Assembly (NCBI GenBank): GCA_029880025.1
Contig: JAOUPE010000001.1
Coordinates: 1-31,494 of the forward strand
Direction of reading: 5' to 3'
Length of the DNA: 31,494 nucleotides
Origin: a candidate division WOR-3 bacterium
GTDB lineage: Bacteria > Hydrothermota > Tepidihabitantia > Tepidihabitantales > JAOUPE01
Below, in pieces: positions 1 to 31,494 of this stretch. The notes beneath the pieces were generated by a model, which searched no databases, was not told where the DNA came from, and was given only the letters and a program-made list of their open reading frames with translations. Numbering within the stretch: position 1 is the stretch's first letter; the number at the start of each line of letters is the position of its first letter. Position numbers and translations under genes: made by a program.

Positions 1-13
1 TTTTCATCGCCAT
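1..13 (-). CDS. 5' end of a gene running off the window (MAMK...), probably the hydratase beta subunit
   Basis: Minus strand reads TAAAGGAGGAGAAG-ATGGCGATGAAAA right after the alpha-subunit stop. Product is inferred only from the usual alpha/beta gene order. Confidence 0.4.
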
Positions 14-24
14 CTTCTCCTCCT

Positions 25-870
25 TTATAGTACTGCACTCTTATGCCGTGCCGCATGGCAGTTAATATTGACCGCAGCTGGCAGACTCGCAATGTGGCAT
101 GGATAGGTCTCAATGAAAACTGCCAGAGCAGTCACTCTGCCACCAAATCCTTGTGGTCCGATTCCAGTTTTGTTGATTCGTTCCAACAAATCTTTTTCCA
201 TTTCGGCATAGAATGGGTCAGCATGAACCGAACCGATATCACGCAGCAAAGCTTTCTTGGCTAGATAGGCGACCTTTTCAAATGTTCCGCCGATACCGAC
301 ACCAACCAGAACAGGCGGGCAAGGATTGGCTTTTGACCGCAATACCCGGTCAACCACAAAATTCTTGATTCCTTCGGCACCAGCGGCTGGTGTTAACATC
401 TTAACTTCTGACATATTCTCACTACCACCACCCTTAGGTGCTACTGTAATCCTCAGATTATCACCCGGCACGATTTCGGTATGGATAACGGCAGGCGTAT
501 TATCACCAGTATTCTTTCTTCGCAACGGGTCAGACACGATTGACTTGCGCAGAAACCCTTCTTTATAGCCTTTTGACACACCGGCATTAATCGCATCAAA
601 CAACTCGCCGCCAGTGATTTTTACACCAGAGCCGACTTCTAAAAAGACCACGGCAAATCCAGTATCCTGGCAAGCCGGTATCATCTCTTTCTTGGCAATC
701 TCAGCGTTTTCGATGAGTTGATTCAGGATGTCTTTACCAGTAGGCGATTCTTCAATTTTCAATCCGTTCTTAAAAGCGTTAATGATATCGTCGCCAATCA
801 AGCAGTTAGCATCAATCGATAGTTGGGCAACGGTATCAACTATTTTCTGATATGGTATCTCTTTCGCCAA
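25..870 (-). CDS. Fe-S class I fumarate hydratase / L(+)-tartrate dehydratase, alpha subunit
   Basis: Motifs PACQDTG, GGGSENMS, NPCPP, GIGGT, GPQGFGG, CHAARH. Start reassigned to TTG at 870, 5 nt after AGGAGG. The ORF-track extension to 981 runs through an intergenic palindrome. Confidence 0.9.
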   Translation of the reverse strand: MAKEIPYQKIVDTVAQLSIDANCLIGDDIINAFKNGLKIEESPTGKDILNQLIENAEIAKKEMIPACQDTGFAVVFLEVGSGVKITGGELFDAINAGVSKGYKEGFLRKSIVSDPLRRKNTGDNTPAVIHTEIVPGDNLRITVAPKGGGSENMSEVKMLTPAAGAEGIKNFVVDRVLRSKANPCPPVLVGVGIGGTFEKVAYLAKKALLRDIGSVHADPFYAEMEKDLLERINKTGIGPQGFGGRVTALAVFIETYPCHIASLPAAVNINCHAARHKSAVL

Positions 871-907
871 AGTGACCTCCTTTTTTAAACGGATTTCACG
901 AATTGAA

Positions 908-1067
908 TAGCGAATTTTCCGAATCGAAGAATCTAAACACTGAAGAACACCGAATTCTCCGAAGGACACCGAATCGGACAAGCAAGCCCGAATATTTTTC
1001 AGTTCTCTCAGTGATTTTCGGTGTCGAATAAATTCGTCCCATTTGCTGTCATTCGTTTTATTCGCTA
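908..1067. repeat. Nested imperfect palindromic intergenic element
   Basis: Outer arms TAGCGAATTTTCCGAAT (908-924) and ATTCGTTTTATTCGCTA (1051-1067) match 13/17 as inverted repeats. Inner 9-10 nt periodic units ACACTGAA/ACACCGAA/TCTCCGAA/ACACCGAA (937-973) face TTCAGTTC/CTCAGTGA/TTCGGTGT (998-1024). Confidence 0.6.
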
Positions 1068-1714
1068 TACTTCAAAACCCAAATTTCGGTTTGTTTGGGT
1101 AAAGTTGACTGGTCTATTTCGACTTCACTCAATTCGAGTCGTTTTACTATAGTCTTACCTTGTAAAAAATCATCAACCGGTGCGATTGGAAATCCTAAGA
1201 CCGGTGTTTTGAAATGCATCGGCATTACCAGTTTTGGTTTCAGCGTTTCGACGATTTTGGTTGCCGCTTTTGCATCAATTGTAAATACTCCGCCAACCGG
1301 TATAAAAAGAATATCGATTTGTCCAAGCTGTTTGATTTCTTCGGCATTTGGTATATGTCCTATGTCACCAAGATGGCAGAGCCTTAAACCATCGACAGTC
1401 ATAACATAAACTGTATTTAGACCACGTTCTCGTCCCCGACTTGCATCGTGACAGGTAGAAATTCCTTCAATCTTGATATTTTTTATTGTCTGCGTCTTGA
1501 TATTACGTACGACTTGTGGCTTACCACCGATTTGGATTGCATAGTTGTGGTCATCATGTTCATGGCTGATGGTCACGATATCGGCTGAGTCTTGGATTGG
1601 CTTATAACCGAGTGCGCCACTAAAACTGCCCGATTTATAAGGGTCAGTGATGATTCCGGTGCCATCGTTGGCAGTGATTAAAAATGCCGAATGACCAAAC
1701 CACTTAATCTTCAT
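1058..1714 (-). CDS. Metallo-beta-lactamase-fold hydrolase
   Basis: KWFGHSAF, ITDPY, SHEHDDH (HxHxDH), HLGD, PMH motifs; AGGAGG RBS. Confidence 0.85.
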   Translation of the reverse strand: MKIKWFGHSAFLITANDGTGIITDPYKSGSFSGALGYKPIQDSADIVTISHEHDDHNYAIQIGGKPQVVRNIKTQTIKNIKIEGISTCHDASRGRERGLNTVYVMTVDGLRLCHLGDIGHIPNAEEIKQLGQIDILFIPVGGVFTIDAKAATKIVETLKPKLVMPMHFKTPVLGFPIAPVDDFLQGKTIVKRLELSEVEIDQSTLPKQTEIWVLKYSE

Positions 1715-1811
1715 ACTCGCCTCCTTTAGACGCTATATGCAATATGCTTTACGCTATAGGCAGGAAATAAGAATCTGGCGTCAAGCGTAAGGCTTTGTGC
1801 GTTCAGCAAAA

Positions 1812-3107
1812 TCATTTCAATTTCAGCACTTCTCGATAACCCGGAATATCCATAAAACCGTGACCAGAAATATTGAACGCGATCGTCTTCTTTTCACCTG
1901 ATTCTTTGCACTTTAATGCTTCATCAATTGCTGCACAAATCGAATAAGCCGATTCTGGCGCTGGTAAATACCCTTCGGTCTCGATGAATAGCTTGGCACG
2001 CGAAAAGACATATTTCTCATCGCCCGGGTAAGCAATATTTTCTACAATTCCTTTATGCCTGAGATAAGAAATAATCGGTGCGCAGCCGTGATAACGCAAG
2101 CCGTCACCACGAATCGGCTTCATTTTCACTCGATGACCCAAAGTGTACATCTTTAGCATCGGTGTAATTTCGGCATAGTCGGCAAAGTCATATTTGTATT
2201 CACCAGAAAGATTCGGCGCCACTTTACTCTGAGCAGCAATAAATTTAATCTTTTTACCTTTTTTAAACACGTCACCCACAAACGGTAAGACAAAACCACC
2301 AAAGTTTGAACCGCCCCCCAAACAACTAATCATGATGTCCGGATAATCGTCAAAAATTTCAAATTGCTTTTGGGTCTCCAAACCAATGATGGTTTGATGG
2401 AGCAGAACATGATTCAGGACCGAGCCCAGACTGTAAATTGCATTCGGGTCATTTTGCGCATCTTCCAGACCTTCACTGATGGCAATGCCTAAAGAACCTG
2501 GATGCTTTTTATTTTTGCTATAAAGTGAACGCCCGAACTTGGTTTTAGGGCTGGGTGAAGCATAAACTACGCCGCCCAAAAGTTGCATAAAATTGCGCCG
2601 GTCTTTTTTCCAATTATAAACCGCTCGGACCCAATAGATTGTACATTTAAGACCAACTAAAGCCGCGCCATAAGCCAAGGCGGTTCCCCATTGTCCAGCC
2701 CCGGTCTCGGTCGTCAAACGTTCGTAACCTTCCTTTTTTGCATAATAACATTGAGCGAGGGCGGTATTAACCTTATGGCTGCCGGTCGGACTGAAAAATT
2801 CGGCTTTATAATAAAGCTTTGCCGGCGTATCTAATTTCTTTTCTAAATTCAGCGCACGAAAGAGTGGTCGCGGTCGTCCTGCCTGCGCATAAAGACCCAT
2901 AAGTTCTTCTGGAATCGGAATCCAGCGTTCAGTGCTCGATTCTTGTTTCAGACATTCAGCTAAGAGCAGTTTGGGAAGATTGGCGACTCTTGAGGGACCC
3001 TTTGGCGGGTCTTTGGGCGGCGACAGAGGATCAGGTAAATCGGGCAGAATGTTATACCACTGGTTAGGTATCTCATTAAAATTCAAATTTACTTGTCTTC
3101 TAACCAT
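1812..3107 (-). CDS. trpB: Tryptophan synthase beta chain, type 2 (TrpB2)
   Basis: GSHKVNTA (PLP Lys), TETGAGQWG, GSLGIAISE, GGGSNFGG, GLRYHG, PAPES, SGHG; N-terminal WYNILPDLP typical of TrpB2. Confidence 0.9.
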   Translation of the reverse strand: MVRRQVNLNFNEIPNQWYNILPDLPDPLSPPKDPPKGPSRVANLPKLLLAECLKQESSTERWIPIPEELMGLYAQAGRPRPLFRALNLEKKLDTPAKLYYKAEFFSPTGSHKVNTALAQCYYAKKEGYERLTTETGAGQWGTALAYGAALVGLKCTIYWVRAVYNWKKDRRNFMQLLGGVVYASPSPKTKFGRSLYSKNKKHPGSLGIAISEGLEDAQNDPNAIYSLGSVLNHVLLHQTIIGLETQKQFEIFDDYPDIMISCLGGGSNFGGFVLPFVGDVFKKGKKIKFIAAQSKVAPNLSGEYKYDFADYAEITPMLKMYTLGHRVKMKPIRGDGLRYHGCAPIISYLRHKGIVENIAYPGDEKYVFSRAKLFIETEGYLPAPESAYSICAAIDEALKCKESGEKKTIAFNISGHGFMDIPGYREVLKLK

Positions 3108-3210
3108 TATTATGTCTCCTTTCTTGATTTCGAGGACAAAGTCGAATCGAAATTGTAAAATTCATCTTTTAAAATATTTTATCAAGAAAAATTGTCACAG
3201 AACCGTCTAA

Positions 3211-3238
3211 AGTTTAATCCGATTTGAACCAGTGTCAA
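3211..3238 (-). promoter_or_regulatory. Putative sigma70 promoter for trpB2
   Basis: Minus strand TTGACA-16 nt-TAAACT. Confidence 0.5.
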
Positions 3239-3361
3239 TAGCTATTGGTTTTCTCACCGATATACAGGATTGGTATTGGAGACAGCAGGCTGAATAATAT
3301 ATTTTTTTATCCTTAACACTAATTGGGTTGAATCTTTATTTTAATGGGCGTTAAAAAAATC

Positions 3362-3390
3362 TTGACAAAAGATGAAAAATAAGTTATTAT
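3362..3390 (+). promoter_or_regulatory. Putative sigma70 promoter of the exopolysaccharide operon
   Basis: TTGACA-17 nt-TATTAT. Confidence 0.7.
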
Positions 3391-3524
3391 ATATGGGCTA
3401 TCCGAGAACTTGTTTTGATAGCACAAAAGGCAACAGGAGGCAGATGTACTACTCAACTTCGAAGAAAAGTGAATTCAGGTTCTATTAACATAATTTTTGT
3501 TTTGTTTGCGGTAAGGAGGTGTAA

Positions 3525-4898
3525 ATGTTATTCCCGAAACTTAAGACTGGATTCAACCTAATCGATGATTTATGGCAAGGGTTCTTTAAAGGTAGAACCT
3601 ATTTGTTGAGTGGACCGGTCGATTCGGGAAAGACAACTTTTGCCCTGCAGTATGCCTTAAAAGGTTTAGCCTCAAAAGAAAAAATCGTCTTTTTTAGCGA
3701 TGAGCGACCCGAAGATGTTTTGCTTCGAGCCGAAGCTTTACAACTCGGCTCAACCAAAAAGGCATGTTTTGATTTAACCGCCGGTTTCGAAAATGGCGAT
3801 TTTTTAATTTTTAATATCGGCTTGGATGATAAAACCAAAATAATTACCGACCAGCTGCTCAATCAGACAAGCCATGAGATTAGCCAAATTGTCGAAAAAG
3901 AACAACCGGTTAGATTAATCTTTGACCAGATTACATTCCTTCTGCAATACAAGGAATTCGAAACACTAAAACAAGATATTAAGGAGTTGATTTATTCGTT
4001 TGAGAAATCTAAGGTAACAAACCTGATTACGATTGGTGAACCAGCCAGTAACCAAGCCGAAAAAATTTTAGATTTCTTGAGTTCGCTTGCTACCGCAACA
4101 ATAAAATTGTCTGAGCCAGAAAACGAGAAAAGGAGATTACAACTTCATGCCCGACTCGGACATTATCCTGATTCATATTCGAGTCAGTTTGTAATTCGTC
4201 CGGGTATTGGATTAACCACGATTGAAAAAGTGGTTCCCATAACATTGGAACAGGAAGTGGTCCCGGAAATAACTCCAGAACCAACCTGGCAAGAACCCGA
4301 ACCTGCTGTTTCGCCTGAACCGAGCGTGACTGAAACACCGGTCGTTGAACCAGTCGCGCCGCAACCGGTCGAACCCATTTTTCCTGAGCCAGCACCAGAA
4401 GCCGAAGCTAAACCCTCCGAGGTTTCGGATCGAATCGAACCGATTGAATCGATACCAGAGTATCCAGTTCGGGATTTAGACCGTGATGATTTTACCGGTC
4501 TTTTCAATTTTGACGGTTTGCTTAATATAATTTCCCGGGAAGTGGAGAAAAAGACTCCTTTTTCTTTAATGATTATTTCAATCACAAAAGGGGTGGATAG
4601 CCGAGCGAAACGGTTGCTGCTTTCCCATAAACTCGCTTCGGCGGTCAAATCGGCAATCAGTAAACCGGCACCGGTTGGTAGATATTCAGATAAGATTATT
4701 GCCTATCTCCACAAAACTCCCAAGTTGGAGTCGCAAGAAATGGCAACGATTGTCGAAAACAAAACATTGAAAACACTGATCGCTGAAAACGAAAGTCTTA
4801 AAGGTATCGAAATCAGAGTCGATATTTACGCCTATCCAGAAGATATTCTCTCGATACGTGAAATTGAGACAATTGTCCAAGCCGGAGGTGAACAATGA
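3525..4898 (+). CDS. KaiC/RecA-like ATPase + Pro/Glu-rich linker + degenerate GGDEF-like domain
   Basis: KTGFNLIDD, Walker A GPVDSGKT, Walker B LIFD, FVIRPGIG. Linker PEPTWQEPEPAVSPEP. C-terminal DDFTGLFN (GGDEF N-terminal signature) and VGRYSDKII in place of GRYGGDEF. RBS AAGGAGG. Confidence 0.75.
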   Translation: MLFPKLKTGFNLIDDLWQGFFKGRTYLLSGPVDSGKTTFALQYALKGLASKEKIVFFSDERPEDVLLRAEALQLGSTKKACFDLTAGFENGDFLIFNIGLDDKTKIITDQLLNQTSHEISQIVEKEQPVRLIFDQITFLLQYKEFETLKQDIKELIYSFEKSKVTNLITIGEPASNQAEKILDFLSSLATATIKLSEPENEKRRLQLHARLGHYPDSYSSQFVIRPGIGLTTIEKVVPITLEQEVVPEITPEPTWQEPEPAVSPEPSVTETPVVEPVAPQPVEPIFPEPAPEAEAKPSEVSDRIEPIESIPEYPVRDLDRDDFTGLFNFDGLLNIISREVEKKTPFSLMIISITKGVDSRAKRLLLSHKLASAVKSAISKPAPVGRYSDKIIAYLHKTPKLESQEMATIVENKTLKTLIAENESLKGIEIRVDIYAYPEDILSIREIETIVQAGGEQ

Positions 4899-6799
4899 AG
4901 TTTTTATCGAGTTGTGCCATACTATTTTTCGCTTCAGCTTTTGCCTTTTCGGCATTAGCCGAAGACAATTATTTCATTCGGGCGCAGAAAAATTATGACC
5001 ATGGGCTTTATTCGGAAGCGGTCAACTTTTTAGAAAAGGAGTTAGACCAAAACCCAAAAAACATATCGGCTTGGAAATTGCTTGGCAAGTGTTATTTAGA
5101 GATTGACCGGCTTGATGAAGCAATCGCTGCTTATGAACAGGCAAGAAATCTTGACCCGAATAACCAAGAGATTATTAGCTTGCTTGACCAGGCAAATTGG
5201 GTAAAAAGAGAAAAGTTGGAATCGAACATTCAAAAGTATCAAAATTATCTTATCCGTCATCCGGATGACGCCGAGTATCGACTCAAATTAGCCCGCATGT
5301 ATAAAGATTGTGGCGATTACAAGGCAGCGCAAAGAGAATATGAAATTTATCTGGCGAATAACCCATATGAAGACAAAGTGAAAGAAGAATACTATTCAAT
5401 TGCTCCTGAGCAATCTCACAAAAAGTTTAGTAAGCGAGAAACAAGAACGGGTAAGGTGAAAAGTAAAAAATACCACCCCCTGCCTTCCCCCCCTAAAAAA
5501 GATTGGGAGAAAATTTTAGATAAAGCCCGTGACTTAGTCGGTCAAGAAAAATATGTTTCAGCTGAATCGTTATATGAGAACTATTTAAAACAGAAGCCGA
5601 GCGATACGGTTGTTCTAAAGGAATACGCTCAAATGCTTTCTTGGAATAAACAGTATGAAAAATCAATTGCCGTTTATCGAAAGCTTCTTGAACTAAAACC
5701 TAATGATAAAAATTCCGCCTTTGAGCTGGCACAGGTTTTAAGTTGGGCAGGAAAATACGATGAAGCAATTACTCAATATCAGACCCTTGATACCACGAAT
5801 ATCGAGGTTCTTATCGGACTGGCTCAAACCTATTATTGGAAAGGCGACTATAGAAATGCCCGGTTAACTTATCAGAAAATACTTGCCTTAGACCCGAAGA
5901 ACTTAGAAGCGAAGAAAATGGTTTCAGAACTGCAACAAAGAGAAATTCCAGCTCCTGAATTAAGAGCCAAAGTGAGCAATTTTTGGGACAGCGAAGAATT
6001 CTACTATAAAAATTTCGCGGCTGCCTTGAATATTCATTTAAGCGAAAACACCAGTCTGGAACCCGGCTTCTCGGCCAGGCAATTTGAACAACGCGATGAT
6101 GTCATAACCGGTTATTCCTATTCGATTCGCCTCATGGAGAAATTTTCCGAAACCGTTGATGGCGATATTCATTATGCTTATAATTATTATGATTGCGTTC
6201 CCAACACGCAAGCTTATGGGCTTGCCTTGAATTACTATCCTTATTTGCTAACCAACTTTAGTTTCAGTTATGACCATCACGATATCATTTATGATGTCTC
6301 GACTACCCGGTCATTGATTCAGGCGATTACAACCGACAATTTTGAAGTATCGGGCAGCCATCAATTTGAAAAGGGGTATGGGATAATCGGGAGTTATCTT
6401 TATGGCATGTATTCGGATGATAACCGATTACAAAATCCACAAGCGCGATTGTACTACCAACTGTTTAAAATCCTGCGCATCGGCTATGCTTATAATATGA
6501 TTACATATTCTTTTGCTTCGCCCTGGTACTGGTCACCCGATTTTTATCAGACCCATTCGATCTGGTTTGAACTGGCTAATGGTTCAAAATCACCGTTATC
6601 TTATTATGTGAGTGCCGAAATTGCGAAAGTGACCAATTCCTCGAAACTGGCTCGTTCCATCTTTGCCGATTTCGCTTTGAACCCGTCCCAACGATTTAGT
6701 ATCGGCTTCCAATTCTCTTATTCTGAGTTGAGCCGAACCAAAGATGCGCCTGCGTACTGGCAACAATCATTAGCCGCCTATTTGAAACTACAACTTTAA
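4895..6799 (+). CDS. Exported TPR protein with C-terminal predicted outer-membrane beta-barrel (PgaA/BcsC/PelB-like architecture)
   Basis: N-terminal signal peptide ending ALA-ED. Two TPR blocks (AWKLLGKCY...AIAAYEQARNLDP; LAQTYYWKGDY...ILALDPKN). Last ~280 aa have alternating aromatic/polar strands, ending YLKLQL. Confidence 0.75.
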   Translation: MKFLSSCAILFFASAFAFSALAEDNYFIRAQKNYDHGLYSEAVNFLEKELDQNPKNISAWKLLGKCYLEIDRLDEAIAAYEQARNLDPNNQEIISLLDQANWVKREKLESNIQKYQNYLIRHPDDAEYRLKLARMYKDCGDYKAAQREYEIYLANNPYEDKVKEEYYSIAPEQSHKKFSKRETRTGKVKSKKYHPLPSPPKKDWEKILDKARDLVGQEKYVSAESLYENYLKQKPSDTVVLKEYAQMLSWNKQYEKSIAVYRKLLELKPNDKNSAFELAQVLSWAGKYDEAITQYQTLDTTNIEVLIGLAQTYYWKGDYRNARLTYQKILALDPKNLEAKKMVSELQQREIPAPELRAKVSNFWDSEEFYYKNFAAALNIHLSENTSLEPGFSARQFEQRDDVITGYSYSIRLMEKFSETVDGDIHYAYNYYDCVPNTQAYGLALNYYPYLLTNFSFSYDHHDIIYDVSTTRSLIQAITTDNFEVSGSHQFEKGYGIIGSYLYGMYSDDNRLQNPQARLYYQLFKILRIGYAYNMITYSFASPWYWSPDFYQTHSIWFELANGSKSPLSYYVSAEIAKVTNSSKLARSIFADFALNPSQRFSIGFQFSYSELSRTKDAPAYWQQSLAAYLKLQL

Positions 6800-6804
6800 T
6801 CAAA

Positions 6805-8175
6805 ATGGCGGATAATAAAAATACTATGAAAACCGCGGCGCAAAAAGGTTCCCGGTATGGTTTATCGCTTTTCATTCTGGTAATACTTTGTCTGATTTTT
6901 GGATTTATTACCTATTATTTCAACCGCCGGTCGTTTCTGCCATTTGGCTCAACCTTAATCATTGCCCTGACCGTAGTGCTTTTAGCCTTTTTGATTCTAT
7001 TAATAATTCGTTACTTTTTTACATTGTTTTTTGCCTATCTTCATCAAACGAGTGCCGGACCAAGCGAAAAATCCGACTTTTTCCCGTTTGTCTCAATTCT
7101 CGTACCGGTTTATAATGAAGGTAAAGTGATTAAATCGGTGCTCGATTCACTTTTGAATATTGATTATCCTGATTATGAAATCATTGTGATTGATGATGGC
7201 TCAACCGATGATACCTTACAGGAAATTCAAGACTCAAAAGGCAAAAGTCAAAATTCAAAACTAAAGGTGTTTTCGAAAAAAAATGCGGGTAAAGCTTGTG
7301 CGCTTAATTATGGGTTAAAACAGGCTAAGGGTGAATTTATCGCCTGCATTGATGGTGACAGTCTAATCAATCCCGAAGCGTTGCGGCTCGGCTTGCGTCA
7401 TTTTTCTGATCCGAAAGTTGGCGCAGTAGCCGGAAATGTTAAGGCAATCAATCGGCAAAAAATGGTCTCGACCCTTCAGGCGTTAGAATATGTTGAAGGA
7501 TTGAATATGCCGCGTCGTGCCCAGGGGTTATTCGGTTTAGTAAATATTGTGCCCGGACCGATTGGGTTTTTCCGACGCTCGGCACTCGAAGCGGTGGGCG
7601 GTTATTCCAAAGATACCTTTGCCGAAGATTGCGATTTGACCCTGAAAATTTTAAGCATAGGGTGGAAAGTACGTTACGAGCCGGAAGCATTAGCTTGGAC
7701 CGAGGTTCCGGAAACCTGGATTGATTTAGTTAAACAACGCTACCGCTGGACGCGCGGTATCATTCAATCGATTCGTAAACACAAGAGCATTCTTTTTAAC
7801 CCGAGCATAAATTTTGGCGATACGCTAATCTTCTGGCAAATGATATACGAAGCAATCATCTGGCCGGCAATGAATATTTTTGCTCACCTATTCTTTATCA
7901 TCGTTGCTTTAATTTTCGGCTTCTCGCCCTTAATCGTTTTTTGGTGGCTCCAACTTTTAGCTTTAGATATGATGGCAGCGCTTTTCTGCGTTGCCTGTGA
8001 AGAAGAACAGATGAAATTGATTCCTTATGCGATACTCTATCGATTGATTTTCATTCTCATCATTGATATCATCAAAGTGTTTGCCACGATTGAAGAGTTC
8101 TTGAGTTTGGGTATGAGCTGGGATAAGTTAGAACGGAACGGAAGAGTCAACGGCATAATTAAGGAACCAGTATGA
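6805..8175 (+). CDS. Processive GT2 polysaccharide synthase, PgaC/IcaA-like
   Basis: PVYNE, IDDGSTD, GKACALN, DGD, QALEY, AEDCD, QRYRW (QxxRW); N- and C-terminal TM helices; no PilZ domain. Confidence 0.88.
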   Translation: MADNKNTMKTAAQKGSRYGLSLFILVILCLIFGFITYYFNRRSFLPFGSTLIIALTVVLLAFLILLIIRYFFTLFFAYLHQTSAGPSEKSDFFPFVSILVPVYNEGKVIKSVLDSLLNIDYPDYEIIVIDDGSTDDTLQEIQDSKGKSQNSKLKVFSKKNAGKACALNYGLKQAKGEFIACIDGDSLINPEALRLGLRHFSDPKVGAVAGNVKAINRQKMVSTLQALEYVEGLNMPRRAQGLFGLVNIVPGPIGFFRRSALEAVGGYSKDTFAEDCDLTLKILSIGWKVRYEPEALAWTEVPETWIDLVKQRYRWTRGIIQSIRKHKSILFNPSINFGDTLIFWQMIYEAIIWPAMNIFAHLFFIIVALIFGFSPLIVFWWLQLLALDMMAALFCVACEEEQMKLIPYAILYRLIFILIIDIIKVFATIEEFLSLGMSWDKLERNGRVNGIIKEPV

Positions 8176-8480
8176 ATACCGTAATCGCAGTATTATCAAC
8201 CATCATTCTTGCGGTAACAGTCCTTACGCTATTTCTGGGGATTTTTGCCTACATCGTTTATAAAGCACGTAAGCGCAGCAGCCGACGTAAACCCAAGCCA
8301 GAAAAATTTGCCGAAAAACCAAAGCCAGCTGAAATCGTAAAGGAACCAGAACCAATAGTAGAGATAAAACCAGAAGTCCCTCCCCGACCCCCAATATCGG
8401 TTGAACGACCCCAGACCAGCGGATTAATCCGTCGCTATGAACCAGAAAAGAAAAAGGAGAAACGGGTAGAATGGAGATGA
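8172..8480 (+). CDS. Small single-TM protein with basic, Pro/Glu-rich tail
   Basis: ATGA overlaps with both neighbours; one hydrophobic helix followed by KARKRSSRRK. Confidence 0.7.
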   Translation: MNTVIAVLSTIILAVTVLTLFLGIFAYIVYKARKRSSRRKPKPEKFAEKPKPAEIVKEPEPIVEIKPEVPPRPPISVERPQTSGLIRRYEPEKKKEKRVEWR

Positions 8481-10324
8481 GTTATCGTCGAATTAATCTC
8501 CTCACCCTTTTAATATTAGGTCTCGTTATCGTCTTGGTCAGTATTGCGGCTTATTATTTTACGCTTCAAATCGTCCGGGGCGAAATGCGTCTGAAAAATG
8601 TGAAATTGGCAATTCCAACCACCGCACCAGCAAAAAAATCAAGACCAATTACTGCCCGGGTTGTCCTTTTGATTTCGGATTATAGGCAAAAACGATCGGG
8701 AACAAGTAATACTGATAACTTCATTAAAGGTTGGCAAAATTTTTTCGCAAAAGAAAATATATCTTATGATACAATTCGCGACCAAGACCTTGAGCTGAAT
8801 AAAATAAAATACGATATTTTAATTCTTCCCTATAATCCATCCCTTCCCGAACTGGAAATAAATCGAATTAGCGAATTTTTAAATAATGGGGGAGGTATAA
8901 TTGCGTGTGGTGAATGCGGATTTATGGATGAAAAAGGTGAAATCAGGCAGCCAACTTTTCTGAATCGAGTGCTTGGTATCACCAAAATTAACGAAATCGA
9001 CCAATCAATAAAATCCTATGTTCCATTAACCTTAAAGACCAATTCACCATTAACGGTTGATATTGCTTTGGGAGCACAATTAGGTTTGACCACCGAGTAT
9101 GGCTGTGTAAAAGCAAGGATTATCGAAGAAAGAACGGTTCAGGACGGCTACTTCTACGACTCCGAAGTTGACAAAGGAATCGCTCTGGAAGAAATTAAGA
9201 ATAGTACTGGTTTATGCCATGGTTCTTATGGTAAGGGTAGATTTGTCTGGTTAGGTTTTAATGTCTTTTCATTTACCGGCGATGATTTCACCCAGAAGAA
9301 CTATGTAAAATTTTTGCGAAATGTTTTGCTCTGGACCGCAAGCAAACCGCTTGCCAGAATAAAGACCTGGCCCAAGGATTATCACATGGCAGTAGTAATC
9401 TCTGGTGATATTGAACATAAATTCACCAATGTAGAAAATGTGATAGATATTTTACAAGAATATCGAATAAAGGGTTCCTTTTTTATCCTCTCCGATTTAG
9501 CTGAGGTCAATGTCGATATGGTTAGAGCGATGGCAAAAAATGGCGAAATCGGGATTCATGGCGATGAACACACTGTTTTCAAAGGTCAACACTATGATTT
9601 ACAACTGGAACGGTTACAACAAGCAAAGCAAGTCTTGGAAGGAATTTCCGGACAGAAGATAATCGGGTTTCGACCACCTTATGGCAATTATGATGAGAAT
9701 ACGGTGCGTGCTTTAAATGAACTCGGAATAAATTATTTAACTTCAAGCATAACCGGTGGGACCAATATCGACCCGTATTTTATTCCTTATTTTGAAGATT
9801 TTGTTGTCATCCCCAAGACCAACAAAGATGATTACGACCTGTTTTATCGGGATTCGATTACCGATCCCGAGGCAGTGTTAAATGAACTTAAGGACGAGTT
9901 TGACGGATTATACGATTTGGGCGGTTTCTTTTCTCTCAGTTATCATACTCAGATTTTAGCACTTGATACCAACTGTGGGGTCATTTCTGACCTGATTGGC
10001 TATATCAAGCCAAAAAATGTTTGGATTGCGACCTGGCAAGAGATTACCGATTGGTGGCGAAAAAAGCGAAACCTTGAACTTACAGTCCAGGAAAAAGGGA
10101 GTAAACAGTTTATAGTTACGGTAACCAATTCTGGTAAAGATGCGGTTGAAGATTTTAATATCCAAATCTTTCCGCAGATTATTTTTCCGCTAACCCAGAT
10201 TAAATCTGATTTAAAGGAAACCTTAAAAAGGGATTTTGACCCTCAAACCGGTAGCTTTAGTATCCCAATTAAAAAACTCGAACCAAAAGCCAAGCGTCGA
10301 ATTACCATCACCCTGGGTTCTTGA
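8477..10324 (+). CDS. Membrane-anchored multi-domain polysaccharide deacetylase (CE4/NodB)
   Basis: N-terminal TM; flavodoxin-like/GATase-like middle domain (YDILILPY...GGGIIACG); CE4 motifs GDIEH, HGDEH, FRPPYG, SYHT; beta-rich Ig-like C-terminus. Start 8477 chosen from the ATGA overlap (track gives 8471). Confidence 0.8.
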   Translation: MSYRRINLLTLLILGLVIVLVSIAAYYFTLQIVRGEMRLKNVKLAIPTTAPAKKSRPITARVVLLISDYRQKRSGTSNTDNFIKGWQNFFAKENISYDTIRDQDLELNKIKYDILILPYNPSLPELEINRISEFLNNGGGIIACGECGFMDEKGEIRQPTFLNRVLGITKINEIDQSIKSYVPLTLKTNSPLTVDIALGAQLGLTTEYGCVKARIIEERTVQDGYFYDSEVDKGIALEEIKNSTGLCHGSYGKGRFVWLGFNVFSFTGDDFTQKNYVKFLRNVLLWTASKPLARIKTWPKDYHMAVVISGDIEHKFTNVENVIDILQEYRIKGSFFILSDLAEVNVDMVRAMAKNGEIGIHGDEHTVFKGQHYDLQLERLQQAKQVLEGISGQKIIGFRPPYGNYDENTVRALNELGINYLTSSITGGTNIDPYFIPYFEDFVVIPKTNKDDYDLFYRDSITDPEAVLNELKDEFDGLYDLGGFFSLSYHTQILALDTNCGVISDLIGYIKPKNVWIATWQEITDWWRKKRNLELTVQEKGSKQFIVTVTNSGKDAVEDFNIQIFPQIIFPLTQIKSDLKETLKRDFDPQTGSFSIPIKKLEPKAKRRITITLGS

Positions 10325-10333
10325 AATAAGAGC

Positions 10334-11407
10334 TCACCGATTCAAATCCTCGCAAGTTAATTTATTGAGTCGCTTCAATACTCTTAAAGCGAATAAAGTA
10401 ATCCATTTGCTTGGTCTGCCCACTGGTTCAATATTGGTTTGCATTCTTCCGGTTGGCGAATTCTCAAGAATCCAGGTTCTATCCTTTTGCCGTTTCTTTA
10501 GTAAAATGTCTAAGGCATCGTTTAATCTCTCATCATTAGTATAACCCAATTTGGTCAAAACATTCAATCCTCTTAAAATATCATAGCTGTAAAATCTCGG
10601 CAAACAAAATTTCAGCCAGGATTGTTTGATTGTCTTATAATTGTGGTGGTCAGCTTTAAACAAACGATGCATCAGTAAAAATTCAGCACCGCGGCTGATT
10701 GTATTTTTCATTTCTTCGGTCAAATTTTCTTTTGGTACTTCACTAAAAGCCTCTATTGGACAGATTGTTCCAAAAAAGCAACCATGGGTATCCTTAATAT
10801 GGGCTTTCCAATAAGGGCAAAGCCAACCACCGTCTTGATTCTGAATCTTCACGAGCCAATTCAAAGCTTTTTTGACCCTTGGGTCATTTTCGTAACCCAA
10901 ACGAATTAACGCCGCTGCCATATTGCCGGTTAAGCAGGACAGTTGTTGCTCCCTAATAAGGGATGAAGCCCATTCTTTGAATGGTGGCATTTTCTTTCCT
11001 CTCTTTAAATGCCAATCGTATCGGCGCTTTGCCGTCTTTTCGGTTTCTGACAAAAACCCGCCTTCTTCGTGTTGAAATCGAAAGATGTATTCACAAGCCT
11101 TTTTAACCCTCTGGTCGGTTTGGTCAATTCCCATCTGTGCCAGAATCATGATTGTCCAATAAGAAGACTTGTATTTCGGCAGATAAGGACTAGCTGTTTC
11201 TTCCCAATATCCTTCGGGCTTTTGTTCGGAAAATATTTTGGTTATTACCTTTGAATTGGGAATCGCCGATTTGGCTACATTCAGCTCTAAATCATCTTCT
11301 TTTTTATCCAGTAAGTCTCTTAATGTAAAATATCTAATCGTTTGATTCTCTTCTTCTAAAAGCCATGTAACAATATTCTTTTTAGATAAATTCTTGGACT
11401 GTATCAT
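10334..11407 (-). CDS. Prenyltransferase/squalene-cyclase QW-repeat (alpha/alpha toroid) protein of unknown function
   Basis: Repeated QxxxGxW-type motifs: QKPEGYW, QHEEGGF, QNQDGGW, RQKDRTW. No DxDD motif seen. Confidence 0.65.
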   Translation of the reverse strand: MIQSKNLSKKNIVTWLLEEENQTIRYFTLRDLLDKKEDDLELNVAKSAIPNSKVITKIFSEQKPEGYWEETASPYLPKYKSSYWTIMILAQMGIDQTDQRVKKACEYIFRFQHEEGGFLSETEKTAKRRYDWHLKRGKKMPPFKEWASSLIREQQLSCLTGNMAAALIRLGYENDPRVKKALNWLVKIQNQDGGWLCPYWKAHIKDTHGCFFGTICPIEAFSEVPKENLTEEMKNTISRGAEFLLMHRLFKADHHNYKTIKQSWLKFCLPRFYSYDILRGLNVLTKLGYTNDERLNDALDILLKKRQKDRTWILENSPTGRMQTNIEPVGRPSKWITLFALRVLKRLNKLTCEDLNR

Positions 11408-11421
11408 TTATTAAACCAGTG

Positions 11422-11449
11422 ATTCTAATTATTATTCTGGTAGGGTCAA
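11422..11449 (-). promoter_or_regulatory. Putative sigma70 promoter, short leader
   Basis: TTGACC-16 nt-TAGAAT, 14 nt before the ATG at 11407; no SD. Confidence 0.45.
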
Positions 11450-11612
11450 GAAATACTCAAAATAAAATTGGGCGGGGGAACGAAGAGGGTTTTTTGAAGA
11501 AGGCTATGAGTAGGCAAACTTCGAGGCTGCCTGGCAAGCTGCCCCCTAAGCCGTATAGGAGATAGCCTGGGGATAGGGGTAGCCCGTATATATTGATTCT
11601 CGACGTCTCTTA

Positions 11613-11628
11613 CTACTATATATTGTGG
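11613..11628. promoter_or_regulatory. NrdR-box-like palindrome
   Basis: CTACTATATATTGTGG; core CTATATATTG fits the NrdR consensus core CwAtATaTwG. Confidence 0.45.
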
Positions 11629-11674
11629 TGAGGAGAAACTCTTCGATTTGAATAAATTCGATTTTCTATTGGAA

Positions 11675-11687
11675 AATCAATGAGTTA
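11675..11687 (+). promoter_or_regulatory. IHF-consensus site
   Basis: AATCAATGAGTTA = WATCAANNNNTTR. Confidence 0.4.
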
Positions 11688-11707
11688 TAAATTATTTGGT
11701 TTTAGGC

Positions 11708-14700
11708 TTATGTTCGTTTGGCTGGCGATTTAGCCAATAATCTTATTGAATCCGGGCCTAATAATTCTTTCAGTCCATTGATAAGTGCTGAAGAAATATT
11801 TACCTTGTGATTCTTGAGTCGAACCAGCTTGCGTCTGGAATCATCTTCGCCGAGTTCAAGATATACTTCACTTTCCCCTGGATAATTTTCTAATTCTTCC
11901 TTTATTCTTTCGAGTAAGCTTTCTTCTAAGCTGGTTGCAGGAATCTTAATCTTCAGATCTTTTTTAGACTCACATTGGATTTGATTGAACGGTTGCACTC
12001 TATCGGCAAAGATTTGGTGTGTGCCATCGGCTCGAGTGCGAACCGTTCCTTTGACCATAACGCATTCGTGAACCCTAAGTAATTGTCGAGTTTGTTGAAA
12101 GAGTTGATTAAAGACCATCACTTCAACACTGCCGTTAAAGTCTTCAATCTGGATAACCGAATACTCATTGCCTTTCTTGTCGCGGCGGAGTTTTTTTGCC
12201 GTAATCACACCACCAATATTGACCGGTTCGTAATCTTCAAGGTTATTCAGACTGGACGAATCATGAGTGGCTAAGCGTTCATACTCAGACCGATAATTCT
12301 CTAACGGATGAAGCGAGAAATGAAAACCGTACGCATCCAATTCATAAGCCAGGAGTTCATTTTGGGTGAACGGACCAGTATCAGCTTCAGGTCGGTCGGA
12401 TTCTGATTCCTTACTCGACGCATCTTTCACCATGCCAAATAGTGAGGTCTGACGTGCCGCAAACTCAAGTCGTTCCGAGCCTGCCATTGCCAATTCATTA
12501 TCGAGACGGGATAAAAGGAATTTGCGGTCAGGATTGATCGAGTCACAAGCACCCGCTTTGATTAATGATTCATAAGCCTTGCGATTGGTGAAGGAGCGGG
12601 TGCGACGCAGGAATTCAAAGAGCGTTTTATATTCTCCCTGTTTTTGCTGTTCCTCGACAATCTTTTCGCAAACCGCTTGACCAAGATTCTTGATTCCACC
12701 CAAGCCAAATCTTATCTTGTTTTCTTCGATTGTGAATTGGTGTTGGCTCTTGTTGATATCAGGTGCCAAAATAGCAATTCCCATCCGTTTCGCTTCTTTA
12801 ACAAATTTATTGATTTTATCCTGGTCACCAATCTCACAACTTAAAGCGGCAGTAAGGAATTGTAACGGGTGATTAGCTTTCAGATAAGCGGTGAGATAGG
12901 ATAAATAAGCATAGCCAGCCGAATGGGATTTGTTAAAACCATAACCGGCAAAAGGTGCAATCAAATCGAAAATCTTTTGTGCCAATTCCGGTTTAATGCG
13001 ATTCTTTTTGGTGCCTTCGATAAACGATTCGCGCATCGCCTCCATCGCCTCCGGGACTTTTTTGGCCATTGCCCGGCGTAATCTATCCGCATCGGAAAGC
13101 GAGAATCCGGCAATGATACCGGCAATCCGCATCACCTGTTCTTGATAAACGATGATGCCATAGGTCTCTTCCAGGGCTTCGCGCAGCGAAGGATGGAGAT
13201 AACTGACCGGTGCTTCACCCCGTTTGCGTTTGATAAACTCGCCGATCCCGACATTGCCTAAAGGTCCGGGTCGGTAAAGTGATATGACCGCAATGATGTC
13301 TTCAATTTTATCCGGAACCGATTGGCGAAGGATATCGCGCATGCCTTGACTCTCCAACTGGAATACTCCAACGGTCTCAGCCTTTTGAAGTAGTTGGTAA
13401 GTCTTTTTATCATCCAAGAGGATTGTTTTCCGATCGATATGAACCCCTTGTCGATGCAGAAGTTCAAAGGTTTCTTCAATCACGGTTAGGGTACGAAGTC
13501 CTAAAATATCCATTTTCAACAAACCAACCGCATCCAGGCTCGTCATATCATATTGGGTGCAGATATCTTCATCCGCTGAACGGTAGAGCGGGACGAATTC
13601 CATTAACGGTCTGGGTGCGATCACTACGCCCGAAGCATGGATTGAGGCATGCCGGGCTAGACCTTCCACCTTCTGGGCAATCTCACATAGTTCTTGATAT
13701 TCAGGTTTAGTATTAAGCAAGGTTTTGAGCTCGGATGAATTGGCGAGCGCGGCGGCAAGCGGTGTGCCAAAGGGAATCAATTTGGCAATACGGTCAACTA
13801 CCGGCAAAGGAATATCGGTTGCCCGACCCACATCGCGGATTGCGGCTCGTGCCTGCATCGTACCAAAGGTGATAATCTGGGCAACATTCTCCTGACCATA
13901 ACGCTCGCGGATATAATTTATCACCTCGTCCCGCCGATTGTCAGCAAAATCGACATCGACATCCGGCAAACTGATACGCTCTGGGGTCAGAAACCGTTCA
14001 AACAAAAGCCCATATTGTAAGGGGTCAATATCGGTGATTCCTAAGCTATAGAGTACAAGACTGCCAACCGCCGAACCCCTGCCTGGTCCAACCGCAATTT
14101 TCTTACTTCGGGCAAAATCGATGATATCCTTGACCACCAAAAAGTAACCAGCAAATCCCATCTTGTGAATAACCGACAGTTCGTATTGCAGTCTTTCCTC
14201 TAGTGCGGGGGTGACTCGATGATACCTATGCTTCAAACCGTTCTCGGCTAAATGTTTGAGATATTCAAAATCGGAAATGAAGCCGTCGGGTCTGGGATAA
14301 GCCGGCAAATAGAACTTCTTGCCAATATCATCGAGTAAGAGATTGCACTTATCCGATATCGCACGGGTATTGGTTATCGCCTCGGGCAGCTCAGCAAATA
14401 ATTGCGCCATTTCTTCCGGTGACTTGAAATAGACCTCCTGGCTTTCGAATCGCAATCGAACCTTATCCGAGAGTTTTTTACCGGTCTGAATACATAACAG
14501 GACATCGTGTGCCAGCGAATCCTCTTTTTTCAGATAATGACAATCGTTGGTCGCAACCAACCGAACGTCTAATTCCTGGCTGAGCCGAACCAGACCTTTG
14601 ATTGATTGGTCATTTTCCTTTAGTCCGAGCTGAGTCAATTCCAAATAGAAGTTTTCCTTGCCAAAGATTGTCTGATAGGTACCTGCAACTTCGCGCGCTT

Positions 14701-15172
14701 TTTCATAGCTGCCCGATAATAGAAAATAGTTAATTTCACCTTTCAGACAGCCGGATAGGGCGATTAGTCCATTATGTTGTTGGTTCAGCAAATCTTTATC
14801 CACTCGGGGTCGATAATAGAAGCCTTCGAGATAACCGAGCGAGACCAGTTTGATTAGATTCGCATAACCCTCGAGGTCTTTACTGAGCAGAGTAAGATGG
14901 AACGAGGATTCGGGTATTTGCGGATGAATCTTCTTTTCCCGCCGGTCAGTTGGGGCAACATAGACTTCAGCGCCGATGATTGGTTTCACCCCCACATCTT
15001 GTGCGGTCCGATAAAATTCGATTGCGCCAAATAGATTGCCGTGGTCGGTGATTGCTAACGCCGGCATGCGGAATGCCTCGGCTTGTCTCACTAAATCCTT
15101 AATCCGGGCTGACCCGTCCAGTAGACTGTATTCGGTATGGTTGTGCAGATGGATAAAATTTGATTCGCGCAC
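11708..15172 (-). CDS. dnaE: DNA polymerase III alpha subunit
   Basis: PHP domain HLHNHTEYSLLDG, ITDHG, NDCHY; GRGSAVGSL; catalytic PDVDVD and KMDILG; YGFNKSH; OB fold. GTG start. Confidence 0.97.
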   Translation of the reverse strand: MRESNFIHLHNHTEYSLLDGSARIKDLVRQAEAFRMPALAITDHGNLFGAIEFYRTAQDVGVKPIIGAEVYVAPTDRREKKIHPQIPESSFHLTLLSKDLEGYANLIKLVSLGYLEGFYYRPRVDKDLLNQQHNGLIALSGCLKGEINYFLLSGSYEKAREVAGTYQTIFGKENFYLELTQLGLKENDQSIKGLVRLSQELDVRLVATNDCHYLKKEDSLAHDVLLCIQTGKKLSDKVRLRFESQEVYFKSPEEMAQLFAELPEAITNTRAISDKCNLLLDDIGKKFYLPAYPRPDGFISDFEYLKHLAENGLKHRYHRVTPALEERLQYELSVIHKMGFAGYFLVVKDIIDFARSKKIAVGPGRGSAVGSLVLYSLGITDIDPLQYGLLFERFLTPERISLPDVDVDFADNRRDEVINYIRERYGQENVAQIITFGTMQARAAIRDVGRATDIPLPVVDRIAKLIPFGTPLAAALANSSELKTLLNTKPEYQELCEIAQKVEGLARHASIHASGVVIAPRPLMEFVPLYRSADEDICTQYDMTSLDAVGLLKMDILGLRTLTVIEETFELLHRQGVHIDRKTILLDDKKTYQLLQKAETVGVFQLESQGMRDILRQSVPDKIEDIIAVISLYRPGPLGNVGIGEFIKRKRGEAPVSYLHPSLREALEETYGIIVYQEQVMRIAGIIAGFSLSDADRLRRAMAKKVPEAMEAMRESFIEGTKKNRIKPELAQKIFDLIAPFAGYGFNKSHSAGYAYLSYLTAYLKANHPLQFLTAALSCEIGDQDKINKFVKEAKRMGIAILAPDINKSQHQFTIEENKIRFGLGGIKNLGQAVCEKIVEEQQKQGEYKTLFEFLRRTRSFTNRKAYESLIKAGACDSINPDRKFLLSRLDNELAMAGSERLEFAARQTSLFGMVKDASSKESESDRPEADTGPFTQNELLAYELDAYGFHFSLHPLENYRSEYERLATHDSSSLNNLEDYEPVNIGGVITAKKLRRDKKGNEYSVIQIEDFNGSVEVMVFNQLFQQTRQLLRVHECVMVKGTVRTRADGTHQIFADRVQPFNQIQCESKKDLKIKIPATSLEESLLERIKEELENYPGESEVYLELGEDDSRRKLVRLKNHKVNISSALINGLKELLGPDSIRLLAKSPAKRT

Positions 15173-15178
15173 TAACTG

Positions 15179-15207
15179 ATTAAATTAAATTCGGCTCGGT
15201 TTGTCAA
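15179..15207 (-). promoter_or_regulatory. Putative sigma70 promoter of dnaE (leaderless)
   Basis: TTGACA-17 nt-TTTAAT, 6 nt before the GTG. Confidence 0.6.
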
Positions 15208-15235
15208 GCAAAGAATTAAAAATTCGGTAATCCGC

Positions 15236-15264
15236 TTGACAACGATTTAGGATTTTATTAAGCT
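15236..15264 (+). promoter_or_regulatory. Putative sigma70 promoter of the ferritin/IscSU cluster
   Basis: TTGACA-17 nt-TAAGCT, divergent from the dnaE promoter. Confidence 0.55.
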
Positions 15265-15294
15265 TTTTAGAAAAGATTTTATAGATTGGGGTAT

Positions 15295-15780
15295 ATGATG
15301 TTTAAATCATTGAAAGAAGTGATTGCTTTTGCCATCGGTCGAGAGGCACAAGCCGCTAATTTTTACCAGGTCTTTGCGGCACGCTCAGAAAAACCGGCAA
15401 CCAAGTCGATGTTTGCCGAACTGGCAGCAGAGGAAAAGAAACACCAAGAATTACTCGAAAAGCTCACTCCAGAACAATTAAAAAACTTTCAACCAACCAA
15501 GCTTGAAGATTTGGGTCTCGATTCGATTCTTAAGGATACCCAATTCAGCCCAGATATGGAATATCCAGGAGCATTACGAATGGCGCTCAAACGGGAAACA
15601 GAATCAATTCGTCTTTATTCATTCTTTGCCGAGCAGTTGATGAAGGATAAGACCGAATGCCAAACATCGGTTGAGCGAAAGCAACTTAAGCAACTATTCG
15701 ATTTCTTAGTGGCACAGGAACAGCAACATAAGAATAAGCTTGAGAACGAATACGATGCGGTGGTGCTGAAGGATTATTAG
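15295..15780 (+). CDS. Ferritin-like (rubrerythrin-family) diiron protein 1
   Basis: E...EEKKH...E...EQQH pattern. Start ATG 15295 or 15298 (track uses TTG 15286). Confidence 0.85.
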   Translation: MMFKSLKEVIAFAIGREAQAANFYQVFAARSEKPATKSMFAELAAEEKKHQELLEKLTPEQLKNFQPTKLEDLGLDSILKDTQFSPDMEYPGALRMALKRETESIRLYSFFAEQLMKDKTECQTSVERKQLKQLFDFLVAQEQQHKNKLENEYDAVVLKDY

Positions 15781-15805
15781 CTACGTCTCATTTATTTAAG
15801 GAGGG

Positions 15806-16327
15806 ATGATGCAAAAGAGTTTTTCACCGGAAGATGTGATTAAACTCGCGCTACAGATTGAGCAGAGCGGCAAGACAGTCTACCAAACCGCGGCCGAGCA
15901 AGCCCAAACTCCAGAACTTACTGAGCTATTTCAATTTTTAGCCAGAGAAGAGAATGACCACATCAATAGTTTTCAAAAGATTTACGATGATTATAAACTC
16001 AGTGCCAAGACCCCTGGTGTTTCTAAACCCGAAGATATGTCTTATCTCGAAACTCTGGCGCAAAGTCAACTTTTTCAAGGAGCGGATAAAGCAATCAATG
16101 CGGTCAAGCAATTTAACGATCTGCTCCAATTGATAAATTTCGCTTTAGGTTTTGAACGCGATGCGATGCTCTTCTTTGTCAAATTATACCGGATGGTCGG
16201 TGAGAAGTATCGTAACTTAATTTCCAAACTAATCAAGGAAGAAGAGGCACATATCGTGAAATTGACCGAAATTCAATACAAGTTAATAAACCCGAAACCA
16301 GACAAAGAGATTTCAGGAAAGGAGTAA
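15806..16327 (+). CDS. Ferritin-like (rubrerythrin-family) diiron protein 2
   Basis: IEQSG...EENDH...FERDA...EEEAH. Confidence 0.85.
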   Translation: MMQKSFSPEDVIKLALQIEQSGKTVYQTAAEQAQTPELTELFQFLAREENDHINSFQKIYDDYKLSAKTPGVSKPEDMSYLETLAQSQLFQGADKAINAVKQFNDLLQLINFALGFERDAMLFFVKLYRMVGEKYRNLISKLIKEEEAHIVKLTEIQYKLINPKPDKEISGKE

Positions 16328-16329
16328 AT

Positions 16330-16821
16330 GTGGCAGTTTTCTATTCAGCCGTGGAAGTGATTGAAATGGCAATCAAAACCGAAGAAGCCGGTAAGACATT
16401 CTATGGCGGTGTGGCTAAGAATACGGATAACGCAAAATTAAAGGAGCTTTTTGCGTTTCTGGCTGGTGAGGAAGAGAAGCATAAGCAAGTTTTTTCTGAC
16501 CTTTATCAGACGATAAAAGAAAGTCCAGCCTCAGTCCCTTATGATTGGGCGGAGATGAGTCTTTATCTGAAAGCGATTACCGATTCGAAATTCTTCTTAG
16601 GAAAGGATAAGGCAATAAATTTAGTTAAAGAAGCCAAAACACCCGAACAAGCCTTAGATTTTGCTTTAGGTTTTGAACGCGATACCATGCTATTTTATAC
16701 CGAGATTATGACAATCGTTTCCGAAAAGAATCGAGACCTGATTGCGAAAATTGTGGCGCAGGAGAAGAGTCATATCCGTCAACTTCAGGCTTTAAAAGAA
16801 GGTCTGACCAAATCTGGTTAA
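16330..16821 (+). CDS. Ferritin-like (rubrerythrin-family) diiron protein 3
   Basis: TEEAG...EEEKH...FERDT...QEKSH; GTG start with AAGGAG RBS. Confidence 0.85.
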   Translation: MAVFYSAVEVIEMAIKTEEAGKTFYGGVAKNTDNAKLKELFAFLAGEEEKHKQVFSDLYQTIKESPASVPYDWAEMSLYLKAITDSKFFLGKDKAINLVKEAKTPEQALDFALGFERDTMLFYTEIMTIVSEKNRDLIAKIVAQEKSHIRQLQALKEGLTKSG

Positions 16822-16822
16822 A

Positions 16823-17335
16823 ATGGACAACTCAGTCATCAAAGCCTTAGCCACCGCTTTAGAAGCCGAAAAGACCGGTTTAATAAACTATCTTAATTTT
16901 GCTTACCAGATAAAAGATGAAACCGGCAAGAATATGTTCTTGCGCCTGGCAATGGATGAGTTTGACCATATGCGACTTTTGGAACAACAGGAATACAGTA
17001 TCCAGAAAGAAAAATGCTTTTTAGCGGTAACGATTGAACCATCGGCGATTGAAAAATTGGTGCCAAAACTTCAGGATAAAGATTTAAGAATCCGGGGTAA
17101 ACAAGGCATAGACCAACTCAGCGCCTTAAAAACCGCTTTAGAGTTGGAAGACCAGGCAATCAAATTCTATCGCGCACAGGCCCAGACCAGTACTGATTTG
17201 AATGCCAAAGCGATGTTTGAGCGGCTGGTCGATATGGAACAGGCACATTATGAATTATTGCAAGCCGAAATCGATGCGATCGAAAAGACCGGTTTCTGGT
17301 TCAATCTGCGGGAGTTCTCTTTAGAAATAGAATAA
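16823..17335 (+). CDS. Ferritin-like (rubrerythrin-family) diiron protein 4
   Basis: AEKTG...DEFDH...LEDQA...MEQAH. Confidence 0.85.
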   Translation: MDNSVIKALATALEAEKTGLINYLNFAYQIKDETGKNMFLRLAMDEFDHMRLLEQQEYSIQKEKCFLAVTIEPSAIEKLVPKLQDKDLRIRGKQGIDQLSALKTALELEDQAIKFYRAQAQTSTDLNAKAMFERLVDMEQAHYELLQAEIDAIEKTGFWFNLREFSLEIE

Positions 17336-17370
17336 ATAATGATTTAGTTATAGGTAAGGAGGCAAAGATT

Positions 17371-17865
17371 ATGATTGACCCAAAACTAACAAGTTTAGAA
17401 ATCTATGGTATCGCGGTAAAATCCGAAATTGATGCGATAAATGCTTATCAGAAGATAGCAAAAAAAGTAGAAAATCAGGATTTGAATAAGAAATTGCAAT
17501 TTTTAGAGGGAGAGGAGAAAAAACATCGAAAGTTATTAGAGAATCGTTATCGCCTAGAATTCCCGGATACGAAATTGATGCTGCCAAAGGATGGATTAGC
17601 GCCAAAACTCAATATTGCATTAGAGGAGGACACGCCACTTGCCCGGCTCTTTGAATTATCAATGGAGGCGGAAAAAGCATCCGAGGACTTTTATTCAGAA
17701 GCGGCAAAACGTGCCCAAGACCAAACCGGTAAGAATATGCTCTTTTACCTGAGCGGTATGGAACGTGGGCATTATTACTTGTTAAAATCTGAATACGACC
17801 TGATGCAGCAGTTTGATAAGTTTGAGAGTTATAAAAAATTCTCTTTGGAACATTTGGGACCATAA
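17371..17865 (+). CDS. Ferritin-like (rubrerythrin-family) diiron protein 5
   Basis: SEIDA...EEKKH...AEKAS...MERGH; stop overlaps the iscS start by 1 nt. Confidence 0.85.
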   Translation: MIDPKLTSLEIYGIAVKSEIDAINAYQKIAKKVENQDLNKKLQFLEGEEKKHRKLLENRYRLEFPDTKLMLPKDGLAPKLNIALEEDTPLARLFELSMEAEKASEDFYSEAAKRAQDQTGKNMLFYLSGMERGHYYLLKSEYDLMQQFDKFESYKKFSLEHLGP

Positions 17866-19076
17866 TGGCAAAAATCTATTTAGACCACGCCGCAGCCACC
17901 CCGCTCCATCCCGCAGTAAAAAAAGCGATGGAGCCTTATTTGACTGAATTATTTGGTAACCCCCAGAGCTTTCATTCTTTTGGTGCACCAGCAAAACAGG
18001 CAATCGATGATGCCAGAGCCAAAGTTGCCCAGTTGATTGAAGCCAAACCCGAGGAAATTTATTTTACCGCTTCCGGCGCAGAAAGCAATAATCTTGCAAT
18101 AAAAGGGATCGCTTGGGCTTACAAAGATAAAGGTAATCATATTATAACCTCAGCCATCGAACATTACTCGGTTCTCTACCCGGTAAAGACTTTGAGTAAA
18201 ATGGGTTATGAGATGACTACGATTCCGGTCGATAAATTTGGGATGGTCAATCCGGATGATGTGAAAAAGGCAATAAAGAAAGGGACGATTCTTATCTCGA
18301 TTATGCATGCCAACAATGAAATTGGCACGATCGAGCCAATAAAAGAAATCGGTCAGATTGCAAAAGAACATAAAATTCCTTTTCATTCGGATGGGGTAGC
18401 AACGGTTGGTTCAATCCCGGTCAATGTTTCAGAAATTGGAGTTGATGCCTTAAGCCTGGCAGGACATGCTTTCTATGGTCCAAAGGGCTCGGCAGCGCTC
18501 TATTTACGAAAAGGGACAAGAATTATGCCTTTGATTGAAGGCGGAATCCAAGAAGGCGGGAGAAGAGGTGGGACTGAAGATGTTGCCGCGATTGTCGGGT
18601 TGGGCAAAGCCTGTGAACTGGCACAAAAAGAGATACCGAAAAGAATTGAGCACAAACAGCGATTACGCGACCGGATAATTCGCGAATTGCCGACAAAAAT
18701 CGACCGGATTTACCTTACTGGTCATCCGGAAAAGAGACTGCCCGGACATGCCAGTTGCTGTATTGAATTCATTGAAGGCGAGGCAATGCTTCTATTCCTC
18801 GATGACGAAGGCATTGCTGCTGCCTCTGGCTCAGCCTGTACTTCTAAGGCACTCAAGGCTTCCCATGTCCTATTGGCAATCGGTATTGACCATGCTTTAG
18901 CCCAGGGCTCGATTGTCTTTACTTTAGGCAAAGACAATATTGATGCCGATATTGATCTGCTGCTAACGAAACTGCCGCCGATCGTTGAGCGGTTGCGCCA
19001 GATGTCGCCGTTATATGCTAAATTCAAGAAGGGCGAAAAGATTCAGGGAGGAGAAGAATGTATTCCGAAAAAGTGA
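17865..19076 (+). CDS. iscS: IscS/NifS-family protein lacking the PLP Schiff-base lysine
   Basis: YLDHAAATP, GNPQS, SGAESNN, HANNEIG, ASGSAC325TS. Canonical HK(F/I)YGPKG reads H-A202-FYGPKG (codon GCT at 18468-18470). Confidence 0.9.
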   Translation: MAKIYLDHAAATPLHPAVKKAMEPYLTELFGNPQSFHSFGAPAKQAIDDARAKVAQLIEAKPEEIYFTASGAESNNLAIKGIAWAYKDKGNHIITSAIEHYSVLYPVKTLSKMGYEMTTIPVDKFGMVNPDDVKKAIKKGTILISIMHANNEIGTIEPIKEIGQIAKEHKIPFHSDGVATVGSIPVNVSEIGVDALSLAGHAFYGPKGSAALYLRKGTRIMPLIEGGIQEGGRRGGTEDVAAIVGLGKACELAQKEIPKRIEHKQRLRDRIIRELPTKIDRIYLTGHPEKRLPGHASCCIEFIEGEAMLLFLDDEGIAAASGSACTSKALKASHVLLAIGIDHALAQGSIVFTLGKDNIDADIDLLLTKLPPIVERLRQMSPLYAKFKKGEKIQGGEECIPKK

Positions 19077-19453
19077 TGGAGCATTTCCGAAATCCGCGCA
19101 ATGTCGGTGAGATCGAAGATGCCGATGGCATTGGCGAGGTTGGCAATCCGGTTTGTGGTGATATGATGACTTTTTACATTAAGGTTGATAATGACCGGCT
19201 TACCGATGTGAAATTCAAAACTTTTGGCTGCGGTGCGGCAATTGCAGTTTCCAGTATGGTGAGTGAAATGGCAAAAGGGAAAACAATAGAAGAGGCACTC
19301 AAAATTACCAATCAGATGGTGGCACAGGAATTAGGCGGATTACCGTCCAATAAACTCCATTGCTCCAATCTTGGTGCGGACGCACTCCATAAAGCAATAG
19401 AAGATTACATGAATAAGAAAGGGGGACAAGGTGCAAAAGACCAAAAAGCCTAA
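19058..19453 (+). CDS. iscU: Fe-S cluster scaffold IscU/NifU-N
   Basis: YSEKVMEHF, GNPVCGD, FGCGAAIA, KLHCS; three conserved Cys plus Asp and His. Confidence 0.95.
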   Translation: MYSEKVMEHFRNPRNVGEIEDADGIGEVGNPVCGDMMTFYIKVDNDRLTDVKFKTFGCGAAIAVSSMVSEMAKGKTIEEALKITNQMVAQELGGLPSNKLHCSNLGADALHKAIEDYMNKKGGQGAKDQKA

Positions 19454-19604
19454 AAAATGCCGCTGCCCTTTCTGCGATGAACCACTGCTGCCAGAAGCTA
19501 CCTTCTGTCAATTATGCAAGGTCGAATTGATTTTTTGTAAAAAGTGCGGTGAGGCGATCCCTAAGAATGCTGATAAATGTCCAAAATGTGGCACGAAGAG
19601 ATGA
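19431..19604 (+). CDS. 57-aa double zinc-ribbon protein (not in the ORF track)
   Basis: Translated by hand from GTG 19431 (RBS AAGGGGG): MQKTKKPKKCRCPFCDEPLLPEATFCQLCKVELIFCKKCGEAIPKNADKCPKCGTKR; four CxxC pairs. Confidence 0.8.
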   Translation: MQKTKKPKKCRCPFCDEPLLPEATFCQLCKVELIFCKKCGEAIPKNADKCPKCGTKR

Positions 19605-19612
19605 GTAGATTC

Positions 19613-19697
19613 AACCACGAAAAACACGAAAGCCACCAAAGAAAAACAGAGCAAGATTCTTGCCTCTTGCTTCGTAAAGATTTAGTGCTTTCGGGTT
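19613..19697. repeat. Long imperfect intergenic palindrome
   Basis: AACCACGAAA-AACACGAAA... pairs with ...TTTAGTGC-TTTCGGGTT; inner stem AGAGCAAG/CTTGCCTCT. Confidence 0.55.
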
Positions 19698-19709
19698 AAC
19701 TTTGTTCTG

Positions 19710-20186
19710 ATGAAAGATAAAATGACGCTCATCCTTTTCAGTGGTGATTTGGATAAAGCCATTGCCGGCTTCAACCTTGCCACTGCTGCAGCGTCAATGG
19801 GAATAGAAGTTGTCATATTTTTTACCTTCTGGGGTTTGAATATAATCCGTAAAGAAAAGAAGGTGTCTAGAACTAAAGGACTCAAGAAGAAATTATTTGG
19901 TATAATTAATAAAGGCGGTGTTAATAATCTTCCTCTTTCCCGTTTCCACATGTCAGGCATCGGAACTAAGATGATGAAACAATTAATGAAAGAAATGAAA
20001 TTTCCACCGCTAGCCGAATTAATGAAACTTGCCAAGAATCTGGGCGTTAAATTTGTTGCCTGTACAACCACTATGGGCATGATGGGTTTGACTAAAGATG
20101 ATTTGATTCCAGAAGTCGATGCCTATGCCGGTGCCGCCACTTACCTTGCTAACGCCGGCCAATCCAGGATAAATCTTTTTCTATGA
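19710..20186 (+). CDS. DsrE2/DsrE-DsrF-DsrH-like sulfur carrier / peroxiredoxin-like protein
   Basis: LILFSGDLDKA, FFTFWGL, LPLSRFHMSGIG, VACTTTMGMMG, AGAATYL. Confidence 0.85.
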   Translation: MKDKMTLILFSGDLDKAIAGFNLATAAASMGIEVVIFFTFWGLNIIRKEKKVSRTKGLKKKLFGIINKGGVNNLPLSRFHMSGIGTKMMKQLMKEMKFPPLAELMKLAKNLGVKFVACTTTMGMMGLTKDDLIPEVDAYAGAATYLANAGQSRINLFL

Positions 20187-20207
20187 TTATTATTAAATTG
20201 GATAAAT

Positions 20208-20447
20208 ATGATTAAAGCAAATGCCGAATTGGATTGTCTTGGACTTTATTGTCCAATGCCGATTGCCAAAACCGTGGAGAAAATGAAAGAACTCAAGCCA
20301 GGTGAAGTTTTGGAAATCTTAGCCGATGACGAAGGAATTAAAAGTGATATGCCAGCCTGGTGTGAGGCAACTGGTAATGAGTTTTTGGCAATTGAAGATG
20401 AAAATGGTAAATTTCGAATCTATATTAGAAAAAAGGAGGCTAAATGA
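20208..20447 (+). CDS. tusA: TusA/SirA-family sulfur carrier
   Basis: [11 protein letters not shown] (CPxP), [16 protein letters not shown]. Confidence 0.9.
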
Positions 20448-20641
20448 ATAAATGGGAATGCACAGTCTGTGGTTATATTTATAACCCAGAAAAAGGTGAC
20501 CCGGACAATAACATTCAGCCGGGAACGCCGTTTGAAGAACTCCCAAATGATTGGGTATGCCCGGAATGTGGTGCCGGTAAAAGTGAATTTAAGCCATACG
20601 GACGGGGTGAGCCAGAACCACCAAAATCGACCGATGAGTAA
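20444..20641 (+). CDS. Rubredoxin with short C-terminal tail
   Basis: [10 protein letters not shown]...GDP...[18 protein letters not shown]. Confidence 0.95.
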
Positions 20642-20686
20642 GTATAAAAATACGAATTTAGTTTAAAATGAAAGGGGGTGAGAAAT

Positions 20687-20860
20687 ATGGCAAAGAAACT
20701 AGCAAAAAAGAAGATAACCAAAAAAGCCAAGAAAAGAGTTCCTAAGATTAAGGGACTGGTTTATCTTTGCCGAACTTGTGGTATGGAAGTTGTTGTCAGT
20801 AGAGCCGGAGCTGGTATCACCAATCTAGTCTGTTGCGACCAGGTGATGGAAAAGAAATGA
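20687..20860 (+). CDS. Desulforedoxin-like FeS4 peptide with Lys-rich N-terminus
   Basis: YLCRTCG...LVCCDQVM (CxxC...CC); start ATG 20687 after AGGGGGTG. Confidence 0.75.
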   Translation: MAKKLAKKKITKKAKKRVPKIKGLVYLCRTCGMEVVVSRAGAGITNLVCCDQVMEKK

Positions 20861-20867
20861 AGCCGGA

Positions 20868-20927
20868 GATACGCACCGATAAAGCAGAATAGATGAGCGC
20901 CCGATTCGGATGCCAATCTGTATTTAT
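20868..20927. repeat. Imperfect intergenic palindrome
   Basis: ATAAAGCAGA/TCTGTATTTAT and GATACGCACCGA/TCGGATGCCAATC are complementary. Confidence 0.4.
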
Positions 20928-20941
20928 AAAAAGGAGGTGAA

Positions 20942-21232
20942 ATGGCAATTGTCGATATTAGTGTTGTGCCGGTCGGTACCGAAACTACCAGTGTCAGTAA
21001 ATTTGTCCGTGAAGCGGTAGCGGTAATAAAAAAGAGTGGCTTAAAATTCCAGCTCTCCTCGATGGGGACTGCAATCGAAGGTGATTTGGATAAAATCTTT
21101 AAGACCATTCAGGAAATCCACGAGGTTTGCTTTGCTAAGGGAGCAAAACGACTGCTTACCACCATCAAGATTGACGACCGGAAAGATAAAAAACAAACAA
21201 TGGAGGACAAAATTAAAGCGGCTCTGGGTTGA
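20942..21232 (+). CDS. MTH1187/YkoF-family thiamine-binding protein
   Basis: VDISVVPVGT...SVSKFV, MGTAIEGD, IKIDDRKDK; AGGAGG RBS. Confidence 0.88.
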   Translation: MAIVDISVVPVGTETTSVSKFVREAVAVIKKSGLKFQLSSMGTAIEGDLDKIFKTIQEIHEVCFAKGAKRLLTTIKIDDRKDKKQTMEDKIKAALG

Positions 21233-21246
21233 TTAACTCCAGTGCC

Positions 21247-21284
21247 GCTTGGCTTAAAAATATCCTAAAGCAGGTTTAAGCAGC
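21247..21284. terminator. Possible hairpin between convergent genes
   Basis: GCTTGGCTTAAA...TTTAAGCAGC imperfect stem; no clear U-tract. Confidence 0.3.
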
Positions 21285-21315
21285 TTATAACCAACTAAAT
21301 CTAATTTCATCAATT

Positions 21316-21918
21316 TTACTTCTTACCTTCGGTTGGTTGAGTCGGGGCTTTAGATTTAACTGGAAATGCGATTTCGGTCTTGAGTGATTCAGCCGGAACC
21401 TGGTCCGGTGAATTTAGATAGAATTCATGAGCCGGACCGACAATTTCATAATTGTTATTCATAACCCACTCGGCTAATTTCTGATAGGTTGGACCAACTT
21501 TGTCGTACGGTCCAATATAAAGGGTTGCCGCAACCTGAGCTGGTCCAAATTTCTTAACTTTTACCATTTTGTCACCTTTGGTCTTGGCTGGAACTGGAAC
21601 GCATATCTCATATTTTGTGCTTTCTGGCTTCACTTTCATTGGGTCGTCATAATAGACTCCGAACGGCGCACCAGTTGGTTTAACCTTGTTTTTACCAAGC
21701 CAGGTGAATAATTCCATCATCGGTTTGCCCATTTCAGCATAAGGTCCGATTTTACTCATCGATGCTACATACATCGAATCTATGGTTTTTACCGCCGCCG
21801 TGAACTGAGGCTGCTCTGGCGTCGTCGGTTTTTGTACTGGTTGGGTCTTTTGTTCACCGCAACCTACCATCATTAGTGTAATTAGTACAATAACTACACA
21901 GTTATAAATTTTGTCCAT
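21316..21918 (-). CDS. Predicted lipoprotein with GyrI-like small-molecule-binding domain
   Basis: Signal peptide with lipobox MVG-C; GPYAEMG, PFGVYYDDP, YEICVPV, GPYDKVGPTY, EFYLNSP, TEIAFPV. Confidence 0.8.
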   Translation of the reverse strand: MDKIYNCVVIVLITLMMVGCGEQKTQPVQKPTTPEQPQFTAAVKTIDSMYVASMSKIGPYAEMGKPMMELFTWLGKNKVKPTGAPFGVYYDDPMKVKPESTKYEICVPVPAKTKGDKMVKVKKFGPAQVAATLYIGPYDKVGPTYQKLAEWVMNNNYEIVGPAHEFYLNSPDQVPAESLKTEIAFPVKSKAPTQPTEGKK

Positions 21919-21936
21919 GGACTCCTTTCAGGATGG

Positions 21937-21964
21937 ATGATAGCAAAAAACCACAAGATGTCAA
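21937..21964 (-). promoter_or_regulatory. Putative sigma70 promoter
   Basis: TTGACA-16 nt-TATCAT, then AAGGAG RBS. Confidence 0.5.
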
Positions 21965-21990
21965 CAAGGTTATAAATTATGAATTTTTAT

Positions 21991-24660
21991 TTAAGATTTG
22001 GGATGAATCAGTCGATTGAAGGTATTTATTATTAATATCCCTAATCCACAACAGATTAGAATCACATAAATTAAATTAAGACTTAATGGCGCGGTTTTGA
22101 ATATGGAATTTAACGGCGGGATAAAAATGACAAAAATTTGTAGAATCATCGAAAGCAAGAAAGCGCCTAAAAGGTATTTATTAGCAAATAATGATTTGGA
22201 GAAATAAAATCGTCTGCCAACTCGGAAATTGAAAGAATGAAGTAATTGAAGCAAAACCAGGGTCCCGAAAACGACAGTCCGAATCTGGGAATCATTCACT
22301 TTAAAGACAAAATTAGCAATAAGCAAAGCACTTAATGCCGACAGCGTCATTATCATACCTTGGAAAAGTATTAATAACAGATTTCTACCAGTAAGGATAC
22401 CTTGCTTCGGGTTTCTGGGTGGTCTAGCCATCAAATCAGGTTCGGCTGGGTCAACTCCTAAAGCTAAAGCTGGCAATCCATCGGTCACAAGATTAATCCA
22501 AAGGATTTGAATTGGGTAGAGAATAGGCAAATTCAGGAGCATGGCAAATAGTATTGTAAAAACTTCGCTGATATTGCAGCTTATCAAAAAAAGGACAAAT
22601 TTCTTTAGATTGTCGAATATCATTCGACCTTGTTTGGTGGCAGCGACAATCGTTGCGAAATTGTCATCAGCCAATACTATATCGGCTGCCTCTTTAGCGA
22701 CGTCAGTTCCTGTGATACCCATTGCCACTCCGATGTCAGCCAGTTTTAAAGCCGGTGCATCGTTGACCCCATCCCCGGTCATTGCCACGATATAATTCCT
22801 CTGTTTTAATGCCTTAACAATTTTAACTTTTTGTAAAGGTGAGACCCGGGCATAGACCTGGATTTTCTCAATCTCTTGGGCTAAAGCCTGATCTGGCATC
22901 TTCTCCAATTCGGGTCCGGTCAATACCTTGCCGTCGGCTAATAAACCGATACGACGTCCGATATTTTCCGCAGTAAGCTTGTGGTCGCCGGTAATCATTG
23001 CCACTTTGATTCCGGCTCGTTTGCAGGTATCTACAGCCTTTATCACTTCGTCCCGGGGCGGGTCACTCATCCCAATTATACCTAAGAATGTCAAGTCTTT
23101 TTCAATTTCTTCGGCTTTTAACTGGGACGGAACACTGGCTATGGTTCTTGTAGCAAATGCCAATGTGCGGAAACCATCCTTGGTTAAGGTATCATTCATC
23201 TTGTGCCAATCGTCGATTGAAATCTGGTTGCATAACCGTAATACAACTTCGGGTGCACCTTTGACAAAGACTCGATATCCTTTATGGTCTTTATGAATCG
23301 TGGACATTGCCTTACGTTCCGCATCAAATGGTATTTCCGCCACGCGTGGATACTGATGAACAACTTTATCCGGTGCAATTCCAAATTCCTGAGCAGCGAC
23401 AATCAAGCCGATTTCAGTCGGGTCACCGATCATTTTACCGTTTATATCCTTTTTGGTATCGTTACAAAGAGTAGCGGTTAAGAATAATTCATGAAAATGG
23501 GAATGGGAGTGTAGCGCTTCGGATAAATCATAGATTTTGTTAGTCGAATCGACCCTTCTCGGGTCGAGAGACCCGATTCGGGCGGCTGCAATCTTTTCCA
23601 CCCGCATCTGGTTCATGGTTAGAGTCCCGGTCTTATCACTGCAAATAAACGAGGTCGAGCCTAAAGTTTCAACCGCATGTAATCGCCGCACGATAGCATT
23701 TTTTTCTGCCATTCGCTTCACACCGAGTGACAATGCAACCGTAACCGCAGCCGGCAGCCCTTCTGGTATTGCCGCTACGGCTAAGCTGATTGCAATCAAA
23801 AACATTTCGACCCAGCTGTGCTGCTTCAATACGCCCGCAATTAATACGATTAAACTAATGCCTAAGCAGATATAAGCGATTCTTGCCCCCATCTTTTTCA
23901 ATTCATTTTGCAATGGTGTTTTCTCTTTGGGTTGTTCAATCAGGGTGACGATTCTACCCATCTCGGTATCCATTCCAGTGCCAACCACAATTGCTTTACC
24001 CCGACCCCGAGTGACCATGGTCCCGGTATAACCCATATTAGTCCGGTCACCTAACGGCAAATCAGTTTTGGTTAAAGGATTTATACTCTTTTCTACCGGT
24101 ACGGATTCGCCGGTCAAAGAAGATTCATCGATCGCCAAAAGTTTACTTTCAATAATTCGACAATCGGCTGGGATTCGGTCGCCGGTATTGATGATAACAA
24201 TATCGCCCGGAACTACTTGGGCGGCGGACAGCTCCTGCTCATACCCTTGACGCAATACTTTAGCAATCGGTGCTAACATTTGCTTCAGAGCAGCTAACGC
24301 ATGCTCGGCACGATATTCCTGAACAAACCCAAGAATCGCATTAAGGATAAGAATGGTTGCGATTGCAATAGTATCGACTAATTCCCGCAGTAAAATCCCT
24401 GAGACTAAGGCTGCGATGATTAGAATGATTATCAAAAAGTCGTTGAACTGAGCAAGGAACAATTTAAATGGGGAAAATGGTTTGGCTAGCTTAAGCGAAT
24501 TTGGTCCATATTGCAAAAAACGTTGTTGAGCGTTTTCTGAATCAAGCCCCTGTTCAAGATTAACCGTTAACCTTTGGGCAACCTCTGCACTTGGTAAACA
24601 ATGATAAGCGACTTCCTGATTCAGAGCCGAATGCAGTCTATCGGTTTTAGGATTTTTCAT
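21991..24660 (-). CDS. Type II (Ca2+-transporting-like) P-type ATPase
   Basis: TGES, PEGLP, DKTGTLT, KGAPE, TGD, GDGVNDAPAL, NLVTDGLP. Confidence 0.93.
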   Translation of the reverse strand: MKNPKTDRLHSALNQEVAYHCLPSAEVAQRLTVNLEQGLDSENAQQRFLQYGPNSLKLAKPFSPFKLFLAQFNDFLIIILIIAALVSGILLRELVDTIAIATILILNAILGFVQEYRAEHALAALKQMLAPIAKVLRQGYEQELSAAQVVPGDIVIINTGDRIPADCRIIESKLLAIDESSLTGESVPVEKSINPLTKTDLPLGDRTNMGYTGTMVTRGRGKAIVVGTGMDTEMGRIVTLIEQPKEKTPLQNELKKMGARIAYICLGISLIVLIAGVLKQHSWVEMFLIAISLAVAAIPEGLPAAVTVALSLGVKRMAEKNAIVRRLHAVETLGSTSFICSDKTGTLTMNQMRVEKIAAARIGSLDPRRVDSTNKIYDLSEALHSHSHFHELFLTATLCNDTKKDINGKMIGDPTEIGLIVAAQEFGIAPDKVVHQYPRVAEIPFDAERKAMSTIHKDHKGYRVFVKGAPEVVLRLCNQISIDDWHKMNDTLTKDGFRTLAFATRTIASVPSQLKAEEIEKDLTFLGIIGMSDPPRDEVIKAVDTCKRAGIKVAMITGDHKLTAENIGRRIGLLADGKVLTGPELEKMPDQALAQEIEKIQVYARVSPLQKVKIVKALKQRNYIVAMTGDGVNDAPALKLADIGVAMGITGTDVAKEAADIVLADDNFATIVAATKQGRMIFDNLKKFVLFLISCNISEVFTILFAMLLNLPILYPIQILWINLVTDGLPALALGVDPAEPDLMARPPRNPKQGILTGRNLLLILFQGMIMTLSALSALLIANFVFKVNDSQIRTVVFGTLVLLQLLHSFNFRVGRRFYFSKSLFANKYLLGAFLLSMILQIFVIFIPPLNSIFKTAPLSLNLIYVILICCGLGILIINTFNRLIHPKS

Positions 24661-24671
24661 CGATTTGCCTG

Positions 24672-24700
24672 ATTCTAGGCAAAATCTTCATTATCGTCAA
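24672..24700 (-). promoter_or_regulatory. Putative sigma70 promoter, very short leader
   Basis: TTGACG-17 nt-TAGAAT, 11 nt before the ATG; no SD. Confidence 0.55.
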
Positions 24701-24857
24701 GCGGTGGGTGATTGAGATTAATCATATTTCAGTTAGTAAAACCTACTTTAACATCACAAGCAATAAAACACTTACTTAACAACTTCTGAAGATTTTTGAT
24801 TGAAATTAATAAGCAGCTGGTCAGTTTGGCGGGTCGCCGATTGAAAAGTTCCTTAGA

Positions 24858-25178
24858 TTAAGAGACGAATACTGTTTTCAGATTGGTCCGCTCAAACATT
24901 ATTACTAAAGCCGATTCTTTAGCCATTGAGCGGTGAACCAGACCTTTGGGTAATACTAAACCTTCGCCTGCTTTTAAAGTGATCGTTTTCTCTTTGGATT
25001 CGACCTGAACCGTTCCTTTTAGAACAAAAAATAACTCCTCAGCGTCATGCTTGTGAAAACGATAGGTGCCCTCAAACAGGGAAAGGAGTAAATGAAACCC
25101 TTCCAACCGGATAATTTCGATTGGGGTCCAAGATTTTTTAATCTTTTCGGCTAATGCTGTAAAGTCAATTTTCTCCAT
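24858..25178 (-). CDS. Cupin-domain protein
   Basis: FHKHDAEELFFVLKG and GEGLVLPKGLVHR cupin motifs. Confidence 0.85.
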   Translation of the reverse strand: MEKIDFTALAEKIKKSWTPIEIIRLEGFHLLLSLFEGTYRFHKHDAEELFFVLKGTVQVESKEKTITLKAGEGLVLPKGLVHRSMAKESALVIMFERTNLKTVFVS

Positions 25179-25185
25179 AACTTAC

Positions 25186-25214
25186 ATTATAATATAATTA
25201 ATTTAATTTGTCAA
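25186..25214 (-). promoter_or_regulatory. Perfect-consensus sigma70 promoter (leaderless)
   Basis: TTGACA-17 nt-TATAAT, 7 nt before the ATG at 25178. Confidence 0.75.
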
Positions 25215-25356
25215 TAAAATAGTGCATTTTTGATTTTTGTCACGGCTGAAGTTGTTTTTATTGGGTTGACCCTGCTCTTACTTTCTATCTATTTTTTTTC
25301 TGATTTCTCTGCTATCTCGGTGGTTTCAATTCTTTTTAGTTTAGGAAGGGCAGGGG

Positions 25357-25384
25357 TTGACAAGGGCCAAAAATTTGTTAATCT
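25357..25384 (+). promoter_or_regulatory. Putative sigma70 promoter of the tal-tkt-aminotransferase genes
   Basis: TTGACA-16 nt-TAATCT. Confidence 0.5.
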
Positions 25385-25490
25385 AATTGACTACGAAGCA
25401 AGAAAACTCAATTAAAATACAAAAGATAATAACAGATGATAGATTATTTTTTGGCTTTCCTTGGTTTATTTCGGTGATAAGGAGGATTTT

Positions 25491-26141
25491 ATGAAAATCT
25501 TCATCGACTCAGCGGATATCAATGAAATCAAAGAAGTTGCAAGTTGGGGAATTTTAGACGGTGTCACTACTAACCCAACCTTGGTTTGCAAAACCGGTAG
25601 AAGTTTTGAAGAATGCGTGAGTGATATCAGTAAAATAGTCGACGGCTCAATCTCAGTCGAAGCGATCAGTACTGATGCCGAAGGCATGGTGAAAGAAGGT
25701 GTGGAATGGGCAAAAGTGAACCCGAAGAATATCACGATTAAAATCCCGATGTCGATTGAAGGGTTAAAAGCGGTAAAGGGGTTAAGGGCAAAGAAAATAA
25801 TGACTAATGTTACTTTGGTGTTTAGTCCGAACCAGGCGCTTTTAGCTGCCAAAGCCGGGGCCACTTTCATCAGTCCGTTTGTTGGTCGGCTCGATGATAT
25901 TTCTCATTTTGGTATGGAAATCGTAGGCGATATCGTGCAAATCCTTAAAAATTATGAATTTGATACCGAAGTGATTGTTGCCAGTGTCCGAAATCCATTA
26001 CACGTGGTTGAAGCAGTTCGTATGGGAGCTCATATCGCGACGATTCCGTTCAAAGTTTTGAAACAGATGGTTGAACATCCACTCACTGATATTGGAATCA
26101 AAAAGTTCTTTGAAGATTATAAGAAAATACCAAAGAAATGA
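25491..26141 (+). CDS. tal: Transaldolase / fructose-6-phosphate aldolase (short TalC/FSA type)
   Basis: [18 protein letters not shown] (Schiff-base Lys), [16 protein letters not shown]; start ATG 25491 after AGGAGG. Confidence 0.93.
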
Positions 26142-26217
26142 TTACCGTGTTTAGAGAACGATTACAGCAAATTTCAGGGTTTATCGAAGTAATCGTGATT
26201 CCATTGACACAATCATT
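26137..26217. repeat. Imperfect intergenic palindrome
   Basis: AATGATT..GTGT/ACAC-AATCATT outer stem and a perfect 8-bp ACGATTAC/GTAATCGT inner stem. Confidence 0.55.
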
Positions 26218-26232
26218 TAATTAGGAGGTTTG

Positions 26233-28377
26233 ATGCCGATTTTAGATTCAAAGACAGGAAAAATCAGAAAAGACTATACAGTTGAAGAATTAATTAATGC
26301 GGCAAAATTTATGCGCGGCCTCAATATGGTTGCGTTAGCTGCGGCTGGCTCCGGACATTCCGGTGGCACATTGTCAGCAATGGACATCACCGCCGCATTG
26401 TATCTTAAAGTTGCGCGACACGACCCCAAGAATCCATCTTGGGAAGACCGCGACCGTATCATCTGGTCAACCGGACATAAAGCACCATGTTTGTACTTAG
26501 GTTTAGGCACGGCGGGCTATTTTGATGTCGAAGAGGTGGTTCTTTTAAGAAAACTACATAGCCCGTACCAAGGTCATCCGCACTGGGTAAAATTGCCCGG
26601 AGTTGAGATTTCATCCGGTTCTTTAGGACAAGGACTTTCGGTCGGAATCGGAATTGCCCTTGCCGCTAAATTAGATAAGAAAGATTACCGGGTCTATGTG
26701 ATGAATGGCGATGGTGAACTCCAAGAGGGTCAGATTTGGGAAGCGGCGATGGAAGCAGGCAATTTCAAATTGGACAATCTCGTTTCCATCGTTGATAAAA
26801 ACCGACTCCAGATTGATGGTTGGGTCAAGGATGTTCAGGACATCGACCCGTTAAAAGAGAAATTCGAAAGTTTCAAATGGCATGCCATAGAAATTGATGG
26901 TCATAATATGCAAGAGATACTCGATGGACTGGAGCAGGCAAAGACGATAAAGGGAAAACCGACCGTAATCATCGCTCATACGACTAAAGGGAAATGTGTC
27001 GATTTTATGGAGGATATTGCTGGCTGGCACGGGAAGTCACCGAGCAAAGACCAATGTTATCAGGCACTGGAATGTATTGGCATAAAAGACGAATGCGTTG
27101 AGACGATGGCACAAAAGGACATCAGTCCTGAATCCGAAGAATATAAAAAACTGATGGAATGCTCGTTGGAAGAGTTGAGGCTAAAGGGAAAAATCGATGT
27201 TGCCAGGTTGTTCAAGAAAGCCAATGACTATCAAACGAAAGTAACCGCCGAGTTGATGGCGCGTGTGCCAAAATTCAGCCGAGACTATTTCTGGAACAAG
27301 AGCGATAAGATGAAGGTTAAGATGGACCCGACTCGATTCGGCTTTGGGCGGGCATTAGATGCACGGGGTGATGACCCAAGAGTGGTTTGTATTGGTGCCG
27401 ATATTTCGGGTTCAATCACGATTAGTCATTTCTTTGAGAAACATCCCGAGCGAAAAAATCGCTGGATTAGTGTCGGCATTGCTGAACAATCCGGTACTGC
27501 GTTAGCGGCTGGTTTAGCTAAAGAAGGGAAATTGCCGGTTTTCGGAACCTACGGTGTTTTTGCTGCCGGGCGAAATCTTGACCAGTTGCGAACCACGGTC
27601 TGCTATGGCAATTTTAACGTCTTTATCGCTGGTGCTCATGGCGGCGTCTCGGTTGGACCAGATGGTGCAACCCATCAGGCGTTGGAAGATTTGTTCCAGA
27701 TTTGTGGCTTGCCCAATATGCATTGTGAAGTGCCGTGCGATTCGCTTGAGACTCAGAAAGCGACTGAATATCTGTTGTTCGAACTGAAAGGACCAAAATT
27801 CTTAAGATTTGCCCGTGAGGCAACGCCGATTGTGACCAGACCAGAAACCCCTTATGTGTTTGGTAAAGCCAATGTGATACGTTATCGAGGCGAAAAGGAA
27901 AACTTTATCGACGCCTTCGAAACAGTGCTGGCAAGTGATTACAAAAACGAAAAGGAAGATTTAGCAATCATTGCTTGCGGACCCGAAGTACCAGAGGCAA
28001 TGCGAGCTGCCTATATATTGAAAGAAGATTTCGGTATCGAGACCCGAATCGTAAATGTGCATACCGTGAAACCCCTGGATAATGATGCAATTGTCAAAGC
28101 CGCTTTAGATGCCGGAATCGTGGTCACCGCCGAAGAACATCAAATCGGTGGTTTTGGTAACTGGGTAAGCAATGTGATTGCAACCGCGAAAGAGCTTTTT
28201 GGCAAAAAGGTGATAATGGGAATGATTGGAGTCAAAGACCGTTTTGGTGAATCCGGGCAGCCTTGGGAATTGATGTGGGAATTTGAAGTAAGTGGCGAAC
28301 ACATCGCCCAGATGGCAAAAGACCTGTACGATTTTACCCAAAAAAAGTCACGCGGTCGTAAAACCAAGAAAAGTTAA
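26233..28377 (+). CDS. tkt: Transketolase (N- and C-terminal subunit types fused)
   Basis: GHSGG, QGHP, SGSLGQG, GDGELQEG...N (ThDP motif), GIAEQ, GPDGATHQ. Confidence 0.92.
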   Translation: MPILDSKTGKIRKDYTVEELINAAKFMRGLNMVALAAAGSGHSGGTLSAMDITAALYLKVARHDPKNPSWEDRDRIIWSTGHKAPCLYLGLGTAGYFDVEEVVLLRKLHSPYQGHPHWVKLPGVEISSGSLGQGLSVGIGIALAAKLDKKDYRVYVMNGDGELQEGQIWEAAMEAGNFKLDNLVSIVDKNRLQIDGWVKDVQDIDPLKEKFESFKWHAIEIDGHNMQEILDGLEQAKTIKGKPTVIIAHTTKGKCVDFMEDIAGWHGKSPSKDQCYQALECIGIKDECVETMAQKDISPESEEYKKLMECSLEELRLKGKIDVARLFKKANDYQTKVTAELMARVPKFSRDYFWNKSDKMKVKMDPTRFGFGRALDARGDDPRVVCIGADISGSITISHFFEKHPERKNRWISVGIAEQSGTALAAGLAKEGKLPVFGTYGVFAAGRNLDQLRTTVCYGNFNVFIAGAHGGVSVGPDGATHQALEDLFQICGLPNMHCEVPCDSLETQKATEYLLFELKGPKFLRFAREATPIVTRPETPYVFGKANVIRYRGEKENFIDAFETVLASDYKNEKEDLAIIACGPEVPEAMRAAYILKEDFGIETRIVNVHTVKPLDNDAIVKAALDAGIVVTAEEHQIGGFGNWVSNVIATAKELFGKKVIMGMIGVKDRFGESGQPWELMWEFEVSGEHIAQMAKDLYDFTQKKSRGRKTKKS

Positions 28378-28389
28378 GAAGGAGGCAAG

Positions 28390-29556
28390 ATGCCTAAATT
28401 AGCCGAAAGAATGAAGCGGTTAGGCACCGAAACCGCTTTTGATGTTTTGCGTCGAGCCAAGGCATTGGAACAAACCGGAAAAGAAGTAATTCACTTAGAA
28501 ATCGGCGAACCGGATTTCGATACTCCTAAAAATATAAAAGAGGCAGCGAAAAAAGCATTGGATGAAGGTTGGACTCATTACGGTCCATCGGCTGGTTTGC
28601 CTGATTTTAAAGCATTAATTGCCCAGGAAGCAGGAAAACTTAGAAATACTAAATTCAATGCCGAACAGGTGGTGGTGACGCCGGGTGCTAAGCCGATAAT
28701 GGCATTCGCCATAATGGCAATCGTCGATGATGGTGATGAGGTGATTTATCCTAATCCGGGATTTCCGATTTATGAGTCAATGATCGAATTTATGGGTGGC
28801 AAGGCAGTACCGATTCAGTTGCGCGAGGAATTCGATTTCCGTTTGGATGTTAAAGAGTTTATCAAACTCGTAACCAAAAAGACCAAGATGATTATCGTCA
28901 ATTCACCCCAGAACCCGACTGGTGGAGTCTTGACTAAAGATGACTTAAAAGTGATTGCCGATATTGCCCGCAATAATGACATCTGGGTCTTGTCGGATGA
29001 AGTCTATTCCCGAATTATCTATGATTCCAAATTTGAGAGTATTGTTCAGTTCCCAGGATTAGAGGACCGGTTGATAATTCTTGATGGATTTTCTAAGACC
29101 TATGCGATGACCGGCTGGAGACTGGGTTATGGTATTATGCCGGAAACAATGGCGAATTGGCTGGCTCAGATTGAAACCAATGTCAATTCTTGCACCGCTT
29201 CATTTGTCCAAAGAGCCGGTATCGAGGGACTAAAAGGTCCTCAGGATGAACCAGCCCGGATGACTGCCGAATTTAAGAAACGACGCGATGTGATTGTTGA
29301 GGGATTGAATCAAATCAAAGGCATCTCCTGTAAAAATCCAAAGGGTGCCTTCTATGTCTTCCCCAATATCAAGAAGACCGGTATCAATGGCTCGGAACTG
29401 GCTGACCGGTTACTCAATGAAGCCGGAGTCGCCTGTCTGTCGGGCACCTGCTTTGGTAAATTTGGCGAAGGTTATATTCGATTCTCTTACGCTAATTCGG
29501 TCGAGAATATCAAAAAGGCATTAAGCAAAATCGAAGCGCTTTTAGGGAAAAAGTAA
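28390..29556 (+). CDS. PLP-dependent aminotransferase, class I/II (AspC-like)
   Basis: IGEPDF, NSPQNPTG, SDEVY, FSKTYAMTGWRLG (PLP Lys present). Confidence 0.93.
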   Translation: MPKLAERMKRLGTETAFDVLRRAKALEQTGKEVIHLEIGEPDFDTPKNIKEAAKKALDEGWTHYGPSAGLPDFKALIAQEAGKLRNTKFNAEQVVVTPGAKPIMAFAIMAIVDDGDEVIYPNPGFPIYESMIEFMGGKAVPIQLREEFDFRLDVKEFIKLVTKKTKMIIVNSPQNPTGGVLTKDDLKVIADIARNNDIWVLSDEVYSRIIYDSKFESIVQFPGLEDRLIILDGFSKTYAMTGWRLGYGIMPETMANWLAQIETNVNSCTASFVQRAGIEGLKGPQDEPARMTAEFKKRRDVIVEGLNQIKGISCKNPKGAFYVFPNIKKTGINGSELADRLLNEAGVACLSGTCFGKFGEGYIRFSYANSVENIKKALSKIEALLGKK

Positions 29557-29574
29557 ACCATCTACGCGGATTTA

Positions 29575-29607
29575 AAAACTGGCGGGGGTTAAACCCTCGC
29601 CAGTTTT
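29575..29607. terminator. Rho-independent terminator
   Basis: AAAACTGGCGGGGGT-TAA-ACCCTCGCCAGTTTT stem with A/T tracts on both sides. Confidence 0.8.
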
Positions 29608-29754
29608 ATTATTAACTACTTAACAAAGTTAAGTTTGTAATAGAATAGTTTTCAAAGCATAAACTGAACATTTTCAATCCGCAATCAATATTAGATGTCT
29701 TTTTGCAGGTAATTTTCAAAAAGGTGTTTAGGGGAAAATCGTAATTATTTATTT

Positions 29755-29805
29755 TGTAAGAAAATAAAACAAATCATTGACAGATTATCTTACATTCATT
29801 ATAAT
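29755..29805 (+). promoter_or_regulatory. Consensus sigma70 promoter with inverted-repeat operator
   Basis: TTGACA (29777)-17 nt-TATAAT (29800). TGTAAGAAAAT (29755-29765) and ATTATCTTACA (29784-29794) form a 10/11 inverted repeat straddling the -35. Confidence 0.7.
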
Positions 29806-29822
29806 AGACCAAAGGAGAAAAA

Positions 29823-30602
29823 GTGGATGCACTTGGTTCAAGAATAAAAAAATTAAGAGAGCAGTTAGGCATTAGCCAGCAGGATCTCGCTGATAAGTTT
29901 GGTGTTTCACGACCGACAATTTCTCAAATCGAATCCGGTGCGAGAAAGATTTGTGCGGAAGAGTTAAAGAAGTTAGCCGATATCTTCAATATTTCGGTTG
30001 ATGGTTTATTGAATCTGGAAAAGCCGCCGTTAGTGTTCGTTAGAGATAATAAAGAAACCTATAAGGCAAAGCCTGAGATTCGGATTAACGTGCCGCAAAA
30101 GAATTTAGAAAAATTCAAAGAGGTTTTTCTCTATGTTCTCAATAAAGTGGGTTCTAAGCCCAATATCGGGGAAACGGTCATTTATAAACTGCTCTATTTT
30201 ATTGACTTTGATTATTACGAAAAGTATGAGGAACAGTTAATTGGCGCTACTTATCTCAAAAATCGATATGGTCCGACACCAATCGAATTCGCAAAGATAG
30301 TCGAAAACCTGATTAAAGCAAAAGAGATTATAAAAGTCAAAGACAAGTATTTCACTTATCCTCAGACCAAGTATTTACCATTACGGAACCCAGACCTCAC
30401 CAAGTTAAAGGCAAGTGAAATTGCAATTATTGATAATGTTCTAAACCGCCTATCGGATAAGAATGCTAAAGAGGTAAGCGATTATTCGCACAATGATGTT
30501 CCGTGGCTTACGACTCAAGAGGGTAAAACAATTGAGTATGAATCGGTTTTCTATCGAACTACTCCTTATTCGGTAAGAGAATACAATGAACATATTCTAT
30601 GA
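29823..30602 (+). CDS. XRE-HTH + Panacea (DUF4065/SocA-like) antitoxin
   Basis: N-terminal HTH (ISQQDLADKFGVSRPTISQIESG); Panacea-type KLLYFID...YGP motifs and SHNDVPW. Confidence 0.8.
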   Translation: MDALGSRIKKLREQLGISQQDLADKFGVSRPTISQIESGARKICAEELKKLADIFNISVDGLLNLEKPPLVFVRDNKETYKAKPEIRINVPQKNLEKFKEVFLYVLNKVGSKPNIGETVIYKLLYFIDFDYYEKYEEQLIGATYLKNRYGPTPIEFAKIVENLIKAKEIIKVKDKYFTYPQTKYLPLRNPDLTKLKASEIAIIDNVLNRLSDKNAKEVSDYSHNDVPWLTTQEGKTIEYESVFYRTTPYSVREYNEHIL

Positions 30603-30963
30603 AATCAAAAGAATCCCTGAATTTGAAAAAGATTTAAAAAAATTACTTAAACGCTTCCGAACTCTCGAGGATGACCTTAAAATTTTCATTAATAAAGAAT
30701 TATATCTTTATCATAAACTCAAAATTGACAACAAGGGAGTCTTTCCACTTACTGATTTACCAAGCAAAATTCCTAAAGTCTACAAGGCAAAGAAATTCAC
30801 CTGTCGCTCTTTGAAGGGCAAGGGTGTTTTTTCGGGCATCCGGGTAATCTGCGCTTATTTCCCAGAATCAGATAAAATTGAATTAATCGAGATTTATTAT
30901 AAGGGCGATAAGGCAAACGAAGACCGAGCAAGAATAAAGAACTATTTAGATACTTATATTTAA
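30586..30963 (+). CDS. RelE/HigB-like toxin
   Basis: FEKDLKKLLKRF, KFTCRSLKGKG..SGIRVI, ELIEIYYKGDK; 17-nt overlap with the antitoxin gene. Confidence 0.65.
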   Translation: MNIFYEIKRIPEFEKDLKKLLKRFRTLEDDLKIFINKELYLYHKLKIDNKGVFPLTDLPSKIPKVYKAKKFTCRSLKGKGVFSGIRVICAYFPESDKIELIEIYYKGDKANEDRARIKNYLDTYI

Positions 30964-31034
30964 GTGAGCAGGGCAATACGCTATAATCTTTCTTCTTATC
31001 ATCGTAATACCTTTACCGCACTATTGGTGGAATT

Positions 31035-31175
31035 TGGGGAAACTGAGCTTGTCCAAAAACTCGCTTCATTCAGCAAGTGACTACTATATATATAGTATCT
31101 GATGCAATTAATAACACAACATATAGTAGTGATTTTACAAATTTTCCTAGTTTTTAGACAAACTCAGTGTCCCCA
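31035..31175. mobile_element. 141-bp MITE-like element with 27-bp terminal inverted repeats
   Basis: Left TGGGGAAACTGAGCTTGTCCAAAAACT vs right (reverse complement) TGGGGACACTGAGTTTGTCTAAAAACT, 24/27. Internal perfect 10-bp IR ACTACTATAT/ATATAGTAGT. No transposase and no clear TSD. Confidence 0.5.
31083..31129. promoter_or_regulatory. Two NrdR-box-like sites 31 bp apart
   Basis: ACACAACATATAGTAG (31114-31129) fits the consensus core; the 31083-31098 site has one core mismatch. Confidence 0.4.
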
Positions 31176-31339
31176 TAATATCCTGAGAGACCCGATTCGG
31201 AGGGAAGTTCCTCCTAAACAGAAGAGTGATTGTCGGAGAGGCTTCCAAGCCTCGATTCTTCTATTCCAGGACTGGGAAATTCTTCCTATATTGCAGAAAA
31301 AATAAGGGACATTTTGGAGCAATCCTTAGACTATGAGGC

Positions 31340-31399
31340 AGCCCCCTAAGTAGCCCCCTAGCCCGCCCCCTAAGCCACTCCCTAAGCCACCCCCTAGGC
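31340..31399. repeat. 5 x 12-bp imperfect C-rich tandem repeat
   Basis: AGCCCCCTAAGT, AGCCCCCTAGCC, CGCCCCCTAAGC, CACTCCCTAAGC, CACCCCCTAGGC, in exact 12-nt register. Confidence 0.85.
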
Positions 31400-31442
31400 G
31401 ATATACCCCCTCCCATACAGAAATTAAATATAAAAAATTAAA

Positions 31443-31455
31443 TATCAAATATTTA
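31443..31455 (+). promoter_or_regulatory. IHF-consensus site
   Basis: TATCAAATATTTA = WATCAANNNNTTR, preceded by an A-rich tract. Confidence 0.4.
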
Positions 31456-31494
31456 GAAGAAAATTTTGCTTGATTTTTGGTAAACCTTTAGGTA

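Follow-up and report, generated by a model that had tools for sequence, protein, structure and literature searches.

A probable exopolysaccharide secretion operon of candidate division WOR-3 that combines a PgaC-like synthase with a KaiC-like/degenerate GGDEF protein

Synthase-dependent secretion of exopolysaccharides, by the systems Pga, Ica, Pel, Bcs and Alg, is central to the biology of biofilms; to our knowledge nearly all such systems known from diderm bacteria are gated by c-di-GMP. In Escherichia coli, PgaABCD synthesizes, deacetylates and exports poly-beta-1,6-GlcNAc: PgaB is a lipoprotein with an N-terminal CE4 domain and a C-terminal GH153 hydrolase/binding domain, and PgaD is a small protein with two transmembrane (TM) helices that binds c-di-GMP together with PgaC. 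The Pel system comprises the GT4 glycosyltransferase PelF, the GAF-degenerate GGDEF protein PelD, and PelA, PelB, PelE and PelG, while the Bcs cellulose synthase comprises BcsA, which bears a C-terminal PilZ domain, and BcsB. The clock protein KaiC carries its autokinase sites on two RecA-like domains in tandem; a regulator joining a KaiC-like module to a degenerate GGDEF domain is known to us, outside the operon family described here, only from BcsE. Staphylococcal synthesis of PNAG is independent of c-di-GMP, and pgaD and icaD encode small membrane proteins that partner their respective synthases and are not homologous (PMC7112194). In BcsE, a KaiC-modelled RecA-like domain, catalytically dead but required for assembly, is combined with a degenerate GGDEF domain, and the small single-pass protein BcsF brings BcsE to the membrane (PMC7439463).

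Here we describe an operon from an uncultured sediment bacterium of candidate division WOR-3, located in a window of 31,494 nucleotides (the whole stretch of DNA analysed). Five ORFs on the + strand, the strand of all features given below, occupy positions 3525-10324: (i) gene 1 (P0001; 3525..4898; 457 aa), encoding a KaiC/RecA-like ATPase domain, a linker and a degenerate GGDEF domain; (ii) gene 2 (P0002; 4895..6799; 634 aa), a signal peptide, TPRs and a predicted C-terminal beta-barrel; (iii) gene 3 (P0003; 6805..8175; 456 aa), a membrane-integrated processive GT2 synthase of PgaC/IcaA-like type; (iv) gene 4 (P0004; 8172..8480; 102 aa), a single-pass membrane protein; and (v) gene 5 (P0005; 8471..10324, the start possibly lying at 8477; 617 aa), a membrane-anchored putative CE4 deacetylase. 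Genes 1 and 2 share an ATGA overlap (4895-4898, read from the sequence), as do genes 3 and 4 (8172-8175); the stop codon TAA of gene 2 (6797-6799) is separated from the ATG of gene 3 at 6805 by 5 nt (TCAAA). At the junction of genes 4 and 5, which reads ATGGAGATGA, the longest ORF starts at 8471 and overlaps gene 4 by 10 nt, and an ATGA overlap requires translation to begin at the second ATG (8477). A 417-nt, AT-rich intergenic region 5' of the operon holds a sigma-70-like promoter candidate, TTGACA-17-TATTAT (3362..3390), identified by consensus match only, which agrees with 11 of 12 consensus positions and is the top match of the region. A strong Shine-Dalgarno sequence, AAGGAGG (3513..3519), can be read directly 5 nt 5' of the first ATG. 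Because the genes overlap or are spaced by 5 nt, and because there is a single promoter-like site and a single strong Shine-Dalgarno sequence, we regard the five co-oriented, translationally coupled genes as one real operon. The ORF positions and junctions bear out a sequence-only reading that had placed five coupled genes exactly here; of the three ATGA overlaps and one 5-nt gap it listed, two overlaps and the gap stand as such, and the third depends on a gene 5 start at 8477.

The likeness of this operon to E. coli PgaABCD is one of roles, both having a TPR-plus-barrel porin, a multi-TM GT2, a small membrane protein following the synthase and a periplasmic CE4 protein; the order here, however, is X-A-C-(small)-B, a permuted pgaA-pgaC-(small partner)-pgaB plan, with an extra KaiC-like/degenerate GGDEF gene and no sign of c-di-GMP control. 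In common with staphylococcal IcaADBC, the synthase is of PgaC/IcaA type and is followed by a small, non-homologous membrane partner, the CE4 protein lacks a hydrolase domain, and the operon appears to be independent of c-di-GMP, as staphylococcal PNAG synthesis is (PMC7112194). Ica, by contrast, belongs to monoderm bacteria and lacks both an outer-membrane porin and an ATPase-degenerate GGDEF protein; its IcaD has two TM helices, and no IcaC occurs here. P0001, P0002, P0004 and P0005 have no detectable sequence homology to any characterised Pga, Ica, Pel or Bcs protein, the TPR part of P0002 aside. Assignment to the Pel system was rejected, as the glycosyltransferase is a GT2 and Pfam and NCBIfam scans of the five proteins detected no Pel family. 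Assignment to the Bcs cellulose synthase likewise failed, with 100 bits to CelA against a cut-off of 699, no PilZ in the protein or the genome, and no BcsB match. Profile scans of the five proteins agree with the earlier statement that PilZ, BcsB and a GT4 PelF are absent from the set. The claim that it matches none of the known systems gene for gene accords with the equivalog tests, and is a little strong, as role for role the operon follows a permuted Pga plan with a PgaC-like synthase. Its components fall outside the curated pga, ica, pel and bcs equivalogs, and our literature search found no paper describing this operon family; the evidence supports the view that it represents a distinct and conserved system that follows the logic of synthase, TPR/porin and deacetylase.

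P0003 has the architecture of a processive GT2 (N- and C-terminal TM helices with D, DxD, (T/A)ED and QxxRW), including the motifs DDGSTD (residue 130), DGDS (183), AEDCD (273) and QRYRW (311); these four are invariant in an alignment of 17 sequences, one of them PgaC. A further motif, SWDKLERNG (438), is C-terminal. Its best curated family is PgaC_IcaA (TIGR03937; 238.1 bits, E 1.6e-70), at a score that leaves it outside the equivalog (cut-off 422.3 bits); the mycofactocin glycosyltransferase MftF and NodC follow at about 117 bits and CelA at 100 bits, and chitin-synthase models are matched as well. Over 320 aa, P0003 and E. coli PgaC are 33% identical; they have the same topology and the C-terminal W...R.G motif at equivalent places, and P0003, judged from its sequence, is clearly PgaC-like. 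P0003-type GT2s form a large clade of their own, with 47-84% identity inside and 27-33% to PgaC, and in a GT2 tree P0003 lies far from PgaC, the outgroup branch measuring about 10 changes per site. Because of this distance and the score below the equivalog cut-off, the sugar and linkage could differ from those of PNAG.

P0005 comprises, in order, a signal-anchor TM helix (aa 9-30), a region resembling the GH42 middle domain (aa ~60-295), a CE4 domain (aa ~300-535; 9368..10075) and a beta-sandwich-like tail. The CE4 assignment draws on a PF01522 match (E 3.7e-20; 72.6 bits, cut-off 23.1) and on conserved residues: D313 and E315 (GDIEH), H363 and H367 (HGDEH), R401-P-P-Y404, and H492 (SYHTQ). 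All seven are kept in four of four WOR-3 sequences, save that Y404 is Phe in one. The domain match combined with Asp, His-His, Arg-x-Pro-Tyr and His motifs marks P0005 as a predicted CE4 polysaccharide deacetylase, whose activity is not assured because motif 1 is the non-canonical variant GDIE and not TFDD. P0005 was rejected as a PgaB: only the CE4 superfamily domain is common to both, BLASTP and hhalign comparisons were not significant, and P0005 carries a GH42M-like N-terminal domain without GH153, and a signal anchor rather than a lipobox.

Taking the PgaC-like synthase together with the intact-looking CE4 site, we infer that the product would be a partly de-N-acetylated amino-sugar polymer. 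An alternative, unlikely though by no means far-fetched, is that the polymer is something other than beta-1,6-GlcNAc, for example chitin/chitosan-like beta-1,4-GlcNAc, a GalNAc-containing polymer or a glucan, and that the CE4 protein de-O-acetylates or merely binds the chain. The separate GT2 clade, the shortfall of P0003 against the PgaC_IcaA cut-off and its matches to NodC, CelA and chitin-synthase models would all suit such a product; so would the 58 of 58 Ignavibacteriota orthologues of P0005 in which D313, H363, H367 and R401 are replaced, since their retention implies that a binding role exists in the family. PgaC/IcaA, however, is the top curated match by a twofold margin in bit score, and in the WOR-3 clade the metal and catalytic residues of the CE4 domain are intact, which fits an N-acetylated substrate.

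P0002 begins with a Sec signal peptide; TPRs follow in two blocks, aa 24-170 and aa 204-350, and the remainder (aa 352-634; 5948..6796) is predicted to form an outer-membrane beta-barrel. That the gene ending at 6799 encodes a C-terminal barrel had been proposed from the sequence, and the structural models favour it: DSSP assigns 15 strands to the region, and an Atlas model can be superposed on porins and on TPR-plus-barrel proteins with TM scores of 0.87-0.93, although an AlphaFold model has low pLDDT in the barrel half. The barrel region is 60-83% identical among WOR-3 relatives, and its features lie nearest those of PgaA_barrel, SlipAM (Slam), YaiO, BCSC_C and PelB_C. Residues 350-634 have no Pfam match, PF21197 (PgaA_barrel) included, even at E 10; the PgaA model (TIGR03939) matches the TPR part only, at 43.3 bits against a cut-off of 366.65, which places P0002 outside that family, and hhalign likewise aligned only the TPRs with PgaA. 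At the level of fold we assign P0002, with moderate confidence, a TPR-plus-barrel architecture like that of PgaA, and propose that it is a periplasmic scaffold and outer-membrane export pore.

P0004 spans the membrane once, by an N-terminal TM helix (aa 4-29); its cytoplasmic tail is rich in Lys, Pro and Glu, and its conserved C-terminal motif ends in W-R. Its homologues lie directly 3' of the GT2 gene at WOR-3 and Ignavibacteriota loci. The single helix, against two in PgaD, and the lack of PgaD similarity or any Pfam match led us to reject it as a PgaD, in keeping with the earlier observation that no two-TM PgaD is encoded here.

A gene 1 homologue comes first in the cassette at all related loci. 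The N-terminal part of P0001 (aa 1-232; 3525..4220) is a single KaiC/FlaH-like RecA-fold domain by Pfam and Foldseek: residues 7-204 match the KaiC-type ATPase family PF06745 (E 1.8e-20), and Foldseek retrieves KaiC and FlaH (E 1e-12). P0001 was rejected as a KaiC clock protein, having one such domain and not two in tandem, and 51.5 bits to NF006799 against a cut-off of 408. It carries a Walker A motif GPVDSGKTT (aa 30-38), a Walker B-like RLIFD (aa 130-134) and an acidic pair, D59-E60. These motifs suggest that in the WOR-3 clade P0001 can bind, and probably hydrolyse, ATP. We regard it as possible, if rather unlikely, that the KaiC-like module instead only oligomerises and docks other subunits, its Walker A in WOR-3 having no functional meaning. 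The BcsE precedent (PMC7439463) would agree with such an inert scaffold, as would the wider family: Arg takes the place of the Walker A Lys in 75 of the 79 Ignavibacteriota proteins and in all 17 from other lineages, E60 is lost in both groups, and within the same order a form of gene 1 in one family (f3, genus g3) lacks any P-loop. Against it, all 16 WOR-3-clade members retain K36, T37 and D134 of the GxxxxGKT and Walker B-like motifs, and 15 of them retain E60, although these sequences are only 41-64% identical overall, as expected under purifying selection on a nucleotide site. In motif terms, an intact Walker A (GKT) is a trait of the WOR-3 clade that the Ignavibacteriota orthologues have lost.

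A disordered Pro/Glu-rich linker (aa 235-317; 4227..4475; pLDDT <50), whose length and sequence differ among aligned relatives, leads to a degenerate GGDEF-fold domain (aa 318-457; 4476..4895; fold match over aa 315-457) recognised by structural match and motif alignment. Its TM scores to GGDEF models are 0.75-0.79 and its language-model features score 0.97; Pfam missed the fold, a PF00990 search of P0001 giving no match. SDKII replaces GG(D/E)EF, the N-terminal motif DDFTGLFN is kept, and SKPA sits at the position of the RxxD I-site, with P381 and P383 invariant in the clade; across the wider family the domain is barely conserved, F346 being the sole invariant residue. P0001 was rejected as an active diguanylate cyclase, given SDKII in place of GGDEF and with PF00990 matching neither P0001 nor anything else in the genome. 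Among solved structures a single chain, PDB 6khu, resembles the domain in sequence (E 4.7e-4); this 131-aa [quoted passage not shown], on which our literature search found no paper, has VGRYSD at the site of the GGDEF motif, as P0001 does, but is a stand-alone domain.

Of the tripartite BcsE fold (degenerate RecA-like, REC and GGDEF domains), P0001 has the RecA-like and GGDEF folds, and P0004, being small and single-pass, is comparable to BcsF of enterobacterial type II cellulose secretion (PMC7439463). P0001 differs from BcsE in lacking the degenerate REC domain, a disordered linker standing in its place, and in having an intact rather than a degenerate Walker A; its partner synthase is PgaC-like without PilZ, and BcsB, BcsQ and BcsR are absent. 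With an hhalign probability of 0.1%, no PF10995 match, and SKPA with no RxxD at the I-site, P0001 was rejected as a BcsE. We propose that it is a cytoplasmic regulatory or assembly subunit; this ATPase/dead-cyclase regulator is an addition to the plan of the PNAG machine of which our literature search found no earlier description.

Could P0001 be a c-di-GMP receptor? Degenerate GGDEF domains serve as such in Pel and enterobacterial cellulose secretion (PMC7439463), and the C-terminal fold of P0001 is that of GGDEF, so that it might act like PelD, BcsE or PssE and switch the synthase on. This we consider very improbable: the I-site position and the poor conservation of the domain speak against it, as does the genomic setting. 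In the window's genome (82% complete) neither the PF00990 profile nor PilZ had a match, and a GGDEF domain was found in 0 of 13 genomes (96-100% complete) of the order, although 58 of 67 genomes elsewhere in the phylum have one. With no GGDEF domain found in the genome or order and no RxxD site in P0001, c-di-GMP control of the WOR-3 operon appears unlikely, and the general expectation of such control, mentioned as background in the sequence-only reading, probably does not apply.

Our preferred reading, which we hold to be fairly likely, is that the operon encodes a synthase-dependent exopolysaccharide secretion system by which a diderm WOR-3 bacterium makes, deacetylates and exports a sugar polymer for its surface. 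The gene structure, domain folds, motif states and conserved gene order are seen directly in the data, as are the negative searches for GGDEF and PilZ domains in the genome and its order; the sugar, linkage, subunit contacts and stimulus of P0001 are what we infer. The inner-membrane GT2 P0003 would polymerise a UDP-sugar, most likely UDP-GlcNAc, and thread the chain across the inner membrane as PgaC and IcaA do. P0004 would be an accessory subunit, translationally coupled to the synthase, whose cytoplasmic tail and W-R motif may contact the synthase or P0001. In the periplasm the membrane-anchored P0005 would partly deacetylate the polymer, and the TPR-barrel P0002 would lead it through the periplasm and export it over the outer membrane. 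P0001, with its BcsE-like build of a RecA-like module and a dead GGDEF domain, would be the control or assembly subunit, using ATP but not sensing c-di-GMP.

The same gene order occurs at five WOR-3 loci, at one locus of another family in the same order, at three metagenomic loci of other lineages and at about 60 complete loci of Ignavibacteriota, including Melioribacter roseus and Stygiobacter electus; its presence in dozens of independent loci is far beyond chance. P0003-like GT2s fall into more than 5,000 clusters at E 1e-60 or better, and KaiC-like loci number 266 among species-representative genomes, making the operon family very common in uncultured and some cultured bacteria of the FCB group. 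By their motif states, ATPase and deacetylase are both dead in most other lineages, which implies that the core function of the system needs neither activity. A bolder proposal, which we offer tentatively and judge quite unlikely as it stands, is that the WOR-3 operon is the enzymatically live form of this FCB-group system, in which ATP binding or hydrolysis by the KaiC-like subunit, anchored by way of the W-R tail of P0004, gates a PNAG-type synthase in place of c-di-GMP; the Ignavibacteriota, Gemmatimonadota and Rhodothermales versions would then be later derivatives whose ATPase and deacetylase have decayed to scaffolds. If this holds, synthase-dependent polysaccharide secretion would have a new principle of control, and a possible origin of BcsE-like regulators would come to light. 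Of all copies, that of WOR-3 promises to tell most: its ATPase and deacetylase motifs are intact, and searches of its genome and order found no diguanylate cyclase, so that it can show the role of the regulator before degeneration, and control without c-di-GMP. M. roseus and S. electus are cultivable carriers of the degenerate version.

A synteny search recovered the order of the five plus-strand genes at 3525-10324 in WOR-3, Ignavibacteriota and other-lineage loci, bearing out the proposal of the sequence-only reading that they constitute a distinct system. In the six-frame list of open reading frames these genes, all on the plus strand, encode a KaiC-like protein with a GGDEF-like part (P0001; 3525-4898), a TPR-barrel protein (P0002; 4895-6799), a GT2 synthase (P0003; 6805-8175), a small membrane protein (P0004; 8172-8480) and a CE4 deacetylase (P0005; 8471-10324). 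Reading of the sequence places an ATGA at 4895 between the first and second genes, a TAA followed by a 5-nt gap and the ATG at 6805 between the second and third, and an ATGA at 8172 between the third and fourth. The last junction, ATGGAGATGA at 8471-8480, gives an ATGA overlap if gene 5 starts at 8477 and a 10-nt overlap if it starts at 8471; the coupling described earlier, by three ATGA overlaps and one 5-nt gap, thus stands at the first three junctions and extends to a third ATGA only with the start at 8477.

Among the WOR-3 loci (L001-L005), the five-gene order was identical and the flanks differed on every contig of sufficient length; genomes from another family of the same order (family f3, genus g3; locus L019) carry a shorter, more degenerate version of the cassette. 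Close clusters of P0001 number about 20, all WOR-3-like, and an exhaustive search of 1.84 billion representatives with this protein brought up just six that reached E 1e-30 or better. A wider KaiC-like family is marked by the N-terminal motif TG..(L/I)ID..WGG.YRGG.Y, and its members head the cassette in other lineages (L021, L022 and L105), the first of these comprising two TPR genes, a GT2, a 155-aa gene and a CE4. We confirmed 266 KaiC-like loci among species-representative genomes, the best 80 of which are all from Ignavibacteriota, including Melioribacter roseus and Stygiobacter electus; these 80 lie close to the first sequence of the search alignment, itself from Ignavibacteriota, so that other phyla are undersampled. 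When the Ignavibacteriota loci were surveyed with phmmer, essentially every complete locus showed the order KaiC-like, TPR-barrel, GT2, small protein, CE4, with E-values to the window's proteins of about 1e-155 for the GT2, 1e-5 to 1e-9 for the small protein and 1e-67 to 1e-86 for the CE4. The cassette system is common, not rare.

Several loci depart from this plan. On a 2.2-Mb contig (L104, 10001-14075), a KaiC-like gene with Walker A GRT is followed by its TPR partner only, and no GT2, small protein or CE4 was found near the pair; the ATPase-like and TPR proteins may form the most closely linked pair in the cassette. Among six Ignavibacteriota loci with extra genes (L085, L097, L099, L100, L102 and L103), some have an additional KaiC-like gene, short at about 245 aa, immediately upstream, and L085 and L103 have a tandem second module of KaiC-like and TPR-barrel genes. 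A second CE4-like gene lies downstream in some Ignavibacteriota loci, and also in L054 and L058. In many Ignavibacteriota loci about 1.5 kb separates the TPR-barrel gene from the GT2 gene, a space that may hold another gene.

The synthase, P0003, is a multi-TM GT2 of 456 aa with the motifs DDGSTD, DGDS, AEDCD and QRYRW. Among curated families it scores highest against PgaC_IcaA (238 bits; cut-off 422), ahead of NodC and the mycofactocin glycosyltransferase MftF (each about 117 bits) and of CelA (100 bits); identity to E. coli PgaC is 33% over 320 aa. Near the C-terminus, the conserved W-x-K-L-E-R-x-G is matched in the alignment by WVSPDRG of PgaC; its resemblance to WGTRG, which forms the gating loop in hyaluronan synthase (PMC11750622), offers a lead. 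At E 1e-60 or better the GT2 clade comprises more than 5,000 clusters, with labels of Ignavibacteriota, Bacteroidota, Chlorobiota, Acidobacteriota and WOR-3. The tree sets E. coli PgaC at a great distance as outgroup and unites the WOR-3, g3 and L021 sequences in a single clade (support 90/99), within a family whose base lacks resolution.

The accompanying small protein, P0004 (102 aa), has no similarity to PgaD. A basic patch after its single TM helix places the tail in the cytoplasm; next come a disordered, variable linker and a conserved C-terminus, whose last two residues are W-R in homologues from WOR-3, Ignavibacteriota and L021, with W-K instead in the WOR-3 homologue of L005. Prediction of a complex of GT2 residues 20-456 with P0001 and P0004, from their own alignments, scored 0.01 against a mark of 0.32, a value that counts neither way.

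The second gene product, P0002, has 634 aa with a Sec signal peptide and two TPR blocks. Pfam recognises nothing in the C-terminal 283 residues, which AlphaFold models with 15 beta strands, the second half at low confidence; the Atlas model of this part gave TM 0.87-0.93 to a cyanobacterial porin cluster and to TPR-plus-barrel proteins from Bacteroidota, Gemmatimonadota and Acidobacteriota. By Atlas features it adjoins the PgaA_barrel, Slam, YaiO, BcsC_C and PelB_C barrels. These models support the earlier suggestion that the gene ending at 6799 encodes a C-terminal beta-barrel. The predicted barrel is the most conserved part of the protein among its relatives (60-83% identity); a family profile compared with PgaA aligned in the TPR region only.

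In the last gene product, P0005 (617 aa), a signal anchor is followed by a part resembling the GH42 middle domain (E 4.7e-6) and then by the CE4 domain (E 3.7e-20); the tail is rich in beta structure. P0005 is unrelated to PgaB beyond the superfamily: when its family profile was compared with PgaB, just one stretch, around the RxPY motif, aligned, and that was not significant. In locus L105 (12550-15841) the GH42M-like and CE4 parts belong to separate adjacent genes, for proteins of 778 and 792 aa, a layout that suggests either the fusion of two periplasmic parts in P0005 or their separation in L105. More distant Atlas feature neighbours are DUF2194 proteins of about 620 aa from Actinomycetota and Bacillota, some also with DUF2334, a hint that large CE4-like proteins of the periplasm or the cell exterior make up a wider family.

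With Pga, Ica, Pel and Bcs the components agree at the superfamily level only, falling outside the curated families of these systems. That the set matches none of them gene for gene holds in this sense, if somewhat strongly put; role for role, it is the Pga plan in permuted order, with a porin, a synthase, a small synthase-adjacent membrane protein and a periplasmic deacetylase. The small proteins PgaD and IcaD, each needed by its synthase, are not homologous to one another, and Ica is independent of c-di-GMP (PMC7112194), which makes a third unrelated partner and a c-di-GMP-free mode plausible. What the operon adds to Pga is the cytoplasmic P0001, a design parallel to that of BcsE, in which a KaiC-modelled RecA-like domain is joined to a dead GGDEF and which is recruited to the membrane by the single-pass BcsF (PMC7439463).

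The 457-aa P0001 opens with a single RecA fold of the KaiC/FlaH type (residues 1-232; Pfam E 1.8e-20), for which Foldseek gave E-values near 1e-12 to KaiC and FlaH and which carries the ATPase motifs GPVDSGKTT, RLIFD and D59-E60; a disordered Pro/Glu-rich linker occupies residues 235-317. Residues 318-457 have no Pfam match and are predicted to adopt a GGDEF fold, their Atlas model giving TM 0.75-0.79 to GGDEF domains and language-model features 0.97. Since KaiC dominates whole-model fold searches with P0001, and TPR those with P0002, the GGDEF-like and barrel assignments come from Atlas searches on the excised parts. The sole solved relative of the GGDEF-like domain is PDB 6khu, with which it has VGRYSD in common; SDKII occupies the position of the GGDEF motif and SKPA, not RxxD, that of the I-site. 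The P0001 family profile did not match E. coli BcsE.

Neither PF00990 nor PilZ had a match in the window's genome (82% complete). Across 80 high-quality genomes sampled from the phylum, a GGDEF domain was found in 0 of the 13 that belong to the window's order (families f2, f3 and f4; 96-100% complete), a count short of proof of absence, compared with 58 of the 67 others (1-22 copies each, often 5-20). Three cassette-bearing g3 genomes are among those without the domain. This disparity suggests that the whole order lost c-di-GMP synthesis; taken with the negative result for the window's genome and the missing RxxD, it makes c-di-GMP sensing by this protein family member, P0001, very unlikely.

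The catalytic residues of P0001 and P0005 set the WOR-3 clade apart. Walker A K36 is kept in 16/16 WOR-3 clade sequences, whereas it is Arg in 75/79 from Ignavibacteriota and 17/17 from other lineages. T37 and D134 are kept in all 16 WOR-3 and all 79 Ignavibacteriota sequences; in other lineages the former is often Asp or Gly and the latter is Asp in 7/17. E60 is kept in 15/16 of the WOR-3 clade, Met in 78/79 from Ignavibacteriota and lost elsewhere, and the g3 form lacks any P-loop. Likewise, D313, H363, H367 and R401 of the CE4 domain are kept in 4/4 WOR-3 proteins and replaced in 58/58 Ignavibacteriota orthologues, H492 being kept in 4/4 and 57/58. Judged by these motifs, the WOR-3 clade carries a version in which both enzymes, ATPase and deacetylase, look active. 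This intact form is probably the older state, an argument only from the low likelihood that catalytic motifs, once lost, would be regained, as the GT2 tree cannot show polarity.

In the mechanism we propose, P0003 and P0004 would polymerise and translocate a GlcNAc-type chain, P0005 would deacetylate part of it, P0002 would export it, and P0001 may link synthesis or assembly to nucleotide state. KaiC and Ignavibacteria do not appear in a systematic survey of synthase-dependent operons, and we found in the literature no description of a KaiC-like/PgaC-like/deacetylase cassette, including for WOR-3 and for Melioribacter roseus exopolysaccharide, and no paper on PDB 6KHU. The window's copy is of added interest in that its enzymes look intact in a lineage apparently without c-di-GMP signalling.

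The operon is preceded by an AT-rich 417-nt spacer with a strong Shine-Dalgarno sequence upstream of gene 1 and a candidate sigma-70-like site at 3362-3390 (11/12 consensus positions), the best in the upstream region. Database entries labelled candidate division WOR-3 include proteins identical to those of the window, and no RNA run was listed among matches for the GT2 gene. The GC content of the operon is that of its flanks, and 64-97% of 31-mers sampled from 3300-10400 occurred in at least eight sediment or soil metagenome runs from seven studies; the presence of near-identical operon DNA in eight runs indicates a widespread WOR-3 population and makes a chimeric assembly here unlikely. Nine nt past the gene 5 stop, a convergent minus-strand gene (10334-11407; 357 aa) encodes a cytoplasmic product with weak prenyltransferase/squalene-cyclase alpha-alpha-toroid repeats. 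We rejected it as the missing hydrolase, as it has no signal peptide and does not adjoin the cassette in L005 or L019; a 72% identical copy occupies the same position in L001, and the gene is probably unrelated to the operon.

Follow-up and report, generated by a model that had tools for sequence, protein, structure and literature searches.

A KaiC-like ATPase joined to a degenerate GGDEF fold in a PNAG-like exopolysaccharide operon of a WOR-3 bacterium, a possible c-di-GMP-independent regulatory subunit

The window, i.e. the whole stretch of DNA that was analysed (31,494 nucleotides), comes from an uncultured WOR-3 sediment bacterium with a genome that is 82% complete, and all features described here lie on its forward strand. 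Gene 1 (P0001; 3525..4898) is an open reading frame for a 457-residue protein composed of a KaiC-like ATPase, a linker and a degenerate GGDEF-fold part, and no signal peptide or transmembrane segment is visible in the protein sequence. A Shine-Dalgarno motif, AAGGAGG (3513..3519), can be read 5 nt before its ATG, and a consensus scan placed a promoter-like site upstream of the operon (TTGACA-17-TATTAT, 3362..3390, 11 of 12 matches), which is a pattern match only. Gene 2 (4895..6799), whose start overlaps the stop of gene 1 (ATGA), encodes an exported TPR protein with a signal peptide and a beta-barrel-like C-terminal half, resembling the PgaA/BcsC porins by its Pfam TPR families and by weak NCBIfam matches to PgaA and BcsC. 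Gene 3 (6805..8175) encodes a processive family-2 glycosyltransferase (Pfam GT2) of the PgaC/IcaA-like type, with flanking transmembrane (TM) helices and the QxxRW (here QRYRW), DxD and ED motifs. Gene 4 (8172..8480) encodes a 102-residue single-pass membrane protein with a conserved C-terminal basic motif and without a family match in Pfam or NCBIfam, and gene 5 (8471..10324) a membrane-anchored CE4 polysaccharide deacetylase of PgaB/IcaB-like function (PF01522, E 3.7e-20). The gene overlaps within the operon are of 4 and 10 nt.

The five-gene order is also found at the loci L001, L003 and L023, at the distant locus L012, where identity to the gene 1 protein is 26% by BLASTP and 32% by phmmer, and in five genomes of family g5, which belongs to the same order. 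The gene order thus persists at identities as low as 26-33%, with flanks that differ from locus to locus, and the TPR partners at five loci and in the window have signal peptides and barrel-like ends. These results show translational coupling of gene 1 to the other operon genes (for the porin, synthase, small TM protein and deacetylase) and its conservation together with them, and the placement of gene 1 in a GT2 operon by the initial annotation is borne out by the gene overlap and the conserved order. The loci of two relatives look different: behind P0039 lie a TPR porin and a two-component system, with no GT2 in the 9 kb of downstream sequence that was covered, and P0019, considered as a swap between TIR and degenerate GGDEF domains, lies on a contig without the operon, has only half a TIR-like domain and was set aside as an apparent rearrangement.

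In gene content the operon is similar to E. coli PgaABCD and staphylococcal IcaADBC, with a TPR-barrel porin, a GT2 closest to PgaC/IcaA, a small membrane protein encoded behind the synthase and a CE4 deacetylase. It differs in that the best match of gene 3, TIGR03937 (E 1.6e-70), reaches 238 bits and stays below the equivalog cut-off of 422 bits, and in that the gene 4 protein, with its single TM helix, does not resemble PgaD or IcaD in sequence. Pga is not known to have an ATPase subunit, and its activation comes about through binding of c-di-GMP to PgaC-PgaD.

For the gene 1 protein we collected 17 full-length close homologues (40-62% identity); one homologue, P0013, is labelled 'candidate division WOR-3' at NCBI. 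Both domains are 61-63% identical among the homologues and the linker 24%, which argues that both domains are under selection. In a search of the phylum with profile A2, members of the strict family (E below 1e-30) came only from families f1 and f4, and a scan of genome contigs with A1 matched 192 pattern stretches, of which 0 were confirmed by tblastn. Our literature search on KaiC-GGDEF fusions, BcsE-like proteins and c-di-GMP in WOR-3 returned nothing on this family. The initial annotation had described a KaiC-like ATPase with intact Walker motifs, a Pro/Glu linker of about 70 residues and a degenerate GGDEF domain. All the motifs that it quoted were located in the 457-residue translation, and the two-domain build stands on Pfam, profile and structure matches alike.

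The N-domain (residues 1-232; 3525..4220) is a single RecA/KaiC/FlaH-type P-loop ATPase domain. It matches the Pfam KaiC family PF06745 (E 1.8e-20, 73.8 bits, cut-off 26.6) over residues 7-204, corresponding to profile positions 2-196 of 231, and a KaiC sequence in the PDB with an E-value of 7e-15. In the Foldseek comparison that the initial annotation had called for, KaiC and FlaH were the best structural matches of the N-domain (E about 1e-12, TM 0.7 on the target). With archaeal FlaH/ArlH (PDB 4YDS) and with KaiC CI it has the positions of the P-loop, Walker B, catalytic Glu and Arg in common. Walker A, GPVDSGKT (residues 30-37; 3612..3635), conforms to GPxxSGKT in 17/17 close homologues and Walker B, RLIFD (residues 130-134, with LIFD at 131-134; 3912..3926), to hhhhD in as many. 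HMMER aligned D59-E60-R61 (3699..3707) to the catalytic Glu pair (FEE) of KaiC CI, and the Glu position, E60, is kept in 16/17. As the initial annotation noted, HARLG (residues 208-212; 4146..4160) stands in place of the usual KMRG: R210 aligns with the arginine of the KaiC K-M-R-G motif and is, together with G212, invariant among the close homologues (R210 in 17/17). The register of LSSLAT (residues 185-190) is ambiguous, since it can be set on the KaiC segment ISTITD, that of the phosphosites S431/T432, by strand register and is put three residues off by HMMER; T190 is invariant, and S186 varies in 5/17 and S187 in 2/17 homologues. The tandem CI and CII layout of circadian KaiC was not seen, as there is one RecA domain to which both KaiC halves align in the same region, and KaiB (PF07689) was not found in the organism's own genome (82% complete). 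The domain further differs from FlaH and KaiC in having no archaellum or clock partners, in being fused to a GGDEF fold and in its polysaccharide-secretion context. Judged by sequence, the nucleotide-binding and hydrolysis motifs of the N-domain are all intact. Walker A, Walker B and the Arg kept without exception, and the Glu in all but one, at an overall identity of only 40-62%, point to selection on nucleotide chemistry.

A Pro/Glu-rich linker (residues 233-309; 4221..4451), disordered by its composition and a pLDDT below 50, follows the ATPase. It measures 77 residues (23% Pro, 22% Glu), close to the first estimate; its length is 55-102 residues in close homologues and about 10 in family g5.

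The C-domain (residues 310-457; 4452..4895) is a catalytically dead GGDEF fold by modelling, Foldseek, VIA and profile comparison. All 50 rows that Foldseek listed for the whole-protein model were KaiC or FlaH chains, and the C-domain was therefore modelled separately. It folded with confidence as a GGDEF domain of the alpha-beta-alpha-alpha-beta-beta-alpha-beta-alpha type (pLDDT 89.9, pTM 0.86), with GGDEF domains only among the top 50 Foldseek matches, and in an exhaustive VIA search the top 33 rows were all GGDEF chains (Z 13.4 to 9.4). Against the PDB, a family profile built without the more canonical relatives gave five matches at E<=10, of which four were GGDEF and ranked first (best E 0.0012); with the more canonical relatives included, 17/17 matches were GGDEF proteins (best E 8.6e-7). 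In Pfam the isolated C-domain had no GGDEF (PF00990) match even at E<=10, and returned a chance match to FAM220 (E 0.06), so that the fold assignment is carried by profile and structure. Homology of the C-domain to GGDEF is supported at the profile level by the A2 search over the phylum, which picked up ordinary diguanylate cyclases (E 1e-13 to 1e-7); for the same reason this search is unfit for counting family members outside the order.

Among solved chains, the nearest to the C-domain in sequence is the Thermotoga maritima 'DGC protein' (PDB 6KHU; 24% identity in the Foldseek alignment, profile E 0.0012, Z 12.6), on which no paper was found in the literature. It has in common with the C-domain the GRYSD hairpin, a shortened loop after strand 1 and the YPED end. 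DDFTGLFN lies at residues 321-328, and alignment with canonical cyclases of the same phylum confirmed the motif register that had been proposed for the rest, with RASD-IVA-RY-GGEEF falling on SKPA-PVG-RY-(gap)SDKI. SKPA (residues 379-382; 4659..4670) occupies the RxxD position of the inhibitory site (I-site), five residues upstream of the GGDEF position, which reads [SNGHAL][KRQE]P[AVLFT] in 17/17 close homologues and has neither the R nor the D of RxxD in any of them. GRYSDK (residues 385-390, with RYSD at 386-389; 4677..4694) is the former RxGGDEF hairpin, one residue shorter, in which GG[DE]EF has become -SDKI. A deletion of six residues removes the DxFKxxN metal loop, and the C-terminal part that bears the AK..GRN segment of canonical cyclases is missing. 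The alignments show a GGDEF-fold domain that should be unable to make c-di-GMP or to bind it at the classical I-site.

This combination of modules calls to mind BcsE, a regulator of a synthase-dependent system built of RecA-like, degenerate receiver (REC*) and degenerate GGDEF domains, which oligomerises via its N-domain, a dead RecA fold, and is recruited to the membrane (PMC7439463). Both are cytoplasmic accessory subunits of synthase-dependent exopolysaccharide systems, in which a degenerate GGDEF fold comes after an N-domain of the RecA/KaiC-like type. The three-part layout is matched by relatives of gene 1 whose two modules are separated by a receiver domain (P0082, P0021 and, weakly, P0106), the dead P-loop is matched in the sister lineage g5, and the gene 1 operon encodes a small single-pass membrane protein reminiscent of BcsF. 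By sequence the two are not homologous: hhalign against E. coli BcsE gave a probability of 0.1% for A1 and about 1.1% for A4, and the BcsE/GIL family PF10995 was not returned by Pfam for gene 1. The GGDEF parts are alike at the level of fold only, with a Z of 8.5 for BcsE (PDB 6YBB and 6YBU, of E. coli-type cellulose secretion) vs. 13.4 for true cyclases. The gene 1 protein also has intact Walker motifs, a disordered linker where REC* stands in BcsE and no RxxD I-site, and its system has a PgaC-like synthase in place of BcsA, no BcsQ or BcsR and a host order without c-di-GMP enzymes. Since sequence homology is lacking, the likeness to BcsE is one of design only; the resemblance noted by the initial annotation holds for the modules, the receiver domain of relatives and the dead P-loop of g5, whereas membership of the BcsE family, and with it an 'ancestral-like' position, is not supported.

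The VIA search also matched the C-domain to Pseudomonas aeruginosa PelD (PDB 4DMZ, Z 8.7), likewise a degenerate GGDEF fold with a regulatory role, in a polysaccharide system that has a deacetylase and a TPR porin. PelD itself is anchored in the membrane, carries a GAF domain in place of an ATPase, and binds c-di-GMP at an RxxD I-site; this site is missing in the gene 1 protein.

GGDEF (PF00990) and EAL (PF00563) were each found in 0/61 genomes of the order, 45 of which are at least 90% complete, vs. GGDEF in 98/151 genomes of the rest of the phylum. A search of the organism's own genome for PilZ found none, and because that genome is only 82% complete the argument is carried by the order-wide count. 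The whole order thus appears to be without c-di-GMP signalling and, with no GGDEF or EAL in 61 genomes, the cells show no evident way to produce or break down c-di-GMP. The gene 1 product is therefore probably an ATP-driven control subunit and not a c-di-GMP sensor.

The best reading of these data is that gene 1 encodes a c-di-GMP-independent cytoplasmic regulator or scaffold of the synthase, with a mechanism that we infer. In the more specific form that we favour, with modest confidence, it is a soluble, ATP-driven regulatory subunit of a PNAG-like synthase-dependent exopolysaccharide secretion system. The KaiC-like domain would bind and hydrolyse ATP and form a head-to-tail ring like its relatives, and the nucleotide-dependent state, possibly with autophosphorylation, would be passed on through the tethered GGDEF-fold module. 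This module may act as an adaptor that docks proteins or binds a ligand on the inner side of the synthase complex, in contact with the GT2, the basic tail of the 102-residue protein, or both. A complex prediction with GT2 residues 17-456, the 102-residue protein and full-length gene 1 protein (score 0.01, mark 0.32) speaks neither for nor against binding. Polymer synthesis or assembly of the complex would be switched on or off as a result, and the gene 1 product would fill the regulatory place that c-di-GMP receptors have in the Pga, Pel and Bcs systems, without c-di-GMP. More tentatively, it is possible that the order has given up c-di-GMP signalling altogether, that the GGDEF fold survives in it only as an output or adaptor of a KaiC-type ATPase, and that a possibly autophosphorylating, ATP-driven ring gates the PNAG-like synthase where otherwise a cyclic dinucleotide would.

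The signal could also run in the other direction, with GTP, c-di-AMP or a similar molecule sensed in a remnant of the GGDEF pocket and the KaiC domain as the output. D321, T324, N328, K362 and R386 of the pocket remnant are invariant, and several polar residues of the pocket region are so even in P0081 and P0019. In the alignment with canonical cyclases N328 falls on the Asn of TGLxNRR, a residue that contacts the guanine base in PleD. Degenerate GGDEF domains that bind GTP allosterically occur in FimX and CC3396-type proteins, and a c-di-AMP synthase domain is encoded in the organism's own genome. Nevertheless, loss of the DxFK metal/phosphate loop and of the AK..GRN-bearing part counts against such a pocket, no particular ligand is indicated, and we regard this as rather unlikely.

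Alternatively, the protein could be a scaffold for assembly or localisation without a signalling role, in which the ATPase fold serves for oligomerisation only and the intact Walker motifs are an ancestral remnant. Family g5 has lost its ATPase motifs, Walker A among them, and has a truncated ATPase domain but still keeps the gene in the operon, so ATP turnover is not essential to the core role of the family. In the wider family many members have the Walker A Lys changed to Arg or lack the P-loop, and a dead RecA fold used for oligomerisation has its precedent in the BcsE N-domain (PMC7439463). Against this, the clade of the window has kept Walker A, Walker B, the Arg and nearly always the catalytic Glu, and a purely structural role is for this clade rather improbable.

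It is highly improbable that gene 1 encodes a c-di-GMP receptor of the BcsE/PelD type, which would activate the synthase and perhaps bind its ligand through RYSD of the former active-site hairpin. BcsE and PelD do bind c-di-GMP through degenerate GGDEF domains and thereby activate their synthases (PMC7439463), and both were structural matches of the C-domain. Furthermore, a canonical RxxD is present at the I-site in 7/24 distant relatives (P0023, P0132, P0021 and four others), which sit in similar operons, and the Asp is kept in 19/24. In the gene 1 protein, however, the I-site reads SKPA, none of the 17 close homologues nor family g5 has RxxD there, and neither GGDEF nor EAL was found in 61 genomes of the order, nor PilZ in the own genome, which argues against the c-di-GMP binding that the initial annotation had thought possible. 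In its candidate for an alternative RxxD, RYSD, the R and D are not conserved in the wider family. Finally, it is barely credible that gene 1 is unrelated to the polysaccharide system and is a RadA/DnaB-like DNA-repair ATPase or clock-type KaiC that happens to lie upstream, since the matches to the DnaB_C and RadA models are weak, below cut-off and cover the P-loop region only, the gene overlap and the synteny tie it to the operon, and it has a single RecA domain, with no KaiB found in the own genome.

Control by c-di-GMP has its textbook case in the synthase-dependent exopolysaccharide systems for cellulose, PNAG, Pel and alginate. Gene 1 encodes a conserved accessory subunit made from the same kinds of parts as BcsE, but its ATPase looks live, it lacks a c-di-GMP site, and no enzymes of c-di-GMP turnover were found in its lineage. 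Gating of the synthase by this ATPase, if true, would be a second, nucleotide-hydrolysis-based way of controlling secretion of a biofilm polymer, and a new job for bacterial single-domain KaiC-like ATPases. The sister forms with live and dead ATPase, together with the distant relatives that keep RxxD, offer a comparative series for experiments, and the presence of both ATPase forms in one order, if true, would show how regulators of the BcsE kind, part pseudo-ATPase and part pseudo-cyclase, originate.

The first gene of the operon, gene 1 (3525-4898, + strand), is an open reading frame of 457 residues, and all motifs quoted for its product in the initial annotation were located where they had been placed. 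Residues 7-204 matched the Pfam KaiC family (E = 1.8e-20, 73.8 bits against a cut-off of 26.6). In PDB searches with both the family profile and the single sequence, KaiC chains ranked ahead of archaeal single-domain KaiC-like proteins and FlaH, which came next. Foldseek with the AlphaFold model of the whole protein likewise gave KaiC and FlaH as best matches (E ~1e-12, TM ~0.7 on single-domain targets). The N-terminal domain is a single RecA-type domain, whereas the clock protein KaiC has two, and a search of the window's genome (82% complete) gave no KaiB. Two more ORFs in this genome match the KaiC Pfam model (C423:5398-6009 and C384:1108-1332, 449 and 354 aa) and are probably RadA/DnaB-type or other KaiC-like proteins.

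When aligned to KaiC CI by HMMER, D59-E60 fall at the catalytic Glu pair and R210 of HARLG at the Arg of the K-x-R-G segment. Among 17 full-length homologues with 40-62% identity to the window's protein, Walker A (GPxxSGKT), Walker B (hhhhD) and R210 are kept in every one and E60 in 16. Such conservation would be expected if the domain still bound and hydrolysed ATP, an activity that we infer from the motifs. The LSSLAT segment had been aligned with the KaiC phosphosite in a register that fits the following strand, and HMMER puts it three residues off; S186 and S187 are substituted in several homologues and T190 is invariant. The linker that follows (residues 233-309; 23% Pro, 22% Glu) is predicted to be disordered (pLDDT ~31-36), shares only 24% identity among homologues and varies from 55 to 102 residues in length; it is a flexible tether and no domain.

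Searched in isolation, the C-terminal domain matched no Pfam family, even at E<=10. A profile from the close family nevertheless placed GGDEF-type chains first in the PDB (6KHU, E = 0.0012; 6D9M, 0.013; FimX, 0.044), and when two distant relatives were included all 17 matches were GGDEF proteins (best E = 8.6e-7). In other genomes of the phylum the extended profile matched ordinary diguanylate cyclases, with E-values down to 1e-13. The domain modelled alone (pLDDT 89.9, pTM 0.86) had GGDEF domains as its best 50 Foldseek matches in the PDB. In an exhaustive VIA-align search of 48,161 chains, 33 GGDEF chains ranked on top (Z 13.4 to 9.4), followed by PelD (Z 8.7), BcsE (Z 8.5) and then unrelated palm-like folds (Z ~7). 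Three independent lines, sequence profiles, Foldseek and the exhaustive search, thus show that the C-terminal domain has a GGDEF fold, which bears out the degenerate GGDEF domain first proposed from the sequence.

To set the register, the domain was aligned with canonical cyclases from the same phylum. The DxLTGLxN start is retained as DDFTGLFN. A deletion after strand 1 has removed the DxFKxxN metal and phosphate loop, other residues stand in place of GHxxGD, the RxGGDEF position reads RY-SDKI with one residue deleted, and the C-terminal part that bears the AK..GRN segment in canonical cyclases is missing. Judged by these losses, the domain cannot have cyclase activity. PDB entry 6KHU, a Thermotoga maritima 'DGC protein' for which no paper was found in our literature search, resembles the window's domain in its GRYSD hairpin, in a shortened loop behind strand 1 and in its YPED end, and possibly represents a solved structure of this degenerate GGDEF subtype. 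In a related protein of 267 aa (P0019), located outside any polysaccharide operon, a C-terminal domain with 61% identity to that of the gene 1 product is fused to the latter half of a CAP12/Pycsar TIR-like domain; the protein may have arisen by a genuine domain swap or be left over from a rearrangement.

Possible binding of c-di-GMP had also been suggested. The I-site RxxD position, five residues upstream of the GGDEF position, reads SKPA, and in 17/17 close homologues it is [SNGHAL][KRQE]P[AVLFT], never R...D. Neither a GGDEF nor a PilZ domain was found in the window's genome (82% complete). Across 61 genomes of the window's order (25 genera, 45 genomes at least 90% complete), none had a detectable GGDEF (PF00990) or EAL (PF00563) domain. 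In the phylum sample GGDEF domains occur in 98 of 151 genomes, often in 4 to 22 copies, and all positives lie outside this order, which appears to have lost c-di-GMP turnover lineage-wide. The I-site loss and the order-wide lack of GGDEF and EAL domains argue against c-di-GMP sensing by the gene 1 product. Nonetheless, the GGDEF-fold protein is kept in two families of the order (f1, 2/2; f4, 6/6). Distant relatives keep the I-site Asp in 19 of 24 cases and a strict RxxD in seven, one of which (P0023) lies in an operon of this kind. The most economical interpretation is that the family once had an I-site and that the window's lineage lost it along with the cyclases. Another ligand could be bound by the conserved polar residues of the old GGDEF pocket (D321, T324, N328, K362 and R386). 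The genome encodes a diadenylate cyclase (DAC) domain (C272:80-436), so c-di-AMP is the sole cyclic dinucleotide that it evidently makes; this is a lead only. A search of the genome (82% complete) turned up no RelA/SpoT.

Gene 1 is preceded by a strong ribosome-binding site (AAGGAGG, 3513-3519) and, ~135 nt upstream, by the best promoter-like site of the region (TTGACA-17-TATTAT, 3362-3390). Its stop overlaps the start of gene 2 in an ATGA (4895-4898) and the downstream spacing is a 5-nt gap, then overlaps of 4 and 10 nt; the five genes (3525-10324) are accordingly coupled tightly into a single unit. Gene 2 encodes an exported, PgaA/BcsC-like TPR protein with a beta-barrel-like C-terminal half, and gene 3 a processive GT2 with a QRYRW motif, nearest to PgaC/IcaA (E = 1.6e-70, under the equivalog cut-off). 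In the 102-aa single-pass membrane protein of gene 4 (8172-8480) the TM helix is nearly invariant. A variable Pro/Glu/Lys spacer separates it from a basic motif conserved at the C-terminus, L-I-R-R-Y-E-P-E-K-K-K-E-K-R-x-E-W-R, with E-W-R at the end; as a conjecture, this motif could be a docking peptide for a cytoplasmic partner. Gene 5 (8471-10324) encodes a membrane-anchored CE4 deacetylase. Besides its N-terminal TM anchor it has an extra domain of ~250 aa with weak Glyco_hydro_42M and ABC_transp_aux matches, presumably different from the second domain of PgaB. Convergent with the operon end, a 357-aa protein (10334-11407, - strand) has weak squalene-hopene-cyclase/prenyltransferase repeat matches, and its homologue (72% identity) adjoins the operon in the metagenomic locus L001 too.

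The five-gene order is kept after the gene 1 homologue in two metagenomic loci (L001 and L003), in a sister genus genome (L023) and in five genomes from a different family within the order (L024-L028), with upstream flanks that vary from locus to locus. The distant locus L012 has the same order, and its gene 1 homologue, 26% identical by BLASTP (32% by phmmer), exceeds the Pfam GGDEF threshold. Further distant relatives have a signal-peptide TPR porin gene directly downstream.

In the orthologue of sister family g5 (L006 and P0081; about 340-360 aa, the former at L006:880-1902) an acidic stretch replaces Walker A, no catalytic Glu remains and the Asp of Walker B varies; the RecA domain lacks its last two strands, and the linker is down to ~10 residues. 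Neither the GGDEF-fold domain nor the operon has been lost (L024-L028; genomes G004, G008, G012, G016 and G019). Many distant relatives have Arg for the Walker A Lys or no P-loop, which together with the loss in g5 leaves the window's clade among the few with a fully canonical P-loop. A receiver domain lies between the two modules in several distant relatives (P0082, P0021 and, weakly, P0106). E. coli BcsE combines dead RecA, REC and GGDEF domains (PMC7439463), and from sequence the family would range from a live ATPase to such a BcsE-like state. The resemblance to BcsE noted earlier stands as a likeness of design; hhalign against E. coli BcsE showed no sequence homology (probability 0.1-1%).

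The gene 1 product shows neither a signal peptide nor a TM segment and is therefore probably cytoplasmic. Its KaiC-like domain would oligomerise and cycle ATP like its relatives, and the tethered GGDEF-fold module may dock on the synthase complex from the cytoplasmic side or bind some ligand, with synthesis or assembly being switched as the outcome. A single complex prediction with the GT2 and the 102-aa protein gave no answer, for or against, on physical contact. The dead-ATPase sister form shows that a scaffold or adaptor role is able to persist without ATP turnover; on that view, ATP hydrolysis in the window's clade would best be read as a layer of regulation.

No paper on the combination of a KaiC-like ATPase and a GGDEF fold was found in our literature search, and the names given in the sources are general ones ('KaiC/GvpD/RAD55 family ATPase', 'FlaH', 'ATPase domain-containing protein'). 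Taken together, we class the gene 1 product among the degenerate-GGDEF accessory regulators of synthase-dependent polysaccharide systems. The window contributes a form of the protein with its ATPase intact, an order-wide absence of detectable c-di-GMP enzymes and, matching it, the loss of the I-site.

Follow-up and report, generated by a model that had tools for sequence, protein, structure and literature searches.

We analyzed a 31,494-nucleotide stretch of DNA (the window) from the genome (MAG) of an uncultured sediment bacterium of candidate division WOR-3. A block of 13 plus-strand open reading frames spans positions 15286-21232. An earlier note on this DNA had described 13 co-oriented genes here; all of them proved real, and Pfam and NCBIfam gave the same identities. 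The features are as follows.

15236..15264, plus strand: putative promoter-like site read from the sequence (TTGACA at 15236-15241, 17-nt spacer, TAAGCT at 15259-15264)
15286..15780, plus strand: fer1, erythrin-type diiron four-helix protein, 164 aa (PF02915, 6.9e-13; alternative ATG at 15295)
15806..16327, plus strand: fer2, erythrin-type protein, 173 aa (PF02915, 2.9e-12)
16330..16821, plus strand: fer3, erythrin-type protein, 163 aa (PF02915, 4.2e-12)
16823..17335, plus strand: fer4, erythrin-type protein, 170 aa (PF02915, 3.4e-11)
17371..17865, plus strand: fer5, erythrin-type protein, 164 aa (PF02915, 1.7e-14)
17865..19076, plus strand: iscS*, IscS/NifS-fold protein, 403 aa (PF00266, 1e-72)
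19058..19453, plus strand: iscU, Fe-S scaffold, 131 aa (PF01592, 1e-50)
19431..19604, plus strand: znr, double zinc ribbon, 57 aa (PF12773 and PF13240)
19651..19663, plus strand: small GC hairpin
19710..20186, plus strand: dsrE2-like sulfur carrier, 158 aa (PF13686, 3.3e-52)
20208..20447, plus strand: tusA, sulfur carrier, 79 aa (PF01206, 1.1e-26)
20444..20641, plus strand: rubredoxin, 65 aa (PF00301, 2.8e-25; overlaps tusA by 4 nt)
20678..20860, plus strand: desulforedoxin-type Fe(Cys)4 peptide, 60 aa (PF06397, 2.2e-7, over the cut-off; alternative ATG at 20687)
20942..21232, plus strand: MTH1187/YkoF-family protein (mth), 96 aa (TIGR00106, 121 bits; cut-off 54.7)

From fer1 to mth, the junction spacings are 25, 2, 1, 35, -1, -19, -23, 105, 21, -4, 36 and 81 nt, in agreement with those claimed before (the 36-nt spacing becomes 45 nt if counted from the ATG at 20687). 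The earlier note had made its interpretation depend on conservation of gene order in relatives. In the sister genus (G001), 12 of the 13 genes are collinear (fer2-fer3-fer4-fer5-iscS*-iscU-znr-dsrE2-tusA-rub-dx-mth; 59-94% identity) between genes unrelated to the flanks in the window. Therefore, the grouping is not due to chance. The last gene, mth, also lies downstream of iscS*-iscU in family f2, which belongs to the same taxonomic order.

A single predicted promoter had also been claimed. The TTGACA element is perfect, but TAAGCT matches only three of six consensus positions and the site was not among the matches listed by a consensus scan, which makes this weak evidence. The site sits in a 113-nt divergent region shared with dnaE, and its G001 counterpart, TTGACA-N17-TAAACT, precedes the first fer gene. 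The GC hairpin, in the 105-nt gap between znr and dsrE2, is at the chance level of the scan and has no Rfam match; it may function as a weak terminator or in processing. One might regard the 13 genes as a chance run of separate small operons for stress defence, Fe-S scaffolding, sulfur relay and MTH1187, with no common function: the 105-nt and 81-nt gaps could hold internal promoters, families f2 to f5 each have only part of the modules, and the promoter and terminator scans of the window are at chance level. We consider this highly improbable, given the collinearity in another genus with other flanks, the six junctions that overlap or are spaced by at most 2 nt, and the recurrence of every module beside IscS* in other lineages and of none beside Lys-bearing IscS.

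The central gene, iscS*, encodes a protein that scores 507.6 on the NCBIfam NifS model, under its cut-off of 530.75. The PLP-lysine site reads GHAFYGPKG compared with SGHKIYGPKG in E. coli, and Ala202 aligns with Lys206, which bears out the claim of a Lys-less IscS. Ala179 corresponds to E. coli Gln183, and Val351 to the substrate arginine Arg354; the loop cysteine Cys325, His100 and Asp176 are retained. Bacterial Lys-less IscS proteins form one clade in the tree (74 rows, SH-aLRT 90). Clade-wide, the PLP lysine is missing in 75/75 sequences, Gln183 is replaced by Ala in 70/75 and Arg354 by V, L, I or T in 75/75, while the loop cysteine (E. coli Cys328) is retained in all 75. The columns of the IscS* alignment average 67% identity, and IscS* is 84% identical to its sister-genus counterpart; therefore, iscS* is not a decaying gene. 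As judged from its residues, the protein at the operon core appears to be a non-catalytic IscS paralogue instead of a cysteine desulfurase.

IscU, when aligned with its E. coli homologue, presents Cys33, Asp35, Cys58, Lys99, His101 and Cys102, with the motif LPSNK instead of LPPVK. The nine cysteines of the zinc ribbon are invariant in 19/19 aligned sequences, and IscU-zinc ribbon fusions occur at eight loci and in Aminicenantes-type operons. A second, divergent IscU-like gene (C363), with no assigned role, was observed elsewhere in the window MAG and counts against the explanation favored below. As the earlier note had stated, no hscAB, iscA, fdx, iscR or suf genes were found among the other genes of the window. 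In three relatives (G001, G003 and G006; 94-98% complete), NifU_N has a single match per genome, beside IscS*, and the SUFBD profile has no match. Because this is the sole IscU-type scaffold found and SufB/D was not detected in these near-complete genomes, the operon is probably the housekeeping MIS/ISC-type Fe-S assembly system of the organism.

The five fer genes encode PF02915 "Rubrerythrin" four-helix proteins in which the E / ExxH / E / ExxH ligands are all present, and a rubredoxin domain was found in none of them. The least conserved is fer1 (ExxH at residues 50 and 145), whose nearest relative, in L010, is 39% identical and which has no counterpart in G001. The fer2 product shares 41% identity with that of fer3 and falls within the fer3 orthogroup as a family-level duplicate; beyond the window genome, its orthologue occurs only in G001. 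According to the tree and distances, most relatives with a member of the fer3 orthogroup carry it about 1 kb upstream of iscS*, and members of the fer4 orthogroup (8 rows, SH-aLRT 99) lie about 0.5 kb upstream. The fer5 stop overlaps the iscS* start at base 17865, and its product ends in an invariant HxGP motif and matches PDB 2FZF at 5.6e-39. In L010 and in families f1, f3 and f4, the fer5-type gene either directly adjoins iscS* or overlaps with it, and seven of seven fer5-family genes that were sampled on long contigs are in one operon with IscU and a Lys-less IscS of the Gln type. The order of the fer3, fer4 and fer5 orthogroups immediately upstream of iscS* is maintained even if iscU is located elsewhere, as in family f4, in which fer3-fer4-fer5-iscS* stay together and iscU-znr is on a separate contig.

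Both sulfur carriers retain their key cysteines. The DsrE2-like protein, which scores 84 bits on the NCBIfam DsrE2 equivalog (cut-off 210), has a single cysteine, Cys118, retained in 18/18 sequences, and the TusA CPxP cysteine, Cys15, is retained in 53/53. The cluster copy is the only tusA match in the window genome and the sole TusA found in G000, G001 and G013. However, TusA was not found in three of the five relatives' genomes searched (families f2, f3 and f4; 96-98% complete), all of which have IscS*. Therefore, the proposal that TusA/DsrE2 supply sulfur to IscS* does not hold as a general rule in this taxonomic order. The residues by which E. coli IscS holds TusA are only partially matched in the window (A45, Q49 and D52), which also counts against the favored explanation. 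The rubredoxin has four conserved cysteines, and the desulforedoxin-type peptide, which has an orthologue in G001, carries a CRTC...CC motif and a Lys-rich N-terminal tail. At IscS* loci, rubredoxin is linked to erythrins at 11 loci and to TusA at 11 loci, another point against the favored explanation.

The neighbourhood survey revealed a conserved unit around Lys-less IscS and IscU, and the accessory genes adjoin Lys-less but not Lys-bearing IscS. The respective counts, which are phylogenetically non-independent since Lys-less IscS is a single clade, are 51/74 versus 1/31 for TusA, 21/74 versus 1/31 for DsrE2, 19/74 versus 0/31 for ferritin-like genes and 12/74 versus 0/31 for rubredoxin. At 92 of 95 IscS* loci, one or more of TusA, DsrE2, zinc ribbon, erythrin, rubredoxin and MTH1187 are encoded on the iscS* strand no more than 3.5 kb away; this applies to only 2 of 33 Lys-bearing loci, both of which adjoin an IscS* cassette. 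Four accessory modules recur at IscS* and not at Lys-bearing IscS.

The description of this system as desulfurase-independent stands for IscS*, which has no PLP lysine, but is unclear at the level of the cell. A second or third IscS match is present in 31/40 genomes of the same order, mostly at 42-49% identity, and all five second copies inspected are Lys-bearing and unlinked (SAHKIHGPKG in G001). No Lys-bearing IscS was found in the window MAG, which is only 82% complete. This MAG also encodes a truncated Lys-bearing class V aminotransferase (C258), to which no role is assigned and which counts against the favored explanation. Because relatives have Lys-bearing IscS, cysteine may still be the sulfur source. 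An unlinked Lys-bearing IscS would then make persulfide that TusA/DsrE2 or direct contact passes to IscS*-IscU, and the operon would be a scaffold and delivery module. The HK and SGSAC motifs of the Lys-bearing copies (G001 L091; L126-L128) and the known loading of TusA by E. coli IscS (PMC2854127) agree with this explanation. In contrast, the Lys-bearing copy never adjoins IscU, TusA or IscS* in the order, none was found in the 82%-complete window MAG, and the genomes of families f2, f3 and f4 yielded no TusA. We therefore regard it as a possible but somewhat less than even prospect.

Overall, we favor, with moderate confidence, a housekeeping MIS/ISC-type Fe-S assembly operon built around the non-catalytic IscS*, in which the other genes have accessory roles. 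We propose that the IscS* dimer holds IscU, with the double zinc ribbon as an appendage of IscU, and that loop Cys325 serves as a cluster ligand, a persulfide relay or both, as in the A. fulgidus (IscS-IscU)2 structure. The DsrE2-like protein and TusA may optionally feed Cys325 or IscU with persulfide sulfur, taken either from reduced sulfur in the environment or from an unlinked Lys-bearing IscS. This relay would be the reverse of the E. coli IscS-to-TusA transfer, since IscS* cannot make persulfide, and it cannot be general, as TusA was not found in three relatives with IscS*. Rubredoxin and the desulforedoxin-type peptide would supply electrons, the job of ferredoxin in canonical ISC, and would also hold the diiron sites reduced. 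The fer3-fer4-fer5 erythrins are predicted to act on IscS* itself. By analogy with RIC/YtfE, Fe(II) delivery or buffering seems slightly more likely for them than an O2/H2O2 guard alone. The Aminicenantes-type operons, in which a canonical rubrerythrin precedes a fer5-like gene, fit a peroxide/O2 role as well as an iron role.

A different assignment of roles takes free sulfide of the sediment as the sulfur source and limits IscS* to the part of a structural partner and fourth ligand of IscU. Nascent clusters would be shielded by a split rubrerythrin-type O2/H2O2 defence made up of the erythrins, rubredoxin and desulforedoxin, and TusA/DsrE2 would function in thio-cofactor or tRNA chemistry. 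In favor of this, the organism was recovered from sediment metagenomes, MIS and SMS systems can reportedly use sulfide (PMC13066941), erythrins occur at 11 of the 16 rubredoxin-bearing IscS* loci, and canonical rubrerythrin adjoins the fer5-like gene in Aminicenantes-type operons. However, TusA is tied to IscS* and is the sole TusA found in genomes that have the cluster copy, and three erythrin orthogroups keep their order, with fer5-type genes against iscS* even without iscU nearby. Additionally, further PF02915 matches occurred elsewhere in 5/5 relatives' genomes searched, and the best of them in G001, G004 and G006 is a frame of about 195 aa scoring 108-124 bits, as for canonical rubrerythrin; a general stress enzyme would need no such linkage. 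Therefore, we consider this assignment unlikely.

The earlier note knew of no description of this combination. However, the pairing of a Lys-less IscS with IscU has a precedent in A. fulgidus, and M. acetivorans is mentioned as having a Lys-less IscS1 in a cluster with four genes whose functions are unknown (PMC7585200). Among published relatives, A. fulgidus IscS2-IscU and the M. acetivorans isc1 cluster, which is unstudied, come closest. A. fulgidus IscS2 (PDB 4EB5, 4EB7 and 4HVK; D199K variant 4R5F), which IscS* matches at E = 6.6e-113, likewise lacks the PLP lysine, keeps the loop cysteine and has an adjacent IscU. It reportedly has no desulfurase activity and ligates the [2Fe-2S] cluster on IscU through a cysteine (PMC7585200; PMC13066941). 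In contrast to IscS*, it has Asp at the lysine site, and these papers describe no erythrin, rubredoxin, zinc-ribbon or MTH1187 partners. The sole archaeal Asp-type sequence in our tree (L082) has a long branch and does not group with the bacterial Lys-less clade. The M. acetivorans cluster (IscS1 MA0808 and IscU1 MA0807) differs in being archaeal; the cluster was never characterised, its recombinant IscS1 being insoluble, and no ferritin-like array or rubredoxin is mentioned for it.

The conserved TusA CPxP cysteine and single DsrE2 cysteine resemble those of E. coli IscS-TusA (PDB 3LVJ), in which TusA docks with its cysteine about 4 Å from IscS Cys328 (PMC2854127), and of the relays of sulfur oxidisers, in which DsrE-type proteins and TusA swap sulfur (PMC11094781). 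Unlike in those relays, the DsrE2-like protein is under the equivalog cut-off, and no dsr or shdr genes were found in the window. The likeness to RIC/YtfE is one of putative function. YtfE, a di-iron protein with a four-helix fold, interacts with IscS and IscU as an iron donor (PMC8117158; PMC12720416); YtfE and RIC have IscS/IscU or SufS/SufU/SufD as binding partners and aid the assembly of clusters. However, RIC is hemerythrin-like with mostly His ligands, whereas the fer proteins are of the erythrin/rubrerythrin type with E/ExxH ligands. The PF02915 fold and all six diiron ligands are shared with rubrerythrin, the erythrin domain of MbfA and P. furiosus 2FZF. Among NCBIfam models, the fer proteins best match the N-terminal domain of MbfA, an iron exporter, at a score under the cut-off. 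Rubrerythrin has a C-terminal rubredoxin-like domain and MbfA a VIT1 membrane domain, both of which the fer proteins lack; 2FZF, a close solved homologue of fer5, is a hypothetical protein with no assigned function. Finally, the MIS system, MisS-MisU of anaerobes, likewise has a core of two genes, one IscS-like and one IscU-like, and lacks HscAB, IscA, Fdx and IscR; its published description includes neither carrier proteins nor further components and gives its electron donors as unknown (PMC13066941). In contrast, at 92 of the 95 loci the Lys-less branch comes with erythrins, a zinc ribbon, carriers or small redox proteins. The link between ferritin-like genes and Lys-less IscS is new here, and the erythrins, together with the carriers and small redox proteins, look like accessory parts of this little-studied "minimal" Fe-S assembly system.

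The block at 15286-21232 on the forward strand is filled by thirteen open reading frames, and the gene identities claimed for it in the earlier note agree with the Pfam and NCBIfam assignments:

Genes of the block at 15286-21232 (all on the + strand, in order)
fer1-fer5 (+): five PF02915 erythrin-type proteins of 163-173 aa (Pfam)
iscS* (+): IscS/NifS-fold protein without the PLP lysine (PF00266, 1e-72, residues 4-348)
iscU (+): scaffold protein (PF01592, 1e-50)
znr (+): double zinc ribbon, 57 aa
dsrE2 (+): DsrE2-like protein (PF13686, 3e-52)
tusA (+): TusA (1e-26)
rub (+): rubredoxin (3e-25)
dx (+): desulforedoxin-type peptide (PF06397, 2e-7)
mth (+): MTH1187-family protein (TIGR00106, 121.1 bits against a family cut-off of 54.7)

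Six of the junctions overlap or leave at most 2 nt, and the largest gaps measure 105, 81 and 36-45 nt. The reported absence of hscAB, iscA, fdx, iscR and suf genes was borne out by a search of the whole window, which found none of them in the rest of it. The window is contig C262 of a 2.2-Mb MAG (439 contigs, 82% complete), and the runs matched by its DNA are only sediment and soil DNA metagenomes, with no RNA run among them. A consensus promoter and terminator scan gave counts at the shuffle level and no forward-strand promoter ahead of fer1, and a search of 14900-21600 against Rfam (E up to 0.1) gave zero matches and therefore no known riboswitch or leader. Upstream of fer1 lie dnaE, on the opposite strand, and the sequence TTGACA-N17-TAAGCT. 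The divergent region between dnaE and fer1 also carries, at 15187-15243, a direct repeat whose copies are 33 nt apart (AAATTCGG-N7-TTGTCAA and AAATTCGG-N8-TTGACAA); the -35-like TTGACA sits in the second copy, and the repeat could be a candidate operator.

IscS* shares 48-62% identity with solved desulfurases, which places it within the desulfurase fold and family, yet the S-G-H-K lysine motif of the desulfurases reads GHAFYGPKG in the window. Its residues were mapped by alignment with E. coli IscS (NC_000913.3) and 104 homologues. Ala202 takes the place of Lys206, Ala179 that of Gln183 and Val351 that of Arg354; alanine also stands at E. coli position 203, and His205 is retained. We take Gln183, Ser203, His205 and Arg354 of E. 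coli IscS to be contacts to PLP and substrate. The Schiff-base Lys206 is missing in 75/75 members of the Lys-less clade, where the site holds Q, S, T, A, P, G, E or D, and is present in 29/29 Lys-bearing homologues. Gln183 has become alanine in 70 of the 75 but is retained in 28 of the 29, and at Arg354 every Lys-less sequence has V, L, I or T and every Lys-bearing one has arginine. The loop Cys328, His104 and Asp180 are retained in 75/75 Lys-less sequences, the loop cysteine of the window (SGSAC) being Cys325. Further signatures of the clade are G74S, A106S, N290T, N302S, S312A, P335A and H350Q, and IscS* stays below the NCBIfam equivalog cut-offs (NifS TIGR03402, the best, 507.6 bits against 530.75; IscS TIGR02006, 395.8 against 643.2). 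Because these key residues have been lost, yet the protein remains 84% identical to its sister-genus orthologue and the clade alignment has a mean column identity of 67%, we read IscS* as a conserved, functional protein that would be incapable of PLP chemistry. We infer that it has neither bound PLP nor desulfurase activity. It shares the features of A. fulgidus IscS2, namely a replaced lysine, a retained loop cysteine and an adjoining iscU (19-nt overlap).

In a maximum-likelihood tree, all 74 bacterial Lys-less sequences lie on one side of a branch with SH-aLRT 90. The Lys-less state accounts for only two changes on this tree, the second being the archaeal Asp-type sequence L082, the sole one of its kind in the tree, which groups with the Lys-bearing sequences on a long branch. 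At the positions corresponding to the TusA-contact residues of E. coli IscS, the window has A45, Q49 and D52; position 49 is acidic in 34 of 51 TusA-linked IscS* proteins compared with 4 of 29 Lys-bearing ones, the window itself having Q49. One genome of family f2, a family of the same order, carries a Lys-bearing IscS (SGHKFYGPKG; L120, G035:C4) next to iscU where its relatives carry the Lys-less form. It is 54% identical to the IscS* of the window; it may have arisen by reversion or replacement, or it may be another paralogue.

The neighborhood survey covered 80 loci fetched by the IscS* protein from one-genome-per-species contigs and the first 20 stretches from relatives, and it counted same-strand genes within 3.5 kb of 74 Lys-less and 31 Lys-bearing IscS genes. 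In this survey, which the earlier note had asked for, TusA, DsrE2 and erythrins occur beside the Lys-less IscS and nearly never beside the Lys-bearing one.

Neighbors of Lys-less and Lys-bearing IscS genes
TusA: Lys-less 51/74; Lys-bearing 1/31
Zinc ribbon: Lys-less 32/74; Lys-bearing 2/31
DsrE2: Lys-less 21/74; Lys-bearing 1/31
Erythrin: Lys-less 19/74; Lys-bearing 0/31
Rubredoxin: Lys-less 12/74; Lys-bearing 0/31
MTH1187: Lys-less 11/74; Lys-bearing 0/31

When all loci were pooled, at least one accessory gene accompanied 92 of 95 IscS* genes and 2 of 33 Lys-bearing genes, and both exceptions adjoin an IscS* cassette; the pooled erythrin count is inflated by seven loci that were picked through fer5. 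Since the Lys-less proteins form one clade, these counts describe the habit of a family rather than independent events. Dehalococcoidia typically have iscS*-iscU-znr-dsrE2-tusA, and Nitrospirota typically have tusA-iscS*-iscU. In two loci from Dehalococcoidia/Chloroflexota (L012:5400-6614 and L014:1003-2166), a Lys-bearing IscS lies upstream of the Lys-less cassette at a distance of no more than 3 kb, accompanied in L012 by an IscU of its own. Presumed active and inactive paralogues are thus neighbors in these genomes.

Conservation of gene order, on which the earlier note had made its operon depend, was found in the sister genus. G001, a genome of the same family (94% complete), carries fer2-fer3-fer4-fer5-iscS*-iscU-znr-dsrE2-tusA-rub-dx-mth, twelve genes collinear with the window at 59-94% identity, with threonine at the lysine site of IscS*. 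Ahead of the block in G001 lie a gene whose product has a T9SS-type tail, then a clean terminator and a promoter-like TTGACA-N17-TAAACT. The same order between different flanks argues that the block was moved or kept as a unit; fer1 is an extra gene in the genome of the window. Among 40 relatives of the order, the block is modular. Family f3 has three fer genes (two were seen in G007 and G011) followed by iscS*-iscU-znr and then, in G003 and G011, by rubredoxin, and family f4 has fer3-fer4-fer5-iscS* alone, with iscU-znr on a separate contig. Family f2 has iscS*-iscU with the zinc ribbon either separate or fused, and several genomes of family f5 have iscS*-dsrE2-tusA. In G006 of family f2, iscS*-iscU-znr is followed at L092:8738-9648 by genes for a glutaredoxin-like protein (CGWC) and a ferredoxin:thioredoxin-reductase-like protein (CPC...CxC motifs and a C-terminal rubredoxin-like CxxC...CxxC tail), both named from motifs read by eye, and then by MTH1187. 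The module has the same position in L095, L102 and L108, and MTH1187 lies at the same distance in other f2 loci. This putative thiol/persulfide reductase module appears to occupy the place of DsrE2-TusA-rubredoxin in the window, and its seeming replacement of TusA/DsrE2 fits a reductive sulfur step as part of the system. Large secreted proteins with T9SS-type C-terminal sorting tails (for example, ...GIYFIKL...) are encoded near these loci of the relatives (L090:1-4710, L091:8690-9982 and L092:4761-6917), which suggests that the order may belong to the FCB group of phyla.

All five fer proteins carry the complete E/ExxH/E/ExxH set of diiron ligands, and neither a rubredoxin domain nor a CxxC pair occurs in any of them; we therefore regard them as erythrin-type. 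Ordinary rubrerythrins were ruled out by the missing C-terminal rubredoxin-like Fe(Cys)4 domain, and ferritin or bacterioferritin was rejected as well, as PF00210 matches fer2 only, at 23.4 bits against a cut-off of 24.5. When 51 ferritin-like proteins of these loci were placed in a tree, they formed orthogroups with fixed positions: genes of the fer3 type mostly sit about 1 kb upstream of iscS*, those of the fer4 type about 0.5 kb upstream, and those of the fer5 type overlap or abut it. These positions hold in families f1, f3 and f4 and in locus L010, and fer4-related and fer3-related genes adjoin the cassette in Dehalococcoidia. Because the trio of fer3, fer4 and fer5 travels with iscS* in family f4 while iscU is elsewhere, the erythrins are tied to IscS* itself. 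Proteins of the fer5 group share an invariant C-terminal ...HxGP, and the group matches the P. furiosus protein 2FZF at 5.6e-39. In full, the tail reads ...(F/W)..(E/H).HxGP-COOH (residues 156-164 of fer5, 17371-17865) and is conserved across phyla in the fer5 alignment (A3; L133, L135 and L138-L141); the fer4 C-terminus, FSLEIE, is related to it. A role as docking peptide or metal ligand is conceivable for the fer5 tail.

A fer5 profile search returned 647 protein clusters at E <=1e-10, and bacterioferritins matched the profile at E of about 1e-3 or worse. Seven clusters, sampled on the sole criterion of a long contig and dominated by one lineage, were followed to their loci, and in all seven cases the operon also contains IscU and a Lys-less IscS of the Gln type. 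One locus resembles the window, with four fer genes, iscS*, iscU, the zinc ribbon and DsrE2; the other six carry nfu-iscS*-iscU::zinc ribbon-(tusA)-nadA-rubrerythrin-fer5-like, an Aminicenantes-type operon, one record being named Candidatus Aminicenantes. These six (L133, L135, L136, L139, L140 and L141) lie downstream of pyruvate:ferredoxin oxidoreductase genes and their rubrerythrin is canonical; in five of them, nth and a radical SAM gene follow. The operon links the same Fe-S core to Fe-S client enzymes. Rubrerythrin-family matches outside the cluster were found in each of the five relatives' genomes searched, the best in G001, G004 and G006 being a frame of about 195 aa at 108-124 bits; the trio is therefore probably not the only peroxide enzyme of the cell. 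A complex prediction of IscS* and IscU with fer5 as the partner in question returned 'no support', at a score of nil, and speaks neither for nor against binding.

IscU of the window retains the cluster ligands Cys33, Asp35, Cys58, His101 and Cys102, and its Lys99 corresponds to E. coli Lys103, which is required for IscS binding (PMC2854127); it has LPSNK in place of the HscA-binding LPPVK. The zinc ribbon, whose nine cysteines are invariant in 19/19 sequences, is fused to the IscU C-terminus in eight loci and in the Aminicenantes-type operons, and this domain fusion ties it to IscU. TusA scores 92.9 bits against a Pfam cut-off of 28.6, with Cys15 of CPxP retained in 53/53 sequences. The DsrE2-like protein scores 177 bits for PF13686 (cut-off 25) and retains Cys118 in 18/18, but reaches only 84.4 of the 210 bits of the NCBIfam DsrE2 equivalog. 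Rubredoxin scores 88.5 bits against 23, its four cysteines being retained in 15-16 of 16 sequences, and the desulforedoxin-type peptide has CRTC and CC (PF06397, 30.8 against 23; NCBIfam domain, 22.3 below 36.05). Two of the small proteins, the desulforedoxin-type peptide (MAKKLAKKKITKKAKKR..., 20678-20760) and the zinc ribbon (MQKTKKPKK..., 19431-19460), have Lys-rich N-terminal tails, which are unusual among small redox proteins.

In three relatives (G001, G003 and G006; 94-98% complete), no SUFBD match was found and the only NifU_N match is the IscU beside IscS*, which makes the operon their probable main system for Fe-S scaffolding. The label 'desulfurase-independent' in the earlier note stands for IscS*, which has no lysine, but not clearly for the cells, since relatives carry an unlinked Lys-bearing IscS. 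IscS has a second or third match in 31 of 40 genomes of the order, mostly with 42-49% identity, and the five second copies that were read are all Lys-bearing (SAHKIHGPKG and SGSACAS in G001; SGHK(I/L)H(G/A)PKG in L126-L128) and lie apart from IscS* and IscU, with neighborhoods confirmed for G001, G004 and G012. The note had asked for a search for a second, canonical desulfurase; in the MAG of the window, where 18% of the marker genes are missing, we found no assignable Lys-bearing desulfurase. The candidate there is a class V aminotransferase fragment with an AAKW lysine (AGAAKWLLGPQG; L002, G000:C258:2092-2892) that is cut by the contig end and has low scores against every desulfurase model; it might be the active desulfurase of the cell or an unrelated PLP enzyme. 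The MAG also has a second, divergent IscU/SufU-like gene (G000:C363:4260-4679, minus strand; NifU_N, 91 bits; three Cys and Asp retained), no counterpart of which was found in the four relatives' genomes searched. The sulfur supply by TusA/DsrE2 that the note proposed cannot be general in the order, as TusA was not found in the genomes of G003, G004 and G006. In the window's MAG, G001 and G013, the only TusA is that of the iscS* cluster. From this distribution, TusA/DsrE2 is an optional add-on dedicated to IscS* and not a general sulfur route.

Overall, the block combines a dead PLP site and a live cysteine loop with an intact scaffold, intact carrier cysteines, intact Fe(Cys)4 sites, complete diiron sites and conserved synteny. 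In the ISC system, reduction of persulfide to sulfide requires ferredoxin-type electrons, and the iron donor for ISC-type assembly has long been debated. We propose a putative mechanism in which an IscS*2-IscU2 complex would serve as the assembly platform. Persulfide would be fed by TusA/DsrE2 to Cys325 of IscS* or to IscU, and electrons would come from rubredoxin and desulforedoxin. The erythrin trio would act on IscS* as an Fe(II) donor or buffer, as a guard against O2/H2O2, or as both. The individual steps have precedents: the Lys-less IscS of A. fulgidus has no activity, and its cysteine is a ligand of the IscU cluster (PMC7585200, PMC13066941); docked TusA lies about 4 A from the loop cysteine of IscS (PMC2854127); DsrE-type proteins and TusA exchange sulfur (PMC11094781); and YtfE and RIC, both di-iron proteins, bind to IscS/IscU or to Suf proteins and act as iron donors (PMC8117158, PMC12720416). 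We hold only tentatively that the trio is an Fe(II) donor or buffer on IscS*, and its role as an O2/H2O2 guard is likewise a possibility on which we would place limited confidence. The full scheme, in which fer3-fer4-fer5 would load Fe(II) onto IscS*-IscU and be kept reduced by rubredoxin and the desulforedoxin-type peptide while TusA/DsrE2 would load sulfur onto the IscS* cysteine, we consider rather unlikely. If it were true, IscS* would be a hub without catalytic activity at which iron and sulfur, delivered by separate routes, come together, and the 'minimal' iron-sulfur assembly system (MIS, an IscS-like and IscU-like core) would gain, in this branch, a genetically defined iron donor and electron donor, both of which are open questions for ISC-type and MIS-type assembly.

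Our searches of open-access text, which covered TusA, DsrE2, a cysteine desulfurase and IscU together as well as ferritin-like proteins beside IscS/IscU, found no paper that describes the 13-gene operon. The new finding, on which we found no paper either, is the synteny of the fer5 family (together with fer3 and fer4) with IscS* in several phylum-level lineages; the window holds the fullest version of the operon. The operon family may be a short parts list for anaerobes that possibly build Fe-S clusters without this IscS as desulfurase (Dehalococcoidia and other Chloroflexota, Nitrospirota, Aminicenantes, Planctomycetota including Scalindua, and the uncultured order of the window), and it names concrete candidates for the iron-donor and electron-donor steps. 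The Lys-less IscS-IscU pair itself has already been published from A. fulgidus. Unlike the canonical ISC system, in which hscA, hscB, iscA, fdx and iscR lie beside iscS-iscU, the window has none of these genes. A 2026 review describes the MIS-type IscS-IscU as the least studied Fe-S assembly system, with no accessory components and electron donors unknown (PMC13066941). In contrast, the Lys-less branch is almost never alone here, and its companions are persulfide carriers, an IscU-attached zinc ribbon, small Fe(Cys)4 carriers and a syntenic di-iron trio.

Follow-up and report, generated by a model that had tools for sequence, protein, structure and literature searches.

An IscS homologue without the Schiff-base lysine, encoded with IscU, sulfur carriers and iron and redox genes in a WOR-3-like bacterium

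The best described relative of the locus reported here is the IscS-IscU pair of Archaeoglobus fulgidus. IscS of this archaeon carries Asp (residue 199), has no desulfurase activity and ligates [2Fe-2S] through its cysteine in the IscS-IscU complex, as a preliminary description of the present DNA had correctly stated; its D199K variant is inactive as well (PMC8918507, PMC7585200). The sulfur source of this complex is listed in reviews as an open question (PMC8918507, PMC7585200), and inactive IscS is known from this one crystallised archaeal protein (PMC8918507).

Here we analyse a bacterial IscS homologue that likewise lacks the lysine and is encoded with an intact IscU in the window, by which we mean the whole stretch of 31,494 nucleotides under study. 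We think it fairly probable that this protein is a catalytically dead partner of IscU, similar to Archaeoglobus IscS2, and that the sulfur reaching it does not originate in its own pocket.

Residues lost and kept in the IscS homologue

The two genes of the pair overlap by 19 nt:

17865..19076, + strand: the Lys-less IscS, an IscS/NifS-type class V fold protein without equivalents of the Schiff-base Lys, Gln183, Ser203 and Arg354, with Cys325 kept
18468..18470, + strand: Ala202, encoded by GCT, where E. coli IscS has its PLP Schiff-base Lys206
19058..19453, + strand: IscU scaffold (Pfam NifU_N, 171.6 bits; NCBIfam NifU_clost, 208.6 bits against a cut-off of 187.9)

The 403-aa product of the first ORF has the class V aminotransferase fold (Pfam Aminotran_5, PF00266, 245.6 bits against a cut-off of 21.5). 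In a HMMER alignment with PDB 9wep (E 1.9e-129), Ala202 of its motif G-H-A202-F-Y-G-P-K-G falls opposite the lysine of AHKMYGPKG. This alignment and one made by MAFFT against E. coli IscS from NC_000913.3, on which the residue mapping is based, bear out the earlier claim that an alanine (GCT at 18468) replaces the PLP lysine. In the MAFFT alignment, the E. coli residues T76, H104, N155, D180, Q183, S203, H205, K206, K211, T243, C328 and R354 correspond to A, H, N, D, A, A, H, A, K, T, C and V, respectively. Further PLP and substrate contacts are lost, the equivalents of Gln183, Ser203 and Arg354 being Ala179, Ala199 and Val351, and the Thr76 equivalent is also gone. The HSDGVA that had been read in place of HxDAVQ occupies residues 174-179, and the persulfide cysteine is indeed kept: Cys325, at the end of SGSAC, is the loop cysteine equivalent to Cys328. 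The protein reaches the NCBIfam equivalog cut-off of neither NifS (TIGR03402, 507.6 against 530.75) nor IscS (TIGR02006, 395.8 against 643.2). The adjoining IscU has the complete set of ligands previously ascribed to it (Tyr3, Cys37, Asp39, Cys63, His105 and Cys106 in E. coli numbering), and its LPPVK motif is degenerate (LPSNK).

A sequencing or assembly error was considered and rejected: the same codon is found in four independent assemblies, and lysine is absent from 120/120 nearest homologues. The change from Lys (AAA or AAG) to GCT takes three base changes, in line with the earlier argument that more than one is needed, and four runs, each from a different metagenome study, have the codon unchanged in their Logan contigs, which agrees that a miscall is unlikely. 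No difference at 18468-18470 is among those listed for the four runs, ten further differences falling outside those listed; in two of the runs the strain departs from the window at 13-33 other places. As had also been observed, TrpB2 (PTGSHKVN) and the class I aminotransferase (DGFSKTYAMTGWR) of the window retain their lysine.

The preliminary description had raised the question of whether Lys-less homologues form a clade with a common neighbourhood. They do form essentially one clade, and IscU lies within 2.5 kb of the gene in 48 of the 55 Lys-less loci. Among the 120 nearest protein clusters, the Schiff-base position holds Q (94), S (10), A (7), T (5), M (3) or E (1) and in none of them Lys; Ala is found at 183 in 119 and at 203 in 117, while position 354 is Leu, Val, Met or Ile in all 120 and Cys328 is kept in 120/120. 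In the tree, the sequences without Lys and Arg span several phyla, and a core clade of 68 rows takes in 67 of the 71 such rows. Four rows of the Asp/Ser/Ala type, including a Methanophagales copy, lie outside this core, and the A. fulgidus sequence is absent from the tree. When all 35 sampled Lys-less rows were constrained to a single clade, the AU test gave p 0.30, so that a single origin is not rejected.

Because the equivalents of Lys206, Gln183, Ser203 and Arg354 are lost clade-wide while the loop cysteine is invariant, the pattern is, on sequence grounds, that of a pseudo-enzyme retained for its cysteine and its contact with IscU. The earlier proposal of a non-desulfurase partner of IscU gains support from these losses, which go beyond Lys206. 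Identity across phyla is 55-69%, and in one strain variant 16 differences are synonymous and 8 non-synonymous; given these two figures, purifying selection on the family is evident at the level of sequence. The dead form would then be a large and old subfamily under purifying selection, widespread also in anaerobic bacteria, and 'cysteine desulfurase' annotations in anaerobe genomes would overstate their desulfurase capacity.

We propose that the Lys-less IscS descends from an IscS/NifS-type cysteine desulfurase, is now catalytically dead and provides the IscU scaffold with a docking partner, the two forming a minimal (MIS-type) Fe-S assembly pair. Its pocket would form no internal aldimine and have no hold on the cysteine carboxylate, so that the protein would make no persulfide of its own. 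Selection would have retained its fold, its dimer, its contact with IscU and the mobile-loop Cys325. This cysteine may take sulfane sulfur from outside and pass it to IscU, or ligate the nascent [2Fe-2S] cluster, or do both, the crystallised complex of Archaeoglobus IscS2 with IscU being the model for this.

We consider it extremely unlikely that the protein still carries out PLP or PMP chemistry without the Schiff-base lysine, be it slow desulfuration by a non-covalently held cofactor or another reaction. The equivalents of His104, Asp180 and Thr243 and the Glu77-type positions are conserved among proteins of this type, and A. fulgidus IscS holds PMP or PLP non-covalently (PMC8918507). With His104, Asp180 and Thr243 conserved and PMP bound by the Archaeoglobus protein, a cofactor may still occupy the pocket. 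Nevertheless, Arg354, Gln183 and Ser203 have been lost along with the lysine throughout the clade, and the A. fulgidus protein is inactive and not rescued by a restored lysine (PMC8918507). The lysine of GPKG was also considered as a substitute aldimine residue and rejected by its conservation: it is kept equally in Lys-bearing homologues (122 of 134 representatives) and hence is no replacement.

Sulfur carriers and a Lys-bearing paralogue

Two putative sulfur carriers are encoded just downstream of the pair:

19710..20186, + strand: DsrE2-like sulfur carrier (DrsE_2 family; Pfam PF13686, 177 bits)
20208..20447, + strand: TusA, with CPxP Cys15 (Pfam TusA, PF01206, 92.9 bits)

Cys118 of DsrE2 is invariant in 14/14 neighbours of Lys-less genes, and Cys15 of TusA in 47/47. 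Both proteins score below the NCBIfam equivalog cut-offs (84.4 against 210 for DsrE2, 55.2 against 78 for E. coli-type TusA), and neither is thus, by its profile scores, an orthologue of the characterised proteins. Asp41 and Asp47 of the window TusA, placed by eye against E. coli TusA, are presumably the conserved aspartates near the CPxP cysteine. At this locus, the outside supply for the dead IscS would most likely be the DsrE2-like protein together with TusA, with persulfide relayed from DsrE2 Cys118 to TusA Cys15 and on to Cys325. The input of such a relay could be sulfide or polysulfide, or the stand-alone paralogue that relatives carry and that has the lysine.

TusA lies within 2.5 kb of the gene in 48/55 Lys-less loci compared to 1/28 canonical loci, an association for which the Fisher p value of 3e-14 is overstated because few independent origins underlie it. 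At least five gene orders occur at Lys-less loci: T-S-U, S-U-E-T, S-U-T, S-U-T-E and T-E-S-U (S being the Lys-less gene). A literature search found no paper joining TusA, DsrE2, IscU and IscS. Docking of TusA on the dimer of the Lys-less IscS was predicted with a median ipSAE of 0.20 against a mark of 0.34, in a run made without controls; this value speaks neither for nor against contact between the two proteins. The interface residues in the IscS-TusA complex from E. coli (PMC2854127) are conserved in neither the Lys-less nor the Lys-bearing subfamily and are therefore uninformative on this docking. Positions 45, 237 and 334 do set the two subfamilies apart.

Across the WOR-3-like order, exactly one IscU is found per genome (23/23 high-quality relatives), SUFBD occurs in 2/23, and HscB (HSCB_C) gave no match over the cut-off in the 26 genomes searched; the IscU system is accordingly the main scaffold system found in the order. 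Profile searches of the window likewise found no ISC accessory genes. Where sulfur carriers are found in the order, they are encoded almost only beside the Lys-less gene, as are all six DsrE2 genes found and five of the seven TusA genes found. TusA is present in 6/23 and DsrE2 in 5/23 of the high-quality relatives, and for this reason the TusA/DsrE2 relay cannot be a general requirement of the Lys-less IscS and IscU.

These counts also bear on a very unlikely reading in which the unit is a sulfur-trafficking hub for thio-cofactors or tRNA thiolation, with TusA and a DsrE/TusD-like protein working as in the Tus relay of E. coli and not feeding Fe-S assembly, the adjacency of IscU being secondary. 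One family of the order does have a Lys-less IscS-DsrE2-TusA arrangement with IscU on a separate contig, and in E. coli sulfur runs from IscS to TusA (PMC2854127). However, such a relay could not be started by a dead desulfurase, IscU adjoins 48 of the 55 Lys-less loci, and most relatives that keep the Lys-less gene are without TusA and DsrE2.

The preliminary description had proposed that cluster sulfur comes from another source. This is supported, with the qualification that the source need not be cysteine-independent: a second class V paralogue, 44-49% identical and standing alone without an IscU of its own, is present in 21/23 high-quality relatives, and the eight copies fetched keep Lys206, Ser203, His205 and Arg354 in 8/8. 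The Lys-less IscS could then be only a structural and ligand partner, the paralogue supplying IscU with cysteine sulfur, whether directly or by way of a mixed dimer with the Lys-less protein, and TusA and DsrE2 being an optional branch. We judge this unlikely. It would fit with the single IscU per genome, with the absence of TusA from 17/23 relatives and with the retained Thr243, which in IscS extends into the PLP site of the partner subunit. Yet the paralogue was not found in the source genome (82% complete) or in two relatives of 96% and 94% completeness, whose only class V enzymes lack a desulfurase-type loop cysteine. Moreover, A. fulgidus IscS2 crystallises with IscU as a homodimer (PMC8918507), and supply by the paralogue leaves unexplained why IscU pairs with the dead rather than the live gene copy. 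The only IscU of an order in which SUF is almost absent is encoded with the dead copy and not with the live paralogue.

A second class V enzyme of the source genome, C258, was considered as a hidden desulfurase and rejected. In its full-length orthologues the Lys and Arg are retained but a conserved loop cysteine is missing, and C258 is for that reason probably not a persulfide-forming desulfurase, as far as its orthologues tell.

Iron and redox genes of the row

The genes described so far lie within a row of 12-13 genes (15286-21232), the other members of which are:

15286..15780, + strand: archaeoferritin-like diiron protein, paralogue 1, of the rubredoxin-less rubrerythrin type (Pfam Rubrerythrin, 49.6 bits); start codon TTG, uncertain
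15806..16327, + strand: archaeoferritin-like diiron protein, paralogue 2 (Pfam Rubrerythrin, 47.5 bits)
16330..16821, + strand: archaeoferritin-like diiron protein, paralogue 3 (Pfam Rubrerythrin, 47 bits)
16823..17335, + strand: archaeoferritin-like diiron protein, paralogue 4 (Pfam Rubrerythrin, 44.1 bits)
17371..17865, + strand: archaeoferritin-like diiron protein, paralogue 5 (Pfam Rubrerythrin, 54.8 bits)
20444..20641, + strand: rubredoxin (Pfam Rubredoxin, 88.5 bits)
20678..20860, + strand: desulforedoxin-like small protein, CxxC...CC (Pfam Desulfoferrod_N, 30.8 bits against a cut-off of 23)
20942..21232, + strand: MTH1187/YkoF-type 'thiamine-binding' protein (Pfam Thiamine_BP, 124.1 bits), the last gene on this strand and of uncertain membership of the unit

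The five archaeoferritin-like genes are upstream of the Lys-less IscS and translationally coupled, the stop codon of paralogue 5 sharing one base with the IscS start (TAATG). The copies are diverged (23-28% identity to the first), and the E, ExxH, ExxH ligands are invariant across all five in the alignment. Orthologues of paralogue 3 are found upstream of the Lys-less gene in relatives, where the upstream position of paralogue 4 is also conserved. Downstream, the rubredoxin start and the TusA stop share 4 nt, and the rubredoxin position is likewise filled in a relative of the same family (L093). Genes of iron-storage type and for FeCys4 electron carriers can thus be coupled to a Lys-less IscS. 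A scan of 15100-21400 for promoters and terminators gave sites no more numerous than in shuffles, and an Rfam scan of the window gave no matches.

The archaeoferritin-like proteins, rubredoxin and desulforedoxin probably act as a buffer or source of iron and electrons, or shield cluster assembly from oxygen. A fuller reading is that the whole row is a complete desulfurase-free Fe-S assembly line and the main one of the order, which we regard as rather unlikely. In such a line, the archaeoferritin-like proteins would provide iron, DsrE2 and TusA would bring sulfane sulfur to Cys325, electrons from rubredoxin and desulforedoxin would replace those of the ISC ferredoxin, and IscU would build the cluster. 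If true, this would answer the open question of the sulfur source for Lys-less IscS-IscU pairs (PMC8918507). The locus offers a small set of soluble proteins for reconstituting cysteine-independent Fe-S assembly.

Rubrerythrin-type proteins and rubredoxin are classic peroxide defences of anaerobes. Erythrin-like genes lie within 2.5 kb of 11/55 Lys-less loci compared to 1/28 canonical loci. Both points would suit an oxygen-stress or Fe-S repair island, in which the erythrins, rubredoxin and desulforedoxin detoxify peroxide or oxygen and the Lys-less IscS and IscU rebuild damaged clusters, rather than a housekeeping assembly line. We give this only a slim chance. The IscU of the order must also serve housekeeping, being a single-copy gene in an order almost devoid of SUF. 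In addition, PF1190 of Pyrococcus furiosus (2fzf), the best solved relative of paralogue 5 (E 1.7e-24), is a paralogue of the iron-storing archaeoferritin, and iron storage is the role of the characterised protein closest to the upstream genes (PMC3401498). A repair island would in any case be compatible with a catalytically dead IscS and not exclusive of it.

Comparison with known systems

In Methanosarcina acetivorans, the isc1 cluster (IscS1 MA0808, IscU1 MA0807) differs from the pair of the window in being archaeal, and its IscU1 is a longer, 24-kDa protein. The MIS system, reportedly defined by Garcia et al. 2022, shares with the window an IscS-like and IscU-like pair without HscAB, IscA and Fdx. 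Its MisS is described as a cysteine desulfurase (PMC13066941), whereas the Lys-less subfamily has lost the desulfurase pocket.

The E. coli IscS-TusA complex (PDB 3LVJ; PMC2854127) brings together the same two protein families as the Lys-less IscS and TusA of the window. In E. coli, active IscS passes sulfur to TusA (PMC2854127); since the Lys-less IscS presumably cannot make persulfide, any transfer in the window would have to run in the opposite direction, from TusA to IscS.

Archaeoferritin PF1196 of P. furiosus, by which Fe(II) is oxidised and Fe(III) stored (PMC3401498), and PF1190 (2FZF) are, like the window copies, rubrerythrin-like but rubredoxin-less diiron proteins with four helices, about 165-175 aa long, whose ligands are E/ExxH/E/ExxH. 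Unlike in P. furiosus, the window has five diverged tandem copies that are translationally coupled to an Fe-S assembly gene.

The closest likeness remains with A. fulgidus IscS2-IscU (PDB 4EB5, 4EB7 and 4HVK; D199K, 4R5F), in which the lysine is likewise replaced, the loop cysteine is kept and IscU is intact; the Lys-less IscS matches 4eb5 with E 6.6e-113. The A. fulgidus protein is archaeal and carries Asp, and ours comes from a WOR-3-like sediment bacterium and carries Ala. Where the A. fulgidus comparison covers IscS2-IscU alone, the gene of the window is linked with TusA and DsrE2, with five archaeoferritin-like genes and with rubredoxin.

The IscS homologue and its lost lysine

The window carries a one-strand row of 12-13 genes (15286-21232) between dnaE and a GyrI-like gene on the other strand. 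Its core features are:

15286-17865: five tandem archaeoferritin-like (rubredoxin-less rubrerythrin-type) genes, the last overlapping the start of the next gene by one base
17865-19076, + strand: IscS*, an IscS homologue of 403 aa
19058-19453: IscU, with a 19-nt overlap with the IscS* gene

IscS* has the class V aminotransferase fold (PF00266, 245.6 bits) and is closest to NifS/IscS-type cysteine desulfurases, scoring under both NCBIfam equivalog cut-offs. In its motif GHAFYGPKG, Ala202 (codon GCT, 18468-18470) aligns with the Lys of AHKMYGPKG in PDB 9wep. Alignment to E. coli IscS (from NC_000913.3; its numbering is used below) likewise bears out the preliminary description, in which Ala replaces the Schiff-base Lys and the persulfide Cys is kept: T76, Q183, S203, K206 and R354 become A, A, A, A and V, and H104, N155, D180, H205, K211, T243 and C328 are retained. 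The loss is specific to IscS*, as had been claimed, since TrpB2 and the class I aminotransferase of the window both retain their Lys.

The best solved matches to IscS* (PDB 9wep, 9wfe, 9wer, 9wew, 9wfy, 9wf8 and 9wfb) are variants of one 406-aa cysteine desulfurase, on which our literature search found no paper. The varied positions include the equivalents of Thr76, Gln183, Ser203 and Arg354, which are positions that separate the Lys-less clade.

A miscall, already thought unlikely, can be ruled out as the source of Ala202. Contigs from four public runs, each of a different study, cover the gene, with no change at the codon among the differences listed, which are all but ten. Two of these contigs represent strain variants that differ from the window at 13-33 further positions; in one of them the IscS* gene has 16 synonymous and 8 non-synonymous differences. 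Moreover, none of the 120 nearest protein clusters has the Lys; in its place they carry Q (94), S (10), A (7), T (5), M (3) or E (1).

A Lys-less clade and its IscU

The same 120 clusters also lack Gln183, Ser203 and Arg354: Ala stands at 183 in 119 of them and at 203 in 117, and Leu or Val at 354 in 118. Cys328 is present in every one. The nearest named clusters (84% identity) come from candidate division WOR-3. Of 134 full-length sequences representing 50%-identity clusters, 116 have Lys and 118 have Arg. The columns best separating Lys-less from Lys-bearing proteins are E. coli 106, 183, 206, 334 and 354; the change at 334, directly after the Cys loop, is from Glu/Asp to Lys.

On a 215-row tree, loss of Arg354 takes 2 changes and loss of Lys206 takes 5, and one 68-row clade holds 67 of the 71 rows without both residues. 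A single clade of all 35 sampled Lys-less, Arg-less rows is not rejected (IQ-TREE, 81 rows, AU p 0.30). Three other Lys-less rows that retain Arg354 are separate, sporadic losses. Lys-less members come from Chloroflexota, Nitrospirota, Planctomycetota, Thermodesulfobacteriota, Myxococcota, Aminicenantes and one Methanophagales archaeon. Active enzymes conserve the nearby GPKG Lys equally well, so it cannot serve as a replacement aldimine residue.

IscU was described as intact, and indeed Tyr3, Cys37, Asp39, Cys63, His105 and Cys106 are all present; its HscA-binding motif LPPVK reads LPSNK. The suggestion that IscS* is a non-desulfurase partner of this IscU gains support on sequence and comparative grounds. 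The pocket has lost, all together, its aldimine Lys, its contacts to O3' and the phosphate and the Arg that binds the carboxylate, and the loop Cys is perfectly retained; this pattern fits a putative pseudo-enzyme preserved as a docking partner of IscU and for its cysteine.

A second, distant IscU-like protein (NifU_N, 91.5 bits; CGD, GC and HC motifs) is encoded outside the window on contig C363 of the same genome (4260-4679), next to genes for an Mrp/NBP35-type ATPase, a MinD-like 4Fe-4S protein, a radical SAM protein and a short ferritin-like ORF. Unlike this genome, the relatives searched have one NifU_N match each.

Gene neighbourhoods across phyla

We surveyed 83 IscS-type genes at 80 loci of species-representative genomes.

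Genes within 2.5 kb of IscS-type genes (Lys-less; canonical)
IscU: 48/55; 15/28
TusA: 48/55; 1/28
DsrE2-like: 18/55; 1/28
Erythrin-like: 11/55; 1/28
Rubredoxin: 6/55; 0/28

The Fisher p of 3e-14 for the TusA association overstates the case, since the Lys-less state has few independent origins. The sole canonical gene near TusA and DsrE2 lies back to back with a Lys-less operon. Gene order varies among Lys-less loci (with S* for the IscS homologue, U for IscU, T for TusA and E for DsrE2-like: T-S*-U, S*-U-E-T, S*-U-T, S*-U-T-E, T-E-S*-U), which argues that the linkage is maintained, not merely inherited. In two Chloroflexota loci (L013:3400-8481 and L015:1003-6519) a canonical, Lys-bearing IscS, in L013 followed by its own IscU, lies directly upstream of a Lys-less IscS-IscU-TusA-DsrE2 set, placing live and dead copies side by side.

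In the window, TusA is followed by rubredoxin (4-nt overlap), a desulforedoxin-like protein and a thiamine-binding-type protein. The five erythrin-type genes have diverged (23-28% identity to the first) with complete, invariant sets of diiron ligands, with three of them conserved ahead of IscS* in three of the order's families. The solved structure nearest to them is 2fzf, P. furiosus PF1190; its paralogue archaeoferritin is an Fe(II)-oxidising protein that stores iron as Fe(III) (PMC3401498). A 256-bp stretch between IscU and the DsrE2-like gene (19454-19709) is the row's one long spacer; it has no Rfam match, and promoter- or terminator-like sites are no commoner there than in shuffles.

Elsewhere in the window, a same-strand row at 3525-10324 (KaiC-like ATPase, TPR protein, family 2 glycosyltransferase, polysaccharide deacetylase) looks like an exopolysaccharide synthesis unit. 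At 29823-30963, an HTH-Panacea (SocA-like antitoxin domain) protein and the 125-aa ORF that follows it possibly form a toxin-antitoxin pair.

Sulfur supply in the order and known systems

The window's genome is an 82% complete MAG of 439 contigs; we compared it with 25 relatives of the same order, 23 of high quality. Among these 23, Lys-less IscS* occurs in 21 (signature checked in all 21 loci), exactly one IscU in all 23, SUFBD in two, TusA in six and DsrE2 in five; a profile search of the order's genomes gave no HscB match over the cut-off. IscS* is the neighbour of all six DsrE2 genes of the order (the window's included) and of five of seven TusA genes. Of the scaffold systems found in the order, IscS*-IscU is therefore the main one, with sulfur carriers that are dedicated to it yet dispensable.

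A second, 44-49% identical paralogue is found in 21 of the 23; Lys, Ser203, His205 and Arg354 are all present in the eight copies retrieved, each of which stands on its own in an unrelated neighbourhood. This live paralogue was not found in the window's MAG or in two relatives 96% and 94% complete, whose other class V enzymes are without a desulfurase-type loop Cys. At C258:2092-2892 the window's genome also has a member of a class V PLP enzyme family (about 376 aa; orthologues L133, L130 and L134) in which Lys and the carboxylate Arg are kept but no loop cysteine is conserved; this family is present in relatives without the live paralogue.

The proposal that cluster sulfur comes from a source other than IscS* gains support on sequence and comparative grounds, too; in most members of the order this sulfur may still derive from cysteine via the live paralogue. 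In the window's organism, gene linkage and intact cysteines suggest that the linked DsrE2-TusA pair would likely feed sulfur to Cys325, the loop Cys of IscS*; predicted TusA docking on IscS* speaks neither for nor against this feed.

Our literature search found no paper on the bacterial Lys-less clade or on its link with TusA and DsrE; a paper on M. acetivorans mentions four unnamed neighbouring genes. The sole studied example is A. fulgidus IscS (Asp199), which binds PMP, shows no desulfurase activity, not even with D199K, and contributes its Cys to the [2Fe-2S] cluster on IscU, in agreement with the precedent cited in the preliminary description; its sulfur source is acknowledged as open, with sulfide proposed (PMC8918507, PMC7585200). 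An inactive IscS paralogue with IscU is already known as a kind (PMC8918507, PMC7585200).
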